Shown here: positions 1-37,921 of the stretch, piece by piece | How positions within the stretch are numbered: position 1 is the stretch's first letter | How the letters are laid out: the number at the start of each line of letters is the position of its first letter | From: a virus | DNA length: 37,921 nucleotides | IMG/VR virus record: IMGVR_UViG_3300045988_123646 | Coordinates: 1-37,921 of that record | Reading direction: 5' to 3' (one strand) | Program-made: the position numbers and the translations under genes | The notes under the pieces: model-generated | Databases searched by the model: none | Told to the model about the DNA's origin: nothing | What the model saw: only the letters and a program-made list of their open reading frames with translations

Positions 1-85
1 CACACCGTATTCAACCGTCACCGATAAAATCAAAAGTGCAAGCTGTACATATAAGACGATTGGTGACATCGTAATCGTCAGTGCA
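1..85. repeat. Direct terminal repeat, left copy (assembly overlap of a circular or circularly permuted genome)
   Basis: CACACCGTATTCAACCGTCACCGATAAAATC...GTAATCGTCAGTGCA recurs exactly at 37837..37921. It lies inside a coding region, so it is not a physical genome end. Confidence 0.9.
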
Positions 86-328
86 ACGGTCAAAATGAAC
101 GCTGTTACAATTGGAGCAAACAGTACATATCTGCTGATTGATTTGCCGTACAAGTGCATTGCTGTGGATAATGTTTTTTGTGTCGGCATTTCAAACCTCG
201 GCAAGATTTTTAAATTTGCCATTCTGAAAAATAACACTTGGCTACAGTTTTCGACTCAGGATAAGACCGCATATACATTCGCAGACGGCGAGCAAATTAA
301 TGTGATTTGCTTGTACAAAATTAAATAA
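1..328 (+). CDS. Tail fibre / receptor-binding protein, C-terminal part (continuation of the ORF starting at 36062)
   Basis: Same reading frame as 36062..37921 (37,836 is divisible by 3). 1..85 duplicates the window end; stop TAA at 326..328. The whole protein is 700 aa. Confidence 0.8.
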   Translation, partial: TPYSTVTDKIKSASCTYKTIGDIVIVSATVKMNAVTIGANSTYLLIDLPYKCIAVDNVFCVGISNLGKIFKFAILKNNTWLQFSTQDKTAYTFADGEQINVICLYKIK

Positions 329-343
329 CGGAGGTATGAAAAA

Positions 344-622
344 ATGGAATTAAAAGAAAAAATCACACTTGATATGCTCACAAAGGACAGCGTGTCGGTA
401 CTCAGACAGCAGTTTTTGACCTTTAACGGTGAAGAAATGCAGGTGGGCGGAAACATCCGCAACGCATATATGAACAGCAAATCGGGCAGAGAACAGCTTA
501 AAACGGTGCTGTCTGATGAATATTACAACGCTGTTATGGCTGTATGGGGTGATAATCCAACCATTGACGAGCCGACTGTTGATGCTCCAATAGTTGATGA
601 CCCGACCATTGACGAAGTTTGA
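344..622 (+). CDS. Hypothetical 92-aa protein with a proline-rich C-terminal repeat (PTIDEPTVDAPIVDDPTIDE)
   Basis: ATG with GGAGGT 8 nt upstream, directly after the tail-fibre gene. No family recognised. Confidence 0.6.
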   Translation: MELKEKITLDMLTKDSVSVLRQQFLTFNGEEMQVGGNIRNAYMNSKSGREQLKTVLSDEYYNAVMAVWGDNPTIDEPTVDAPIVDDPTIDEV

Positions 623-638
623 CGAAAATTTGACGAAA
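609..638 (+). promoter_or_regulatory. Three phased direct repeats TTGACGAA(G/A); candidate integrase arm-type sites, left arm of attP
   Basis: Copies start at 609, 619 and 630 (10-11 bp phasing). The same 9-mer recurs at 841..860 on the other side of the tRNA-like core. Confidence 0.45.
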
Positions 639-700
639 GTTACCTACAACACCTATCAACACACAACAACAAATAACAACTTCATAAAATGACAAAAAAA

Positions 701-750
701 CAAGCCAAAACTAAGGCAGATGCTGTGTTTTGGCTTGTTTCCTATGTTTT
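701..750 (+). terminator. Rho-independent terminator closing the late (tail) operon
   Basis: Perfect 11-bp stem CAAGCCAAAAC / GTTTTGGCTTG (701..711 and 727..737) followed by a T-rich stretch. Confidence 0.55.
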
Positions 751-777
751 TGCCGATGTTAAAATTCGACAATTGTT

Positions 778-803
778 TGGTGCGCCAACAGGGACTCGAA
801 CCC
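778..803 (-). other. attP core: 3-prime end fragment of a tRNA gene (T-arm, acceptor 3-prime strand, CCA)
   Basis: The reverse complement reads GGGTTCGAGTCCCTGTTGGCGCACCA (T-loop TTCGAGT, acceptor strand, discriminator A, CCA). There is no matching 5-prime acceptor strand, D-arm or anticodon arm further on. It lies 64 nt from the integrase stop codon. Confidence 0.7.
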
Positions 804-840
804 TAATAAAAATGGCTTAAATACTGATGCTTAGGTGCTT

Positions 841-860
841 ATGACGAAACATTGACGAAA
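841..860 (+). promoter_or_regulatory. Two further (A/T)TGACGAAA direct repeats; candidate integrase arm-type sites, right arm of attP
   Basis: ATGACGAAA at 841..849 and TTGACGAAA at 852..860, in the same orientation as the 609..638 copies. Confidence 0.4.
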
Positions 861-866
861 AAATTA

Positions 867-2024
867 TCATACTGCTATTATATGCGATAACTCTTCATCA
901 ATTTTTCGCATAATTTTTTTATTATTTTCTTTTGCTCGTCTGTTGCTGATATCGGTGTAAACATCCTTCGTTGTTGCCTCGTTTGCGTGTCCGAGCAACC
1001 TCTTAGCTTGTGTAATATCAATTCCTGCCTCGTTCAGAAGTGTAGCGTAATTGTGCCTCAGACAATGAGCCGAAATAACAGTAAGGTTATTATCGGTAGC
1101 ATACTGCCTTAATCCCACATCGACACAATATGCATCCCATATCTTCTTGTAATGAGATTCGGAAAGCAATTTACCGCCTTTATCCGTAAACAGATAACCT
1201 TTTTTCTTTTTTGGAATGTGTAACATAAGCTGTTCGGGAATATATATATCTCTGATACCTGAATCGGTTTTAGGTGTCTTGAAAAAAGGTCGATTTTCCT
1301 TCCAAGACAAACTTTTGACGATATGAAGTGTATTAGTATCTCTGTCAATGTCTTCATAACACACAGCTAATGCCTCGCCTCGTCTGCATCCAGTCATTAA
1401 GACGAACAATGCAAACAACCCAAAAGGCTTATCAACATTATCAAAGATTATTTTTATTTCTTCCTCTGTCGCAATTCTACGCTTTGTTGACTTCTTCCCT
1501 TTCGCTTGGATATAATCACACGGATTGCTTTCAATACCAAAGTCACCTTTCCTAATAGCATAAGAAAAGACACTCGAAAAGACCGCAAGGTGATTTCTTT
1601 TAGTTTTCGTTGTGTATGATTGTGGTAAACTGTCAATACACCGTTGTATATCAGATGGCTTGATATTTGCGACCATATCGTCTGAAAAAGTTTCAGACAA
1701 CACTCTGAGTGCGTGAGAGTATCCGCTTTGTGTTGACTCAGATAATGTCGGTAGATACTCCTCTTTATAATCTGTTAATAATACACCAAGCTTTTGACTT
1801 TCCTCAACTTCCTGCTGATATAGCAGGATTTTTTTATTTAACTCAGCTTTTGTTTTGCCGTAAAAAGTTTTTCGTTTTCTGTTGACGGTGATAGATTTCT
1901 CATATCTTCCGTCAGCTCTTTTTTGGCTTTTTTGTTCAATAGGTTTACCGCACCAACAGCAAAACTTGCTATTGGTCGGAATCTCTTTCTTGCATTTCTT
2001 GCATTTTATCGTTGTTATTTTCAT
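867..2024 (-). CDS. int: Tyrosine recombinase / phage integrase with N-terminal zinc ribbon
   Basis: The translation shows tyrosine-recombinase catalytic motifs (AHCLRHNYATLL, LLGHANEATTKDVYTD) and an N-terminal CKKCKK...CCWCGK. GGAG lies 8 nt upstream of the ATG at 2024, so that start is favoured over the ORF-track start at 2081. Confidence 0.9.
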   Translation of the reverse strand: MKITTIKCKKCKKEIPTNSKFCCWCGKPIEQKSQKRADGRYEKSITVNRKRKTFYGKTKAELNKKILLYQQEVEESQKLGVLLTDYKEEYLPTLSESTQSGYSHALRVLSETFSDDMVANIKPSDIQRCIDSLPQSYTTKTKRNHLAVFSSVFSYAIRKGDFGIESNPCDYIQAKGKKSTKRRIATEEEIKIIFDNVDKPFGLFALFVLMTGCRRGEALAVCYEDIDRDTNTLHIVKSLSWKENRPFFKTPKTDSGIRDIYIPEQLMLHIPKKKKGYLFTDKGGKLLSESHYKKIWDAYCVDVGLRQYATDNNLTVISAHCLRHNYATLLNEAGIDITQAKRLLGHANEATTKDVYTDISNRRAKENNKKIMRKIDEELSHIIAV

Positions 2025-2277
2025 TTTCAGCATCTCCGTTGTTTCTTGGAAAGCCGAAGTGAGCATCAACTCGTCTTGCAATGAAGAGAGTTAAAAAAGC
2101 GAAAACAATCATGACGATTGTTTCAAGCACACTTGCACAAAGTGCAGAACTTGCATCATATGGATTAGCATTCGACATTATTGATATTGATAGCGGTTTT
2201 TCAATTAGTGATAAAAACACAATGCCACCTATAACAACCACCCAAAACCATCCTGAATGTTTTCTTTCTTTTTTCAT
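1969..2277 (-). CDS. Small membrane protein (two hydrophobic helices), co-oriented with int
   Basis: Strong RBS AGGAGA upstream of the ATG. Hydrophobic segments are WFWVVVIGGIVFLSLI and IVMIVFAFLTLFIA. The 3-prime end overlaps the int start by 56 nt in another frame. Confidence 0.6.
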   Translation of the reverse strand: MKKERKHSGWFWVVVIGGIVFLSLIEKPLSISIMSNANPYDASSALCASVLETIVMIVFAFLTLFIARRVDAHFGFPRNNGDAENENNNDKMQEMQERDSDQ

Positions 2278-2297
2278 AGTTTTTTATCTCCTTTCGG

Positions 2298-2317
2298 CTA
2301 TACTAATAATAGTATAG
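2298..2317. promoter_or_regulatory. Inverted repeat CTATACTA-ATAA-TAGTATAG in the 5-prime leader of the membrane-protein/int operon
   Basis: Perfect 8-bp arms separated by 4 nt, between the predicted promoter and the RBS. Confidence 0.4.
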
Positions 2318-2334
2318 CATCTGCCTTAATAATT

Positions 2335-2364
2335 ATTATAACTACACACAACAACATTTGTCAA
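2335..2364 (-). promoter_or_regulatory. Sigma-70-type promoter for the membrane-protein/int operon
   Basis: The minus strand reads TTGACA, an 18-nt spacer, then TATAAT. Confidence 0.55.
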
Positions 2365-2382
2365 CACAAAGGAGTAAAATTT

Positions 2383-2490
2383 ATGAATACAAGGTCAAAA
2401 ATTATAGCACTTATCAACAATATTGAGGATGAACAACTTTTGAAATTCATTTACAATCTAATAACCAAAGTAATAATTGAGCATATCTAA
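2383..2490 (+). CDS. Hypothetical 35-aa protein
   Basis: ATG preceded by AAGGAG (MNTRSKIIALINNIEDEQLLKFIYNLITKVIIEHI). Very short, no family recognised. Confidence 0.35.
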   Translation: MNTRSKIIALINNIEDEQLLKFIYNLITKVIIEHI

Positions 2491-2508
2491 ACTGGTCGAT
2501 TTACACCA

Positions 2509-2538
2509 GTTTAAAAAGCAAGTTTAAAAAGCAAGTTA
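2509..2538. repeat. Tandem 13-bp repeat GTTTAAAAAGCAA, 2.3 copies
   Basis: Read directly in the intergenic region between the 35-aa ORF and the repressor terminator. Confidence 0.6.
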
Positions 2539-2548
2539 CAGGCAAATT

Positions 2549-2586
2549 AAAAAGGTGAGTAGGATTTTTCCTGCCCACCTTTTCTG
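2549..2586 (-). terminator. Rho-independent terminator of the repressor gene
   Basis: On the minus strand, stem AAAAGGTGGGCAGG / CCTACTCACCTTTT (two mismatches) is followed by TTTTTAATTT, immediately after the stop codon. Confidence 0.55.
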
Positions 2587-2946
2587 TTACCCGAAAACTT
2601 TTTTGCAATACTCTTTGAAAACTTTTCTCTGTTCGGGTGTCAACTCAAGATACTCTCTTATGATTTTTTCGTCAAGGTCATCAATATCATACTTTTCTTT
2701 AATGGTCATCACAATTGAGTCATCAGAGTCTGCATCACGGTTGCCCTCTCCGTACATAAGCCAATCATAATTGATATCGTATATACGGCACATCAACATA
2801 AGCAATGGCTCTTTCGGTTCAACTCTGCCTGTTTCGATGTTTGCAATTACATCTCTTGTTACACCTAACTGTTCAGCAAACTTCGGTTGGCTCAACTTAT
2901 GTGCTGTTCGGACTTCCTTAACTCTTGCGATAAGTTTGTCATCCAT
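2587..2946 (-). CDS. cI-like repressor, XRE-family HTH
   Basis: The N-terminal HTH (SQPKFAEQLGVTRDVIANIETGRVEP) is typical of HTH_3/XRE. RBS is AAAGGAGGAA. The gene is divergent from the early operon. Confidence 0.85.
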   Translation of the reverse strand: MDDKLIARVKEVRTAHKLSQPKFAEQLGVTRDVIANIETGRVEPKEPLLMLMCRIYDINYDWLMYGEGNRDADSDDSIVMTIKEKYDIDDLDEKIIREYLELTPEQRKVFKEYCKKVFG

Positions 2947-2968
2947 CGTATTCCTCCTTTCAACTGCT

Positions 2969-2996
2969 ATTATAACATCAAAATCGTGTATGTCAA
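2969..2996 (-). promoter_or_regulatory. Repressor promoter (TTGACA, 16-nt spacer, TATAAT) embedded in the palindrome ATCGTGT-N6-ACACGAT
   Basis: Both hexamers are consensus on the minus strand. The palindrome 2983..3002 brackets the -35. Confidence 0.65.
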
Positions 2997-3039
2997 CACG
3001 ATAAAGCGAAAAAAATTCAAAAAAATTATTAAAAAGATG

Positions 3040-3068
3040 TTGACAACACGATTTTAAGGTGCTACAAT
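3040..3068 (+). promoter_or_regulatory. Early rightward promoter (TTGACA, 17-nt spacer, TACAAT) with an ACACGAT box in the spacer
   Basis: TTGACA at 3040..3045 and TACAAT at 3063..3068. ACACGA boxes at 3046, 3079 and 3111. Confidence 0.7.
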
Positions 3069-3100
3069 AATGTTATCAACACGAAAGGGGATTGCAAAAT

Positions 3101-3277
3101 ATGGTAAATAACACGATGAATACAACATCATCTGAAAAAAAAGATAGTGCATTGGAATTTGCAAAAGTGTTAGAAGATGCCAAGAAAAGCGGTGTCAAAA
3201 ATGATAAGTTTGCAATTGCACTCACAGCCTTTAAACTTGGCTGTGCTTTAAAGGAAAAGGAAGAGGTGAGCAAATAA
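3101..3277 (+). CDS. Hypothetical 58-aa early protein (first gene of the rightward operon, Cro position)
   Basis: ATG at 3101 with GGGG-rich RBS upstream. No clear HTH visible. Confidence 0.5.
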   Translation: MVNNTMNTTSSEKKDSALEFAKVLEDAKKSGVKNDKFAIALTAFKLGCALKEKEEVSK

Positions 3278-3474
3278 TGGCAAGAGAAAAAGAAACTTAC
3301 CGTTCTATCCTTGACAGGCTCGATGAGAGATTTCCTAACAGAGAACTCATCTCGCAGAAGGACTTTGCGGATTTTCTCGGTAAAAGCCGATTTTTTATTT
3401 ACAACAACTTTGAAGACATCAAGATTGTTGGCGGCTATCCCAAAACATCAATTGCGAAAATGCTTGCGAGGTGA
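3277..3474 (+). CDS. Small HTH DNA-binding protein (Cro- or excisionase-like)
   Basis: GAGGTGA RBS. The segment ISQKDFADFLGKSRFFIYN resembles excisionase/MerR-type HTH proteins. Confidence 0.55.
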   Translation: MAREKETYRSILDRLDERFPNRELISQKDFADFLGKSRFFIYNNFEDIKIVGGYPKTSIAKMLAR

Positions 3475-3567
3475 GCCGATGTACACATTTCTTATGTTAT
3501 GTGTTTTGCTTACCGTAGGTGCAGTTTTTATCTGCGACATTAAAAAATAAAGGAAGGATGAAACACT

Positions 3568-3666
3568 ATGACGGAAAAAGAATTTATCGACAGTCTTAAT
3601 GAAGAGGCTGTTGTCATCAGCAAGGCTGAGTATGACAGATTGAAAGGCGGTGAGAGTAATGGATAA
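3568..3666 (+). CDS. Hypothetical 32-aa protein
   Basis: AAAGGAAGGA RBS 8 nt upstream of the ATG (MTEKEFIDSLNEEAVVISKAEYDRLKGGESNG). Below the ORF-track size cutoff. Confidence 0.35.
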   Translation: MTEKEFIDSLNEEAVVISKAEYDRLKGGESNG

Positions 3667-4171
3667 GTACGGTTGCGGTGACTGCGGTCATACTTGGTAT
3701 GACAACGAAGAGCCGACAAAATGTCCGAAATGCAAAGACTGGGATATATATCCTATTCTTGTATGCGAGGACTGCGGTCTTGAAGATGCAAAGGAAGACT
3801 TTCCGTTTCACAAATTATTTGACGGAATGTGTAATGAATGTTTTTGCAAAAGCATACCAAATGCGAAAATTGCAGAATATATCAAATACTTTGTTGAAAC
3901 CGAAAGTAAGTCAAAATCAACGGCACACTTAGATTATCCCGAGTTGTATTGCGAAAATATTGTTGTTCAATGGGTTTTTGTTATGAATTTCGATTACAGC
4001 CTTGATGTTCATCGAATTGCAATACATTACTTATATTTACAGATATTGTCTGCCCTTAATAGCGATAGTGTTGCCTATAACACTGATTTGATATGTGAAA
4101 ACGCAAGAGATTGGGCTTTCAATGACTTAGAGGCTTTCTACGATTGGTGGTGTGAGTATGGGCGAAAATAA
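3659..4171 (+). CDS. Hypothetical zinc-ribbon protein
   Basis: N-terminal CGDCGH...CPKC and CEDCG...CNEC cysteine pairs. The ATG at 3659 is preferred to the GTG at 3650. Confidence 0.6.
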   Translation: MDKYGCGDCGHTWYDNEEPTKCPKCKDWDIYPILVCEDCGLEDAKEDFPFHKLFDGMCNECFCKSIPNAKIAEYIKYFVETESKSKSTAHLDYPELYCENIVVQWVFVMNFDYSLDVHRIAIHYLYLQILSALNSDSVAYNTDLICENARDWAFNDLEAFYDWWCEYGRK

Positions 4172-4415
4172 ACTCACAGTCGGTCAGGTTATGGGACTTG
4201 TTAAAAGATACTATTTGACCGATTGGAAAATTGAAGGAGCAAGGACGGGTAAAACAATTTGTACAAACTATTACCGCAGTAATATATATAACTCACCACT
4301 TTATTTTCACAAAGAAGTATCGTGCTTGACTATGGAAATTTACAGTACCAGACGAAAAGATGAAATACAAGACACAGTAAAATCAAGGGTTGTAATTTCA
4401 GTTTCAGGCGAATAA
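4158..4415 (+). CDS. Hypothetical protein
   Basis: ORF in the operon, overlapping the previous stop. No family recognised. Confidence 0.5.
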   Translation: MGENKLTVGQVMGLVKRYYLTDWKIEGARTGKTICTNYYRSNIYNSPLYFHKEVSCLTMEIYSTRRKDEIQDTVKSRVVISVSGE

Positions 4416-4433
4416 AAAAAGGAACAAAAAACT

Positions 4434-4925
4434 ATGAATTTGTATGAAATGACAGAAACAGCAAAACAGTTAATGCAGTTATTCGAGGATGGCGATATTC
4501 CCGAAGATGCTGTCAATGATACTCTTGAGGGTATCGGAGTGCAGGACAAGCTTGAAGATTACTGCAAGGTAATCAAATCTTTTGAGTATGACACGGATAA
4601 CATCGACAAAGAAATCGAAAGACTCAAGTCAGCTAAAGAACGCACGCAGAAAGCTATCGACAGGCTCACGAAAGCTGTTACCGAGTATCTCGCAACTACG
4701 AAGAGCCGTAAAGCAACGGCAGGTACATTTGCTTTATCATTGAGAAAATCGGAGTCGATTCAGATTACCGATGAAAGCAAAATCCCTGAAAAATTCATCG
4801 TTACCAAAACAACGGTTAAGACTTCCCCCGACAAAACCGCAATTAAGAAATTTCTTAAAGAGAACGAGGAAAACACGGTTGAAGGTGCGATGCTTATTGT
4901 CAACGAAAATCTTCAAATCAAGTGA
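4434..4925 (+). CDS. Siphovirus Gp157-like protein
   Basis: N-terminus MNLYEMTETAKQLMQLFEDGDI, a central coiled coil, and a position immediately upstream of the ERF gene all match the Gp157 family pattern. Confidence 0.65.
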   Translation: MNLYEMTETAKQLMQLFEDGDIPEDAVNDTLEGIGVQDKLEDYCKVIKSFEYDTDNIDKEIERLKSAKERTQKAIDRLTKAVTEYLATTKSRKATAGTFALSLRKSESIQITDESKIPEKFIVTKTTVKTSPDKTAIKKFLKENEENTVEGAMLIVNENLQIK

Positions 4926-4935
4926 GGTATGAAAA

Positions 4936-5550
4936 ATGTCAATCTATGAAAAATTGCTTTCAATTCAAACCGAACTGAAAGCACCAAAATCACAATACAA
5001 CGATTTCGCTAATTACAATTATCGTAACTGCGAAGATATCTTAGAGTCGCTCAAACCTCTGCTGAAACAGTATAATGCAACGGTATTATTGACCGATGAA
5101 ATTGAAAACATCGGTGACCGTTTCTATGTTAGAGCAACCGCAACCTTCATTGACATTGAGAACGGAGCAAAAGTCACAGTTTCCGCTCTTGCAAGAGAGG
5201 ATTTGACCAAACCAAAATTTGACGGTTCTCAGGTCACAGGCTCGGCATCATCATACGCAAGGAAATACGCATTGAACGGTCTTTTCTGTATTGATGATAC
5301 AAAGGACTCTGACACTCTTAATAACAATAAAGAGTACACAGCAACACCAAAAGCACGGAAACAGCCTACAAAGCCTGTACAGCCACAAAAACAGGCAAGT
5401 AATGTAATTATATGCCCTGTATGTGGAAAGCCTGTACAGCCTGCCAAAGCGAAAGACGGAAGCGGTTACGTTCCTGCCGATGTAATCATTAAGCAGTACG
5501 GTAAATGTCCTAACTGCTTGAAGGCAGAAAGGCATCCTAATAATGCTTAA
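4936..5550 (+). CDS. erf: ERF-family single-strand annealing recombinase with C-terminal zinc ribbon
   Basis: ERF-like motifs GSASSYARKYALNGLFCIDD are present. The C-terminus carries CPVCG...CPNC. Confidence 0.8.
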   Translation: MSIYEKLLSIQTELKAPKSQYNDFANYNYRNCEDILESLKPLLKQYNATVLLTDEIENIGDRFYVRATATFIDIENGAKVTVSALAREDLTKPKFDGSQVTGSASSYARKYALNGLFCIDDTKDSDTLNNNKEYTATPKARKQPTKPVQPQKQASNVIICPVCGKPVQPAKAKDGSGYVPADVIIKQYGKCPNCLKAERHPNNA

Positions 5551-5893
5551 CAGGGTAGTGTTACAAGGACGGACAACCCATCATCCCGAATTGACTTATA
5601 CAAAGCAAGGAACGGCTATACTCCGTTTTAGTATAGCCGTAAACGGCATCAATTCAACAAGCTTTTTTGACTGCTTTATGAAAGGCAAAGATGCCGAATC
5701 TCACGAATTGATGGGTAAAGGCACAGAGGTCTTCATCGTAGGACAACTGATGCAACGAAGGTATAAACGAAAGAATGGCGAAAATTCGTTTAAGACGGAA
5801 GTTTTTGCCGAGGAATGTAATTATATTACTTTTTCAGATTATGACGGTACAGGGCAAAATACGGCAAGAAATGAGGTGATATACGGTGGTTGA
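5543..5893 (+). CDS. ssb: Single-stranded DNA-binding protein (short OB-fold SSB)
   Basis: MLNRVVLQGRTTHHPELTYTKQGTAILRFSIAVN matches the SSB N-terminal pattern. It lacks the usual acidic C-terminal tip. Confidence 0.7.
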   Translation: MLNRVVLQGRTTHHPELTYTKQGTAILRFSIAVNGINSTSFFDCFMKGKDAESHELMGKGTEVFIVGQLMQRRYKRKNGENSFKTEVFAEECNYITFSDYDGTGQNTARNEVIYGG

Positions 5894-6809
5894 GGGATTC
5901 ATTATTTTTCCTCGATGGATGTACTCAGACGGAGTGCTGAACGGTGACCGTGACTACTGGTCGGTATGGTCTTATTTGATGTTCAATGTCAATTATTTTG
6001 ACACGCAAGTCATCATCAAAAATGAAGTTTTGACAGTACATAAAGACCAAATTTTCACAACTCGAAGAAAAATTTCAGAGGCAATCGGAGTGTCCGAAAC
6101 TAAGGTTGACAAGGCTTTGAAACTCTTTGAAAAAGTCGGTTACATAAAAATGAAGTCGGACAGGCGAGGACGGCTTATTTCCTTGACTTTTGAGGAATTG
6201 CGAACCAAACCGCATACAACACCCTCACAGGAAAATGTCAACTATTGTACTGACACGGTACAACCTACCGACAATCAAGAGTGTTGTAACGCAGACGGTG
6301 AAACATCGCATAGCAATGCGGAATTTGGTGGTTTTGAAACCGAAACAAAACCAAAACAAAACCAAAATAAAGCCGAAACAAAACCAAAACAAAACCAAAA
6401 CGCATACACAAAAGAAATAAATAAAAAAATAAATAAGGAAAATAAAGATATATTGTCGAGCAATCTCGACACCGTGAAATCCGTTGTCGATTACCTCAAC
6501 GAAAAGTGCGGAACGAAATACAAACACTCGTCAACTGAAACACAACGGTTGATAGTCGCAAGAATCAATCAAGGTTTCAGTCTTGAGGACTTCAAGCAAG
6601 TGATTGACAACAAGGTTTCCAATTGGGGCAATGACTCGCAGATGTCAAAATTTCTCAGACCGCAAACGCTGTTTAGCAACAAGTTTGAGAGTTACCTCAA
6701 TCAATCGGTTACCGTTCAGAACAAGTCGGTTGATTCTTGGCGAGATTCATCTTTTAGCCTTGAGGATGTCAGCGGTTTTCATCCGTTGCCCGATTTGCCC
6801 GATTTTTAA
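5886..6809 (+). CDS. Replisome organiser / replication initiator (winged-helix N-domain plus conserved phage C-terminal domain)
   Basis: The C-terminal block VVDYLNEKCGTKYKHSSTETQRLIVARINQGFSLEDFKQVIDNKVSNW...FLRPQTLFSNKFESYLNQ matches the Phg_2220_C-type domain. Start is GTG with GAGGTGA RBS. Confidence 0.75.
   Translation: MVEGFIIFPRWMYSDGVLNGDRDYWSVWSYLMFNVNYFDTQVIIKNEVLTVHKDQIFTTRRKISEAIGVSETKVDKALKLFEKVGYIKMKSDRRGRLISLTFEELRTKPHTTPSQENVNYCTDTVQPTDNQECCNADGETSHSNAEFGGFETETKPKQNQNKAETKPKQNQNAYTKEINKKINKENKDILSSNLDTVKSVVDYLNEKCGTKYKHSSTETQRLIVARINQGFSLEDFKQVIDNKVSNWGNDSQMSKFLRPQTLFSNKFESYLNQSVTVQNKSVDSWRDSSFSLEDVSGFHPLPDLPDF
6340..6400. repeat. Two exact 28-bp direct repeats (CCGAAACAAAACCAAAACAAAACCAAAA), period 33 bp, inside the replisome organiser gene; candidate origin iterons
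   Basis: Copies at 6340..6367 and 6373..6400. They encode ETKPKQNQNKA twice in the interdomain linker. Confidence 0.6.
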
Positions 6810-6856
6810 CAACGAAGTCAAACGAAGTCACAAATTTCACGAAAGGAAATTTGAAA

Positions 6857-7078
6857 ATGCCAACTAACTGGGATGCAGTCAACGCACAATGTCCGTTCTA
6901 CTTGACGGAAACAATCAACACGATTACCTGTGAAGGGATTATCGGTCAGACCAATGTACACGGCTTTCACTTGCGAGCAGTCAAAGCAGAACACAAGAAC
7001 AAGTTTTGTAACCGCTGTTTCAAGCGATGCAAGTATTACATCGCATTGATTGATGAAAAATATCCCGAAAAAAGATGA
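6857..7078 (+). CDS. Hypothetical cysteine-rich protein
   Basis: ORF with GAAAGGAAA RBS and several Cys (CPFY, TCEG, CNRCFKRC). Confidence 0.5.
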   Translation: MPTNWDAVNAQCPFYLTETINTITCEGIIGQTNVHGFHLRAVKAEHKNKFCNRCFKRCKYYIALIDEKYPEKR

Positions 7079-7263
7079 AAAATCTACGGTGTGTGAAATG
7101 TGGCAGAGAGTTTTATTCTGCGACAATTCAGAGATGTAAATTCAGTAAATCAGGAGCGTTTGTGTGTATGTACTGCTGTCAGCGGAACTGCAAATACGCA
7201 CAACCGCATCTAAACGGAATGAGGTGTGGATACAATAATGCGAAGCAAATACAACAACCGTAA
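7075..7263 (+). CDS. Hypothetical zinc-ribbon protein
   Basis: CVKCG...CMYCCQRNC. The start overlaps the previous stop (ATGA). Confidence 0.5.
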   Translation: MKNLRCVKCGREFYSATIQRCKFSKSGAFVCMYCCQRNCKYAQPHLNGMRCGYNNAKQIQQP

Positions 7264-7600
7264 AGTCCGTTGTTGGGGAGAAACCTTTGACTCTATGCTT
7301 GAGTGTGAGAGATACAAGTATCTCAAGGCTCTCGAACAGCAGAAAGTCATATCAAACCTACGGAGGCAAGTAAAATATGTCCTCTTGCCCTCTCAGAAGG
7401 ATTCTAAGACAAGAAAAACAATCGAGAGGGAAATTACATACCTTGCTGATTTCGTTTATGAGAAAGGCTCTCAGACGATTGTAGAAGATGTCAAAGGAAT
7501 GAAGACGGATGTCTACAAGATAAAACGAAAGCTGATGCTTTACTTTCACGGAATCCAAATCAAAGAAGTTACAAAGGAGACGAAAACTTGGGTAGTTTAG
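7238..7600 (+). CDS. DUF1064-family protein (PD-(D/E)XK-like, putative Holliday-junction resolvase)
   Basis: The pattern FDSMLECERYKYL...YLADFVY...VEDVKG...YKIKRKLM matches DUF1064. Confidence 0.65.
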   Translation: MRSKYNNRKVRCWGETFDSMLECERYKYLKALEQQKVISNLRRQVKYVLLPSQKDSKTRKTIEREITYLADFVYEKGSQTIVEDVKGMKTDVYKIKRKLMLYFHGIQIKEVTKETKTWVV

Positions 7601-8112
7601 AAAAGAACGAGTCGATATCCAAAGAACAGTTGATGTTCGAGAAGTGCAAGGGCAATGTTAAGATACCGACATTCGATGCACTCAAGGTACAAGAAAGACT
7701 AAAGAAAAGCGTGTTTAATCGTTTTCAGTCGATAATGTCAGCATACAATCTGACTGGCATCAATTTTTACAAATTCCTCGGTCGAGGATATCAGCTTAAC
7801 CTTCCGTATCTTACGATGCAGGACATAACATACGCACTCAAAGTTACACCGTCATACCTTCTCTGTATTGACGATGTGAACAGGTTTGAGGAATACAGGG
7901 CAGGATATATATCGCTTGGTGATATCTTGCACTACATATACGAAGAAAATATGATGTCTGATGTTGAGTTGGCTAAGGTACTTGAATGCTCGACAACATC
8001 ACTTGGTAAGGTAAGACACGATGGTGTCCTTCCTGCAAGGAAATTCATCTACAACCTTGCAAAGCAGTTTAATCTTGACATTAATAACCTTTACGGTTAT
8101 TTCAAAAAATAA
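7588..8112 (+). CDS. Hypothetical protein with C-terminal XRE-like HTH (possible regulator)
   Basis: MSDVELAKVLECSTTSLGKVRHDGVLP resembles an HTH. TTG start, so the start is uncertain. Confidence 0.45.
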   Translation: MGSLEKNESISKEQLMFEKCKGNVKIPTFDALKVQERLKKSVFNRFQSIMSAYNLTGINFYKFLGRGYQLNLPYLTMQDITYALKVTPSYLLCIDDVNRFEEYRAGYISLGDILHYIYEENMMSDVELAKVLECSTTSLGKVRHDGVLPARKFIYNLAKQFNLDINNLYGYFKK

Positions 8113-8128
8113 TTTAAAAGGAGAAAAA

Positions 8129-8830
8129 ATGATTGTGAGATTTGAAAATTGCGATTGTATGAGATTGCTCAATGGGTTGCCATCGTCAAGCATTAGCCTC
8201 ATTGTAACTGACCCACCCTACAAAACAACGGCAAGAGGAAACGCAGGAACGAGCGGCGGAATGCTCCAAAAAACAATCAATAAAGCAGGACAAGTATTTG
8301 AATACAACGATATTGATTGTACGAGATATGCTCCAGAATTTTACAGAGTGTTAAAAGAGGGGGGGCATTGTTATGTTATGACTAATCATATCAATCTTAT
8401 ACATATGCTTAATGTATTTTGTTCGTGCGGTTTTCACTTTGTTAAATCGCTTATATGGAACAAACAAAATAAAATTATGGGTCAATATTATATGTCACAG
8501 TATGAGTACATCTTATTTTTCCGCAAAGGTAAAGGAAAGAAGATAAATAATTGTGGCACAAGTGATGTTTTAACCGTTCCATCGAAAAAGATAAAAGGCA
8601 AGGACGGAAAAAATCTTCATGACACAGAGAAACCCGTTGAATTGATGCAAATCCTTGTTGAAAATTCATCAAAAGAGGGGGAATGGGTTCTTGACCCGTT
8701 TGCAGGTATCGGAGCAACCGCATTAGCTTGTCAAAACACAAACAGAGATTTTATAGGGGCAGAAATTGACCCGAAATATTATGAAATTGCAAAGGAGAGA
8801 ATAAAAAATGAAATCAGTAATGAAAATTAA
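8129..8830 (+). CDS. DNA methyltransferase 1 (N6-adenine or N4-cytosine, beta class), orphan
   Basis: The catalytic motif TDPPY is near the N-terminus and the AdoMet motif VLDPFAGIGATA near the C-terminus. AAGGAGA RBS at the ATG at 8129. No adjacent restriction gene. Confidence 0.9.
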   Translation: MIVRFENCDCMRLLNGLPSSSISLIVTDPPYKTTARGNAGTSGGMLQKTINKAGQVFEYNDIDCTRYAPEFYRVLKEGGHCYVMTNHINLIHMLNVFCSCGFHFVKSLIWNKQNKIMGQYYMSQYEYILFFRKGKGKKINNCGTSDVLTVPSKKIKGKDGKNLHDTEKPVELMQILVENSSKEGEWVLDPFAGIGATALACQNTNRDFIGAEIDPKYYEIAKERIKNEISNEN

Positions 8831-9230
8831 ACTTGATGAAGGAGCAAAAATGCCTAAAAAGGCACACGCAACAGATGTTGGATATGACATCTGTTCACCG
8901 ATTGATGTGGTTGTGCCTGCTCACAGGAGTGTATTCATTGACAGCGGAGTACACATTCAGATTCCATTGGATATTGCAGGGGTTCTGATATCGAAGAGCG
9001 GATTGAATGTCAAGCACGGCATTACCTCAACAGGATTGATTGACCCCGATTATACAGGTTCTATCGGTGTTAAGCTGTACAATAATAGCGGTACAGATTA
9101 TCGTATCACCGCAGGGGATAAGATTAGTCAGATAATGTTTATTCCATATATAACAGCTTTTTTCAAAGTAGAAGACAGCCTGGATGAAACAGAAAGAGGC
9201 GATGGTGGCTTTGGCTCAACAGGTAAATAG
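8808..9230 (+). CDS. dut: dUTP diphosphatase
   Basis: Trimeric dUTPase motifs are present: ATDVGYDI, SKSGL, GLIDPDYTG, ERGDGGFGSTG. Confidence 0.9.
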   Translation: MKSVMKIKLDEGAKMPKKAHATDVGYDICSPIDVVVPAHRSVFIDSGVHIQIPLDIAGVLISKSGLNVKHGITSTGLIDPDYTGSIGVKLYNNSGTDYRITAGDKISQIMFIPYITAFFKVEDSLDETERGDGGFGSTGK

Positions 9231-9408
9231 CTGCTGTTATAACTGCTCAGAGAGGCATTTGAGATGCCACAGCAATTGTGAAAAGTACAAAGCATTCAAA
9301 GAGGATGTACGGAAGAGAAATAATTACATATGGGAGCATATCAAATCACAGAACGCTCTTGCAAGCAGTATTATAAGTCGCAATCTAAGGAAAAATAATC
9401 GCAGATAA
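9202..9408 (+). CDS. Hypothetical cysteine/histidine-rich protein
   Basis: CCYNCSERHLRCHSNCEKY. The start is uncertain (ATG 9184, ATG 9202 or GTG 9205). Confidence 0.45.
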   Translation: MVALAQQVNSCCYNCSERHLRCHSNCEKYKAFKEDVRKRNNYIWEHIKSQNALASSIISRNLRKNNRR

Positions 9409-9409
9409 A

Positions 9410-9686
9410 GCAAAAAGAGCATCTCCAAAATGAGATGCTCTTTTTGTTCTGCCATAGGAGGGTGAGAGTATTGCATTTATATCAAGAAGGTAGTTGTAGA
9501 AAGGCAGGACGGACAGCCTGTTAATTGTTGTTGTGTTTCAACATCCACAATTGAAACACACTGAAAGATGGTGTTGTCGAATGCCCTGCCGAAGTCACGC
9601 AAACAAGTCATCGGACAACCTCTGTCCGTCCGAGTCATCAGACGATGACAAACAATGAAAATCACAACAGGAAAAGGACTCCTGCT
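9410..9686 (-). ncRNA. Orphan antisense transcription unit: candidate structured RNA of about 275 nt (or a 62-aa CPxxC/CPxC mini-protein)
   Basis: The minus strand has a perfect extended -10 (TGTTATAAT, reverse complement of 9693..9701) and ends at the bidirectional terminator. Internal structure: a perfect 10-bp long-range pairing (9507..9516 with 9622..9631), a 9-bp hairpin (9533..9559) and a 6-bp hairpin (9634..9649). The only ORF has a GTG start and AGGAG 13 nt away. Confidence 0.4.
9412..9448. terminator. Bidirectional rho-independent terminator
   Basis: AAAAAGAGCATCTC - loop - GAGATGCTCTTTTT. An A-run on one side and a T-run on the other give a U-tract in both orientations. Confidence 0.8.
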
Positions 9687-9812
9687 AACTTAATTATAAC
9701 ACATCTATTTCAAAAAGTATATGTTTGAAAGTTTATTTTTTGAGGTTAGTATTTCAATAAAAAAAAGCACATAATTAAGTCACTCACAAGGTAACATAAC
9801 GAAAGCGAAGTG

Positions 9813-10070
9813 ATGGAATTGAACCCCGAAGTTATCGTGTCGCTTGTATCTCTCACAGGCACGGTTATAGGCTCTCTCTGCGGTGTGTTGGCGAGCAATC
9901 GGATGTCGAGCTATAGAATTTCAAAGCTTGAAGAAAAGGTTGAAAAGCACAACAATCTGATTGAGAGAACATACAAGATTGAACAGCACAACGCTGTTGT
10001 TGACGAGGAAATTAAGGTTGCCAATCATCGGATTGAAGACCTCGAAAAAATCAGCGAAAGGAAAGATTGA
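9813..10070 (+). CDS. Membrane-anchored coiled-coil protein of the lysis cassette (XhlA-like / holin accessory)
   Basis: N-terminal TM helix (VIVSLVSLTGTVIGSLCGVLA) followed by a coiled coil. The gene is translationally coupled to the holin gene. Confidence 0.45.
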   Translation: MELNPEVIVSLVSLTGTVIGSLCGVLASNRMSSYRISKLEEKVEKHNNLIERTYKIEQHNAVVDEEIKVANHRIEDLEKISERKD

Positions 10071-10285
10071 AAATGAAAAAAATCTTCACAAAAGAATGGG
10101 CAAAAGCAACAGCCGTCAGAGCGATTAAGACTGTTGCACAGACTGCCGTAGCGACAATTGGTGTGTCTGCCGTTATGACAGATGTAAACTGGATTGCAGT
10201 AGGTTCTGCATCTCTGCTTGCAGGTGTATTGTCTGTCTTGACAAGCGTTGCAGGACTGCCCGAAGTATCAGAAAGCGAGGAATAA
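10067..10285 (+). CDS. Holin
   Basis: 72 aa with two TM helices, a charged C-terminus (PEVSESEE), and an AVRAIKTVAQTAVA motif as in LL-H-type holins. Confidence 0.7.
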   Translation: MKMKKIFTKEWAKATAVRAIKTVAQTAVATIGVSAVMTDVNWIAVGSASLLAGVLSVLTSVAGLPEVSESEE

Positions 10286-10290
10286 GTATT

Positions 10291-10839
10291 ATGGTCTTAT
10301 CTGAAACAATTAACGGTATGGTGAGTGAGGACTACAAAGAAAGATTCATAGCCGAGTATTATCAATTGGTAATCCGTTATAAGGGATTGAAGAAAATGCT
10401 TGATAATTGGGACAAAGGGAATCTGAATTTTATTCCGACTTGCCCACGCAGTACATATGACTTGCAAATTAAAGCAATGGCTGAATATAAGGCTGTACTT
10501 AGAGCAAGAGCGGTTTTAGAGGGTGTTAATCTTGATGAAAACACACCTACTGTAGCAAAGTACAGAAAAATACCCGTTGTTATTGAAGCGTTCCAATATG
10601 ACGGCGACCTGAAAGCTAATGAAAAGTGGTGTGTGCCTGAATGGGCGGTAAATGCCTACAAAAAAGGTACGCTCTATTACAAAGAAATAAATAATACTCC
10701 CCCTGAATTATTTATTAAAACTCTTGAAGGGGATATGAAATGTAGTGTTATGGACTATATCATCAAAGGCATTGCTGGAGAATTATACGCTTGCAAGCCT
10801 GATATTTTTAAAAAAACTTATGAGAAAGTGGAGGAATAA
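10291..10839 (+). CDS. Hypothetical two-domain phage protein
   Basis: 182-aa ORF between holin and endolysin. The N-terminal helical part and the C-terminal PVVIEAFQY...GELYACKPDIFKKTYE block resemble common phage domains of unknown function. Confidence 0.5.
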   Translation: MVLSETINGMVSEDYKERFIAEYYQLVIRYKGLKKMLDNWDKGNLNFIPTCPRSTYDLQIKAMAEYKAVLRARAVLEGVNLDENTPTVAKYRKIPVVIEAFQYDGDLKANEKWCVPEWAVNAYKKGTLYYKEINNTPPELFIKTLEGDMKCSVMDYIIKGIAGELYACKPDIFKKTYEKVEE

Positions 10840-10841
10840 TT

Positions 10842-11105
10842 ATGAAAAATACCGTTACAAAGCGACAGATTGACGAATTGCTTGAAAAATCAGAAATTAA
10901 GGTCGAAACAGTTTACGGCAAGGTAACAATCGTAAACTGTAAACTGCCAAACGGCTTTGTCATAACTGAATCAAGCGGAGCGGTTGACAAAGCAAACTAT
11001 GATGAAAAAATCGGTACAGAAATCTGTATGTCAAGAATTGAAAACAAATTGTGGGAGCTTGAAGGATATGTCCTTGCAAAACAGCTTTACGAAAGAGGGG
11101 AATAA
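10842..11105 (+). CDS. Gp49-like (Phage_gp49_66 family) protein
   Basis: NCKLPNGFVITESSGAVDKANYDEKIGTEICMSRIENKLWELEGYVL matches the family pattern. Confidence 0.65.
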   Translation: MKNTVTKRQIDELLEKSEIKVETVYGKVTIVNCKLPNGFVITESSGAVDKANYDEKIGTEICMSRIENKLWELEGYVLAKQLYERGE

Positions 11106-11107
11106 CA

Positions 11108-11992
11108 ATGAAAGTTACTGCTATTGATGTCAGCTACTGTCAGACAGGAGTTGACTACAACAAAGTCAAGAACAGCGGTATTGATGCTGTGATTATCCGT
11201 GCAGGATTCGGCAAAGAAACCTATCAAAAAGACTCTGAATTTGAAACGCATTACAGAAACGCTAAGAAGGCAGGTCTTGCGGTCGGTGTATATTGGTATT
11301 CCTATGCCTATTCTGTTGCAGAGGCAAAGCAGGAGGCTAAGGTATGCCTTGCGTGCATCAAAGGTAAAACGCTTGAATTACCTGTATATTATGACCTCGA
11401 GGAGAGTGGTCAGACAAAGCTCGGTATGTCGGCTCTGACAAACATTGCAATTGCTTTTTGCGATGCTATCAAATCGGGTGGTTACCGTGCGGGGGTATAC
11501 AGTAATCTTAACTGGCTCAACAATCACCTTGATTATGAAAAGCTCAGAAGTAAGTACAGTATTTGGCTTGCACAATGGTCATCAAACCCATCCAAGTCTT
11601 GCGATATATGGCAGAACGCCGATAACGGCAGAATCAGCGGTATCAGCGGTAATGTTGATACTGATGTAATCATTAATAAAAACATTATCAAATCAAAATC
11701 AGAGGTGAAGGAAGAAATGATTAAGAAGGGTTTAACAAACAATGCTATTCTTGCGTACAAAAAACAGCTTTTGAACCTGTATAATGCAGGTATCATCAAG
11801 ACTAAGGTTGACTCATCGGCAGGTTTCGGTGACGGAACAGAAAAGGCTGTCAGAGAAGTACAGGCTCTGGCGAAAATCAAGGTTAACGGTGAGGTTGGAG
11901 TCGACACAATCAATGCAACCGCAAAGCTGATGAATAATTATGTCAGCAAGCTAAAAACTAAAATTTCAAACGCAAAAAAGGCACTTGGCTGA
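11108..11992 (+). CDS. Endolysin: GH25 muramidase with C-terminal peptidoglycan-binding domain
   Basis: GH25 signature IDVSYCQTGVDYNKVKNSGIDAVIIRAG...YWYSYA...YYDLEE. The C-terminal GFGDGTEKAVREVQ is PG_binding_1-like. Confidence 0.9.
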   Translation: MKVTAIDVSYCQTGVDYNKVKNSGIDAVIIRAGFGKETYQKDSEFETHYRNAKKAGLAVGVYWYSYAYSVAEAKQEAKVCLACIKGKTLELPVYYDLEESGQTKLGMSALTNIAIAFCDAIKSGGYRAGVYSNLNWLNNHLDYEKLRSKYSIWLAQWSSNPSKSCDIWQNADNGRISGISGNVDTDVIINKNIIKSKSEVKEEMIKKGLTNNAILAYKKQLLNLYNAGIIKTKVDSSAGFGDGTEKAVREVQALAKIKVNGEVGVDTINATAKLMNNYVSKLKTKISNAKKALG

Positions 11993-12054
11993 TGTTAAAT
12001 ATTTCGCACCGTTGCAAAGTTAGCAAATATTATTAAAGAATTGAGGTGAAATAA

Positions 12055-12771
12055 ATGATAGAACTGTATCAAGGTAATTGTCTTGAATTAATGAAAAACA
12101 TTCCAGACAACATCGCCGATATGATACTTTGTGATTTACCGTACGGAACAACACGATGCAAATGGGATTCAATTATTCCTTTTGAACCATTATGGCAAGA
12201 ATACAATCGGATAATTAAAGATAATGCCGCGATTGTTTTATTCGCACAGGAACCGTTTGCAACGAAATTAAGAAGTAGCAATTTGAAAATGTATAAATAT
12301 GATTGGATATGGCAGAAGCCGCAGGGAACAAATTTCTTGAATGCTAAAAATCAACCGTTGAAGAATTACGAAATCATCTGTGTTTTTGGTAAAAAAAAAT
12401 TGCGATATAAGCCATGTTTTACAAAAGGAAAACCTTATACATCAGGTGGCGGTAATGTCGGTGAAGCGTACGGTGGAGGTAAAAAAATTATTACACATAA
12501 TGAAGGTGTTCGGTACCCAACAAGCATTCAAAAATTTAATGCGATTCAGAACACAAAAAGATTTCATCCGACACAGAAACCAGTTGACTTGCTTGAATAC
12601 TTAATCAAAACATATACAAACGAGGGTGATTTAGTCCTTGATAATTGCATGGGAAGTGGAAGCACAGGTGTTGCCTGCGTAAACACAAACCGAAACTTTA
12701 TCGGAATAGAGCTTGATGAAAAGTATTACAAAATAGCAGAGAAAAGAATAAATTCAGTGATTAAAACCTAA
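12055..12771 (+). CDS. DNA methyltransferase 2 (N6-adenine/N4-cytosine type), orphan
   Basis: Catalytic motif CDLPYG, HPTQKPVDLLEYLI, and AdoMet motif VLDNCMGSGSTG. No adjacent restriction gene. Confidence 0.9.
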   Translation: MIELYQGNCLELMKNIPDNIADMILCDLPYGTTRCKWDSIIPFEPLWQEYNRIIKDNAAIVLFAQEPFATKLRSSNLKMYKYDWIWQKPQGTNFLNAKNQPLKNYEIICVFGKKKLRYKPCFTKGKPYTSGGGNVGEAYGGGKKIITHNEGVRYPTSIQKFNAIQNTKRFHPTQKPVDLLEYLIKTYTNEGDLVLDNCMGSGSTGVACVNTNRNFIGIELDEKYYKIAEKRINSVIKT

Positions 12772-12788
12772 AGGACATTATTAATGTC

Positions 12789-12817
12789 TTGACAAACACA
12801 TAATTGCAATGTATCAT
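12789..12817 (+). promoter_or_regulatory. Promoter of small-RNA unit 1 (TTGACA, 17-nt spacer, TATCAT)
   Basis: TTGACA at 12789..12794 and TATCAT at 12812..12817. Confidence 0.6.
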
Positions 12818-12823
12818 AATGTT

Positions 12824-12916
12824 GTGTAAGGTTTTGTTTTTTACTTACGCAAGCATAAACTATTAGTTCTTAAACTGGAAAAGGCTCAGCTTTTGGCTGA
12901 GTCTTTTCTGTTGTTT
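12824..12916 (+). ncRNA. Small-RNA unit 1 (about 90 nt), paralogue of unit 2
   Basis: No ORF with an RBS. A 5-prime hairpin UUGUGUAAG / CUUACGCAA (12822..12852) has a U-rich 13-nt loop. The terminator is GGCTCAGC-TTTTG-GCTGAGTC plus a T-tract (12883..12916). Confidence 0.5.
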
Positions 12917-12930
12917 ACTATACAAAGAGC

Positions 12931-12959
12931 TTGACTGCAAGCCGAAAAAGTAGTATCAT
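12931..12959 (+). promoter_or_regulatory. Promoter of small-RNA unit 2 (TTGACT, 17-nt spacer, TATCAT)
   Basis: TTGACT at 12931..12936 and TATCAT at 12954..12959. Same architecture as the unit 1 promoter. Confidence 0.6.
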
Positions 12960-12963
12960 AGAA

Positions 12964-13070
12964 GTGCGGAAGTTTGTTTTTTTAATTTCTACTGTGGTAG
13001 ATTAGTTTTTTTATCCTTTCTTCCGTATAGATGACCTCGCTTATGTCATAGTGTGCGAGGTCATCTTGCT
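12964..13070 (+). ncRNA. Small-RNA unit 2: solitary Cas12a-repeat RNA (candidate RNA anti-CRISPR or orphan crRNA)
   Basis: Own promoter and no ORF with an RBS. Contains the V-A repeat-like sequence, a U-rich spacer-like 3-prime flank (13003..13028), and a perfect 12-bp hairpin AGATGACCTCGC / GCGAGGTCATCT (13029..13066). Confidence 0.55.
12967..13002 (+). CRISPR. Solitary type V-A (Cas12a) CRISPR repeat-like unit (single copy, no array, no cas genes)
   Basis: CGGAAGTTTGTTTTTTTAATTTCTACTGTGGTAGAT. The last 19 nt match the conserved Cas12a crRNA handle AAUUUCUACU-loop-GUAGAU. From memory, this differs from the FnCas12a handle AAUUUCUACUGUUGUAGAU at one loop base only. The stem UCUAC/GUAGA is intact. 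Confidence 0.7.
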
Positions 13071-13090
13071 TGACTATCAACACGCAAAAA

Positions 13091-13189
13091 TTGCGTGCTG
13101 TTTAAATTGTCATCATAATTTTTTATATATTAACTATTTACCTATGCAGGAAAGGCACACCGTTTATGGTGTGCCTTTTTTGTTTTTTT
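13091..13189 (+). ncRNA. Possible small-RNA unit 3 (weak promoter TTGCGT, 17-nt spacer, CATAAT; about 60-nt RNA; strong terminator)
   Basis: Terminator AAAGGCACACC-GTTTAT-GGTGTGCCTTT plus a T-run (13151..13189). No ORF. The promoter is only a moderate match. Confidence 0.35.
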
Positions 13190-13373
13190 ATGACTGTTCT
13201 GCTGACTGTTCTGCAATTTGCAGAAGTTTTTCGACAACTAACTTTTCGACATAAATCGGTGGGTTATGTTTTCCCGACTCCCAATCTTGTACAGTACGAT
13301 ACGGAATAAGTAACAAATCCGTCATTGCTCGCTGTGTTAATCCTGCCTTAATGCGTGCCTCTTTAATTGTCAT
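13188..13373 (-). CDS. Small XRE-family HTH regulator (Aca-like or antitoxin-like)
   Basis: MTIKEARIKAGLTQRAMTDLLLIPYRTVQDWESGKHNPP is a classic HTH with the WExGxxxP motif. The C-terminus has the duplication AEQSAEQS. Confidence 0.75.
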   Translation of the reverse strand: MTIKEARIKAGLTQRAMTDLLLIPYRTVQDWESGKHNPPIYVEKLVVEKLLQIAEQSAEQS

Positions 13374-13525
13374 CGTCCTTATCAACTCCTTTCATGTAAC
13401 CATCAATCCACACTACCTTGCCTGTTTGGTATCTTCTGAAATGTCCTCGAACCTGAAACACACCTTTGGGATTGTGACCGTCTGACCGTCCGCATTACCC
13501 GACCCGAAGGTCGGTCACTCTGCGA

Positions 13526-13750
13526 TTAAGCGATAATTTCAATGCCCCTTACATCGGAAAAAGTTACATTTGGATTCTTCGTGCCAAGCGTGTATTCATC
13601 ACTTTCATCATCTTTAAATATTACTTCTGCAAGACCAATGCACTCATTAAATTCGTTGTAAGTGGCGACCACCTCATATATTCCGCTTCCATCTTCGAGC
13701 CACGCTCCTTTTTTAAGATTCTCGAAGTCATTAAATGTTCTAATTTCCAT
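13526..13750 (-). CDS. Strongly acidic 74-aa protein (candidate anti-defence protein)
   Basis: RBS AAAAGGAGAAAAAA upstream of the ATG. About 17 Asp+Glu versus 6 Lys+Arg. No family recognised. It is the first gene of a minus-strand two-gene unit. Confidence 0.6.
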   Translation of the reverse strand: MEIRTFNDFENLKKGAWLEDGSGIYEVVATYNEFNECIGLAEVIFKDDESDEYTLGTKNPNVTFSDVRGIEIIA

Positions 13751-13805
13751 AGTGTTTTTTCTCCTTTTTTGGTCTGTGGGTGTTGCCCTGTGTTTTGATT
13801 TGTTG

Positions 13806-13839
13806 ATTATAATACACTACACGGATTTCGTGTTGTCAA
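13806..13839 (-). promoter_or_regulatory. Promoter/operator of the minus-strand acidic-protein/HTH operon
   Basis: The minus strand reads TTGACA ACACGAAATCCGTGT AG TGTATTATAAT. The -35 is consensus and is followed by the palindrome ACACG-N5-CGTGT. The -10 candidates TATTAT and TATAAT are spaced 19 or 22 nt away, which is suboptimal. Confidence 0.5.
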
Positions 13840-13872
13840 TAGCTTTTTTGAATTTTTTTGAAAAAATATTTT

Positions 13873-13916
13873 TTCGCTGACTGTTCGCTGACCGTTCGCC
13901 GTGTGCGGTTAGCGAA
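13873..13916. repeat. Four contiguous 11-bp iterons (three direct TTCGCTGACTG / TTCGCTGACCG / TTCGCCGTGTG, one inverted CGGTTAGCGAA) upstream of terS
   Basis: Read directly, 59 nt upstream of the terS start. Candidate pac-related or regulator-binding array. Confidence 0.55.
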
Positions 13917-13974
13917 TTTTTTTTTGCTTATATAGTATTTAATTTAAACATTATAGTGCAAAAGAGGTGTGACA

Positions 13975-14511
13975 ATGTCATCGAATAAATATCCGTGGAA
14001 CGAGATAGAACAAGAATATATAAACGGTTTGGAACAGTTTGAAATCCGCAAAAAATATGGTATGGCAGAGTCAACCCTGCGTAGGCATATAGACGAGTAC
14101 GGTCTGCGTGAGAAAAGACAAAAAATGACACAAAATGTCTACAAAAAAGCTACAGAACAGATTGAAAAGCAAAAAGTCAACAAAATGACGAAACTTATTA
14201 AAGCCTCAGATAAGATGGATGATTTAATCCTTGATTTTTTGAGGAGAGAGGGCGATGAATCGAACGGCTATGATGTCATTCCACCAATGCAGACTAAAGA
14301 CCTGCAGAGCCTGTCAAGAGCGTTAAAAGATGCCGTGGAAGTCAAACAGAATCTACACGGCATTATCGGAAGACTTGAGGCTGAACGGCTCGCACTTGAG
14401 CGTGAACGGCTTGCCCTTGAGCGTGAGAGGCTCAAAGCACAGCAGGACAAGGACAACATAGAGCCGACTATGTTCGCACTTTCAGATGAGGCAGAGAGGT
14501 ACGCAGAATGA
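13975..14511 (+). CDS. terS: Terminase small subunit
   Basis: N-terminal HTH-like segment (IRKKYGMAESTLRRHIDEYGL), a coiled-coil C-terminus, and a stop overlapping the terL start (ATGA). Confidence 0.6.
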   Translation: MSSNKYPWNEIEQEYINGLEQFEIRKKYGMAESTLRRHIDEYGLREKRQKMTQNVYKKATEQIEKQKVNKMTKLIKASDKMDDLILDFLRREGDESNGYDVIPPMQTKDLQSLSRALKDAVEVKQNLHGIIGRLEAERLALERERLALERERLKAQQDKDNIEPTMFALSDEAERYAE

Positions 14512-15926
14512 CAAAGATTAATTATTTAGGTGTACCGAATGACAAGCAAAGACAATTCTTGCTTGCAAAGCAGAAGTATGTTGCGTATGGCGGTGCAAGG
14601 GGCGGAGGAAAATCCTTTGCTGTGAGAATGAAAGCCAAATTATTGTGTGCGAGGTACGCAGGGATAAAGACACTTATAGTCCGTAGGACATATCCCGAAT
14701 TGCTCAACAACCACATTAACACGCTAAGAGCAGAACTGGCAGGAATCGCCCGATACAACACACAGGACAAGATATTTACATTTCCGAACGGTTCGACAAT
14801 AAAATTTGGCTATTGTAAAAATGATGCTGACCTTCAACAATATCAAGGTGCTGAATTTGATGTGATTTTCATTGACGAGGCTTGTTTGCTCTCTGAACAC
14901 CAAATCAAGGCTATTACGGCTTGCTTGCGTGGTGTAAATGATTATCCGAAAAGAATTTATTATACTTTGAATCCAGGCGGTCAGAGTCACGGTTATTTCA
15001 AGCGGTTGTTCATTGACCGCAAATTTGGTCAGTATGAGCAACCTGATGATTACTGCTTTATTCAGTCGCTCGTAACGGATAATATGGCTCTTATGGAGAG
15101 TCAGCCTGAGTATATTCAACAGCTTGAGGCATTGCCCCCAAAACTCCGTGATGCTTGGCTCTACGGCAGATGGGATGTATTTGATGGAATGTTCTTTGAA
15201 GATTTCCGCACGGTGGTTGATGTTGTAGAGGCTCACAAACTCGGTCTTTCTCCTGAGGATGCCCTCAAATACGGCAGATACACTAATGTGATAGAGCCGT
15301 TTGATATACCGCAGGAATGGCGAGTATATAGAGCATATGACTTTGGTTACGGTAAGCCGTTTGCAATGCTTTACATAGCTGTAGACTATGACGGACGAGC
15401 GTATGTTATTGACGAATATTACGGATGCACAGCAACACCGGATGAAGGAGTTAAATGGCAACCGTATAAGCAGTTTGAAGTGCTGTCAGAGTATGAACAT
15501 ACACAGCCACAGCTTGCAGGTCGGGATATTCAAGGAGTGGCAGACCCAGCAATTTGGGACGGCTCACGAGGCGAGTCTGTCAACGATGTAGCTGAAAAAT
15601 ACGGCATTTACTTTGATAAGGGACAGAATGACCGTGTTGCTGGGTGGATGCAGATGCATTACCGTTTTGCATTTGACGAAGTCGGAAAGCCGATGCTCTA
15701 TGTGTTCAGCAACTGCAAGCACACGATAAGGACTCTGCCTTTGCTTATGTTTGATGAAACAAAAAAAGAGGACTTGGACACAAGCCAAGAAGACCACATC
15801 GCTGATGCGTTGCGATATTGGTGTATGTCAAGACCGATAGCACCTGCACGCAAGATTGAGCCAAAGATACCACAGCCGAATCCGCTGTCGGAAGATAACG
15901 AAAGGAAGAATTACTTATGGCATTAA
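14508..15926 (+). CDS. terL: Terminase large subunit
   Basis: Walker A YGGARGGGKS, Walker B-like DVIFIDEA, and a C-terminal nuclease domain with conserved acidic residues (AYDFGY, VADPA, DHIADALRY). Confidence 0.9.
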   Translation: MTKINYLGVPNDKQRQFLLAKQKYVAYGGARGGGKSFAVRMKAKLLCARYAGIKTLIVRRTYPELLNNHINTLRAELAGIARYNTQDKIFTFPNGSTIKFGYCKNDADLQQYQGAEFDVIFIDEACLLSEHQIKAITACLRGVNDYPKRIYYTLNPGGQSHGYFKRLFIDRKFGQYEQPDDYCFIQSLVTDNMALMESQPEYIQQLEALPPKLRDAWLYGRWDVFDGMFFEDFRTVVDVVEAHKLGLSPEDALKYGRYTNVIEPFDIPQEWRVYRAYDFGYGKPFAMLYIAVDYDGRAYVIDEYYGCTATPDEGVKWQPYKQFEVLSEYEHTQPQLAGRDIQGVADPAIWDGSRGESVNDVAEKYGIYFDKGQNDRVAGWMQMHYRFAFDEVGKPMLYVFSNCKHTIRTLPLLMFDETKKEDLDTSQEDHIADALRYWCMSRPIAPARKIEPKIPQPNPLSEDNERKNYLWH

Positions 15927-18031
15927 GAAGAAAAAAAAGACGAGAAGAAAAGGAGCGTAGACAGGCAGAACAGCAGACAGAACTGCAGAGAACGCAGTCT
16001 GCTCCCGATAACCGCATTTTGTGGACTCAAGACGAGCGAAATCAGCTTGAACATATGCAGAACGGCTCAGAATTGCCACAAGATGACACAACAACCGAGC
16101 AGACAACGCAGATGTCATCTGATGACAATGCACCTACACAGGGCATTGTAGGCAGTGCTACAGCAGAGGCAAAAACCGTGCTGAATCCTGTTGTAACCGA
16201 GCGTACAGTCTTACAGGCATATGACCGCTTAATGCGGTACAAGACCTACAAGACAAGTCTTGATAGACGAATCAAAGCGAACGAGGATTACTGGAAACTC
16301 CGACAATGGGATTACTATGACCGAAACGGCAACAAGAAAAAAGGTGACAACGAGGTCGCAACAGCTTGGCTGTGGAACTGTATTGCATCAAAGCACGCAG
16401 ACTTGATGGACGGTTATCCTGAATCAAACATCAGACCTAAGCGTGAAGATGATGTGGAAGAGGCGGAAAAGCTCAAGAGTATCTTACCTGTTATCTTCGA
16501 GGAAAACGATTACGAAAACACTTACTCAGAACTTGCCAACTACATACTTAAACAGGGAGTTTGCTGTGCTGGTGTCTTTTGGGACGGCACTAAGCACGAT
16601 GGACTCGGTGATATATCGGTCGAAAAGATTGATATACTCAATCTGTTTTGGGAGTCAGGTGTGACCGACATACAGGACAGCAAAGAAGTATTCCACACCT
16701 CGCTTGTGGATAACGAATCACTTGTCAAGCAGTATCCACAACTTAACGGTAAACTCAACAGCCACAAGGTTATATCAGACCAATATCGTACAGATGATGC
16801 CATTGATACAGACGGTAAGACAACCGTTGTAGATTGGTTCTATAAGCAGTCAGATAGCAACGGCAATCAGGTCTTGCATTACTGTAAGTTTGTAGAGGGT
16901 ACGGTGCTTTTTGCAACCGAAAATGATGCAGAAAACTATCCAAATGGTTGGTATGACCACGGACTCTATCCCTTTGTTGTTACTCCGTTATTCCCTGTTG
17001 AGGGCAGTATTGCAGGATACGGCTATACGGACATCGGCAGAGGTGACCAACACGCAATAGATGTACTTACACAGGCTATGCTTACCAATGCGAGAGTAAC
17101 AAGCAAGCCGAGATACTTCATCAAGACCAACGGAGCGGTCAACGAGGCTGAATTCGCTGATTGGAAAAAAGACTTTGTACACACAACAGGTAGTTTAAAC
17201 GATGACTCAATCATGCCGATTACAACCTCACCAGTACCGACATTTGTTGTGAATATGAGGGAAAACCTCATAGCTGAGATGAAAGAAACACTCGGTAACC
17301 GTGATGTGAACAATGGTGGTAGCACTTCGGGAGTTACCGCCGCATCGGCTATTGCGACAATGCAGGAACAGAGCGGTAAGATGAGCCGTACTCATAACAA
17401 GATTATGTACACGATGCACCGCAAGATTACGAATATGGTCATTGAATTAATCCGTCAATTTTACGATGTACTCAGAGAGTACCGCATTACAGGCAAATAC
17501 GGACAAGAAAAATTTGTACAGTACAACAACGCAGGACTCAAGCCACAGAAACAACCGAGCATTCTCGGCAGAGATATGGGACTCAGACTGCCTTGCTTTG
17601 ATATAGAAGTAACCGCACAGAAAGCCTCGCCTTACACAAAGATGGAGCAGAACGAACTTGCGATACAGTTGTACAACCTCGGTGTGTTCTCTCCTCAGAA
17701 TGTTGATATGTCGCTTATGCTGTTACAGACAATGGATTTTGCACACAAGGATGAAATCATACAGATGATAATGCAAAACGGCACGATGTTTGATAAGTAT
17801 CAGCAGTTACAGAAGATTGCGTTCAACCTTGCACAGCAGGTAGATATGCAGAATGGCACGCAGATGGCTGAACAGCTTGCACAGGCGATTCTCGTTGAAA
17901 ATGGAAACAATTCCGAAGAGCCGAGCGGTAATCTCTCTGTTGATGGCATTACAACAGACGATACATCCGAAAGGTCATTCATGACGAATGCAAGGGAAAA
18001 AGCACAGGCATCAACTCAGGTTAATCAGTAG
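15917..18031 (+). CDS. Portal protein
   Basis: 704-aa ORF immediately after, and overlapping, terL. Size and position are typical. The N-terminus is basic and Q-rich. Confidence 0.7.
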   Translation: MALRRKKRREEKERRQAEQQTELQRTQSAPDNRILWTQDERNQLEHMQNGSELPQDDTTTEQTTQMSSDDNAPTQGIVGSATAEAKTVLNPVVTERTVLQAYDRLMRYKTYKTSLDRRIKANEDYWKLRQWDYYDRNGNKKKGDNEVATAWLWNCIASKHADLMDGYPESNIRPKREDDVEEAEKLKSILPVIFEENDYENTYSELANYILKQGVCCAGVFWDGTKHDGLGDISVEKIDILNLFWESGVTDIQDSKEVFHTSLVDNESLVKQYPQLNGKLNSHKVISDQYRTDDAIDTDGKTTVVDWFYKQSDSNGNQVLHYCKFVEGTVLFATENDAENYPNGWYDHGLYPFVVTPLFPVEGSIAGYGYTDIGRGDQHAIDVLTQAMLTNARVTSKPRYFIKTNGAVNEAEFADWKKDFVHTTGSLNDDSIMPITTSPVPTFVVNMRENLIAEMKETLGNRDVNNGGSTSGVTAASAIATMQEQSGKMSRTHNKIMYTMHRKITNMVIELIRQFYDVLREYRITGKYGQEKFVQYNNAGLKPQKQPSILGRDMGLRLPCFDIEVTAQKASPYTKMEQNELAIQLYNLGVFSPQNVDMSLMLLQTMDFAHKDEIIQMIMQNGTMFDKYQQLQKIAFNLAQQVDMQNGTQMAEQLAQAILVENGNNSEEPSGNLSVDGITTDDTSERSFMTNAREKAQASTQVNQ

Positions 18032-18046
18032 TAAGGAGAATACTAT

Positions 18047-18376
18047 ATGCTTAAAGTTAAAGTCGACACAAAGAATTACACCGTAACAATGAGAGGTCAC
18101 GCAGACTTTGCCGAGAACGGCAAGGACATTGTGTGTGCAGGGGCATCAACGCTCTTGTACACACTTGCAAACACGCTTGAAGAATTCCGCACAGCTATGA
18201 CAGAATCGCCGTCATTTACCATCAATGGCGAGGGCGAGAAACAGCGTGTTACATACAGATGCAAGCCTAATGAGGAATACGAGCCTAATGTGCAGTTAGT
18301 TTTTATGACCGTTACAACAGGCTTTAATCTGCTTGCCGAGAACTATCCCAATAACATCAAGCTGACCGTTATCTGA
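18047..18376 (+). CDS. prp: Prp-like cysteine protease (ribosomal-processing protease / DUF464 family), prohead maturation
   Basis: 109 aa with the diagnostic GHA...GKDIVCAGAS motif (His...Cys dyad). Located between the portal and scaffold genes. Confidence 0.75.
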   Translation: MLKVKVDTKNYTVTMRGHADFAENGKDIVCAGASTLLYTLANTLEEFRTAMTESPSFTINGEGEKQRVTYRCKPNEEYEPNVQLVFMTVTTGFNLLAENYPNNIKLTVI

Positions 18377-18414
18377 TTTCCTCCCAATTCTCTCCCAAGG
18401 CTTCTAAGGTTTCT

Positions 18415-18440
18415 AAGCACCCGATTATGGGTGCTTTTTT
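18415..18440 (+). terminator. Rho-independent terminator after the prp-like gene
   Basis: AAGCACCC-GATTAT-GGGTGCTT followed by TTTT. Confidence 0.65.
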
Positions 18441-18626
18441 ATACCCAAAATAACATTTTGCTGATGACCGCAAAATGTTCAATTCGTAAAAAACACCCAT
18501 TTTTACGAATTGCAAAATTTTTTATCGTTTTGAAATTGATGGTTTGAGGTATTTTATTCTGCAATGATAAATTGAGAACATAGGCTCGTGACCTTAACCA
18601 CAGACTTTTTATGGAAGGAGATAGCA

Positions 18627-19625
18627 ATGGATAAGACTATCTCAACAGCCGTTGTTACTGAACTTATGTTCCGTTGTTTCAACATTCAGCTTTTTGCTGA
18701 CGGTGGCGGTGGTGCATCTGCAGGTGCATCCGCAGGAGCAGGAACAGGTGAAGGTTCAACAGGCTTAGCAGGAGAAACAACAAGCACATCGTTCCCTGCC
18801 GATGGTAAAGGCTCTGCACCGAAGATTGTTTACGGTAAGCAGAGTACAAGCAACACCGAAGTCGGTGCTGTTCCCGAAGAAAAGCCGAAAATGACTTTTG
18901 CTGAACTCGTCAAGTCTGACGAGTGGAAAGACGATGCCCAGAAGTATATGGACAAAGCTTTCTCGAAGAGATTCAAGGAGCAGGAGTCGCTCAAGGCTGA
19001 GAACGCAAGAATGCGTGACATCCTCAACATAGCTAATGTCAGATACGGACTTGATTCCGCATCAGACAGTTTCCTTGATGACCTCAGCAACAGCATCCAG
19101 AATGACACGAAGCTGTATGAAGATGAGGCTCTTGAGGCAGGATTACCTGTTGAGGAATATGTCAAAGTCAAGAAAGCAGAGAGAATTCTTGAGAACAACA
19201 AGCGTGAACAGGCAGACAGAGAAAGACAGATATTTATCGACAATCATTGCAGAAACCTTGTGAGTCAGTCGGATGCAATGAAAGAGCAGTTTCCTTCTTT
19301 CGACCTTGAAACAGAAATGAGTAATCCTCAGTTTCGCAAGCTCGTTGACCCGCAGGAGTTAGGCGGTATCGGTCTGTCGGTAGACAACGCTTACCGTGTG
19401 ATTCATTACAAGGATATTCTCAATGCTACAGTAAACAATGCGGTCAATCAGACAGCTATCAATACTGCAAATGCGGTTAAAGCTAACAAAGAAAGGCCGA
19501 GGGAAAACGGTATGAATCACCGTGCATCCGTCATTGTGAAGGATGACCCGTCACAGTTTACTCTTGATGACTTTAAGCGTATCAAGGAACAGTTTTTAAG
19601 AACAGGTGTTGCTCCCAAATTCTAA
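18627..19625 (+). CDS. Scaffolding protein with a cleavable N-terminal leader
   Basis: GGAGAT RBS at the ATG at 18627. The leader ends in NIQLFAD and is followed by a Gly/Ala-rich linker and a long charged helical region. The gene lies immediately upstream of the capsid gene. Confidence 0.7.
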   Translation: MDKTISTAVVTELMFRCFNIQLFADGGGGASAGASAGAGTGEGSTGLAGETTSTSFPADGKGSAPKIVYGKQSTSNTEVGAVPEEKPKMTFAELVKSDEWKDDAQKYMDKAFSKRFKEQESLKAENARMRDILNIANVRYGLDSASDSFLDDLSNSIQNDTKLYEDEALEAGLPVEEYVKVKKAERILENNKREQADRERQIFIDNHCRNLVSQSDAMKEQFPSFDLETEMSNPQFRKLVDPQELGGIGLSVDNAYRVIHYKDILNATVNNAVNQTAINTANAVKANKERPRENGMNHRASVIVKDDPSQFTLDDFKRIKEQFLRTGVAPKF

Positions 19626-19643
19626 TTTTAAAGGAGCATTATT

Positions 19644-20642
19644 ATGTCTAATATTATGTACAATCTTATTCTCCAGCTTTTCGCTGACGAAACAACATTG
19701 AACGCAAACAAAACATTCGCAAGTGGAATGTCCACGACAATGAAGACATTCTACGACACTTCACTTCTCGAAAACGCAAGAGCAGAACTCATCTTCAATC
19801 AGTTCGGTGACAAGCAGAAGATTCACGGCAATAAGTGTGAATGGCGTAAATTCAACACATTCCCGAAGGCTCTTATACCGATTACCGAAGGTGTTACACC
19901 GACAGGACAGGCTTTCGGTATGACGAAGATTGAAGGTACAACATCACAGCACGGCGATTACACCACAATCACAGACAGACTCGAATATGAGGCATATGAC
20001 CCGATTATCCAGGGCTGTACTGAGGAGATGGGTGCATCGGCAGGTGCGACTATGGACACACTCACAAGAAATGTCCTCATTGCAGGTAACTCTGTTATGT
20101 ACTGCCCGAATAAGGACGGTACAGTAATCTCAACAAGAGATACACTCACAGCAGATTGTGTTCTCACTCCTGCGGTCGTTAAAAAGGCTGTTACTTGGCT
20201 CAAGAAGAACAAAGCACCGAAGATTAACGGTAGCTATGTATGTCTTATCCATCCCTCGGTCGCTCATGACCTTACAGAGTCTGACGAGTGGAAAGAGTAC
20301 CACAAGTACAATGACACAGCTCCTATCTTCAAGGGCGAAATTGGCGAACTTCACGGTTGCCGTTTCGTTGAATCAACGGAATGTAAGATTCATGCACACA
20401 ACAAACTCAACATCGCTACATATGACACGCTCTTCCTCGGTGCAAAGGCTTTCGGTATCATTGAGCCTGAGAACGAGTCAATGCATATGATTATCAAGGA
20501 TAAGTCGGAAATCGGCGGTCCTCTCGAACTTTACAGCACAGTCGGCTACAAATTTAGCCACGGCGCTAAAATTCTTTATGAGGAGAGAATCCTCCGTGTC
20601 GAGTCAGGTTCTTCTTACTCATCTGTTGACGAGGAAAATTGA
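19644..20642 (+). CDS. Major capsid protein with a cleavable N-terminal leader
   Basis: 332 aa in the right position, followed by a strong terminator. The N-terminus MSNIMYNLILQLFADE carries the same LQLFAD motif as the scaffold. Confidence 0.8.
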   Translation: MSNIMYNLILQLFADETTLNANKTFASGMSTTMKTFYDTSLLENARAELIFNQFGDKQKIHGNKCEWRKFNTFPKALIPITEGVTPTGQAFGMTKIEGTTSQHGDYTTITDRLEYEAYDPIIQGCTEEMGASAGATMDTLTRNVLIAGNSVMYCPNKDGTVISTRDTLTADCVLTPAVVKKAVTWLKKNKAPKINGSYVCLIHPSVAHDLTESDEWKEYHKYNDTAPIFKGEIGELHGCRFVESTECKIHAHNKLNIATYDTLFLGAKAFGIIEPENESMHMIIKDKSEIGGPLELYSTVGYKFSHGAKILYEERILRVESGSSYSSVDEEN

Positions 20643-20659
20643 TAAGGAGATTATCTTAT

Positions 20660-20923
20660 ATGGCTACAAATTCAAATAAGAATGCAGGTCTTACAGGCAA
20701 GAAAGTTACTGTTATTCTTCCTCGTGACCCTCAGATTGAGGGTGACGGAGCAGAACAGGAATTCTTCTCGGTCAACGGTCACAATATTCTTGTGCAGACC
20801 GATGTACCTGTCGAAGTAGATGAAATCTTTGCTGAGGTTATCAATAACAAAGCAAAGGCTCGCACACAGGCGAGGGAATTCATCAAGAAAATGGCATTCA
20901 AAGACAGCAAGCCGATGGCTTGA
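20660..20923 (+). CDS. Hypothetical 87-aa head-associated protein
   Basis: AAGGAGA RBS. Lies between the capsid gene and the terminator. Confidence 0.5.
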   Translation: MATNSNKNAGLTGKKVTVILPRDPQIEGDGAEQEFFSVNGHNILVQTDVPVEVDEIFAEVINNKAKARTQAREFIKKMAFKDSKPMA

Positions 20924-20933
20924 TTATGAGATT

Positions 20934-20965
20934 AAGAGGCGGTTTTTCCGCCTCTTTTTTGTTTT
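20934..20965 (+). terminator. Strong rho-independent terminator after the capsid genes
   Basis: AAGAGGCGG-TTTTT-CCGCCTCTT followed by TTTTGTTTTT. Confidence 0.8.
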
Positions 20966-20980
20966 TAAGGAGATGAAAAT

Positions 20981-21364
20981 ATGGACTACATTACAATAGC
21001 TGATGCAATTGATATGATTGATGCAACAGTACCAAACAACCGCACGGAAGACGAAAAGATTGCTTGGCTTGACTCTCTCGACAGAATGGTTAAGAACGAA
21101 GTCTTTGATACGCACGAAGGTTATGAAGATACAGACTTCATCGGATATGACGAGAACACATCACGCAATCAGCCGTTACTAATTCCGAAACCGTATGCAG
21201 TAGAGATTTACAAAGCATTTCTTGAACTTCAAATACACCTCGTCAACAAGGAGTATGACAGATACAACGCATCATCTGCACAGTACAGCAACCATTATGA
21301 CTCTTTTGTCAATTGGTGGCATTGCAACCATATGCCCAAAGAGATTGCTCATATAACATTTTAG
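20981..21364 (+). CDS. Putative head-tail adaptor/connector protein
   Basis: 127 aa, first gene after the capsid terminator. The N-terminus MDYITIADAIDMID resembles gp6-like connector proteins. Confidence 0.4.
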   Translation: MDYITIADAIDMIDATVPNNRTEDEKIAWLDSLDRMVKNEVFDTHEGYEDTDFIGYDENTSRNQPLLIPKPYAVEIYKAFLELQIHLVNKEYDRYNASSAQYSNHYDSFVNWWHCNHMPKEIAHITF

Positions 21365-21375
21365 GTGGTGATACT

Positions 21376-23202
21376 ATGGCTTTTAATTTTCCACAGCTTG
21401 ATTCATCCTCTGCACAGCGAGAGTATCAGGAACAGTTTGCAGGATATAACCACAACATCCGCATCGGTGACACGGAGTTTTATGATATGCAGAATATGAC
21501 AGGCAATTACTATCCTGTGTTGTCACCGAGAGATAAGAGAGGTATTGTACAACAGTTTACCAAACCAAAATGCATGGCAAGCCGTGATAACCTCTGCTAC
21601 ATTGACGGTATGTATTTATACATTGACGGCGAAAAGGTTGACCATATTATTTTGACAGACACAGAAAAAACAATGGTATCAATGGGTGCATACCTTGTTA
21701 TTTTCCCTGACAAGGTCTTTGTTAATACGGAAGATATATCTGACTGGGGATATCTTGATAACACTATTGAAATAGCAACAGAGGTCAACAATGTTGTATA
21801 TACGATGTGTACGCAAGATGGCACTAAATATCAGTACCAAAACCCAAAAGGTGAAAACTATGTCTATGTAGGTGATGAGTCACCTAATGTCGGTGAGAAG
21901 GAAACAGTCGCAAACGGTTACAAATGGCTTGATACAAGCGGTGACACGCACTACTTGAAGGTATGGAATTCAAACACACGGATGTGGTCATCTCTCTCAA
22001 CAACCTATGTGCGTATTGAGTCAACAGGCATTGGTAAAGGTTTCAAGGAAGGTGATGCCGTAACAATCAGCGGTTGTGACTCCTCATCCTCTTCGGGTAG
22101 TGACAAAATCAAAGAACAGATTGATACTCTTAACACTTCAATGCTTATCAAGTCTATTGATGAGAAGGAAAACTGGATTGTAGTTACTGCAATACTTGAT
22201 AATGTTGTCACTCAGTCTGCTGGTACGGTCAAGCTTGAGCGTGTTGCTCCGATTATGGATTTCGTTATCGAATCAAACAACCGTCTGTGGGGATGCCATT
22301 ACGGTCTTAACAACGAGGGCAAAATCGTCAATGAAATCTATGCTTGCAAGCAGGGTGATTTCAAGAACTGGTTTGTATATGCAGGTATATCAACGGACTC
22401 TTATGCTGTTTCCGTTGGCTCTGACGGTGTGTGGACAGGTGCAATTGCTTACGGTAGTTATTTACTATTCTTCAAAGAAAATTGCATACACAAGGTTTAC
22501 GGCTCAATGCCGAGCAATTATCAGGTAATTGAGCAAAAAGTAAGAGGTGTTCAGAAGGGTTCATCTAAGAGTCTTTGCATACTCAATGAAACTCTGTTCT
22601 ATAAATCTGCAACAGATGTCTGTTACTATGACGGTTCATTGCCAACAAGCATATCAAATCCTCTCGGTGCGGTTAGCTATAGTAACGCTGTCAGCGGTAG
22701 TATTGGGAATAGATATTATATCTGTATGCAGGACACAAGCGGTGTATGGACTCTCTTCGTTTATGATATCACTACTGGAATGTGGCACAAGGAAGATAAC
22801 ATTCACATCAAAGAGTTTTGCAAGGTTAAAACAGACCTTTACTTTGTTGATGCCGACAGTTATCAGCTTATGACCACAACAGGCAGAGGTACGACAGAAG
22901 ATGACTTTGAATGGTATGCAGAAACAGGCTCTATAGGCTATTCCTACTCCGATAACAAGTATGTAGGAAGAATGTTACTCAGAGTGCAAAAACCGATTAC
23001 AAGCCAAATTAGAGTGCGTATTCGCTATGATGACTCAGAGCATTGGGAAACAGTTTCATCGATTGGCGGTCACGGCACGAAATCTTATAGCATACCTGTC
23101 CTGCCTCGCAGATGTGACCATTTTGCAATTCGTATCGAGGGAAGAGGTACTTGCAAAATTTATTCGATTTCAAAGGTATTGGAGATTGGAAGTGATGTAT
23201 AG
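21376..23202 (+). CDS. Tail structural protein with beta-propeller-like repeats (nozzle / tail tubular candidate)
   Basis: 608 aa with recurring blade-like segments (LWGCHYG, YLLFFKENCIHKVYG, LFYKSATDVCYYDG, RYYICMQD...WTLFVYD, LYFVDADSY). Confidence 0.5.
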   Translation: MAFNFPQLDSSSAQREYQEQFAGYNHNIRIGDTEFYDMQNMTGNYYPVLSPRDKRGIVQQFTKPKCMASRDNLCYIDGMYLYIDGEKVDHIILTDTEKTMVSMGAYLVIFPDKVFVNTEDISDWGYLDNTIEIATEVNNVVYTMCTQDGTKYQYQNPKGENYVYVGDESPNVGEKETVANGYKWLDTSGDTHYLKVWNSNTRMWSSLSTTYVRIESTGIGKGFKEGDAVTISGCDSSSSSGSDKIKEQIDTLNTSMLIKSIDEKENWIVVTAILDNVVTQSAGTVKLERVAPIMDFVIESNNRLWGCHYGLNNEGKIVNEIYACKQGDFKNWFVYAGISTDSYAVSVGSDGVWTGAIAYGSYLLFFKENCIHKVYGSMPSNYQVIEQKVRGVQKGSSKSLCILNETLFYKSATDVCYYDGSLPTSISNPLGAVSYSNAVSGSIGNRYYICMQDTSGVWTLFVYDITTGMWHKEDNIHIKEFCKVKTDLYFVDADSYQLMTTTGRGTTEDDFEWYAETGSIGYSYSDNKYVGRMLLRVQKPITSQIRVRIRYDDSEHWETVSSIGGHGTKSYSIPVLPRRCDHFAIRIEGRGTCKIYSISKVLEIGSDV

Positions 23203-25727
23203 TGAATTTTATTGATTTGCCAAATATCGGCAACGGTACAGCCGAAGAACAGCTTGCACAGATACGCAGTTACATATACCGTAACAATGAACAGTTAAAC
23301 GCAACACTTGCCAACCTTTCAGTAGATAAGATGTGGGAGCAGACAGCATCGGCTCTGTCTGCATCCAATGGCGATATCGTAGAGGTCAACAAAGACCTTA
23401 TGAGCCGTTATACTACCATCCGTGACCTTGTAATTAAGACAGCAGATGTAGTGATACAGTCAGATGAAAAATTCACATCGCAGATGAACGGTAATTATGT
23501 TGCTATCTCTGATTTTGGTAAATATCTTCGTGACACAACGCTCGACATTTCAGGGAGTAGTGTAGGAATTGAATATTTATACAATTATGCATCACAGCTC
23601 GAAACAGACCTTGATAATTACAAAGTCAATCAGACTTCGTATATCAAGCAAGGTTTACTTGATGAGAGCGGAGCAAGTCCGATATACGGTGTTGAAGTCG
23701 GTTTGCTCTCGGATTCCTTCGAGTACAACGGCAAGGTTATCGATACACGGTCAAATCTCAAGACAAGAATTACACCAACTGAGATGTCTTGGTGGGCAGA
23801 AAACAAAAAGCTTTTTTATCTCGACAAAGACTCAGTATATTTCCCTTATGCAAAAATAACTGGCGGTAGTATCAATATCGGTAACGGTACATTTACTGTT
23901 GACAGTTTCGGTAATGTCAATGCAACATCGGGTACAATTGGCGGATTGGATATTACTGCTCTTACTGATATGGCTATGGGCATTGATATCCGCCCGAACG
24001 CTACGCTTGTTAAGAAGGCAGCAACAGACGGTTACGATGTTCAAAATATTGCAGTCAATCTCACAGCAAGAAACATCAATGTTGCATCAACAAGGTGGTA
24101 CACCTCGAATGACGGTGAAGTGTGGACAAAGTACACACGAACAGCAACCGCAATGAATATGAGGATTTCAACCGCAACCGCTTTTGAAAACTCATCTGTA
24201 CTGTATGTCAAAGCTGAAAGTAAAGCCGACACAGGCAATACAATCTACACGGCAGTATGCTCAATTGGTTGTGTTTCTGACGGTGTTGACGGTACTTCTG
24301 TTAAAATTCTCGGCACAGCATATAAAAAGAATGAAGATTATCAAATTGGCATTCCTTATGACTTGTATTTTGACTCTGATTGTACAAGTATCATTAACAA
24401 CAGTACAACAACGCTTAACAACGGTGATTCATACATTGTCAAAGGCTATTTGTTTGTGTGGAACAATAAAAACGGTGCTTTTGTTTGCACAGGTGAAATC
24501 AAAGGTAAAGACGGTAAAGATGGCATAGATGCACAGGCTTATGAAATCTATACTGATGTATCATCAGTCAACAAAAACATTCTCGGTACATCTTGTACAC
24601 CGTCAACAATAAACATTGAGTTTCGTCAGAACTCAGGCGGTAATACACAGCTTGTAACTGCAAGTGAGATAAGAGTATGGAGAATGAACGGCAACAAATC
24701 TGTATTTTACAAGTCAAAGAAAAATACAAATAATTTTTCTCTTTCGCTGTCGGGAGAATTCAACGCATATATAGCGACTTGCACGGCTATCAAGATTGAA
24801 GTCGGTTATAACAACAAAGTCTACACAAAGACAATTCCGTTGATTGTATCGGCAGAAGAAATCAAAGCTTGGGCAAAAGTAGAAAACGGTCAGACGGTTA
24901 TTGACGGTTCAAAAATCTACACAGGCTCTATCACAGCCGAAAAGATAGATGTAGCATACCGCAACACGCTCGCAACAGGTGAACAGCTTACAACGGCTAT
25001 TGCAAATGTTAATGACTCGATTTCAGCTTGGGCAAGTAAAATTGACTCAAACACAACGGATATTGCAAACTTAACGGTTGTATCGAATGAAATCTCATCA
25101 ACTGTTACGCAGAAAACAAGTACAAGCACTATCCAAAGCATCATTCGGCAATCGGCAAATGCGGTTGAATTTGCTTGGAGTGAATCGAAACTTGGCAATG
25201 TTATTAAGCTTGAAGACGGTGATATTAACTTTTATTATTTTGGCAAGAAAATGTCGAGTGTTTCGCAATACGGACAGTCTTTTTGGCGAGATAATCTGTC
25301 AATTGGTTACATTGGTGCTACTGTATGGAAAACTGCACCATCAATAAAAGGACTTGCGATTAACCTTGATAAAGCTAACGGAAAGTTTATTTCTTTCGGT
25401 TACGAAAAAGGGGATGCTTATGAAACGCAATTAGCATTTGCTAAAAACAACGCAATCGGAAACGATAACGAAGGTGTATTTTGCTACGCTGATTTTTTTG
25501 GCGGTAACACATTCAACAGCGGTTGGAGTACAATACGCAGATTTTGGATGCGAGATGTTTCTATTGAAATGGGATTGCGTACCAAAGACAATCGAAACGG
25601 TCAGCTATACAACACGGTTACAGCAGATATACCGTATATCCGAACAATAAAATCAGGGAGTAATGGCTCAATTACTTGGACATATAGCACACTCAAGGTA
25701 GTTAATGGGTTGATTACAAGTTATTAA
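23202..25727 (+). CDS. Large tail protein (fibre/spike-like, 841 aa)
   Basis: GTG start overlapping the previous stop. The protein is Ser/Thr/Asn/Gly-rich and beta-rich, with a short GKDGKDG stretch. No enzymatic motif recognised. Confidence 0.5.
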   Translation: MNFIDLPNIGNGTAEEQLAQIRSYIYRNNEQLNATLANLSVDKMWEQTASALSASNGDIVEVNKDLMSRYTTIRDLVIKTADVVIQSDEKFTSQMNGNYVAISDFGKYLRDTTLDISGSSVGIEYLYNYASQLETDLDNYKVNQTSYIKQGLLDESGASPIYGVEVGLLSDSFEYNGKVIDTRSNLKTRITPTEMSWWAENKKLFYLDKDSVYFPYAKITGGSINIGNGTFTVDSFGNVNATSGTIGGLDITALTDMAMGIDIRPNATLVKKAATDGYDVQNIAVNLTARNINVASTRWYTSNDGEVWTKYTRTATAMNMRISTATAFENSSVLYVKAESKADTGNTIYTAVCSIGCVSDGVDGTSVKILGTAYKKNEDYQIGIPYDLYFDSDCTSIINNSTTTLNNGDSYIVKGYLFVWNNKNGAFVCTGEIKGKDGKDGIDAQAYEIYTDVSSVNKNILGTSCTPSTINIEFRQNSGGNTQLVTASEIRVWRMNGNKSVFYKSKKNTNNFSLSLSGEFNAYIATCTAIKIEVGYNNKVYTKTIPLIVSAEEIKAWAKVENGQTVIDGSKIYTGSITAEKIDVAYRNTLATGEQLTTAIANVNDSISAWASKIDSNTTDIANLTVVSNEISSTVTQKTSTSTIQSIIRQSANAVEFAWSESKLGNVIKLEDGDINFYYFGKKMSSVSQYGQSFWRDNLSIGYIGATVWKTAPSIKGLAINLDKANGKFISFGYEKGDAYETQLAFAKNNAIGNDNEGVFCYADFFGGNTFNSGWSTIRRFWMRDVSIEMGLRTKDNRNGQLYNTVTADIPYIRTIKSGSNGSITWTYSTLKVVNGLITSY

Positions 25728-25743
25728 TAAAAGGAGAATTTCT

Positions 25744-26013
25744 ATGGACAAAAACATCACAAAAAGAGTAGAAGAAAACACAACAAACACACCACCGAAA
25801 GCACCTGAATCAGTATTGATTATGGATTTGAAAAACAAATTATATCAGCTTGCTAACTATCCTAAGCTTTCACCGATAATTATTGAAATGGCTTTTGGCG
25901 AAGTGTACAAGTCTGTGCAGAACAAGGCATTAACAACTGTACAGGCAGAGTATGAGAATTACCGCAAGCGAGTCGATGAATTTGAAAAGGAACAGAACCC
26001 GAAAGGAGATTAA
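25744..26013 (+). CDS. Hypothetical 89-aa virion-module protein
   Basis: AAGGAGA RBS. No family recognised. Confidence 0.5.
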   Translation: MDKNITKRVEENTTNTPPKAPESVLIMDLKNKLYQLANYPKLSPIIIEMAFGEVYKSVQNKALTTVQAEYENYRKRVDEFEKEQNPKGD

Positions 26014-26018
26014 AACAT

Positions 26019-27257
26019 ATGGCATATGTATATCAGAAATACAATCAGTCGGCTAATGCAACAAATTATCAGAACCGACAGGATGATGCAACAAACCGAT
26101 ATAACGATTACGCTCAGACAGGCTACACAACAGGGGCAGGTGGTTTCGGTGGTCAGATAAATTCTGCACAGGCTAAACTTAATCAGTTATACGGTAACAA
26201 CAATCTCTCACAGCAGTTTAAATACGGCAATCAGGGAGCTTATAACAAAGCGATGAACGCTGTTGCCAACCGTAAACCGTTTTCCTATGACCTTTCAAAT
26301 GATACGCTTTTTCAACAGGCGAAAGAGCAGTATCAGAATATGGGCAAGGTTGCAATGGCTGATACAGTAGGTCAGGCATCTGCGATGACAGGCGGTTACG
26401 GCAACAGTTACGCAACAACGGCAGGCTCTCAGGCTTATCAAGGTTATCTGCAACAGCTTAACAATGACATCGGCAATTATTACAGTATGGCATTAAGCGG
26501 TTACAATGCCGAAACAGACAGACTTAATAACATTTACAATATGTACGCTCAAGACAGAAACCAACAGCAGAATGAGTGGTCTAACAACTGGAATGTATAT
26601 AACAATCTGTATGGCTTGTATCAGAGTGAATTGCAGAATGCACAGAGTAATGACCTCAACGCTTGGAATCAGAAAGGTACAAACCTTTACAACTCCGCTA
26701 ATCTTGCGACAAATCAGTACGGTACTGCATCAAGCAATGATATTGACACCTGGAAACAGGGCGAAACATTGCGTGCAGAACAGGCACAGCAGGAAGAAAC
26801 CGAAAGAGCAAACCGTATTGAAGAGGCATACAAGAATGCACAGCTCGCAGAACAAATCAGAGCGAACAAAGCCGAAGAGGCTTATAGACAGTCTGCTCTT
26901 GCTGAAACAATTCGCAACAACAGGGCAACCGAAAAAATCAATTCATACAAAGCACAAAACTCGTCATCATCTAAAAAAAGTGCTGAGTCTTGGTATAATG
27001 TAAACGCAAAATCAACAAGCAACAATACAACCTCTGCATACATTCAGAAGATTGACAGTGAGGCACACTCTTTACAGTACAGTAAATACGGCGGTGATTA
27101 CACAAAAGCAATCAACAATGTGCTTGAAAAGTATATGGATAAAGCACTTACTAATCACACTCTTTCGAGTGGTGAGATTAACTATATCACTAAATATTAT
27201 GGTGCTTCCGACCTTGCAAAGACACTCAAAAGAGTACAGAAATCTTTTACTAAATAA
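26019..27257 (+). CDS. Q/N/Y-rich virion protein (412 aa), candidate internal/ejection protein
   Basis: The N-terminal 250 aa are low complexity and rich in Gln, Asn and Tyr. These are followed by helical repeats (EEAYKNAQLAEQIRANKAEEAYRQSALAETIRNN). Confidence 0.5.
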   Translation: MAYVYQKYNQSANATNYQNRQDDATNRYNDYAQTGYTTGAGGFGGQINSAQAKLNQLYGNNNLSQQFKYGNQGAYNKAMNAVANRKPFSYDLSNDTLFQQAKEQYQNMGKVAMADTVGQASAMTGGYGNSYATTAGSQAYQGYLQQLNNDIGNYYSMALSGYNAETDRLNNIYNMYAQDRNQQQNEWSNNWNVYNNLYGLYQSELQNAQSNDLNAWNQKGTNLYNSANLATNQYGTASSNDIDTWKQGETLRAEQAQQEETERANRIEEAYKNAQLAEQIRANKAEEAYRQSALAETIRNNRATEKINSYKAQNSSSSKKSAESWYNVNAKSTSNNTTSAYIQKIDSEAHSLQYSKYGGDYTKAINNVLEKYMDKALTNHTLSSGEINYITKYYGASDLAKTLKRVQKSFTK

Positions 27258-27268
27258 GGAGAAATTTT

Positions 27269-30200
27269 ATGACTTTTCGTGATTTACTCAAAAAGAAAAA
27301 TAATGATAATGACTCTCAATCGACAAGTTCGGTTGAGAGTTCTTCCGCAACTATTGACGATACACAAAGCAAAAATAAAACAATGAGAAGTACACTCGGA
27401 CAGAGTGATAGAGCAAACAATAAATCAATGCTTGACTATCTTCGTACACAAGAGGCGGTTGGTCAGGAAGAAGAGGAACAGACTGACACAGCACAAGCCT
27501 CAGCAGGTGTTGATATTATGTCAAGGTACTATAATTCATCTCAGCTTGCAAACAAAAACGCACAAAATGAATTGAGTAAAAGCACCTTTGACTCAATGAA
27601 AAATAAGGTTGATAATATTGCAAAGTATTATAACGGCTCAAATAAATTGTCTGATGATATGGTGTCAGCTTATAAAACTTTATCAGATAATGGTTATAAA
27701 AGCCTTGAAGAAGTCGAGGAAAATATACTTGACGGTGATTTACCAAAAGATGTTACAAGTGCTTACAAGTATATTACTGACAATCTTAATAAAATTTCAT
27801 CTACTGACCAACAGTCAACCGATACTCTTGGTGCGTTAGCAAAACAGTATGTAGCTAAACACGGCTATACAGAGGACACGGAAGATTATCAAGCTTATAT
27901 TCAAAACGCAGAAGATGTTGAAAACTACTATAAAAATTCAGCAAAAGAAATTCAAAATGCAATGTCAGATTTTGACACAGAACAGGAATACAAATCTGCT
28001 GTTGCACAGGCAGAAGAGGATGCCAAAACTTCCGATGACTTACAGAAGGAATATGACAAGAAGAAAGCCGAGTATGACAGCACTTGGGGCGATTTCAACA
28101 AGGAATATGCCGAAATTGGCGGTAGTTATAATAACAATCCCTTCACTACGCAGGGCAAAAACGCAAAAAAGAAATTGCAAGAACGCACCGACCAAAGAAC
28201 CGAACTCGATAACCTACAGAAAAAAATTGACCAAAAAAAGGAACTTGAAAACGAAAAGAAATACTATACTGATTTCCGCAAGCAAAATCCCGAAGTGGCA
28301 AAAACTCTTGATGCTTACTATGATATGCAGTCATATGAAGAGGAACACTCCAAAGATTCATTTGATACATATAACAAGGATGCTTTAAAAGAGAAACTCG
28401 AAAAAGGCAAATCGCCGACAGATTCCTTATATACCGATGAAGAGAAAAAAGCTATTGAAACTAACTTTAATTCGCTTAAAACTCTCGATGGTTGGAATGT
28501 TGACCAAATTTATAAATACTACAAACGAGCAAAAGACAGAGAAAAAGCTGAGAAAGAAAATGAAAATATTAAAGATTTTGCTGATAAACACCCGATTGCA
28601 AGTACGGCTATAAGTACGCTTAATATGATTCCGTCAGCTTTTGAATCCTCACCAAAACAAGTTGCATCTGTTGTCGATAAATGGACAGGCGGTGACGGAT
28701 ATTATAATCCCGAGGAATCTGCCGTGTACCAAAACAATTTACTGCAACAAAAAGTCGCAAGTAATATAGATAATCCGTTAGGAAGATTGGCTTACCAACA
28801 GGGAGTCAGCCTTGTTGATAACGCTATTCGTATGGGTATCGCATATGCAAATCCTGCTGTCGGATTGTCTACGATGGGTGCGGAAGCAGCAACACAGGGA
28901 TTTAATGATACTGTTGAAAATGGCGGTTCTGTAGAACAGGCACTTTTCACAGGTCTTGCTTATGCAGGTGTTGAAGTGCTTACCGAAGGTGTATCACTTG
29001 GTAAACTGAAAAGTTTTAAAAATGGCGGTGTAAAGGAATTCAAGAGCATTTTAAAGAATGCAGGAAAGCAGATTTTGACCGAGGCATCGGAAGAAGTATC
29101 CGCAACACTCCTTGATAGTGTAGCAGATGAAATCATTAACGGTAGCTTATCTCAGCTTGAGACAGAGTATGACAGATATATTGACAGCGGTATGTCTGAA
29201 ACCGAGGCAGGACAGGCAGTAATGCTGAATTACGGCGGTCAGATTATACAGGATGCAATTGGCGGAGCGTTGATGGGCGGAATTTCGGGTACTGCCGTCA
29301 ATACATCTCAGTACAGACGAAATATTAAGGCAGGAAAATCTATATCCTCTCTTAATAACATAGACACAGTTAAGAATCTTGCCAAACATTACGGTCTTAA
29401 TAACAGCGTTACCGATTATGAAAGCAATCCGACTGATGCAAGACTCGGAGCTTTGCAGAGCGAGGCATACGAAAAAGCAACAGAAAGTATGCCAACAGAA
29501 AAAGACTTTAAAAGAGTTATCAAAAAAGCAAACCTTGCATCGGATGAAAATGTTGTTGCAAACAAACTTACAAACGGTGAAAATTTAACAGACGATGACC
29601 TCGAAAAAATCAAAAAGTCTGAAAGTTTAAAGTCACTTCTTGCAAACGATGTTGTCAATCAGGCAAAGAGTGCAAGATTTAATCAGCAGACTGCATTGCT
29701 TTCCGCAGACACAAAACTGTTCACACCGAGCCTCATTGAATTTAACGCTGAGAAAAGTGATGCTGATGCAAATCTTAACAATGCCGAAACGCTCGACAAG
29801 TTTCTTTCGGAAAACTCTAAAAATATGACAATCAACACCGATACGGTCGATAAGATGAAAGATGCTTATAACGGCTTGGAAGATAAAATCGAACCTGATA
29901 CTTTCGCTATGGAGTATGCGAGATTTTTCAATCAGGGTGTCCGTGCGGTTGCGTTTCAGAGCTTGAATAGCACAGTATCACAGTTACCGTACAATGTACA
30001 AGTATCGGCTTATGAAGATGGCTTAAATAAGTACACAACGGCACTCAAAGCTGGCAACGCTCTTTCAAAATTACAGCAGGAATGGAAAGACAAAACAAAC
30101 GGTTACGCTAAAGGTACGGTTGACACTTCCGCTCTTGAAGGTATCAAACTTAACGATGAACAGAAAGCATCTGTTGATTATATCTCAGGCTATGCTAATC

Positions 30201-33200
30201 ACGGCTTGAATGTTAAGTTTTATGCATCACGGGCTGACGAAAACGGTGTGTATATAGACGATAACGGTGGTTATGACTCTTTGACTAATACCATAATGAT
30301 TGATATTAACGCAAAGAAGGAAACCATCAACGATGTTATAAGTAAAGGTGCGATGATGTCAACTTTCGGTCACGAACTTTCCCACCTTGCTGAACACGCA
30401 CCCACAGAGTATGCAGAGCTTTCAAAAGCTATTCAGGATGCCGTTGGTGCTGATACATTCAACGATGCAGTCGATAAGCATTATTCTATACTTGAAGAAC
30501 GCAACAGCGACAAATGGCAAAAAATGTCAGAGGATAAAAGACAAATTTATGCGACAAGAGAGGCAGTTGCTGAATTTTCTTCTGACCTTGTTAACAAAGC
30601 AAAAATCCTTGAAAAAATGTCAAAAGAGAATCCTTCTGTTGGTAAGAAGTTTATCAATCTCATTAAGAAGGTTATTAGCAAGATTAAAAGCATTCTCAAG
30701 GATAACAGAGGTATGACCGATGAGGCAAGACTACTTGCTAACGACCTTGCAAGCAATGCTGAAAAACTGCAGTCAATTGTTGATAAGTACGAAAAAGCTG
30801 TCATCGAAGGACTTAAAAATCAGAATGCAAAAGTTCATACAAATAAATCTTCTGTAAAAGAAAATAATACAAAAACTCAAAGTAATACAAGAACAGGAGA
30901 TTTTCTTACAGAAAGAGAAAGAACGCTTGTAGCAACACACAATATAAGTTCACAGAACCTTATGAATCTTATCAACGATTTTGACGGAGCAGGTTTACCA
31001 GTACCGAGCATTGCAATTGAGAAAGCTGATAGTGTTCACGATGATTTTGGCGATGTTACTCTGTTGTTTAGCAAGGACACGATTGACCCACAGAATAACA
31101 GTAATAACAATGTGTACAGCCGTGATGCGTGGACAAGTACCTTTCCACAGACGGAATACAAAATTAACGCTGAGGGCCTTAAAGCAATTGCGAAAAAGTT
31201 AGATTTATCTGAGAATTATCTCGAAAGTAATATATTTAACACTAATGATTTAAATGGAATTAAGCGTAAATTTTTAAATGACAGATATGTACGAAAAGCC
31301 TTCATTGAAGAAAACAATATTGAGGTTACCCCTGTTGCATATGAAAAAAAACCTAAATTCTCATTTTTCGCAAACCCAACTGTCAAGTCTTTTATCAAAA
31401 ACAACAACTGTACATTTGATAGACTTGTTAATGACAAAGAATTTCGAGATGCTTTTTTAAAGGTTGCTAAAGAGTCAATTCGACTGCGGATTGCGTTGCG
31501 ACAAGTCGAAAGATTTGAAAACACTCTTGATGATTGTGCAAAATCTAAAGATGTGTACAGCGATTCCAAAGAGTCAATTGAATACTGCATTGAATATGCC
31601 AAAGGTAATGCTAAAAAAGAAGTGACTGAATACTCATATGAAGAAGGTATAGAAAATGCTATCAATGAGCATAAAGCGGAATTTGAAAAGTATATAGACG
31701 ATATGCTTTCTGAAAGCGGTGTCATCGGTGATAAATATATTATCAGAGATGATGTTAACTTGTATAACAATGACGGCAGTAGGAAATCTTTTGAACAGAC
31801 ACATTACGATTACAATATTGATAATGTAGTCAAAGCTATGAAAGTAGGAAGGAGTGCTATCAGTAATTCTTTTTTTGGTGGAATAGAATACGCTAAAACA
31901 ATATCAGCCAAAAATCTCAATAGCATTGAAGAAATTAAAAGTAATGAACATAAGTTACAAGAATTATCGGCTGATGAAATCGAAACCCAAAAGGAAAACA
32001 TTTCCAATCTGCTTGCTCCGATAATAAGAGAGATTGCGGACAGTAGTAAATACAGCAACAGAGAATTTGACGATGGCTATATAGAGGCAAGTAATAGTGT
32101 TGTGGATGCGTTTAAAAGGTACAATACTATTGACGGAGTGTATAAATATCTTAAACAGTATTATGGTAACCTCAAAAAAAGCACGATTAATAAACTTTTC
32201 AAAGCGAGAGATGAGATTGCCGAAATGCCAGTAAGATACTTCGAGGCAAAGCCACACAGAGTTGTAGGATTTGACGAGGTAATGGCGGTGGTTATTCCTG
32301 CTGATGCAGACGAAAAATTAAAAACTGCTCTCAAAAAAATGGATATTCCCATGTATGAGTATGCTGACGAAAGTCAAAGAGCAGATGCTACGCACAAAGC
32401 AATCAACACGGAATATACAGACAAATCGGGTGTAACTTATGATAATCTTCAATTCTCAAGTAACAGAGGTGACTTTCTCAGCAACCGAGAGGCACTCGCA
32501 CAGGCTCTTGAAACAACAACAATTAACGCATCAGAGCGAAACACCGTCAAGACCTATCAACAGGGACTTGAGCAAATGAACAAACTCAACGATAAGCTTA
32601 ATGAGATTGACAGCAAAATTAAGACTATCAATGCCAAAGACAACATCTCTAAGAGCGACAAAGCGGAGATTGCATCGCTTATGAAAGTTAAAGCGGAAAC
32701 CGAAGAAAAAATCGTAAACAAAGACAAAAATCTTTTAAAACTGGAGTCAACTGAGGCAATGCGTAACATCTTGAAATACGAAACTTCTAAGAAAATTGCA
32801 AGGGTGCGTGAGCAGAAGAATGAGCGTATTGCTGAAATCAGAAAGCAGGAAACGCAGAAACGCAAGGATGCCGTTGCAAAACTCCGTAAACAGAAGAATG
32901 ATAAGATTGATGATATTATCGTGAAAAACCGTGAGAAACGAAAAGCAGATGCCGAAAAACGCAAGGATAATCAGGATTGGTCACACTCAATCAGTGAAAT
33001 CAAGAAATACTCGAAGAAATTGTTAGATGCTGTCTTGCATCCGACAGAAAAGATGTATATTCCATACGGCTTGAATGAGCCTATCAAGAGCATTACATCA
33101 ACTCTTCTTGATTCAATCAATCTCGATAACGATACTAAGATGTCAGACAATCTGAGAAAACTCTCTCAACAGCTTGAACAAGTCAATCAAAGCGATGAGC

Positions 33201-35995
33201 ATTACGGTGATTTTTACAATGCTTACAATGAGGAAATTATCGAGGAAATAAAAGGCTTTGCCGATTACCTTGATGATAGACTTGAAGGTGTCAAAATCAA
33301 GAAGCAGACACAGGGAGAAAGCCTTATCGAAGGACTCACACACGAAGAGGCTAAGGAAATTGAACAGATTGTCAAAGATGTGTACAACGCAACAAGGGAT
33401 GCTGTTAAGCAGATTGGTAGACAGGATGCTATTACTAACTATGAGTCAGGTTTAAGGATTATTAATCAGACAAGAGAACTCGGTGATGTTAAGCTTAATG
33501 TAATGGACTCATTACTTGACCAAGTATTATCACCGATGCGACTTATGGCGAAGTACACAGGCTACAATGCGGATGCCGAGCTTATGTATCACATCAATGC
33601 TCTTAACGAAGGTACAGAAAAGTACAATATGTTTAAGATGCTTGCCGAAAAGCCTCTCAATGATTTTATCAAAGAAAATCCAAAGGAGTACGAAAGCTTT
33701 AAAAACGATGTCATCGAAATCAAATACCGTGACAATAAGAATGTTGCACAGACTGTCAAAATGACAAAATCACAGGGATTGCAGATACTGATGTCTTGGA
33801 CAAGAGAACATACAGAAGACTCTCACCTTGACCATATGGAGCGAGGCGGTGTTACTCTGCTTGATGCCGAACAGATAAGTAAAGGCAATTATGAAAAGGC
33901 ATTTGCTCAAAGAAAGACTATCAGAGGCATTAATTTAAGTTTCATATCGGCTGTGCAGAGTCAAATGGGAGAGTTTGAAAACCATTATCGTGAACTTGCT
34001 GAAACTCTCTTCAATGAGGTTTCAAATGCTTACATCAATGACACTTCTGCAATTCTTCTTCATCGTGACATTGCAACCGAAAGATACTACATACCTTTTG
34101 CTGTTAATAAAGATTTTCTTTCAACGGAGATTGACGGTCTAAAGTACGATGCGACCATTGTCAACAAGGGTATGCTGAAATCTACGAAAAGAAACGCACC
34201 ACAGGCTCTTAACATTGCAGGACTCGACAGCGTTATATCGAAGCATATAAGAGATGTCGGACAGTATTACGGTTACGCTGTGCCTATTCGCAATCTTAAC
34301 AAGGCACTCAATGTTAAGTTGTTTGACACAAACGAAAACGGTAACAAGATTGCAACAGACTCCGTCCGAAACTCCCTCAGAGAAACCTTTAATTCTGACA
34401 AACCTATTCAGTTTATCGAACAGGTAATGACTGATTTACAGACATCAAGAAAATCAAACTCTCAGACCGAAAAAGCAATCAATAAGATTGTTAGGGCAGT
34501 CAGAGATAATATGATTACATCGGCACTCAAAGGCTCTGTATCGGTAGTTATTAAGCAGGGTGCATCATTGTACACAGCATCAAGCATTCTTTCAATGCGT
34601 TCCGTATCTGTCGGTGCAGTCAAAGGCATTCAGCAGATTGCTCGCAAAGGTGGTTGGAAACAGCTTACAGATGAGATTGATACACACACGGCAGGTCATT
34701 ATATGCGTAGAATTGGCTTGTCATCGATGGAAATTGAGGCAATGAAAGACTCTTGGCTCGGTAAGAAACTGCCCACAGCACTCAACCCTGCAAAATGGAT
34801 ACAGGGTACAGACTGTATTACAACAGCGTTGCATTGGGTGGCTACTAAAGAAGAAGTAAGCCGACTTTATAAAGAACAGGGAAAAGCTGACCAAATAGGC
34901 TCTGATGAATATTTTGACGAGGTCACAAAGTTATATGACCAAATCCTTGAAGAAACACAGCCTATGTATGACAGTTTGCATCGAGGCGAGATACAGAAAA
35001 ATTCAAACGAGTTGTTAAAGTCTGTATTTATGTTCAAAACTCAGCCATTGCAGAACACAGGTATTTTGTATGATGCAATTATGGATTATCAGGCAAACAA
35101 GGACAATGCAGAACTTCGAGATGTCAAGAAACAAAAACTTGCAAAAGCAGTTTCTTCACAGATGATGTCAGCACTTACTTTCGTTGCAATGACCTTTATT
35201 GCATCTCTCGCTCTTCATAAACCTGAACGCTACAAAGATGAAAATGATGAGGTCACTCTTTCATCTGTTCTTGAAAGACTCGGTATTGACTGGGTAGAAA
35301 CAGGATTTAGCGTTCTTGTTCCGATTGGTGGTGCTGAACTTGCATCTTTCATTGAAAATCAGATTAACGGTAAAGATTATGATTTTGCTTCTGACAATGT
35401 TGTGTCAATGCTCAATGACTTTACTTCATCAATCGGTGACTTTAACCAGAATGTTATTGTTGCTCTTGCACAAGGTAATTTTGACCTCGACAAAGCAAAA
35501 GATGCCCTATGGGGATTATCTGTCGATGGTCTTGCATTTTTCAGAGGATTCCCATTGAAGAATTACAGCAATATCATTAACGGTATCTTCTCTAATTTGT
35601 CGGATGCAATCAGCGGTCACAGCACTTACTTCGGTTCATCGGGCGGTCGAAAAGGTAGTGAATACGCAAACTCATATGATGTACTTATTGACAATAACCC
35701 CGAAAAGGCAAAGCAACAGCTTGAAACATTCTACAATGAGAAGTACGAAGAGCAGATTGCAAAAGGCGAAACCACAACAGAGGCTAAGAAAAAAGCACAG
35801 ACCTCTGTCCGTACTGCACTAACTACGCAGTATAAGAAAGAGTATCAAAAAGCATTTCTTAATAATGACCGTGACACAATGCAGAAAATCAACAAGAAAC
35901 TGCAGGAGTCAGGCTATATGAAGTGGGAAGGCAAATCATTGTCAACCGTGTTAGGCGAATGGACTAAGTCAGCTCAAAAAGATTCAAGCAAATAA
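27269..35995 (+). CDS. Giant 2,908-aa polyvalent-type virion protein with an HEXXH metallopeptidase-like domain
   Basis: One uninterrupted ORF with an AAGGAGA RBS. It has coiled-coil regions, glycine-zipper/hydrophobic segments (GGALMGGISG, MMSALTFVAMTFIASLAL), and HELSH at 30371..30385 in the context MMSTFGHELSHLAEH. Confidence 0.75.
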   Translation: MTFRDLLKKKNNDNDSQSTSSVESSSATIDDTQSKNKTMRSTLGQSDRANNKSMLDYLRTQEAVGQEEEEQTDTAQASAGVDIMSRYYNSSQLANKNAQNELSKSTFDSMKNKVDNIAKYYNGSNKLSDDMVSAYKTLSDNGYKSLEEVEENILDGDLPKDVTSAYKYITDNLNKISSTDQQSTDTLGALAKQYVAKHGYTEDTEDYQAYIQNAEDVENYYKNSAKEIQNAMSDFDTEQEYKSAVAQAEEDAKTSDDLQKEYDKKKAEYDSTWGDFNKEYAEIGGSYNNNPFTTQGKNAKKKLQERTDQRTELDNLQKKIDQKKELENEKKYYTDFRKQNPEVAKTLDAYYDMQSYEEEHSKDSFDTYNKDALKEKLEKGKSPTDSLYTDEEKKAIETNFNSLKTLDGWNVDQIYKYYKRAKDREKAEKENENIKDFADKHPIASTAISTLNMIPSAFESSPKQVASVVDKWTGGDGYYNPEESAVYQNNLLQQKVASNIDNPLGRLAYQQGVSLVDNAIRMGIAYANPAVGLSTMGAEAATQGFNDTVENGGSVEQALFTGLAYAGVEVLTEGVSLGKLKSFKNGGVKEFKSILKNAGKQILTEASEEVSATLLDSVADEIINGSLSQLETEYDRYIDSGMSETEAGQAVMLNYGGQIIQDAIGGALMGGISGTAVNTSQYRRNIKAGKSISSLNNIDTVKNLAKHYGLNNSVTDYESNPTDARLGALQSEAYEKATESMPTEKDFKRVIKKANLASDENVVANKLTNGENLTDDDLEKIKKSESLKSLLANDVVNQAKSARFNQQTALLSADTKLFTPSLIEFNAEKSDADANLNNAETLDKFLSENSKNMTINTDTVDKMKDAYNGLEDKIEPDTFAMEYARFFNQGVRAVAFQSLNSTVSQLPYNVQVSAYEDGLNKYTTALKAGNALSKLQQEWKDKTNGYAKGTVDTSALEGIKLNDEQKASVDYISGYANHGLNVKFYASRADENGVYIDDNGGYDSLTNTIMIDINAKKETINDVISKGAMMSTFGHELSHLAEHAPTEYAELSKAIQDAVGADTFNDAVDKHYSILEERNSDKWQKMSEDKRQIYATREAVAEFSSDLVNKAKILEKMSKENPSVGKKFINLIKKVISKIKSILKDNRGMTDEARLLANDLASNAEKLQSIVDKYEKAVIEGLKNQNAKVHTNKSSVKENNTKTQSNTRTGDFLTERERTLVATHNISSQNLMNLINDFDGAGLPVPSIAIEKADSVHDDFGDVTLLFSKDTIDPQNNSNNNVYSRDAWTSTFPQTEYKINAEGLKAIAKKLDLSENYLESNIFNTNDLNGIKRKFLNDRYVRKAFIEENNIEVTPVAYEKKPKFSFFANPTVKSFIKNNNCTFDRLVNDKEFRDAFLKVAKESIRLRIALRQVERFENTLDDCAKSKDVYSDSKESIEYCIEYAKGNAKKEVTEYSYEEGIENAINEHKAEFEKYIDDMLSESGVIGDKYIIRDDVNLYNNDGSRKSFEQTHYDYNIDNVVKAMKVGRSAISNSFFGGIEYAKTISAKNLNSIEEIKSNEHKLQELSADEIETQKENISNLLAPIIREIADSSKYSNREFDDGYIEASNSVVDAFKRYNTIDGVYKYLKQYYGNLKKSTINKLFKARDEIAEMPVRYFEAKPHRVVGFDEVMAVVIPADADEKLKTALKKMDIPMYEYADESQRADATHKAINTEYTDKSGVTYDNLQFSSNRGDFLSNREALAQALETTTINASERNTVKTYQQGLEQMNKLNDKLNEIDSKIKTINAKDNISKSDKAEIASLMKVKAETEEKIVNKDKNLLKLESTEAMRNILKYETSKKIARVREQKNERIAEIRKQETQKRKDAVAKLRKQKNDKIDDIIVKNREKRKADAEKRKDNQDWSHSISEIKKYSKKLLDAVLHPTEKMYIPYGLNEPIKSITSTLLDSINLDNDTKMSDNLRKLSQQLEQVNQSDEHYGDFYNAYNEEIIEEIKGFADYLDDRLEGVKIKKQTQGESLIEGLTHEEAKEIEQIVKDVYNATRDAVKQIGRQDAITNYESGLRIINQTRELGDVKLNVMDSLLDQVLSPMRLMAKYTGYNADAELMYHINALNEGTEKYNMFKMLAEKPLNDFIKENPKEYESFKNDVIEIKYRDNKNVAQTVKMTKSQGLQILMSWTREHTEDSHLDHMERGGVTLLDAEQISKGNYEKAFAQRKTIRGINLSFISAVQSQMGEFENHYRELAETLFNEVSNAYINDTSAILLHRDIATERYYIPFAVNKDFLSTEIDGLKYDATIVNKGMLKSTKRNAPQALNIAGLDSVISKHIRDVGQYYGYAVPIRNLNKALNVKLFDTNENGNKIATDSVRNSLRETFNSDKPIQFIEQVMTDLQTSRKSNSQTEKAINKIVRAVRDNMITSALKGSVSVVIKQGASLYTASSILSMRSVSVGAVKGIQQIARKGGWKQLTDEIDTHTAGHYMRRIGLSSMEIEAMKDSWLGKKLPTALNPAKWIQGTDCITTALHWVATKEEVSRLYKEQGKADQIGSDEYFDEVTKLYDQILEETQPMYDSLHRGEIQKNSNELLKSVFMFKTQPLQNTGILYDAIMDYQANKDNAELRDVKKQKLAKAVSSQMMSALTFVAMTFIASLALHKPERYKDENDEVTLSSVLERLGIDWVETGFSVLVPIGGAELASFIENQINGKDYDFASDNVVSMLNDFTSSIGDFNQNVIVALAQGNFDLDKAKDALWGLSVDGLAFFRGFPLKNYSNIINGIFSNLSDAISGHSTYFGSSGGRKGSEYANSYDVLIDNNPEKAKQQLETFYNEKYEEQIAKGETTTEAKKKAQTSVRTALTTQYKKEYQKAFLNNDRDTMQKINKKLQESGYMKWEGKSLSTVLGEWTKSAQKDSSK

Positions 35996-36061
35996 AAACG
36001 AATCCTGTGTGGTTAGTGTACCGCACAGGATTACCCTATAATTATTTAAAGAGGTGATTTT

Positions 36062-37921
36062 ATGAAATCAAGAACGATGAAGTTTACGCTTGACTGCTCC
36101 AAAGTGGGGAATCAGTTATGCATAGATGGTATCAGACAGGGCGATGCCAACTCTATTGTATTCATCATTTCGCTTGCAAACGGCATCAATTTACTTGATG
36201 TTGTTGCGGGGAAAGAGGAATCTGTTGTTGTGACAATGTACGGCAAAAAAACCGATGGCACAACAATTGTCCGTGATTGCGGAATTAACGAGGACGGCAA
36301 CATCACATACACTATCCACACTCAGGATACAACTTGTGTCGGCATCGTCAGTTATCAGCTTGTTGTTACATCAACAAGAGAGAAAATACTCGCGTCCCCT
36401 GTTTTTAGTACAATGGTCGAAGAACGAAATCTCTTCAAGACTTATACAGTATTGACAGCACGGCCTGATGACTGGGCAGATGGTTACGATAAGTATTATT
36501 ACTATGAAGATGGCAGATTTTACAAGCTGAACCGTTTTGAGAGTGAGCTTGCTCCCAAATGGGTAATCAACAAGTATTACTCTGTCAATGACAATGAAGT
36601 TGAAAGCACATCAGACTTTGATGCCCTTGCATATGCTCTCCTTAGAGCAAAGCAATACTCAGACAGAACCGAGGAATACCTTGCAGAAGTTAAGAAGAAA
36701 GCAGATAAAAGTACCACGCTTGCAGGATACGGTATCACAGATGCCCTACAAAACGCAAAAGGCACAGTAAGTACAAACAACCTTGCCGATAATTGCGTGT
36801 CCTCTAACAAGCTGTCAGCGGATGTTCGGGCAAACATTAACAGCAAAGCTGAATCAGCGAAAGTCAGTCAGCAGTTATCACTCAAGGCAGATGCATCATC
36901 CGTATATACTAAGTCTGAATCTGATGCACTTCTTAAAGCCAAAGCAAACTCGGCAGATGTTGATGCATCTGTCAAAACAATCAACACAACAATTGCGAAC
37001 AACCAAAAAAGTGTGAATGCAAGCCTTAAAAGCCTCAACACAGCATTAACCAATAAAGCCAATACAGATGTTGTCAATGAGGTAAAACAGCGTGCAGAGT
37101 CAAATACAACGGCAATAGAGCTTAAAGTAAGCCGTACCGACTTTAACAACACCGTGACCAATCTCACAAATAGCATTAACGGAAAAGCTGACAGCAATTC
37201 CGTTTATTCAAAGGTTGAAACCGATAATTCGCTCGGTGAAAAAGCAGATAAGGCAGATGTTGATACCTCACTAGCAAACAAAGCTAATCTTGTCAGCAGC
37301 TCGAATATTTTTGATTTCGATGATTGGGCGAAAGGATTGCAGGGGCTTACTACTCCGGTTTACAGAGGCACTCTCGACAAAGTAGATTATAGCGAAAAAT
37401 CAATTACTTTTACCGGTAATGAAGCTCGTTCGTACACTAACGGATGGAATTCGTCAGCACCGCAATCTATGAGAATAGCAGTTAAGCCAAATACAAAATA
37501 TTTATTTTCGTGCTTACCATCGTCAAAAAAATGCGAAGCAGATGTTTTCTTGAATGGAATTACAGCTAATCACTTTGAGCTAAAAGGGGGCTTTGGTTCA
37601 TTTACAACGGCAGAGGACACAACTTATATTTTGATTCGGTTTGTTTATTCCGAAATAGGATTTTTCAAGGTGTCCAAAATTATGATCGCCGAAAAAGAAT
37701 CAATCTACTTACCAAATACAGTCGCAGAAGGCGTCCCAGAGGTTGCAAACGAGGTTTTTGCGTTTGAAAAGACAACCCAAGCTTCACTTGACGGTAAATA
37801 CGATTCAGCGAACATAGAGAGCGGTACATCAACACTCACACCGTATTCAACCGTCACCGATAAAATCAAAAGTGCAAGCTGTACATATAAGACGATTGGT
37901 GACATCGTAATCGTCAGTGCA
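36062..37921 (+). CDS. Tail fibre / receptor-binding protein, N-terminal 620 codons (continues at 1..328)
   Basis: AGAGGTGA RBS. The BppU-like N-terminal domain (MKFTLD...) is followed by a long run of K-A-D/S-containing helical repeats (SKAESAKVSQQLSLKADASSVYTKSESDALLKAKANSADVD). The ORF has no stop before the window end. Confidence 0.75.
   Translation, partial: MKSRTMKFTLDCSKVGNQLCIDGIRQGDANSIVFIISLANGINLLDVVAGKEESVVVTMYGKKTDGTTIVRDCGINEDGNITYTIHTQDTTCVGIVSYQLVVTSTREKILASPVFSTMVEERNLFKTYTVLTARPDDWADGYDKYYYYEDGRFYKLNRFESELAPKWVINKYYSVNDNEVESTSDFDALAYALLRAKQYSDRTEEYLAEVKKKADKSTTLAGYGITDALQNAKGTVSTNNLADNCVSSNKLSADVRANINSKAESAKVSQQLSLKADASSVYTKSESDALLKAKANSADVDASVKTINTTIANNQKSVNASLKSLNTALTNKANTDVVNEVKQRAESNTTAIELKVSRTDFNNTVTNLTNSINGKADSNSVYSKVETDNSLGEKADKADVDTSLANKANLVSSSNIFDFDDWAKGLQGLTTPVYRGTLDKVDYSEKSITFTGNEARSYTNGWNSSAPQSMRIAVKPNTKYLFSCLPSSKKCEADVFLNGITANHFELKGGFGSFTTAEDTTYILIRFVYSEIGFFKVSKIMIAEKESIYLPNTVAEGVPEVANEVFAFEKTTQASLDGKYDSANIESGTSTLTPYSTVTDKIKSASCTYKTIGDIVIVSA
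37837..37921. repeat. Direct terminal repeat, right copy
   Basis: Exact 85-nt copy of 1..85. Confidence 0.9.

Follow-up and report, generated by a model that had tools for sequence, protein, structure and literature searches.

The window, meaning the whole stretch of 37,921 nucleotides that was analysed, is a complete 37.8-kb temperate phage with an 85-nt terminal repeat. Its large ORFs encode an integrase, recombination and replication proteins, two methylases, an endolysin, a terminase and a P22-like portal; another large ORF codes for a protein of 2908 aa that has a PBECR5 domain. No cas genes were found among the phage ORFs in the complete window. Prophage copies are flanked by genes for SpoIIE, RuvX and Zn-ribbon proteins in sources that name Ruminococcus bromii or Ruminococcoides intestinale, and one such host-flanked prophage contig (present under two labels, L192 and L141) itself carries the crRNA-like unit that is the subject of this analysis. 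The host of the phage is R. bromii or a close relative. In the human gut R. bromii is a keystone degrader of starch, and temperate phages that infect it are very common. A blastn search of the unit region against phage GenBank entries returned no match.

The unit is located in a variable accessory island, which contains an orphan methylase, a second small RNA (sRNA) gene and an operon of a small acidic ORF and an HTH gene; relatives carry five additional small ORFs in it. The orphan N6/N4 DNA methyltransferase gene (12055..12771, + strand; Pfam N6_N4_Mtase E = 2e-30, PADLOC MTase_II E = 7e-85) lies immediately 5' of the two sRNA genes and is likely an anti-restriction gene. The first sRNA gene is a predicted companion, here called unit 1 (12789..12916, + strand), with the promoter TTGACA-17-TATCAT and a terminator at 12876-12910, whose loop is variable and whose stem changes are mostly one-sided. 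Unit 1 has a 9-bp leader hairpin enclosing a U-rich loop. In leader and U tract it is similar to the main unit, but the Cas12a handle is absent. In both phage backgrounds, contig L028 included, it is kept directly 5' of the main unit.

On the other side, convergent with the main unit, is a gene for a 61-aa HTH_3 (XRE-type) protein (13188..13373, - strand; Pfam HTH_3 E = 5.5e-7). This protein matches PHROG repressor families, is called as 61 aa in relatives as well, and is a candidate Aca-like protein by position only. Between it and the acidic ORF there is a type-P5 twister ribozyme (13466..13524, - strand; Rfam RF02684, 45.5 bits with a gathering score of 37.6), which recurs beside the unit in 6 related loci with scores of 45.5-52.6 bits. 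The acidic ORF (13526..13750, - strand) encodes an orphan protein of 74 aa with a pI of 4.1, for which searches of Pfam, PHROGs, PADLOC and PDB gave no match and the structure model (pLDDT 50) is unusable. By context only it is an Acr candidate. The exact protein was found in 183 collection blocks, and all five acidic-protein loci among the matches listed carry both unit 1 and the main unit. A preliminary description of this DNA, made from the sequence, had remarked that the neighbourhood of the unit fits an anti-defence island; the accessory region, the orphan methylase and the acidic ORF/HTH operon agree with this, but the acidic protein is unlike any known Acr.

The main unit begins with a predicted sigma-70-type promoter (12931..12959, + strand), which has a -35 box TTGACT, a 17-nt spacer and a -10 box TATCAT and scored 10 of 12 consensus positions in a scan. 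Transcription is predicted to start at ~12965-12967. The 5' leader GUGCGGAAG and the U-rich tract UUUGUUUUUUU that follows it occupy 12964..12983 (+ strand). Next, at 12984..13002 on the + strand, comes AATTTCTACTGTGGTAGAT, a complete type V-A crRNA 5'-handle (AAUU-UCUAC-UGUG-GUAGA-U), which was recognised by sequence match and by comparison with array repeats and is referred to as the pseudo-repeat, psiR. It is followed by the U-rich stretch TAGTTTTTTTATCCTTTCTTCCGTAT (13003-13028). Most of this stretch makes up a pseudo-spacer, psiS (UAGUUUUUUUAUCCUUUCUUCCGUA; 13003..13027, + strand), the last 8 nt of which are in a stem with the leader: in the minimum-free-energy fold 12964-12972 pairs with 13020-13028. 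A covariation check of this leader-psiS stem detected one-sided changes only and one broken pair, and the stem is for that reason predicted rather than proven.

Downstream of psiS the fold contains a perfect 12-bp hairpin (13029..13066, + strand), in which AGATGACCTCGC (13029-13040) pairs with GCGAGGTCATCT (13055-13066). A compensatory C-G to U-A change was found in two copies (L006 and L017, CTCGT...ACGAG). The hairpin has no T tail and is not the terminator; judging from the copies that lack it (L002 and variant B), it appears to be dispensable. A second small hairpin, CACGCAA-AAA-UUGCGUG (13081..13097, + strand), is followed by a variable U tract, differs among copies in loop and tail, and may be a weak terminator. 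The unit ends with a predicted strong intrinsic terminator (13146..13193, + strand; 17 pairs and then a T run in the terminator scan, also seen in the fold), which lies just beyond the stop of the convergent HTH gene as well. The fold of the whole unit transcript is far more stable than those of shuffled sequences (z = -7.2). The only ORFs crossing the unit are mechanical ones with GTG starts (33 aa on the - strand and 67 aa on the + strand). In these respects (the promoter, the U-rich spacer-like stretch with a perfect hairpin behind it, and the lack of a real ORF) the preliminary description was accurate.

The handle pattern AATTTCTACTNNNGTAGAT, with up to one mismatch allowed, occurs once in the window and in none of 100 dinucleotide shuffles. 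This confirms that a V-A handle with the UCUAC/GUAGA stem is present at 12984..13002, and that it is a single copy in a phage without an array or cas genes, as was initially proposed. The site has the form of the 3'-terminal 19-20 nt of V-A repeats, AAUUUCUAC-loop-GUAGAU, with a 5-bp stem and a loop within the usual 3-5 nt. All 16 specified handle positions are exact, AAUU and the terminal U included, which has a probability of about 1e-5 or less by chance. In 596 Gb of sequence (185,579 representative genomes) the exact 19-mer was found at three single-copy sites outside CRISPR arrays, and two of these read as coding sequence. About 4 chance matches are expected in 596 Gb, so the probability of a chance 19-mer match in 38 kb is ~1e-6 or less.

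Arrays with the exact handle were detected solely in one Gracilibacteria genome and one archaeon. An array with the UGUG handle in its exact form is missing from all Firmicute genomes among the 185,579 representatives, and the handle is therefore near-cognate, not identical; the IMG/VR scan likewise uncovered no arrays with UGUG or UAUG loops. The array repeats adjoining cas12a in L161 (loop UAUC) and in L164, L152 and L149 (loop UAUU) are the same as the handle except for the loop. The array repeats of L167 and L154 also differ from it in loop bases alone (UGUU), and the L167 repeat is the best match to the unit (24/25 nt). The preliminary description had delimited a 36-nt V-A repeat at 12967..13002. 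The 3' 19-25 nt are repeat-like, but the 5' half (GCGGAAGTTTGTTTTTT) is unlike the 5' half of any V-A repeat compared. The window does not contain a full-length ~36-nt repeat reiterated with ~26-30-nt spacers beside cas12a-cas4-cas1-cas2.

Viral and metagenome contigs from the human gut yielded at least 44 copies of the unit, which belong to two phage backgrounds. The promoter exists among them in two unrelated versions: related phages have TTGACAGATGCCC...TGTATAAT instead, and its distance to the conserved core is unchanged. CGGAAGTTTG is constant in the 44 copies bar three single-base changes. The handle stem is constant in all 44, and its loop is either UGUG or, in the second phage group, UAUG; a constant stem with a variable loop is as expected for recognition by Cas12a. 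The 3' hairpins were deleted in L002, where the terminator is joined straight onto psiS, or swapped for a canonical terminator in variant B (L028, L031, L033, L112 and others). Variant B, in which the canonical terminator directly follows psiS, is the minimal form of the unit.

The pseudo-spacer is the same in variant B despite the different loop and terminator. Comparison of 22 distinct variant-A copies showed 0 substitutions in psiS (13003-13026), where a T7/T6 length change is the sole difference, and 17/39 variable columns in the 39 nt downstream of it. Positions 10-24 of psiS lay outside the constraints of the search patterns. The leader-handle-psiS core is conserved as a module while its surroundings change. 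The idea that psiS is a degenerate second repeat was rejected: the suggestive terminal TAGAT is not conserved, and CCGTAC or CCGTAAAG is found in its place in other copies.

This architecture is that of the published RNA anti-CRISPRs RacrVA1-3 and above all of CracrVA1, and the unit was filed with the RNA anti-CRISPRs on this basis. RacrVA1-3 are solitary repeat units that inhibit MbCas12a (Camara-Wilpert et al. 2023, PMC10651486). Like them, the unit is solitary and repeat-like, belongs to a phage without an array or cas genes, in this case a complete phage with one handle outside any CRISPR-cas locus, and is close to genes that are candidates for acr- and aca-like roles by context and position only. 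Racrs are expressed as small RNA and the V-A Racrs inhibit Cas12a (PMC10651486). The unit differs from them in two ways. The Racr SRU table, as far as it is available, lists full-length matches to known repeats with ~97-100% identity, whereas the unit is repeat-like in its 3' half only, and the string TGGTAGAT is absent from the portion of the table available as text (PMC10651486). In addition, Racr action needs no specific spacer, whereas the pseudo-spacer of the unit is conserved as strongly as its handle.

CracrVA1 comes from an uncultured phage and consists of a single psiR, a psiS and a terminator. According to the preprint (bioRxiv 10.1101/2024.10.29.618823), a Ruminococcus Cas12a processes its RNA into a 19-nt handle with a 21-nt guide; the RNA is anti-CRISPR in vivo and acts at the cas12a promoter (P_cas12a) by binding without cutting. 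There it is defined by 10 consecutive nt that match P_cas12a beside a TTTA PAM and by likeness to the host CreR, and Liu et al. give 219 Cracr candidates, a class also called viral crlRNA. In host CreR the psiR handle equals the cognate repeat and psiS pairs partly, which results in Cas12a binding without cutting (bioRxiv 10.1101/2023.03.10.532045). CreR and CreA have a psiR with a handle and a psiS in common with the unit, but they are chromosomal, located beside cas genes and serve the host, whereas the unit is phage-borne.

CracrVA1 and other Cracrs share with the unit one V-A pseudo-repeat with a 19-20-nt handle, a pseudo-spacer that is fixed, and a terminator and promoter of their own (both predicted in the unit). 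CracrVA1 further shares the origin in an uncultured Caudoviricetes phage and a Ruminococcus Cas12a as cognate effector, the latter by analogy in the case of the unit. Some Cracrs are described there as co-located with acr-like genes or occurring in multi-unit sets. Three features of the unit are not described in the passages of the Cracr work compared here: its leader-psiS clamp, an additional 12-bp hairpin and a companion sRNA that lacks the handle.

On balance, the unit is rather probably a gene with which the phage encodes a crRNA-like small RNA belonging to the RNA anti-CRISPR class (Racr/Cracr). The solitary-repeat logic that had been put forward from the sequence is supported in part: the anatomy matches that of validated Cas12a RNA anti-CRISPRs (PMC10651486; bioRxiv 10.1101/2024.10.29.618823). 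The unit is most likely a new member, with a caveat that CracrVA1 and the 219 candidates were compared by description and one of them may coincide with it. The constitutive-looking sigma-70 promoter would give a transcript of ~65 nt or longer, made up of an 18-20-nt leader, the full Cas12a 5'-handle, the invariant U-rich 22-25-nt pseudo-spacer, and then the hairpins and terminator. In V-A-bearing cells of the R. bromii group Cas12a would bind the handle and trim the leader by its own RNase activity, a step proposed by analogy with V-A pre-crRNA processing. It would retain the handle-psiS RNA as a guide and be inhibited by being drawn off immune crRNAs (decoy or titration). The loaded complex would probably also bind, without cutting, a partly matching PAM-flanked site, in the manner of CracrVA1 at the cas12a promoter. 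What makes such binding probable is the strong purifying selection on the pseudo-spacer.

The concept of RNA anti-CRISPRs is already published, and the unit adds a member with some unusual anatomy and no new principle. An active unit would be a compact RNA of natural origin with which Cas12a is switched off or redirected in a major gut commensal, and this would bear on gut phage-host dynamics and on Cas12a engineering of R. bromii. If the RNA anti-CRISPR reading is true, the Racr/Cracr class extends to a psiS that is strongly conserved yet has no cas-promoter match in the loci examined. This would suggest an unrecognised regulatory target or a not-yet-understood constraint on decoy RNAs.

A stricter version of this reading, a sub-case that was judged separately, is doubtful, though it merits consideration. 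In this version psiS mimics a host CreR, and Cas12a represses its own promoter, or that of a CRISPR-safeguarding toxin, in a guide-dependent manner. The architecture and host genus are as in CracrVA1, and psiS is invariant amid changing surroundings. Its U-rich seed TAGTTTTTT(T) has about the length of the 9-10 PAM-proximal bp that define Cracrs. The T7/T6 length polymorphism, however, shifts the register past position 9.

The version was confronted with Cas12a loci found with an archaeal Cas12a query, a 32-sequence profile and an LbCas12a sequence (it matched a synthetic dLbCas12a construct at 100%). The loci of 10 Cas12a proteins were examined. Cas12a loci were found in Treponema (L150, L151, L154, L155), in Bacteroidetes-like contigs (L158-L160), in L149, L152, L153, L157, L164 and L167, and in a 32%-GC 'Ruminococcus sp.' MAG (L156). 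The Cas12a of P0395 and L161-L163 is probably RbCas12a. This enzyme was characterised under the R. bromii name with a crRNA loop of UAUU, and the loop was reported to be immaterial to its activity (PMC9409102). Its reported PAM is YYN. At the probable RbCas12a locus the repeat loop is UAUC, as opposed to the published UAUU. The flanks of L161 have a GC content of 50-54% compared with 42.6% for the prophage flank; tetranucleotide comparison gave no species assignment for the Cas12a loci, and none was tied to the R. bromii host lineage of the phage.

A PAM with the psiS seed is absent from the cas12a promoter in the ~10 Cas12a loci examined, the probable RbCas12a and L167 included, and the true cognate locus may lie outside these. 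More specifically, L149-L167 contain no PAM-flanked seed of at least 8 nt upstream of cas12a, and at least 9 PAM-proximal psiS nt matching a cas or creT promoter were not found in the loci of the 10 Cas12a proteins. The best seed match is 8 nt long and lies in L164 at the 5' end of an HTH-M78 gene; 7% of shuffles equal it. Neither a CreR nor a psiS target was detected in the Cas12a loci examined. A scan of 241 M metagenome records for the handle plus the 9-nt seed TAGTTTTTT also found no host CreR, and with it no CreR or CreA spacer that psiS resembles: all gut matches were the phage unit itself, and three further matches were handle-less and of low complexity. These three non-gut candidates (L056/L068, L085/L091/L133, L119/L137) were rejected as look-alikes without AAUU. 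In the loci and metagenomes searched, the unit therefore differs from CracrVA1 in both the P_cas12a match and the CreR likeness. No psiS target was found in the window or the host flank, and 0 of at least 100 spacers from the V-A arrays examined are directed against the phage family.

Very improbable is an explanation outside CRISPR biology, either an ordinary sRNA or attenuator of the phage, with the handle-like hairpin and U7 forming a weak terminator, or a captured repeat that survives as a functionless relic. The handle hairpin is extended by AAUU/AGUU and then runs into U7, and the same leader and U tract recur in unit 1 without the handle. Rfam returned no match for the unit at gathering and E-value thresholds. 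Against this, the exactness of the specified handle positions is not expected by chance, and the pattern of constant stem and variable loop in the 44 copies is the one that Cas12a recognition predicts. A relic would also not be expected to have kept an own promoter through two promoter replacements.

Even less probable is that the unit regulates the phage itself. Here psiS-loaded host Cas12a, or psiS as an (anti-Shine-Dalgarno) antisense RNA, would bind translation-initiation regions of the phage and in this way tune its lysogeny and early genes; the phage would borrow the host CRISPR effector as a regulator, and in an extended form the twister ribozyme and unit 1 would be parts of one RNA-based control island with it. 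Of the psiS-like sequences in the genome, the three best matches each lie antisense to a start region: 2277 (+ strand; TTCA followed by TAGTTTTTTATCTCCTTTC) at orf102, which is located upstream of the integrase, 4434 (- strand; TTCA followed by TAGTTTTTTGTTCCTTTT) at gp157 in the recombination gene cluster, and ~13749 (+ strand) at the acidic ORF. Two psiS-like sites have a YYN PAM, the one reported for RbCas12a, and a 9-nt seed, versus 0.2-0.35 expected (P ~0.02-0.05). However, the site test was post hoc, and the local-alignment scores are within the shuffle distribution (4/40 shuffles reach 26). The likeness is explicable by composition because psiS resembles a generic anti-Shine-Dalgarno plus a U tract, and the matches are too short for binding unless the guide is held by Cas12a.

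No better are the chances of a hijacking crRNA, a one-spacer mini-array that would arm host Cas12a against a competing phage, plasmid or host locus: Cas12a requires just a handle and a guide and contig L011 (see below) counts in its favour, but a U-rich guide is poor for cleavage and the guide is fixed across many phage isolates, unlike arms-race spacers. The preliminary description had counted a guide against a competitor or host locus among its options, and the protospacer search in IMG/VR did not sustain it. When 2.9 M viral contigs were scanned for exact 18-mers of psiS, no TTTV-flanked protospacer was found. The scan returned 14 non-family matches (0/14 with a TTTV PAM), most of which end at 18-20 nt and have unrelated contexts; this number is at chance level for a low-complexity T-rich word. 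The best protospacer, and a point in favour of hijacking, is a 21/22 match with a TTC PAM in an unrelated 7.7-kb viral contig (L036).

Faure and colleagues reportedly described, in 2019, phage-borne mini-CRISPR arrays, with repeat and spacer in a virus without cas genes. Such mini-arrays have spacers that fully match competing viruses and usually at least 2 repeats, whereas the unit has one repeat and no convincing protospacer in the contigs scanned. A case of a two-unit mini-array is L011, a separate viral contig in which one promoter precedes two V-A handles whose spacers differ.

The crRNA-like RNA gene was re-read within 12600-13400, and what the preliminary description had said of its sequence was borne out. 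A TTGACT-17-TATCAT promoter (12931-12959; 10/12 consensus positions) precedes the Cas12a-type handle AATTTCTACTGTGGTAGAT, confirmed at exactly 12984-13002 and treated here as a pseudo-repeat (psiR). Directly 3' of the handle lies the U-rich stretch TAGTTTTTTTATCCTTTCTTCCGTAT (13003-13028), containing the pseudo-spacer (psiS). Two structural readings stood in part: the proposed 36-nt V-A repeat is repeat-like in its 3' 19-25 nt and not in the remainder, and the 12-bp hairpin (13029-13066) is perfect but has no T tail, the real terminator being detected by a terminator scan at 13146-13183. An ORF scan found no credible ORF across the region. In the predicted fold the 5' leader (12964-12972) pairs with the 3' end of psiS (13020-13028) and encloses the handle hairpin (z = -7.2); changes in this stem among the sequence variants are one-sided and support it only to that extent.

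The handle pattern (any loop, at most one mismatch) matched once in the window and in 0 of 100 shuffles. The exact 19-mer had three single-copy non-array matches across 596 Gb of representative genomes, two of them inside coding sequence as read. For a search of that size this is close to the chance expectation, so the probability of a chance handle in 38 kb is negligible.

The exact handle was found in 17 IMG/VR contigs, and 29 metagenome contigs, almost all of human-gut origin, hold the handle plus 9 nt. A second phage group was recovered with a psiS 18-mer search. Among the copies gathered (n=44) variant A has the handle loop UGUG and variant B has UAUG, and two unrelated promoter versions occur at an equal distance to the core. 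The unchanged core is CGGAAG-U tract-handle-TAGTTTTTT(T)ATCCTTTCTTCCGTA. SNPs are numerous in the 12-bp hairpin, one pair of them compensatory; one contig (L002) has lost the hairpins, and in variant B psiS is followed directly by a canonical terminator. Across 22 distinct variant-A copies psiS (13003-13026) shows 0 substitutions and only a T7/T6 length change, and the 39 nt downstream contain 17 variable columns. Because psiS positions 10-24 were unconstrained by the search patterns, ascertainment does not account for its conservation. The overall pattern is that of a module.

An exact 85-nt direct repeat (1-85 and 37837-37921) joins both ends of the window, which therefore represents a phage genome that is complete and circularly closed, 37,836 bp long. 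Among its products are an integrase, a cI-like repressor, a recombination module (ERF/SSB/Gp157), two methylases, a GH25 endolysin, a terminase whose nearest relatives are human-faeces phages, and a P22-like portal; no cas genes were found in the window. The exact integrase is also present on 50-100-kb gut metagenome contigs, where the prophage adjoins SpoIIE, RuvX, a zinc-ribbon protein and rpoC. Public sources name the flanking proteins Ruminococcus bromii or Ruminococcoides intestinale, and one such prophage contig (L192 and L141, a single record) carries the crRNA-like gene itself. The host thus belongs to the R. bromii group.

The crRNA-like gene is real and functional-looking. Its anatomy, the way it is conserved, its phage context and the host genus argue, with moderate confidence, for an RNA anti-CRISPR of the Racr/Cracr class that would load Cas12a, either purely as a decoy or to guide it to a partly matching site. 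A 2023 study showed that solitary repeat units of phages act as RNA anti-CRISPRs (Racrs), three of them against a V-A system (PMC10651486). According to a preprint (2024-2026; bioRxiv 10.1101/2024.10.29.618823), which lists 219 candidates, CracrVA1 originates from an uncultured phage and consists of one V-A pseudo-repeat followed by a pseudo-spacer and terminator. Its RNA yields a 19-nt handle plus a 21-nt guide via a Ruminococcus Cas12a, uses a 10-nt PAM-flanked match to repress P_cas12a, and also out-competes immune crRNAs. The phage gene shares the architecture described for CracrVA1 and has a host of the same genus. The class is already known, and the gene would add a member with some unusual anatomy: its psiS is invariant although no cas target could be identified for it, its leader forms a clamp, and it has a companion sRNA and a ribozyme close by.

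An explanation of low probability is self-regulation, with psiS acting on the phage's own translation starts. The three best psiS-like matches in the window are all antisense to translation-initiation regions: at 2277 (2273-2298, + strand; TTCA followed by TAGTTTTTTATCTCCTTTC) at the start of orf102, upstream of the integrase; at 4434 (4413-4438, - strand; TTCA followed by TAGTTTTTTGTTCCTTTT) at the gp157 start in the recombination gene cluster; and at about 13749 (13749-13770, + strand) at the start of an acidic ORF. The first two combine a TTCA PAM-like flank with a 9-nt seed, and two sites with a YYN PAM and 9-nt seed compare with 0.2-0.35 expected (P about 0.02-0.05, post hoc and marginal). 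However, psiS alignment scores in the window are not exceptional, and most simply the composition of psiS is that of an anti-Shine-Dalgarno sequence with a U tract added.

The guide readings were tested on Cas12a loci obtained through protein searches and contig look-ups of 10 Cas12a proteins. The Cas12a attributed to R. bromii has a crRNA loop of UAUU, from which the phage handle loops differ at one or two bases, and a YYN PAM; loop bases were reported to be irrelevant for its activity (PMC9409102). One protein (P0395) is 46.256% identical to LbCas12a, matching the published 46.26% (PMC9409102), and is therefore probably RbCas12a. Its species assignment is doubtful, since GC in the locus flanks is 50-54% against 42.6% beside the prophage. 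The locus, preceded by M78-peptidase and DUF3368 genes, comprises cas12a-cas4-cas1-cas2 and an array with loop UAUC (48 repeats in the longest copy); it contains no CreR (the host crRNA-like regulator of cas12a), no psiS-like site and no spacer matching the phage. The best repeat match to psiR (24/25 nt) came from a locus with a GerA neighbour (L167), in which neither CreR nor a psiS target was found. The remaining loci (Treponema, Bacteroidetes-like and others) were all negative, and no host element in which the 9-nt psiS seed follows a handle turned up in a metagenome scan.

The earlier proposal of a guide against a competitor element or host locus is not supported, as psiS 18-mer matches in IMG/VR are scattered and all without a TTTV PAM; the best psiS match there (21/22, TTC PAM) is on an unrelated 7.7-kb viral contig (L036). 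Neither a cas-promoter guide nor a hijacking guide is supported by what was sampled, but either may still hold, because the true host locus may lie outside the sampled loci.

In two different Firmicute-type V-A loci an XRE-HTH/M78-peptidase (ImmA-like) gene stands directly before cas12a on the same strand (L161 8552-9993; L162 733-2303; L164 1380-2423), in L161 and L162 together with a DUF3368 gene. This suggests control of cas12a by a protein and not by CreR RNA.

Directly upstream of the crRNA-like gene is its companion sRNA gene, unit 1 (12789-12916, + strand), itself preceded by an orphan DNA methylase. Unit 1 has a strong promoter (12789-12817; 11/12 consensus positions), a 9-bp leader hairpin enclosing a U-rich loop, and an intrinsic terminator (12876-12910). 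Its leader and U tract are similar to those of its neighbour, the handle is absent, and it accompanies the crRNA-like gene in both phage backgrounds (e.g. L028 4460-4590). The hairpin, AAGCAUAAAC and following "spacer" loosely resemble a class 1 repeat. The unit-1 17-mer CTTACGCAAGCATAAAC (12844-12860) is the exact reverse complement of codons for VYACVR, a motif that HK97-type portal proteins conserve in their N-terminal part. The sole match translated (L171 7773-9218) is a 481-aa ORF with STVYACVRLL, and about six IMG/VR match groups of similar sequence context are probably the same gene. The phage's own P22-like portal has no VYACVR motif; the relation may be coincidence or antisense to competitor phages.

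Convergent with the crRNA-like gene runs an operon for a 74-aa acidic orphan protein (pI 4.1) and a 61-aa HTH protein. The 140-nt gap between them holds a type-P5 twister ribozyme (13466-13524, - strand; Rfam RF02684, 45.5 bits against a gathering score of 37.6), which could uncouple the stabilities of the two mRNA halves. It also lies beside the crRNA-like gene in L001, L003, L006, L008, L012 and L014 (45.5-52.6 bits). In close relatives (L190-L194, locus 830-2370) five extra small ORFs (163/90/82/60/63 aa, the first weakly DnaJ-like) stand at the head of the operon, separating the acidic ORF from the small terminase gene; in the window this interval is only ~220 nt long (13750-13969). It is a variable cassette of the kind usual in accessory or anti-defence islands, and the neighbourhood as a whole looks like such an island. 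The preliminary description had also seen the operon as fitting an anti-defence island. However, the acidic protein matches nothing known in family, defence-system and structure databases, and its single-sequence structure model was unusable.

Elsewhere in the genome, five tandem 11-nt units (AAACCAAAACA-like; 6337-6413, + strand) inside an ORF at 5886-6809, whose equivalent in relatives has the Pfam domain Phg_2220_C, are iteron-like and could mark a replication origin. ARAGORN called a 95-nt tRNA-Glu(CUC) in the structural gene block (21094-21188, - strand), which may be a false positive given its unusual length and position. A 2908-aa ORF (27269-35995, + strand) with a PBECR5 (Barnase/EndoU/ColicinE5-like) nuclease domain at residues 1215-1325 probably encodes a giant virion-associated protein. 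On another viral contig (L011, IMGVR_UViG_3300045988_169034, 77.5 kb; 158-296, - strand) two V-A handles with loops UGUU and UGUG lie ~100 nt apart behind one TTGACA-17-TATAAT promoter, each with its own spacer-like sequence and with a terminator after the second, forming a two-unit viral crRNA-like array.

Follow-up and report, generated by a model that had tools for sequence, protein, structure and literature searches.

A 37.9-kb viral sequence (this whole stretch of DNA, 37,921 nt long, is here called the window) appears to carry an accessory operon of the acr-aca type, controlled by an HTH regulator and belonging to a phage of gut Clostridia, in which cleavage by a twister ribozyme would split the mRNA and a 74-aa protein would be an inhibitor of a host defence. 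We give this reading a probability of about 0.6. On the minus strand the operon consists, in this order, of a promoter with its candidate operator, the gene of the 74-aa protein, a type-P5 twister ribozyme, the relic of a 195-aa gene and the HTH gene. Related contigs and loci that were compared with the window operon are designated by L-numbers.

A candidate operator abuts the -35 box

The promoter was read from the sequence. Its -35 box, TTGACA (13839..13834, minus strand), is directly abutted by a 15-nt palindrome, ACACGAAATCCGTGT (13833..13819, minus strand; core CACG-N5-CGTG), which is the candidate operator; both elements, already proposed in an earlier note on this DNA, are present at 13839..13819. 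The -10 candidates on the same strand are TATTAT (13814..13809), with a 19-nt spacer, and TATAAT (13811..13806), with a 22-nt spacer. Because of these spacers the promoter is not a textbook-strong one, contrary to what the earlier note had claimed, and it was not called by a promoter scan with allowed spacers of 16-18 nt. The homologous promoters of other loci have 17-nt spacers, in contrast with the 19 or 22 nt of the window. We considered a MerR-like activation through the 19-nt spacer and rejected it, given these 17-nt spacers and a regulator that is an XRE-type HTH.

A TTGACA box followed by a palindrome was also found in the relatives L007, L026-L033, L045, L048, L167 and L173. The core CACG-N5-CGTG occurs once in the 37.9-kb window, where by our estimate about 0.6 occurrences are expected by chance, so that the motif alone is not significant; the palindrome draws its putative meaning from its position and from its conservation in the relatives. 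More specifically, L048 carries the exact reverse complement of the window palindrome at the same place, relatives of the L007 type have a second copy of the promoter with a perfect palindrome, CACGAAATTCGTG, and with HTHs that are 45-60% identical different palindromes occupy the same promoter position. Upstream of the promoter lie two tandem GAAC(A/G)GTCAG motifs (13877..13897, minus strand); these motifs recur at 13190..13211, within the last codons of the HTH gene, and so bracket the cassette.

The first gene encodes a small acidic protein under purifying selection

The cargo in the first slot of the operon is the gene of a 74-aa acidic protein (13750..13526, minus strand), an ORF preceded by a GGAG ribosome-binding site at 13764..13761. 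With 16 acidic and 6 basic residues and a pI of 4.1, the protein is as strongly acidic as had been stated, although its net charge was computed as -10 and not as about -11. Close homologues number 42 and remote ones about 20, the comparison with diverged copies gives a pN/pS of about 0.15/0.6, indicating purifying selection, and AlphaFold2 models it with a mean pLDDT of 95; on this basis the ORF is a real gene. The predicted fold is composed of a short helix, four long beta strands and another short helix. The remote homologues, about 20 small acidic relatives, came from an exhaustive HMMER search; giant Kelch or HYR repeat proteins that were matched in it were judged spurious. One family member, of 71 aa and 60% identical, forms a direct acidic-protein/HTH pair beside a methyltransferase at the end of a prophage.

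Neither the protein nor its family profile matched any entry in Pfam, PHROG, PADLOC or the PDB sequences, and a Foldseek search with the model gave best E values of 0.1 (PDB) and 0.04 (BFVD), both insignificant and corresponding to generic small beta barrels. These searches found no likeness in sequence or fold to known Acr, Ocr, ArdA or DNA-mimic proteins, with which acidity is the sole property in common. The earlier note had suggested the structural comparison, and no known Acr, Ocr or DNA-mimic fold in PDB or BFVD was matched by the model. Comparison of the family profile with an AcrIC5-like protein revealed no relation, a search of 185,579 reference genomes yielded no relative of the 74-aa protein, and the GenBank phage collection gave no DNA match. 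The 74-aa protein most likely has an anti-defence activity. It would act as an inhibitor of some host defence, and Cas12a is one candidate target because of a Cas12a-like repeat in the neighbourhood.

A type-P5 twister ribozyme lies between the cargo gene and the regulator

A 61-aa XRE-type HTH with a Pfam HTH_3 domain does lie behind the 74-aa gene, as the earlier note had said, but not directly, since 152 nt separate the two genes. This intergenic gap holds two features, a type-P5 twister ribozyme and the remnant of a deleted 195-aa gene. The twister (13524..13466, minus strand; Rfam RF02684) starts 2 nt past the stop codon of the 74-aa gene and aligns to the full model (positions 1-58 of 58) with 45.5 bits, compared with a gathering score of 37.6, and an E value of 1.7e-6. 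The predicted cleavage site is between U13497 and A13496. The P1 hairpin (13515..13498, minus strand) has 6 bp, is GC-rich and is closed by a UUCG loop; P2 is formed by CGCA and UGCG, and the minimum-free-energy fold contains both stems. The core loop nucleotides, described as strongly conserved in twisters (PMC5408937), are all aligned, namely GAG.G in L1, UAAUGC with the U-A cleavage site in the junction and GUC.CAA.CC in L4. Both pseudoknots, T1 (GUG with CAC) and T2 (GA with UC), are pairable. Their variable pairs in the window, U-A in T1 and A-U in T2, are both Watson-Crick, and these two positions are covarying Watson-Crick pairs in 116 of 119 phage P5 twisters each. The flanking sequences were inspected for a closing stem (P5), but as they are not conserved from locus to locus we propose none. 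A second ribozyme suspected in the leader of L045 had no Rfam match.

We consider it unlikely that the window twister is an inactive remnant, killed by a G-to-A change in P4 together with an 8-nt duplication in the linker before P4, and that the gap is a mere deletion scar. The weakness of P4 is real, as the G-to-A change leaves one of the three annotated pairs plus an invariant extra G-C, compared with two of three in the sister alleles and all three in 101 of 120 phage twisters, among which so reduced a stem is rare. The G allele scores 52.6 bits and the A allele of the window 45.5 bits, a lower value that is still above the Rfam threshold. The duplication is shared by the G allele, which was found in phage and in conjugative-element-like contigs. 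Cleavage is known to fail for many predicted ribozymes (PMC8782182); against this, the matched core nucleotides and both pseudoknots of the window element are intact, and the element is identical to that of L048 over 60 nt, whereas the flanks are only 86-88% identical and have thus diverged by 12-14%. The ribozyme was also kept in L017 though the whole 195-aa relic was lost there, and in L007-L018 and L038-L040 the same ribozyme stands behind the 73/74-aa gene, whatever gene comes next.

With an active ribozyme, the transcript would be predicted to cut itself at the U-A site, so that the 74-aa mRNA would have the stable P1 hairpin at its end, terminated by a 2',3'-cyclic phosphate, and the HTH mRNA would begin with a 5'-OH. 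Because the transcript would be cleaved between them, cargo and repressor mRNAs could have separate fates, and our guess is a higher cargo-to-repressor ratio. The cargo slot would in addition be insulated from the downstream sequence, which would make the exchange of cargo easy.

The position of the ribozyme in the window is shared by other viral elements. Among 127 viral P5 twisters, 80% start between -12 and +10 nt from an ORF stop, compared with 9% of random positions, and a ribosome-binding site with a start codon is found within 10-60 nt in 86%, compared with 13% of random positions; in viral contigs a P5 twister generally follows a stop codon and precedes the next ribosome-binding site. 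Among the ORFs that lie just upstream of these twisters, AcrIC5 is the one Pfam family that recurs.

The regulator family recurs with changing cargo, including AcrIC5-domain proteins

The last gene of the operon (13373..13188, minus strand, ATG start) encodes the 61-aa XRE-type HTH, which is Aca-like and matches Pfam HTH_3 with an E value of 5.5e-7. Its family comprises 54 homologues, and in all relatives compared the HTH stands at the 3' end of the operon. When compared with PDB sequences at E<=1, the regulator matched generic XRE regulators and no chain named Aca; the PDB copy searched presumably includes the Aca1, Aca2 and Aca10 structures. By analogy with Aca proteins, a dimer of the HTH would bind the palindrome and repress the operon once it has accumulated.

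The family is without exception accompanied by the same promoter layout (TTGACA, palindrome, -10), and the genes that lie between this promoter and the HTH gene change from locus to locus. With 61-88% identity to the window HTH, homologues sit downstream of genes whose products bear a Pfam AcrIC5 domain (E 1e-18 to 1e-19) and are, as judged from their sequences, homologues of an Acr family. The clearest case is the sister phage L048, in which a 171-aa AcrIC5-domain protein (E 1e-19) takes the exact position of the 74-aa gene; L048 has in common with the window the 5'UTR, the operator in flipped orientation, the 60 nt of the twister, the same Cas12a repeat and an HTH that is 88% identical. In L167-169 the order is an AcrIC5-like gene, a twister identical to the L018/L048 allele, a 232-aa gene and an HTH that is 81% identical, and in conjugative-element-like contigs AcrIC5-domain cargo was found directly upstream of the twister. 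This recurrence of HTH and promoter with varying cargo, which includes AcrIC5-domain proteins, strengthens the acr-aca reading. The architecture described in the earlier note, a small acidic protein with a small HTH downstream, is borne out, and the changing cargo, with AcrIC5 in sister loci, puts it on firmer ground than the note had; the gap, however, holds a twister and a gene relic, and the 74-aa protein matches no known Acr.

A deleted 195-aa gene and the alternatives to an anti-defence operon

The second feature of the gap is the relic of a deleted 195-aa gene of the phrog_10678 family (13474..13363, minus strand), comprising its last ~40 codons, with a stop that overlaps the start codon of the HTH gene. 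By tblastn the relic corresponds to residues 153-195 of the intact protein with 77% identity and reaches up to 13491, and DNA homology to intact 195-aa genes begins near 13474. The 3' half of the twister may derive from the coding sequence of the 195-aa gene, given the common CGGTCAC; the data fit a junction at a CCCGA microhomology equally well. The intact protein had no match in Pfam or among PDB sequences. Its Foldseek matches were insignificant, and weak GNAT-like ones at a TM of 0.2-0.3 were rejected.

An intact 74-195-HTH cassette is present in L001-5, L021-L030, L032 and L033, and in most loci outside the phage group the 74-aa gene is tightly linked, by abutting or overlapping ORFs, to the basic 195-aa gene. 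Because of this linkage a two-component, toxin-antitoxin-like origin stays in play, and the toxin-antitoxin reading, which the earlier note had called less attractive, is not so easily dismissed, even though no toxin fold was found. The 74-aa protein would be, in such a case, one half of a module with the 195-aa protein, as its antidote, chaperone or regulator, the HTH would regulate the module, and the 74-aa protein of the window would be an orphan after deletion of its partner, which could be neutral or could be kept to neutralise related proteins of competitors or of the host. The two proteins have opposite charges (-10 for the 74-aa and +7 for the 195-aa protein), and the latter is 87-99% conserved among the many loci with the tight cassette. 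Its most conserved part is the basic C-terminal tail, disordered in the AlphaFold2 model (mean pLDDT 71), as if a partner were needed. The classic order of antitoxin and toxin genes is acidic upstream and basic downstream, and the cassette matches it. What makes us doubt this origin as the explanation of the window operon is that the 195-aa protein has neither a toxin or nuclease fold nor a Pfam family, and that more than 100 contigs without the partner retain the 74-aa gene in fully conserved form, a gene that is under purifying selection and that other lineages have by itself or in a direct pair with the HTH; in L048, furthermore, its slot is taken by an AcrIC5-domain protein. With regard to a type II toxin-antitoxin system, the window holds no second intact gene and the 195-aa protein belongs to no toxin family or fold. 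The 74-aa protein may still act on or with a 195-aa partner instead of a host defence.

A generic unit of lysogenic conversion or host takeover (moron), with no link to defence, an ordinary HTH, and a Cas12a repeat and a methyltransferase that are there by coincidence, seems to us quite improbable. The finding that one regulatory chassis carries AcrIC5-domain cargo in mobile elements of two kinds argues against it, and so do the solitary Cas12a-like repeat conserved beside the HTH and the weak Lar-like matches and the DNA methyltransferase in the same variable region. It would agree with a predicted 74-aa fold that is a generic small beta barrel, with ORFs adjoining phage twisters of which about 90% have no known family, and with source annotations that name the HTH only as a YiaG-like regulator.

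Comparison with known systems

The acr-aca operons (Aca1, Aca2, Aca10 and others) resemble the window operon in having a small cargo gene first, a small HTH gene last and an inverted repeat in the promoter, and it is established that Aca proteins repress acr promoters by way of inverted repeats within them (PMC6765145, PMC9410906). In these operons, too, the regulator family is constant and the cargo changes, and the regulator family of the window is linked to the AcrIC5 domain. A recent report describes the co-regulation of adjacent operons by Aca proteins (PMC13551039), to which the window relatives with two promoters and the same operator would correspond. The window differs in that its HTH has no detectable sequence similarity to PDB chains named Aca, that its cargo is not a known Acr and that a self-cleaving ribozyme stands between cargo and regulator. 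Papers on Aca proteins describe RNA motifs in the 5'UTR to which Aca binds, and a word search of one of them found ribozymes unmentioned.

In RiboJ-type synthetic ribozyme insulators and at intercistronic processing sites, cleavage decouples the expression of the genes of an operon; the insulators are engineered parts, whereas the window twister would be a natural counterpart. Type-P5 twister ribozymes are said to have been reported by Roth and colleagues in 2014. They have been reviewed since (PMC5408937), and the window element resembles them in its core nucleotides, P1, P2, both pseudoknots, the U-A cleavage site and its phage-associated context; it differs in the weakened P4 with the 8-nt duplication in the linker before it, and in being part of a defined regulatory circuit and travelling with the cargo slot. 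Hammerhead ribozymes of prophages flank the anti-restriction gene ardA and other genes, with processing into single-gene mRNAs as their proposed role (Perreault et al. 2011, PMC3088659). They have in common with the window a self-cleaving ribozyme between genes of a phage polycistronic transcript, and differ in belonging to another ribozyme class, in having no autoregulator linked to them and in showing no evidence that cargo is swapped.

A broader reading is tentative, and we hold it to be possible but doubtful: P5 twisters could be the built-in 3' boundary of anti-defence cargo in operons of phages and conjugative elements, where they would cut the cargo from the repressor mRNA, set the Acr-to-Aca ratio and provide a conserved junction for the swapping of cargo, and the 74-aa protein could be a new anti-defence protein, possibly against Cas12a, alongside the neighbouring RNA anti-CRISPR. 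If this is true, bacterial twister ribozymes would for the first time have a defined biological role; the role of the thousands of twisters and hammerheads of bacteria and phages is still open (PMC5408937, PMC6765202). At this locus a twister belongs to a small circuit whose three components, a single cargo gene, a single ribozyme and a single autoregulator, can all be measured. The locus comes with natural controls, namely G and A alleles of the ribozyme, loci with or without the gene relic, and AcrIC5-like cargo in place of the 74-aa gene, and thus the effect of cleavage on the cargo-to-repressor ratio is directly measurable. Further leads are a new Aca-like HTH family in elements of gut Clostridia and a 74-aa small beta-barrel family of candidate anti-defence proteins, together with a search rule by which an ORF whose end lies immediately ahead of a P5 twister, in an operon that closes with an HTH gene, is a candidate for an anti-defence gene.

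A solitary Cas12a-like repeat next to the operon

The operon adjoins a solitary Cas12a-like repeat, in agreement with the earlier note; the repeat, AATTTCTACTGTGGTAGAT (12984..13002, plus strand), is unique in the window and is preceded by a promoter of its own, TTGACT-17-TATCAT (12931..12959, plus strand). In L007-L018, L038 and L048 a conserved copy likewise lies beyond the HTH gene. RNA anti-CRISPRs (Racr) are solitary repeat units, and Racr repeats co-locate with acr genes (PMC10651486); the window repeat is similar in standing behind its own promoter and next to candidate acr genes, and differs in being a separate transcription unit on the opposite strand, outside the operon. Between the HTH gene (minus strand) and the transcript of the repeat (plus strand) lies a GC-rich hairpin (13146..13183), which the terminator scan called on the plus strand only.

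The operon and its phage setting

The operon lies on the minus strand of a tailed phage or prophage, between a DNA methyltransferase gene (12055-12771, +) and a small-terminase-like gene (13969-14511, +) and on the strand opposite to both; an endolysin gene (11108-11992, +) and the large terminase (14508-15926, +) and portal (15917-18031, +) genes lie around them. Terminase relatives, at most 70% identical, come from Ruminococcus, Oscillospiraceae and Acutalibacteraceae genomes assembled from gut samples, and from these taxa we infer that the host is probably a gut member of the Clostridia. Elsewhere, the lysis region holds a 182-aa ORF (10291..10839, +) whose homologues have a precomputed Pfam match to PF21825 (Sequestin), and the structural region a single 2908-aa ORF (27269..35995, +).

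All elements described in the earlier note are present: TTGACA, the palindrome, the ORFs for an acidic 74-aa protein and a 61-aa HTH regulator, and a solitary Cas12a-like repeat. The -35 box TTGACA (13839..13834, -) is immediately followed by the palindrome ACACGAAATCCGTGT (13833..13819, -). The consensus -35 box described there is confirmed; the -10 candidates, TATTAT (19-nt spacer) or TATAAT (22-nt spacer), lie at a non-canonical distance, which is why the site is absent from the promoter-scan list. CACG-N5-CGTG, the core of the palindrome, is found a single time in the window and is not significant by itself, since about 0.6 occurrences are expected by chance (our own estimate). The gene order was also read correctly, with the 74-aa gene (13750..13526, -; GGAG ribosome-binding site) before the HTH gene (13373..13188, -; Pfam HTH_3, E 5.5e-7), but two features of the 152-nt gap between them, a predicted ribozyme and a gene relic, had been missed.

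A predicted twister ribozyme between cargo and regulator

The gap contains a type-P5 twister (RF02684; 13524..13466, -), matched over the full length of the Rfam model at 45.5 bits (gathering score 37.6, E 1.7e-6) and beginning 2 nt past the stop codon of the 74-aa gene; it makes the locus more interesting than first described. In the alignment, P2 is CGCA/UGCG, loop L1 is GAGUG, P1 is a GC-rich hairpin with a UUCG loop, loop L4 is GUCACAAUCC, and the UAAUGC junction holds the U-A cleavage site, predicted between U13497 and A13496. P1 and P2 were recovered in the minimum-free-energy fold. The predicted pseudoknots T1 (GUG with CAC) and T2 (GA with UC) were assigned after the description in PMC5408937, and at their variable positions both sides differ from the Rfam consensus with pairing kept; among 119 distinct P5 twisters from viral contigs, the variable position is Watson-Crick in 116 for T1 and likewise in 116 for T2. 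The weak point is P4, where the window allele CCCAA, against CCCGA in sister alleles, leaves one of three annotated pairs plus the invariant G-C; the full three pairs occur in 101 of 120 phage twisters. An 8-nt duplication, GACGGTCA, related to the GAAC(A/G)GTCAG motifs, lies inside the twister at 13482..13491.

The relic, detected by tblastn, consists of the final ~40 codons of a gene for a 195-aa protein (~13474..13363, -), with residues 153-195 of the protein matched at 77% identity and the match extending up to 13491. In many other contigs this gene stands in a tight three-gene cassette (74 aa, 195 aa, HTH), and in these cassettes no twister was found. Its product is basic (pI 9.2), belongs to phrog_10678 (function not assigned) and gave no informative match by sequence or fold.

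Exchange of cargo around the twister

Comparison with relatives points to a modular operon. In all these phage relatives the twister follows the 73/74-aa gene whatever gene comes next: the HTH directly (L017), the 195-aa relic and then the HTH (the window), 59-aa and 135-aa genes and the HTH (L038), or a 221-aa gene and the HTH (L039, L040). The closest relatives, L007-L016, have a block of five additional small genes ahead of the 74-aa gene (6331..7869; 163, 90, 82, 60 and 63 aa), the 163-aa one with a weak J-domain match and the 82-aa one with a weak Lar-like restriction-alleviation match. This block corresponds to an insertion at window ~13750..13850 and stands under a second promoter copy, which has a 17-nt spacer and the palindrome in its perfect form, CACGAAATTCGTG. 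Recombination between the two promoter copies appears to have removed the five genes from the window.

The most telling case is a cargo swap in the sister phage L048. Read in reverse complement, its operator is identical to that of the window, and its 5'UTR is the same. The slot of the 74-aa gene is held by a 171-aa AcrIC5-domain gene (E 1e-19), followed by the same twister, two small ORFs, the HTH (88% identical), the hairpin and the Cas12a-like repeat. Homology breaks off at the start codon and again at the stop codon of the cargo; over the twister 60/60 positions are identical, against 86-88% in the flanks. The L018/L048 allele of the twister also lies between an AcrIC5-like gene and the next gene in the conjugative-element-like contigs L167-169. 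In L001-L005 and L167-L175, related contigs of this kind, 74-195-HTH and AcrIC5-like/HTH operons occupy comparable positions among shared neighbours (including a giant LPD25/helicase protein, Macro, RNase_T and ParB), a position suggestive of an anti-defence hotspot. L041, a phage that also carries a 74-196 gene pair, has a type II hammerhead ribozyme (319..383, -; Rfam, 43.9 bits) adjoining a Mu-type transposase gene.

The regulator appears to behave like an Aca protein. The promoter layout is kept in diverged loci, and the palindrome differs where the HTH does: TTGACA-TATCACGCAATGCGTGA-TATAAT in L026-L033 (HTH 50-61% identical) and TTGACA-ATTATAGCTCATTGAGC-TATAAT in L045 (about 45%, estimated by eye), where a 71-aa member of the acidic family lies immediately upstream of the HTH gene. 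On contigs that look like conjugative elements and have the promoter layout of the window, genes for HTH homologues 61-81% identical lie downstream of one for a 175-aa protein in which Pfam clearly recognises an AcrIC5 domain (E 1e-18). AcrIC5 itself, an anti-CRISPR against type I-C systems, is highly acidic and reportedly prevents binding to target DNA (bioRxiv 10.1101/2025.06.06.658234). With this conserved layout and AcrIC5-domain cargo in sister loci, the acr-aca architecture proposed earlier was right.

Intercistronic position of P5 twisters in viral contigs

In viral contigs (L048-L166, IMG/VR), P5 twisters almost always lie between cistrons: for 80% of 127, the start falls at -12..+10 nt relative to the stop codon of an ORF (40 aa or longer; random positions, 9%), and 86% have a ribosome-binding site and start codon 10-60 nt beyond (random, 13%). 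Several contigs hold two to four twisters placed between consecutive small genes, such as L062 (3270..5402) and L129 (four within ~1.4 kb). AcrIC5 is the sole recurrent Pfam family among 106 distinct upstream ORFs (4 members), with one further ORF matching ArdC; downstream, HTH_3 and HTH_31 are commonest (5/116). That phage ribozymes may process polycistronic RNAs was suggested long ago, and in one prophage ardA is flanked by hammerheads (PMC3088659, PMC6765202). We found no report of a ribozyme within an acr-aca operon, and a 2026 survey of the mechanisms of Aca regulation says nothing of ribozymes.

We propose that one RNA would be made early from the operator-bearing promoter and cut by the twister after U13497. 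The 74-aa mRNA would keep its triphosphate 5' end, and its new 3' end would be the P1 hairpin, terminating in a cyclic phosphate; the HTH mRNA would have a 5'-OH followed by a leader of ~120 nt. RNase J of Firmicutes attacks RNAs that begin with a 5'-OH, as is known from the product of the glmS ribozyme. Of the two messages, that of the repressor may therefore be the shorter-lived, and shut-off would then come later. Once enough HTH accumulated, it would bind the palindrome and repress the operon, and in relatives the second promoter too. The ribozyme would also shield the cargo slot from whatever sequence follows, in keeping with the observed cargo exchange.

Function of the 74-aa protein

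The 74-aa protein is real and belongs to a family without known identity. It has 42 close homologues at 68-100% identity, none of them named, and an exhaustive profile search added ~20 small acidic relatives (31-66% identical). Against diverged copies, pN is 0.12-0.17 and pS 0.55-0.73, indicating purifying selection. A net charge of about -11 had been claimed; the protein is indeed strongly acidic, with a computed value of -10 (pI 4.1). Searches of Pfam, PHROG, PADLOC and PDB sequences gave no match. The AlphaFold2 model (mean pLDDT 95) predicts four long beta strands between two short helices, and neither PDB (best E 0.1) nor BFVD (best E 0.04) yielded a significant Foldseek match. What matched were small beta barrels of a generic kind; the earlier note had proposed a comparison with Acr, Ocr and DNA-mimic folds, none of which was among them.

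The solitary Cas12a-like repeat, AATTTCTACTGTGGTAGAT (12984..13002, +), is unique in the window and is kept beyond the HTH gene in L007-L018, L038 and L048. A TTGACT-17-TATCAT promoter lies 18-25 nt upstream and a T run follows, and this unit (12931..13002, +) looks like a type V-A RNA anti-CRISPR (Racr; PMC10651486). By guilt by association the 74-aa protein falls in an acr slot, with this repeat and a methyltransferase gene as neighbours. We estimate at about 45-50% the probability that it inhibits some host defence; Cas12a as the target is improbable. The tight cassettes raise the alternative that its role is tied to the 195-aa protein, as partner or as opponent; we regard this as unlikely, if slightly less so than a Cas12a target. 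Taken together, the acr-aca interpretation has partial support: its architecture is borne out, and the function of the cargo is unproven.

Other elements flank the cassette. Two inverted repeats, GATGACCTCGC...GCGAGGTCATC (13031..13067, +) and CACGCAAAAATTGCGTG (13081..13100, +), lie between the Cas12a-like repeat and the hairpin and are conserved in L048; in the second, the half-sites resemble the CACGCA operators known from related HTHs but are spaced differently. Just after the methyltransferase gene, a near-consensus promoter TTGACA-17-TATCAT and, ~60 nt on, a strong terminator hairpin (12876..12910) form a unit (12789..12910, +) that could be a small RNA unit. Tandem GAAC(A/G)GTCAG motifs bracket the cassette (-), upstream of the promoter (13877..13897) and in the last HTH codons (13190..13211, encoding AEQSAEQS); 5 of the 11 matches in the window fall within these 700 bp, and the motifs may mark a cassette boundary or recombination site.

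Follow-up and report, generated by a model that had tools for sequence, protein, structure and literature searches.

Giant and Probably Injected Proteins of Phages

Polyvalent proteins of phages were predicted computationally in 2017, and hardly any of them have been studied since. Their domain vocabulary, which includes PBECR, ART-PolyVal, LPD and MuF-C, was defined by Iyer et al. 2017 (PMC5512222), who also predicted that these proteins are packaged and that they are processed by MPTase domains. BECR RNases and ADP-ribosyltransferases (ARTs) have been described as frequent toxin modules (PMC5512222). The best-studied injected mega-protein is gp50 (~3,500 aa) of phage N4, a virion RNA polymerase (vRNAP) that is packaged and ejected, and that carries a lipid-binding N-terminal domain (NTD) and an HExxH domain, C1 (PMC13434306). 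This protein is packaged unprocessed, and a flexibly linked, "beads on a string" model has been proposed for its delivery (Bellis et al. 2026, PMC13434306). A second giant, gp47 of the Stx phage phi24B (2,811 aa), was found to be abundant in virion proteomics and was proposed to be a packaged ejection protein (bioRxiv 10.64898/2026.04.10.717836). Finally, the ejection proteins of P22 (gp7, gp20 and gp16) and T7 (gp14, gp15 and gp16) reside inside the particle and have been proposed to form a conduit across the envelope.

The gene reviewed here encodes a protein of 2,908 aa, which in our view is likely to be a phage-type polyvalent protein, in which a conserved frame for delivery encloses an effector cassette that can be exchanged. 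It is a well-resolved example of the known polyvalent class, not a new kind of system. As in the proteins of Iyer et al., disparate activities are joined in one giant chain, its domains belong to the shared network with a zincin-like peptidase as hub domain, its gene lies beside portal-terminase and virion genes, and its orthologues are mosaic, as seen for Helicobacter jhp1044 (J Bacteriol 2017, PMC5512222). Unlike them, it has a peptidase and a C-terminal module of ~1,000 aa that are both without Pfam match, and no fusion to MuF, portal or ArdC-N; nor did we find a fixed collinear frame described in Iyer et al. 2017 (PMC5512222). The initial annotation had suggested a polyvalent protein or an ejection protein, and the polyvalent assignment is now supported by a PBECR5 domain, by a zincin HEXXH domain and by the presence of ART-PolyVal in near-identical relatives.

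With N4 gp50 the protein shares its nature as a giant single chain encoded in a late, virion gene block, an HExxH domain that is profile-related (to C1 of gp50, aa 2124-2375), and a large all-helical terminal module without known structural relatives. Unlike in N4, where the peptidase lies downstream of the cargo, it lies upstream here; the phage is temperate, has a Gram-positive host and is half the size, and its neighbouring structural proteins lack detectable homology to gp51-58. For these comparisons, N4-like vRNAP sequences were taken from nine annotated Schitoviridae genomes, a search for NTD homologues having given only three proteins. Pfam, PHROGs and NCBIfam gave no RNA polymerase family match for the giant protein, and alignment of its peptidase and N2 profiles (see below) to the N4 RNAP region with hhalign gave P=0.09-0.31. 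Membership of the N4-like virion RNA polymerases was rejected, the giant protein being without an RNAP domain. An N4-like gene order (gp59 to gp50, by gene size) was likewise dropped as evidence: alignment with hhalign of nine proteins of the window against profiles of gp51-gp58 gave no homology, the best result being the major capsid protein (MCP) against gp56 (E=0.011).

The protein and phi24B gp47 are both polyvalent giants from temperate phages with short tails, and each gene is the last large one ahead of the prophage end. The two differ in that phi24B gp47 carries LPD5, LPD1, LPD38 and MuF-C domains and belongs to a phage of a Gram-negative host, and no sequence relation of gp47 to the N2, peptidase or C-terminal profiles was detectable. 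Relative to the portal, capsid and tail genes, the P22 and T7 ejection proteins are encoded at the same place as the giant protein; unlike it, each set comprises several small, separate proteins, none with an effector cassette. Searches of the family HMMs against P22 gp4, gp10, gp26, gp14, gp7, gp20 and gp16 gave E values of at least 0.065.

The Phage and the Giant Gene

The window (the whole stretch of 37,921 nt analysed here) begins and ends with an exact 85-bp terminal direct repeat and is therefore read as a circular assembly of ~37,836 bp. Judged from its gene families, it represents a circular temperate phage of ~37.8 kb with a portal of the P22/SU10 type. The portal protein (15917..18031, + strand) matches phrog_156, and the identical gene in relatives matches PF16510 and PF23899 (P22_portal and SU10_portal). 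The other structural genes matched were TerL, Prp, MCP and a phrog_511 "internal virion protein", and the phage genes also include integrase, repressor, Gam, Erf and endolysin; a search of NCBIfam added nothing. Relatives are prophages of gut and rumen Clostridia, and related prophages sit inside bacterial contigs of 270-414 kb, with the giant gene situated near the prophage end.

The giant gene is a single ORF on the + strand (27269..35995, stop codon included), which starts with ATG, is preceded by a GGAG Shine-Dalgarno sequence 8 nt upstream of this codon, and occupies 23% of the genome. Its start lies 11 nt past the stop of the preceding gene, which encodes a Q/N-rich 412-aa protein without family match (26019..27257, +), and it is followed by a tail-fibre-like ORF (36062..37921, +), which crosses the circular junction into positions ~1-330 of the window, and by a 92-aa ORF. 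Terminator-like sites on the + strand are absent from both junctions of the giant gene, and the sole match, a weak one at 35330, is internal to the ORF. Because the same or near-same proteins of 2,8xx-2,9xx aa are seen across many independent metagenomic contigs, the ORF is not a chance open frame: it is real and part of the late operon of a temperate phage. The single 8.7-kb ORF of the initial annotation, its share of the genome and its place between a Q/N-rich gene and a fibre gene all stand.

The gene order parallels that of P22, where the genes for the injection proteins gp7, gp20 and gp16 come after those for head completion and before the tailspike gene, with the immI region between them and the latter. 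No more than six ORFs separate the giant gene from the capsid gene, and none of these has a tail tube, sheath, chaperone or tape measure protein (TMP) family match. Great length, coiled-coil and G/A-rich hydrophobic segments, and a location between head genes and fibre gene are what a tape measure protein of a long-tailed phage would offer as well; such an identity is nonetheless so improbable as to be almost negligible, given the type of the portal, the six intervening ORFs, the lack of a Pfam TMP domain in the giant protein, and an enzymatic centre that is freely exchanged, so that near-identical phages have proteins of anywhere between 2,611 and 3,364 aa, a variation that would alter tail length. 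The earlier opinion that this is not a classical tape measure agrees with the portal type, with the missing TMP, tube and sheath matches and with the position of the P22 injection genes. Prp-type cleavage sites occur in the capsid and scaffold proteins; the giant protein, in which it had been suggested to look for them, contains none.

The Conserved Frame

As deduced from comparison with relatives, the protein is built on a collinear frame of N2, peptidase, cargo slot, charged coil and C-terminal module, and this order is also kept in divergent giants. The segment preceding the frame, N1 (aa 1-450; 27269..28618, +), is charged and coiled-coil-like, with K+R+D+E of 27-46%, and is present in only two of 150 divergent representatives. 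Its first 300 residues are hypervariable among otherwise colinear relatives, in which identity is 45-76% with indels, compared to 90-99% beyond this region.

N2 (aa ~450-720; 28616..29428, +) is a G/A-rich, helical and mildly hydrophobic segment (G+A 20-27% over aa 501-700) conserved in the family, being present and collinear in 74 of the 150 representatives, and is a candidate membrane-interacting element of the conserved frame. Its similarity to the N4 vRNAP NTD is suggestive: hmmsearch gave 16.8 bits, and hhalign a probability of 39% with P=3e-4, versus 0.04-0.31 for controls. The reciprocal HMM comparison reached at least 10 bits in only four of 151 proteins, such searches of N4 profiles against giant sequences being too insensitive to confirm profile-to-profile links. 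N3 (aa 721-939; 29429..30085, +), a globular segment or linker without Pfam or PDB match, is conserved in close relatives only and is present in six of the 150 representatives.

The conserved C-terminal half opens with the C1 coil (aa 1725-1900; 32441..32968, +), which is K/E/R-rich (K+R+D+E 51% at aa 1801-1900) and was found in 35 of the 150 representatives. It is followed by the C-terminal module (aa 1901-2908; 32969..35992, +), ~1,000 aa of mostly alpha-helical structure and the most conserved part of the protein, with 96-99% identity in close relatives and collinearity in divergent giants. The AF2 model of this module (pLDDT 74, pTM 0.69) has 62 matches in BFVD, down to E=1.7e-37, among viral giants with varied cargo annotations. 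No fold match was obtained in PDB, where sequence-profile matches were spurious only. The module contains a transmembrane-like hydrophobic helix (aa 2627-2651; 35147..35221, +; mean Kyte-Doolittle 1.7), which holds the sole 19-aa window with a mean Kyte-Doolittle value of at least 1.3 and is followed by a conserved acidic RY-x-DED-x-E motif. This helix is conserved in the consensus of alignment A3 and aligned in the giant protein of Acinetobacter phage Ab9 (see below). The long charged coiled coils and hydrophobic stretches described in the initial annotation were confirmed, the latter as the G/A-rich aa 501-700 and the C-terminal helix.

No relation of the C-terminal module to N4 C2 (P=0.04) or to the P22 injection proteins was detected. 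Of the N4-style likeness that had been suggested, the peptidase domain stands on hhalign evidence, and possibly part of the N-terminal domain, while C2 does not. A likeness to T7 gp16, suggested as well, found no sequence support, the profiles compared being those of the P22 injection proteins, which showed no homology.

The Metallopeptidase Domain

The region of aa ~940-1195 (30086..30853, +) is identified by its homologues, its invariant residues, its AF2 model and profile alignment as a zincin-like (gluzincin) metallopeptidase domain. Its HELSH motif (aa 1035-1039; 30371..30385, +) is the sole HE..H of the giant protein and lies exactly where it had been reported before. In 146 homologues with 23-47% identity, H1035, E1036 and H1039 are 100% conserved and E1098 (30560..30562, +), the predicted third zinc ligand in an A-x-x-E-x-x-A helix, is 99% conserved and invariant in alignment A1. 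Homologues of this domain fall into 273 clusters; with few exceptions they are parts of giants of 2.3-4.8 kaa, where they lie at aa ~700-1300.

The AF2 model of the domain has a pLDDT of 85 and zincin topology: helix 14-29, strands 32-36, 51-54 and 59-63, and helices 79-92 and 139-160 match the zincin core fold of an N-terminal helix, a three-stranded sheet and two C-terminal helices. HExxH is helical in this model, as is E1098, which falls within helix 139-160. The top 16 PDB fold neighbours in Foldseek were all gluzincins, among which anthrax LF, PPEP-1/Zmp1, IrrE and minigluzincins, with weak scores (E=0.04-0.9, TM of at most 0.44). Alignment by hhalign to C1 of the N4-like vRNAPs gave a probability of 92% and E=5.8e-7, versus 0.03-0.77 for controls, and placed HELSH opposite N4 HELVH-2228. 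No Pfam match at E≤1, MPTase-PolyVal included, was found for aa 801-1200, and searches of the region and its profile against PDB sequences gave only spurious matches to coiled-coil or designed proteins. Together, conservation, the zincin core of the model, the gluzincin neighbours and the alignment to N4 C1 support the prediction of a gluzincin-type metallopeptidase, as which the block had been provisionally described.

The peptidase could also be viewed as a cell-wall enzyme that opens the thick Gram-positive peptidoglycan, within a structural ejection or conduit protein in which PBECR5 is secondary or inactive. The giant gene has the position of an injection-protein gene, N2 and the C-terminal elements are hydrophobic, none of the structural genes was recognised as encoding another virion-associated peptidoglycan hydrolase, and a cell-wall peptidase role has been proposed for phi24B gp47 by its authors (bioRxiv 10.64898/2026.04.10.717836). 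We nevertheless consider this explanation unlikely, as anthrax LF and PPEP-1, the nearest neighbours in fold, are protein endopeptidases of the M34 type and not of the M15 or M23 types typical of cell-wall enzymes, and as the domain is profile-related to N4 C1; the invariance of the catalytic histidine of PBECR5 and the cargo swaps between near-identical frames, both described below, also speak against it.

The Exchangeable Cargo Cassette

Downstream of the peptidase lies a swappable cargo cassette (aa ~1196-1724; 30833..32467, +), which is delimited by mosaic breakpoints in the protein, by DNA breakpoints at 30832 and 32468 relative to the related locus L002 and by its GC content (0.36, versus 0.39-0.40 in the flanks), and which matches phrog_22978. 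It consists of a PBECR5 core, a variable insert and a conserved C-terminal block. The PBECR5 match (PF18814; aa 1215-1325; 30911..31243, +) has E=1e-30 and a score of 107.5-113.8 bits against a Pfam cutoff of 25, and spans profile positions 11-116 of 239, i.e. the first half only. The domain is split by the variable insert of ~300 aa, and because of this split its C-terminal Ser/Thr was not assigned. H1224 (nt 30938-30940), the predicted catalytic histidine, is invariant in eight divergent homologues including that of phage Ab9. The cargo of this phage is predicted to be a PBECR5 endoRNase with a BECR fold.

Other cassettes are held by 53 of 118 close relatives, in which the flanks are kept (86-98% identity over aa 1 to ~1195, and 94-98% over aa 1725-2908). 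The alternative cargo in near-identical relatives consists of ART-PolyVal or of unrecognised modules, which replace PBECR5 or are added to it, and stacked PBECR5 and ART forms exist among the close relatives. The cargo position appears from these comparisons to be a recombination hot spot for RNase, ADP-ribosyltransferase and other modules, as an arms race would predict, and such swapping between near-identical frames argues for an effector function.

Variation of the cassette also resembles that of polymorphic toxins, and the gene, with RNase and ART modules that are frequent in toxins (PMC5512222), lies near the prophage end, features shared with a prophage-encoded toxin or lysogenic-conversion factor that would be expressed by the lysogen and would not be a virion component. 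This is a very improbable reading, since no signal peptide, secretion-system domain or adjacent immunity gene was found, the gene and the structural genes share a strand and are closely coupled, without promoter or terminator gap, and the conserved frame of ~2,400 aa is common to phage giants only. We retain the polyvalent protein with an exchangeable effector as the preferred explanation.

An RxGDFL[ST]xxE motif is found at both borders of the cassette. Loose matches to it were present in 18 of 102 divergent giants, with 20 matches in total versus 7.6 expected from shuffled sequences. The motif (RxGDFL[ST]) was considered as a general cleavage site and rejected as such; it is confined to the close clade, therefore no general cleavage site was identified, and we read it as a recombination linker.

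Outside this family, the whole PBECR5 cassette is shared (25% identity over ~480 aa) by a 2,839-aa hypothetical protein of Acinetobacter phage Ab9 (PP763254, CDS0016), which takes up 22% of a 38.7-kb genome, has one HExxH, and whose gene comes immediately after ones annotated as encoding internal virion proteins. Against the C-terminal profile it gives matches that are weak and collinear, the hydrophobic helix and the acidic motif among them. Unlike the giant protein described here, it has a GNAT domain before PBECR5, and its HExxH follows the cargo. The two proteins resemble each other very little overall, and Ab9 infects a proteobacterium.

Proposed Mode of Action

We infer virion presence, injection, membrane insertion, autoproteolysis and RNase activity for the giant protein, and its packaging and injection are postulated from the position of its gene and by analogy to N4 gp50 and phi24B gp47. 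In the proposed mechanism, the protein would be made from the late operon and packaged in the capsid, the phage itself being temperate, with a P22/SU10-type portal and a short tail. At infection the protein would leave through the tail as a chain with flexible links, the manner proposed for N4 gp50, and the hydrophobic N2 and C-terminal elements may help to form or anchor a passage across the Gram-positive envelope of Clostridia. Within the first minutes the cargo would act in the cytoplasm, where it would cleave host or defence RNAs, and the peptidase would probably cut the chain, freeing or activating parts of it. Since N4 gp50 is packaged unprocessed, the peptidase of the giant protein need not be an autoprocessing enzyme.

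A wider interpretation, which we offer tentatively and regard as somewhat doubtful, is that the frame constitutes a general protein-delivery chassis of short-tailed phages, with an ancestry shared with the N-terminal and C1 domains of N4 gp50. The N4 vRNAP would then be one specialised cargo of a much larger class, widespread in the environment, of injected giants with exchangeable cargo, and the C-terminal module an undescribed packaging or membrane-translocation device that would serve Gram-positive envelopes too. If the peptidase link to N4 gp50 holds, and perhaps the N2 link, the N4 protein would be tied to this much larger class.

The near-identical prophages, whose Clostridia hosts are abundant in the human gut, and which differ almost only in one effector slot, amount to a natural experiment. 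The variation in this slot offers a handle on the targets of the effectors, on the role of the invariant zincin and on the packaging of a ~330-kDa chain and its passage through a short tail into a Gram-positive cell.

Distribution of the Family

A near-DNA search of INPHARED with the structural half of the genome found nothing, and tblastn of the giant protein against the same database matched Ab9, in the cassette only, and otherwise just three unannotated faecal fragments; the family is not carried by any cultured phage in INPHARED. Scanning GTDB with a single-protein query gave no match; the scan that worked used the short alignment A4, alignments A3 and A2 being too divergent for pattern design. 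Both the C-terminal module, with its 62 structural relatives, and the peptidase clade, with its 273 clusters, are unannotated and deserve family models. Besides PF18814, the Pfam domains found in family members are PF18760, PF18838, PF18819, PF18812 and PF18798. A census of the cargo in 15 divergent giants recorded ART-PolyVal in seven, PBECR5, LPD23 and MuF_C in two each, and PBECR3 and LPD3 in one each.

Architecture of the giant protein

The giant gene is a single uninterrupted ORF with an ATG start (27269..35995, + strand) encoding 2,908 aa, as recovered in the ORF listing. The two window ends share an exact 85-bp direct repeat (1-85 and 37837-37921), indicating a circular assembly of ~37.8 kb, of which this gene represents 23%. 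The initial annotation had described such an ORF with an embedded HEXXH motif and hydrophobic stretches, and all points of this observation were confirmed: the motif is HELSH at aa 1035-1039 (nt 30371-30385), the only HExxH in the protein, a G/A-rich stretch is present at aa ~500-700, and a hydrophobic element is located near the C-terminus (aa 2627-2651).

The protein belongs to the phage-type polyvalent proteins and combines a fixed frame with an exchangeable slot for effectors. The frame comprises the N2 region (aa ~450-720), the peptidase (aa ~940-1195), a charged coil (aa 1725-1900) and a C-terminal module (aa 1901-2908), and the slot lies at aa ~1196-1724. A search of 5.8 billion proteins identified 425 relatives, of which 119 were listed and 118 could be mapped onto the giant protein: 65 were colinear with it, while 53 retained aa 1-~1195 (86-98% identity) and aa 1725-2908 (94-98%) around a replaced middle of 229-986 aa. 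The replacements include several versions of ART-PolyVal (PF18760), and some relatives carry PBECR5 and ART-PolyVal in tandem. In near-identical frames without a Pfam match in the cassette, two relatives' proteins (P0095 and P0090) harbor a 357-aa module ('DEYNDLFDFDY...') and a third (P0083) a 627-aa Cys-containing module, both candidate new effector domains. At the DNA level, identity of 93-94% between the window and one comparison locus (L002) extends to nt 30832 and resumes at nt 32468, and the G+C content of the cassette is lower, at 0.36, compared to 0.39-0.40 in the flanks. Both cassette borders show the motif R-x-G-D-F-L-[ST]-x-R-E which, being restricted to the close clade, was interpreted as a recombination linker. 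Among the colinear relatives (66 in this comparison), the first 300 aa are hypervariable, with identity of 45-76% and indels, and aa 1300-1600 form an insert within the cassette (75-79%), with aa 1700-2900 at 96-99% identity.

In the present protein the slot holds PBECR5 (PF18814; aa 1215-1325, E=1e-30, 107 bits), its sole Pfam domain and a predicted RNase from the phage BECR-fold group set out in the study that coined the term polyvalent proteins (Iyer et al. 2017, PMC5512222). The sole PHROGs match, to a function-unknown family with a 3,513-position profile, covers aa 1195-1704. Across an alignment that adds seven divergent homologues, one of them the 2,839-aa protein of Acinetobacter phage Ab9, His1224 (first helix) does not vary, and a second conserved block (aa 1653-1677) follows a variable insert of ~300 aa. 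The polyvalent reading proposed in the initial annotation is supported by PBECR5 and a zincin-type HEXXH domain in one chain, and by ART-PolyVal in near-identical frames.

The frame is ancient. Of 150 divergent representatives, 74 have N2 (aa 450-720) and 66 have the C3 block (aa 2250-2600), and wherever either occurs it is collinear with the peptidase domain. In 15 such giants (mutual identity 16-37%), a Pfam census returned polyvalent-protein domains only: ART-PolyVal in seven, PBECR5, LPD23 and MuF_C in two each, and PBECR3, LPD3 and DUF6782 in one each. The C-terminal module is predicted to be nearly all alpha-helical (19 sequences; pLDDT 74, pTM 0.69), and this model has no fold neighbour in the PDB. 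Its 62 BFVD neighbours (E down to 1.7e-37, TM 0.4-0.6) are all terminal pieces of giant proteins from uncultured phages, named after their varied cargo (PolyVal ART, nuclease, MuF-C, LPD, GNAT and others). The C-terminal hydrophobic helix and the acidic motif behind it are kept family-wide and can be aligned even in the Ab9 giant.

The predicted HEXXH peptidase domain

The HEXXH domain has no sequence match in Pfam or the PDB. Used as the query for an exhaustive search of 1.84 billion cluster representatives, aa 801-1200 matched 273 clusters (E<=1e-3), nearly all of them proteins of 2,300-4,800 aa with the match at aa ~700-1300. Over 146 homologues (23-47% identity), H1035, E1036 and H1039 are invariant and E1098 and A1101 are 99% conserved, the latter two within an A-x-x-E-x-x-A helix beginning 59 residues past HExxH. 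A confident AlphaFold2 model based on 35 diverse sequences (pLDDT 85, pTM 0.75) contains an N-terminal helix, three strands and then the two helices that carry HExxH and the Glu, which is the zincin core described by Iyer et al. (PMC5512222). The top 16 Foldseek hits in the PDB were all gluzincins (anthrax lethal factor, PPEP-1/Zmp1, PPEP-3, IrrE and minigluzincins) with weak scores (best E 0.043, TM 0.42), and for the predicted model they support a gluzincin fold class, but no specific family.

When the domain alignment was compared by hhalign with the C-terminal region of ten N4-like virion RNA polymerases from annotated genomes, a match was obtained (probability 92%, E=5.8e-7) in which HELSH pairs with N4 HELVH-2228; controls with a reversed alignment or the wrong region gave P=0.03-0.77. 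The matched region is the peptidase domain of Iyer et al. (aa 2130-2448; PMC5512222), named CTD-C1 in the 2026 N4 structure paper (PMC13434306). The metallopeptidase-like block of the initial annotation is supported by the invariant HExxH and E1098, the zincin-core model, the gluzincin fold neighbours and this link.

A relation of N2 to the N-terminal domain (NTD) of the N4 virion RNA polymerase gp50 is suggestive only. The N2 profile scored 16.8 bits against this domain, the two having in common the stretch ADEI-x-x-x-SL-x-x-LE...Y...I-x-x-GMS-x-x-x-A, and hhalign gave a probability of 39% (P=3e-4; controls 0.04-0.31). The reciprocal HMM search was weak, with locatable matches falling in N2. 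In N4 the matched stretch comes right after the helices predicted to span the membrane in the lipid-binding NTD (PMC13434306). Profile comparisons found no relation of the C-terminal module to N4 C2 or the P22 injection proteins, nor of the window's structural neighbour proteins to N4 gp51-58.

Gene neighbourhood and proposed role

In the right arm, genes for the small and large terminase, the portal, a 109-aa Prp-type cysteine peptidase (18047-18376; phrog_4478, PF04327 on relatives), a scaffold-like protein (18588-19625) and the major capsid protein (19644-20642) are followed by one whose product matches phrog_511 ('internal virion protein'). The giant gene is immediately preceded by the genes for an 841-aa protein (23202-25727) and a 412-aa Q/N-rich protein (26019-27257), both without a match in Pfam, PHROG or NCBIfam and, judged by position, candidate tail or further ejection proteins. 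Behind it, a fibre-like ORF starts near 36062 and runs through the circular junction to end near position 330. In P22, injection-protein genes 7, 20 and 16 come after the head-completion genes and 5' of the tailspike gene, with the immI region between, and the place of the giant gene corresponds to theirs.

The initial annotation considered a classical tape measure unlikely, and this reading was rejected: no family of tail tube, sheath, chaperone or tape-measure proteins was matched in the window, and the portal, identical on relatives' contigs, is annotated there as P22_portal and SU10_portal. L27-like Prp cleavage motifs occur near the N-termini of the major capsid protein (LILQLFA|D, aa 8-14) and the scaffold-like protein (FNIQLFA|D, aa 31-37), an arrangement also seen in Staphylococcus phage 80alpha. 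The internal Prp-type sites sought in the giant protein were not found.

The giant gene has an RBS (GGAG) 8 nt 5' of its start, and the preceding gene stops 11 nt 5'. Since a terminator scan placed no + strand terminator-like site at either junction, it reads as a member of the late operon. The relatives carry the entire block as an insertion in bacterial contigs of 270-414 kb, adjoining housekeeping genes. A toxin expressed by the lysogen is an unlikely role for the protein. From gene position and the analogy with N4 gp50 and phi24B gp47, it would be packaged and injected. About four copies of gp50 are packaged and ejected last, NTD-anchored and modelled as beads on a string (PMC13434306). 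As for phi24B gp47, virion proteomics detected this polyvalent protein of 2,811 aa in abundance, and reconstructions do not show it (bioRxiv 10.64898/2026.04.10.717836); it has no sequence relation to the present family. The hydrophobic elements would then act at the membrane and the predicted RNase early, in the cytoplasm, and the peptidase may release the parts, as proposed by Iyer et al. (PMC5512222). This release is the least certain step: gp50 is packaged uncut (PMC13434306), and for phi24B a role at the cell wall has been suggested (bioRxiv 10.64898/2026.04.10.717836).

The class is already known, and close relatives are labelled 'nuclease' in public annotation. Not stated in the literature consulted are the frame-plus-slot architecture as resolved here, the peptidase clade and the C-terminal module, both unannotated, and the profile link between this clade and the gp50 peptidase domain. 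The cultured phage Ab9 (PP763254, 38.7 kb) could serve as an experimental model: its analogous 2,839-aa 'hypothetical protein' (locus L005, 6271-14790; 22% of the genome) lies immediately behind genes annotated as internal virion proteins and contains a GNAT domain, PBECR5, one HEIGH motif and a hydrophobic helix.

Hosts and other genome features

A GTDB scan with the conserved C-terminal block located relatives in gut and rumen MAGs of Ruminococcus, Eubacterium, Agathobacter, Lachnospiraceae and Ruminococcaceae, indicating Gram-positive Clostridia as hosts. One family member (44% identity in this block) was present on a 43-kb contig (JAZRYJ010000002.1) of a 'Candidatus Methanarcanum sp.' archaeal MAG, which most likely reflects misbinning.

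In the left arm lie genes for an integrase, a repressor, Mu-Gam-like and Erf-like proteins, a replication initiator, two DNA methyltransferases (8021-8830 and 12055-12771) matching one PHROG (phrog_67), and an endolysin (11108-11992). The endolysin gene is placed 5' of the terminase genes instead of closing the late operon. Between the second methyltransferase and the small terminase genes, ~1.2 kb (12772-13968) is devoid of ORFs >=80 aa; GC and AT skew switch sign here, and a pac or cos site, regulatory signals or small genes could be located in this region.
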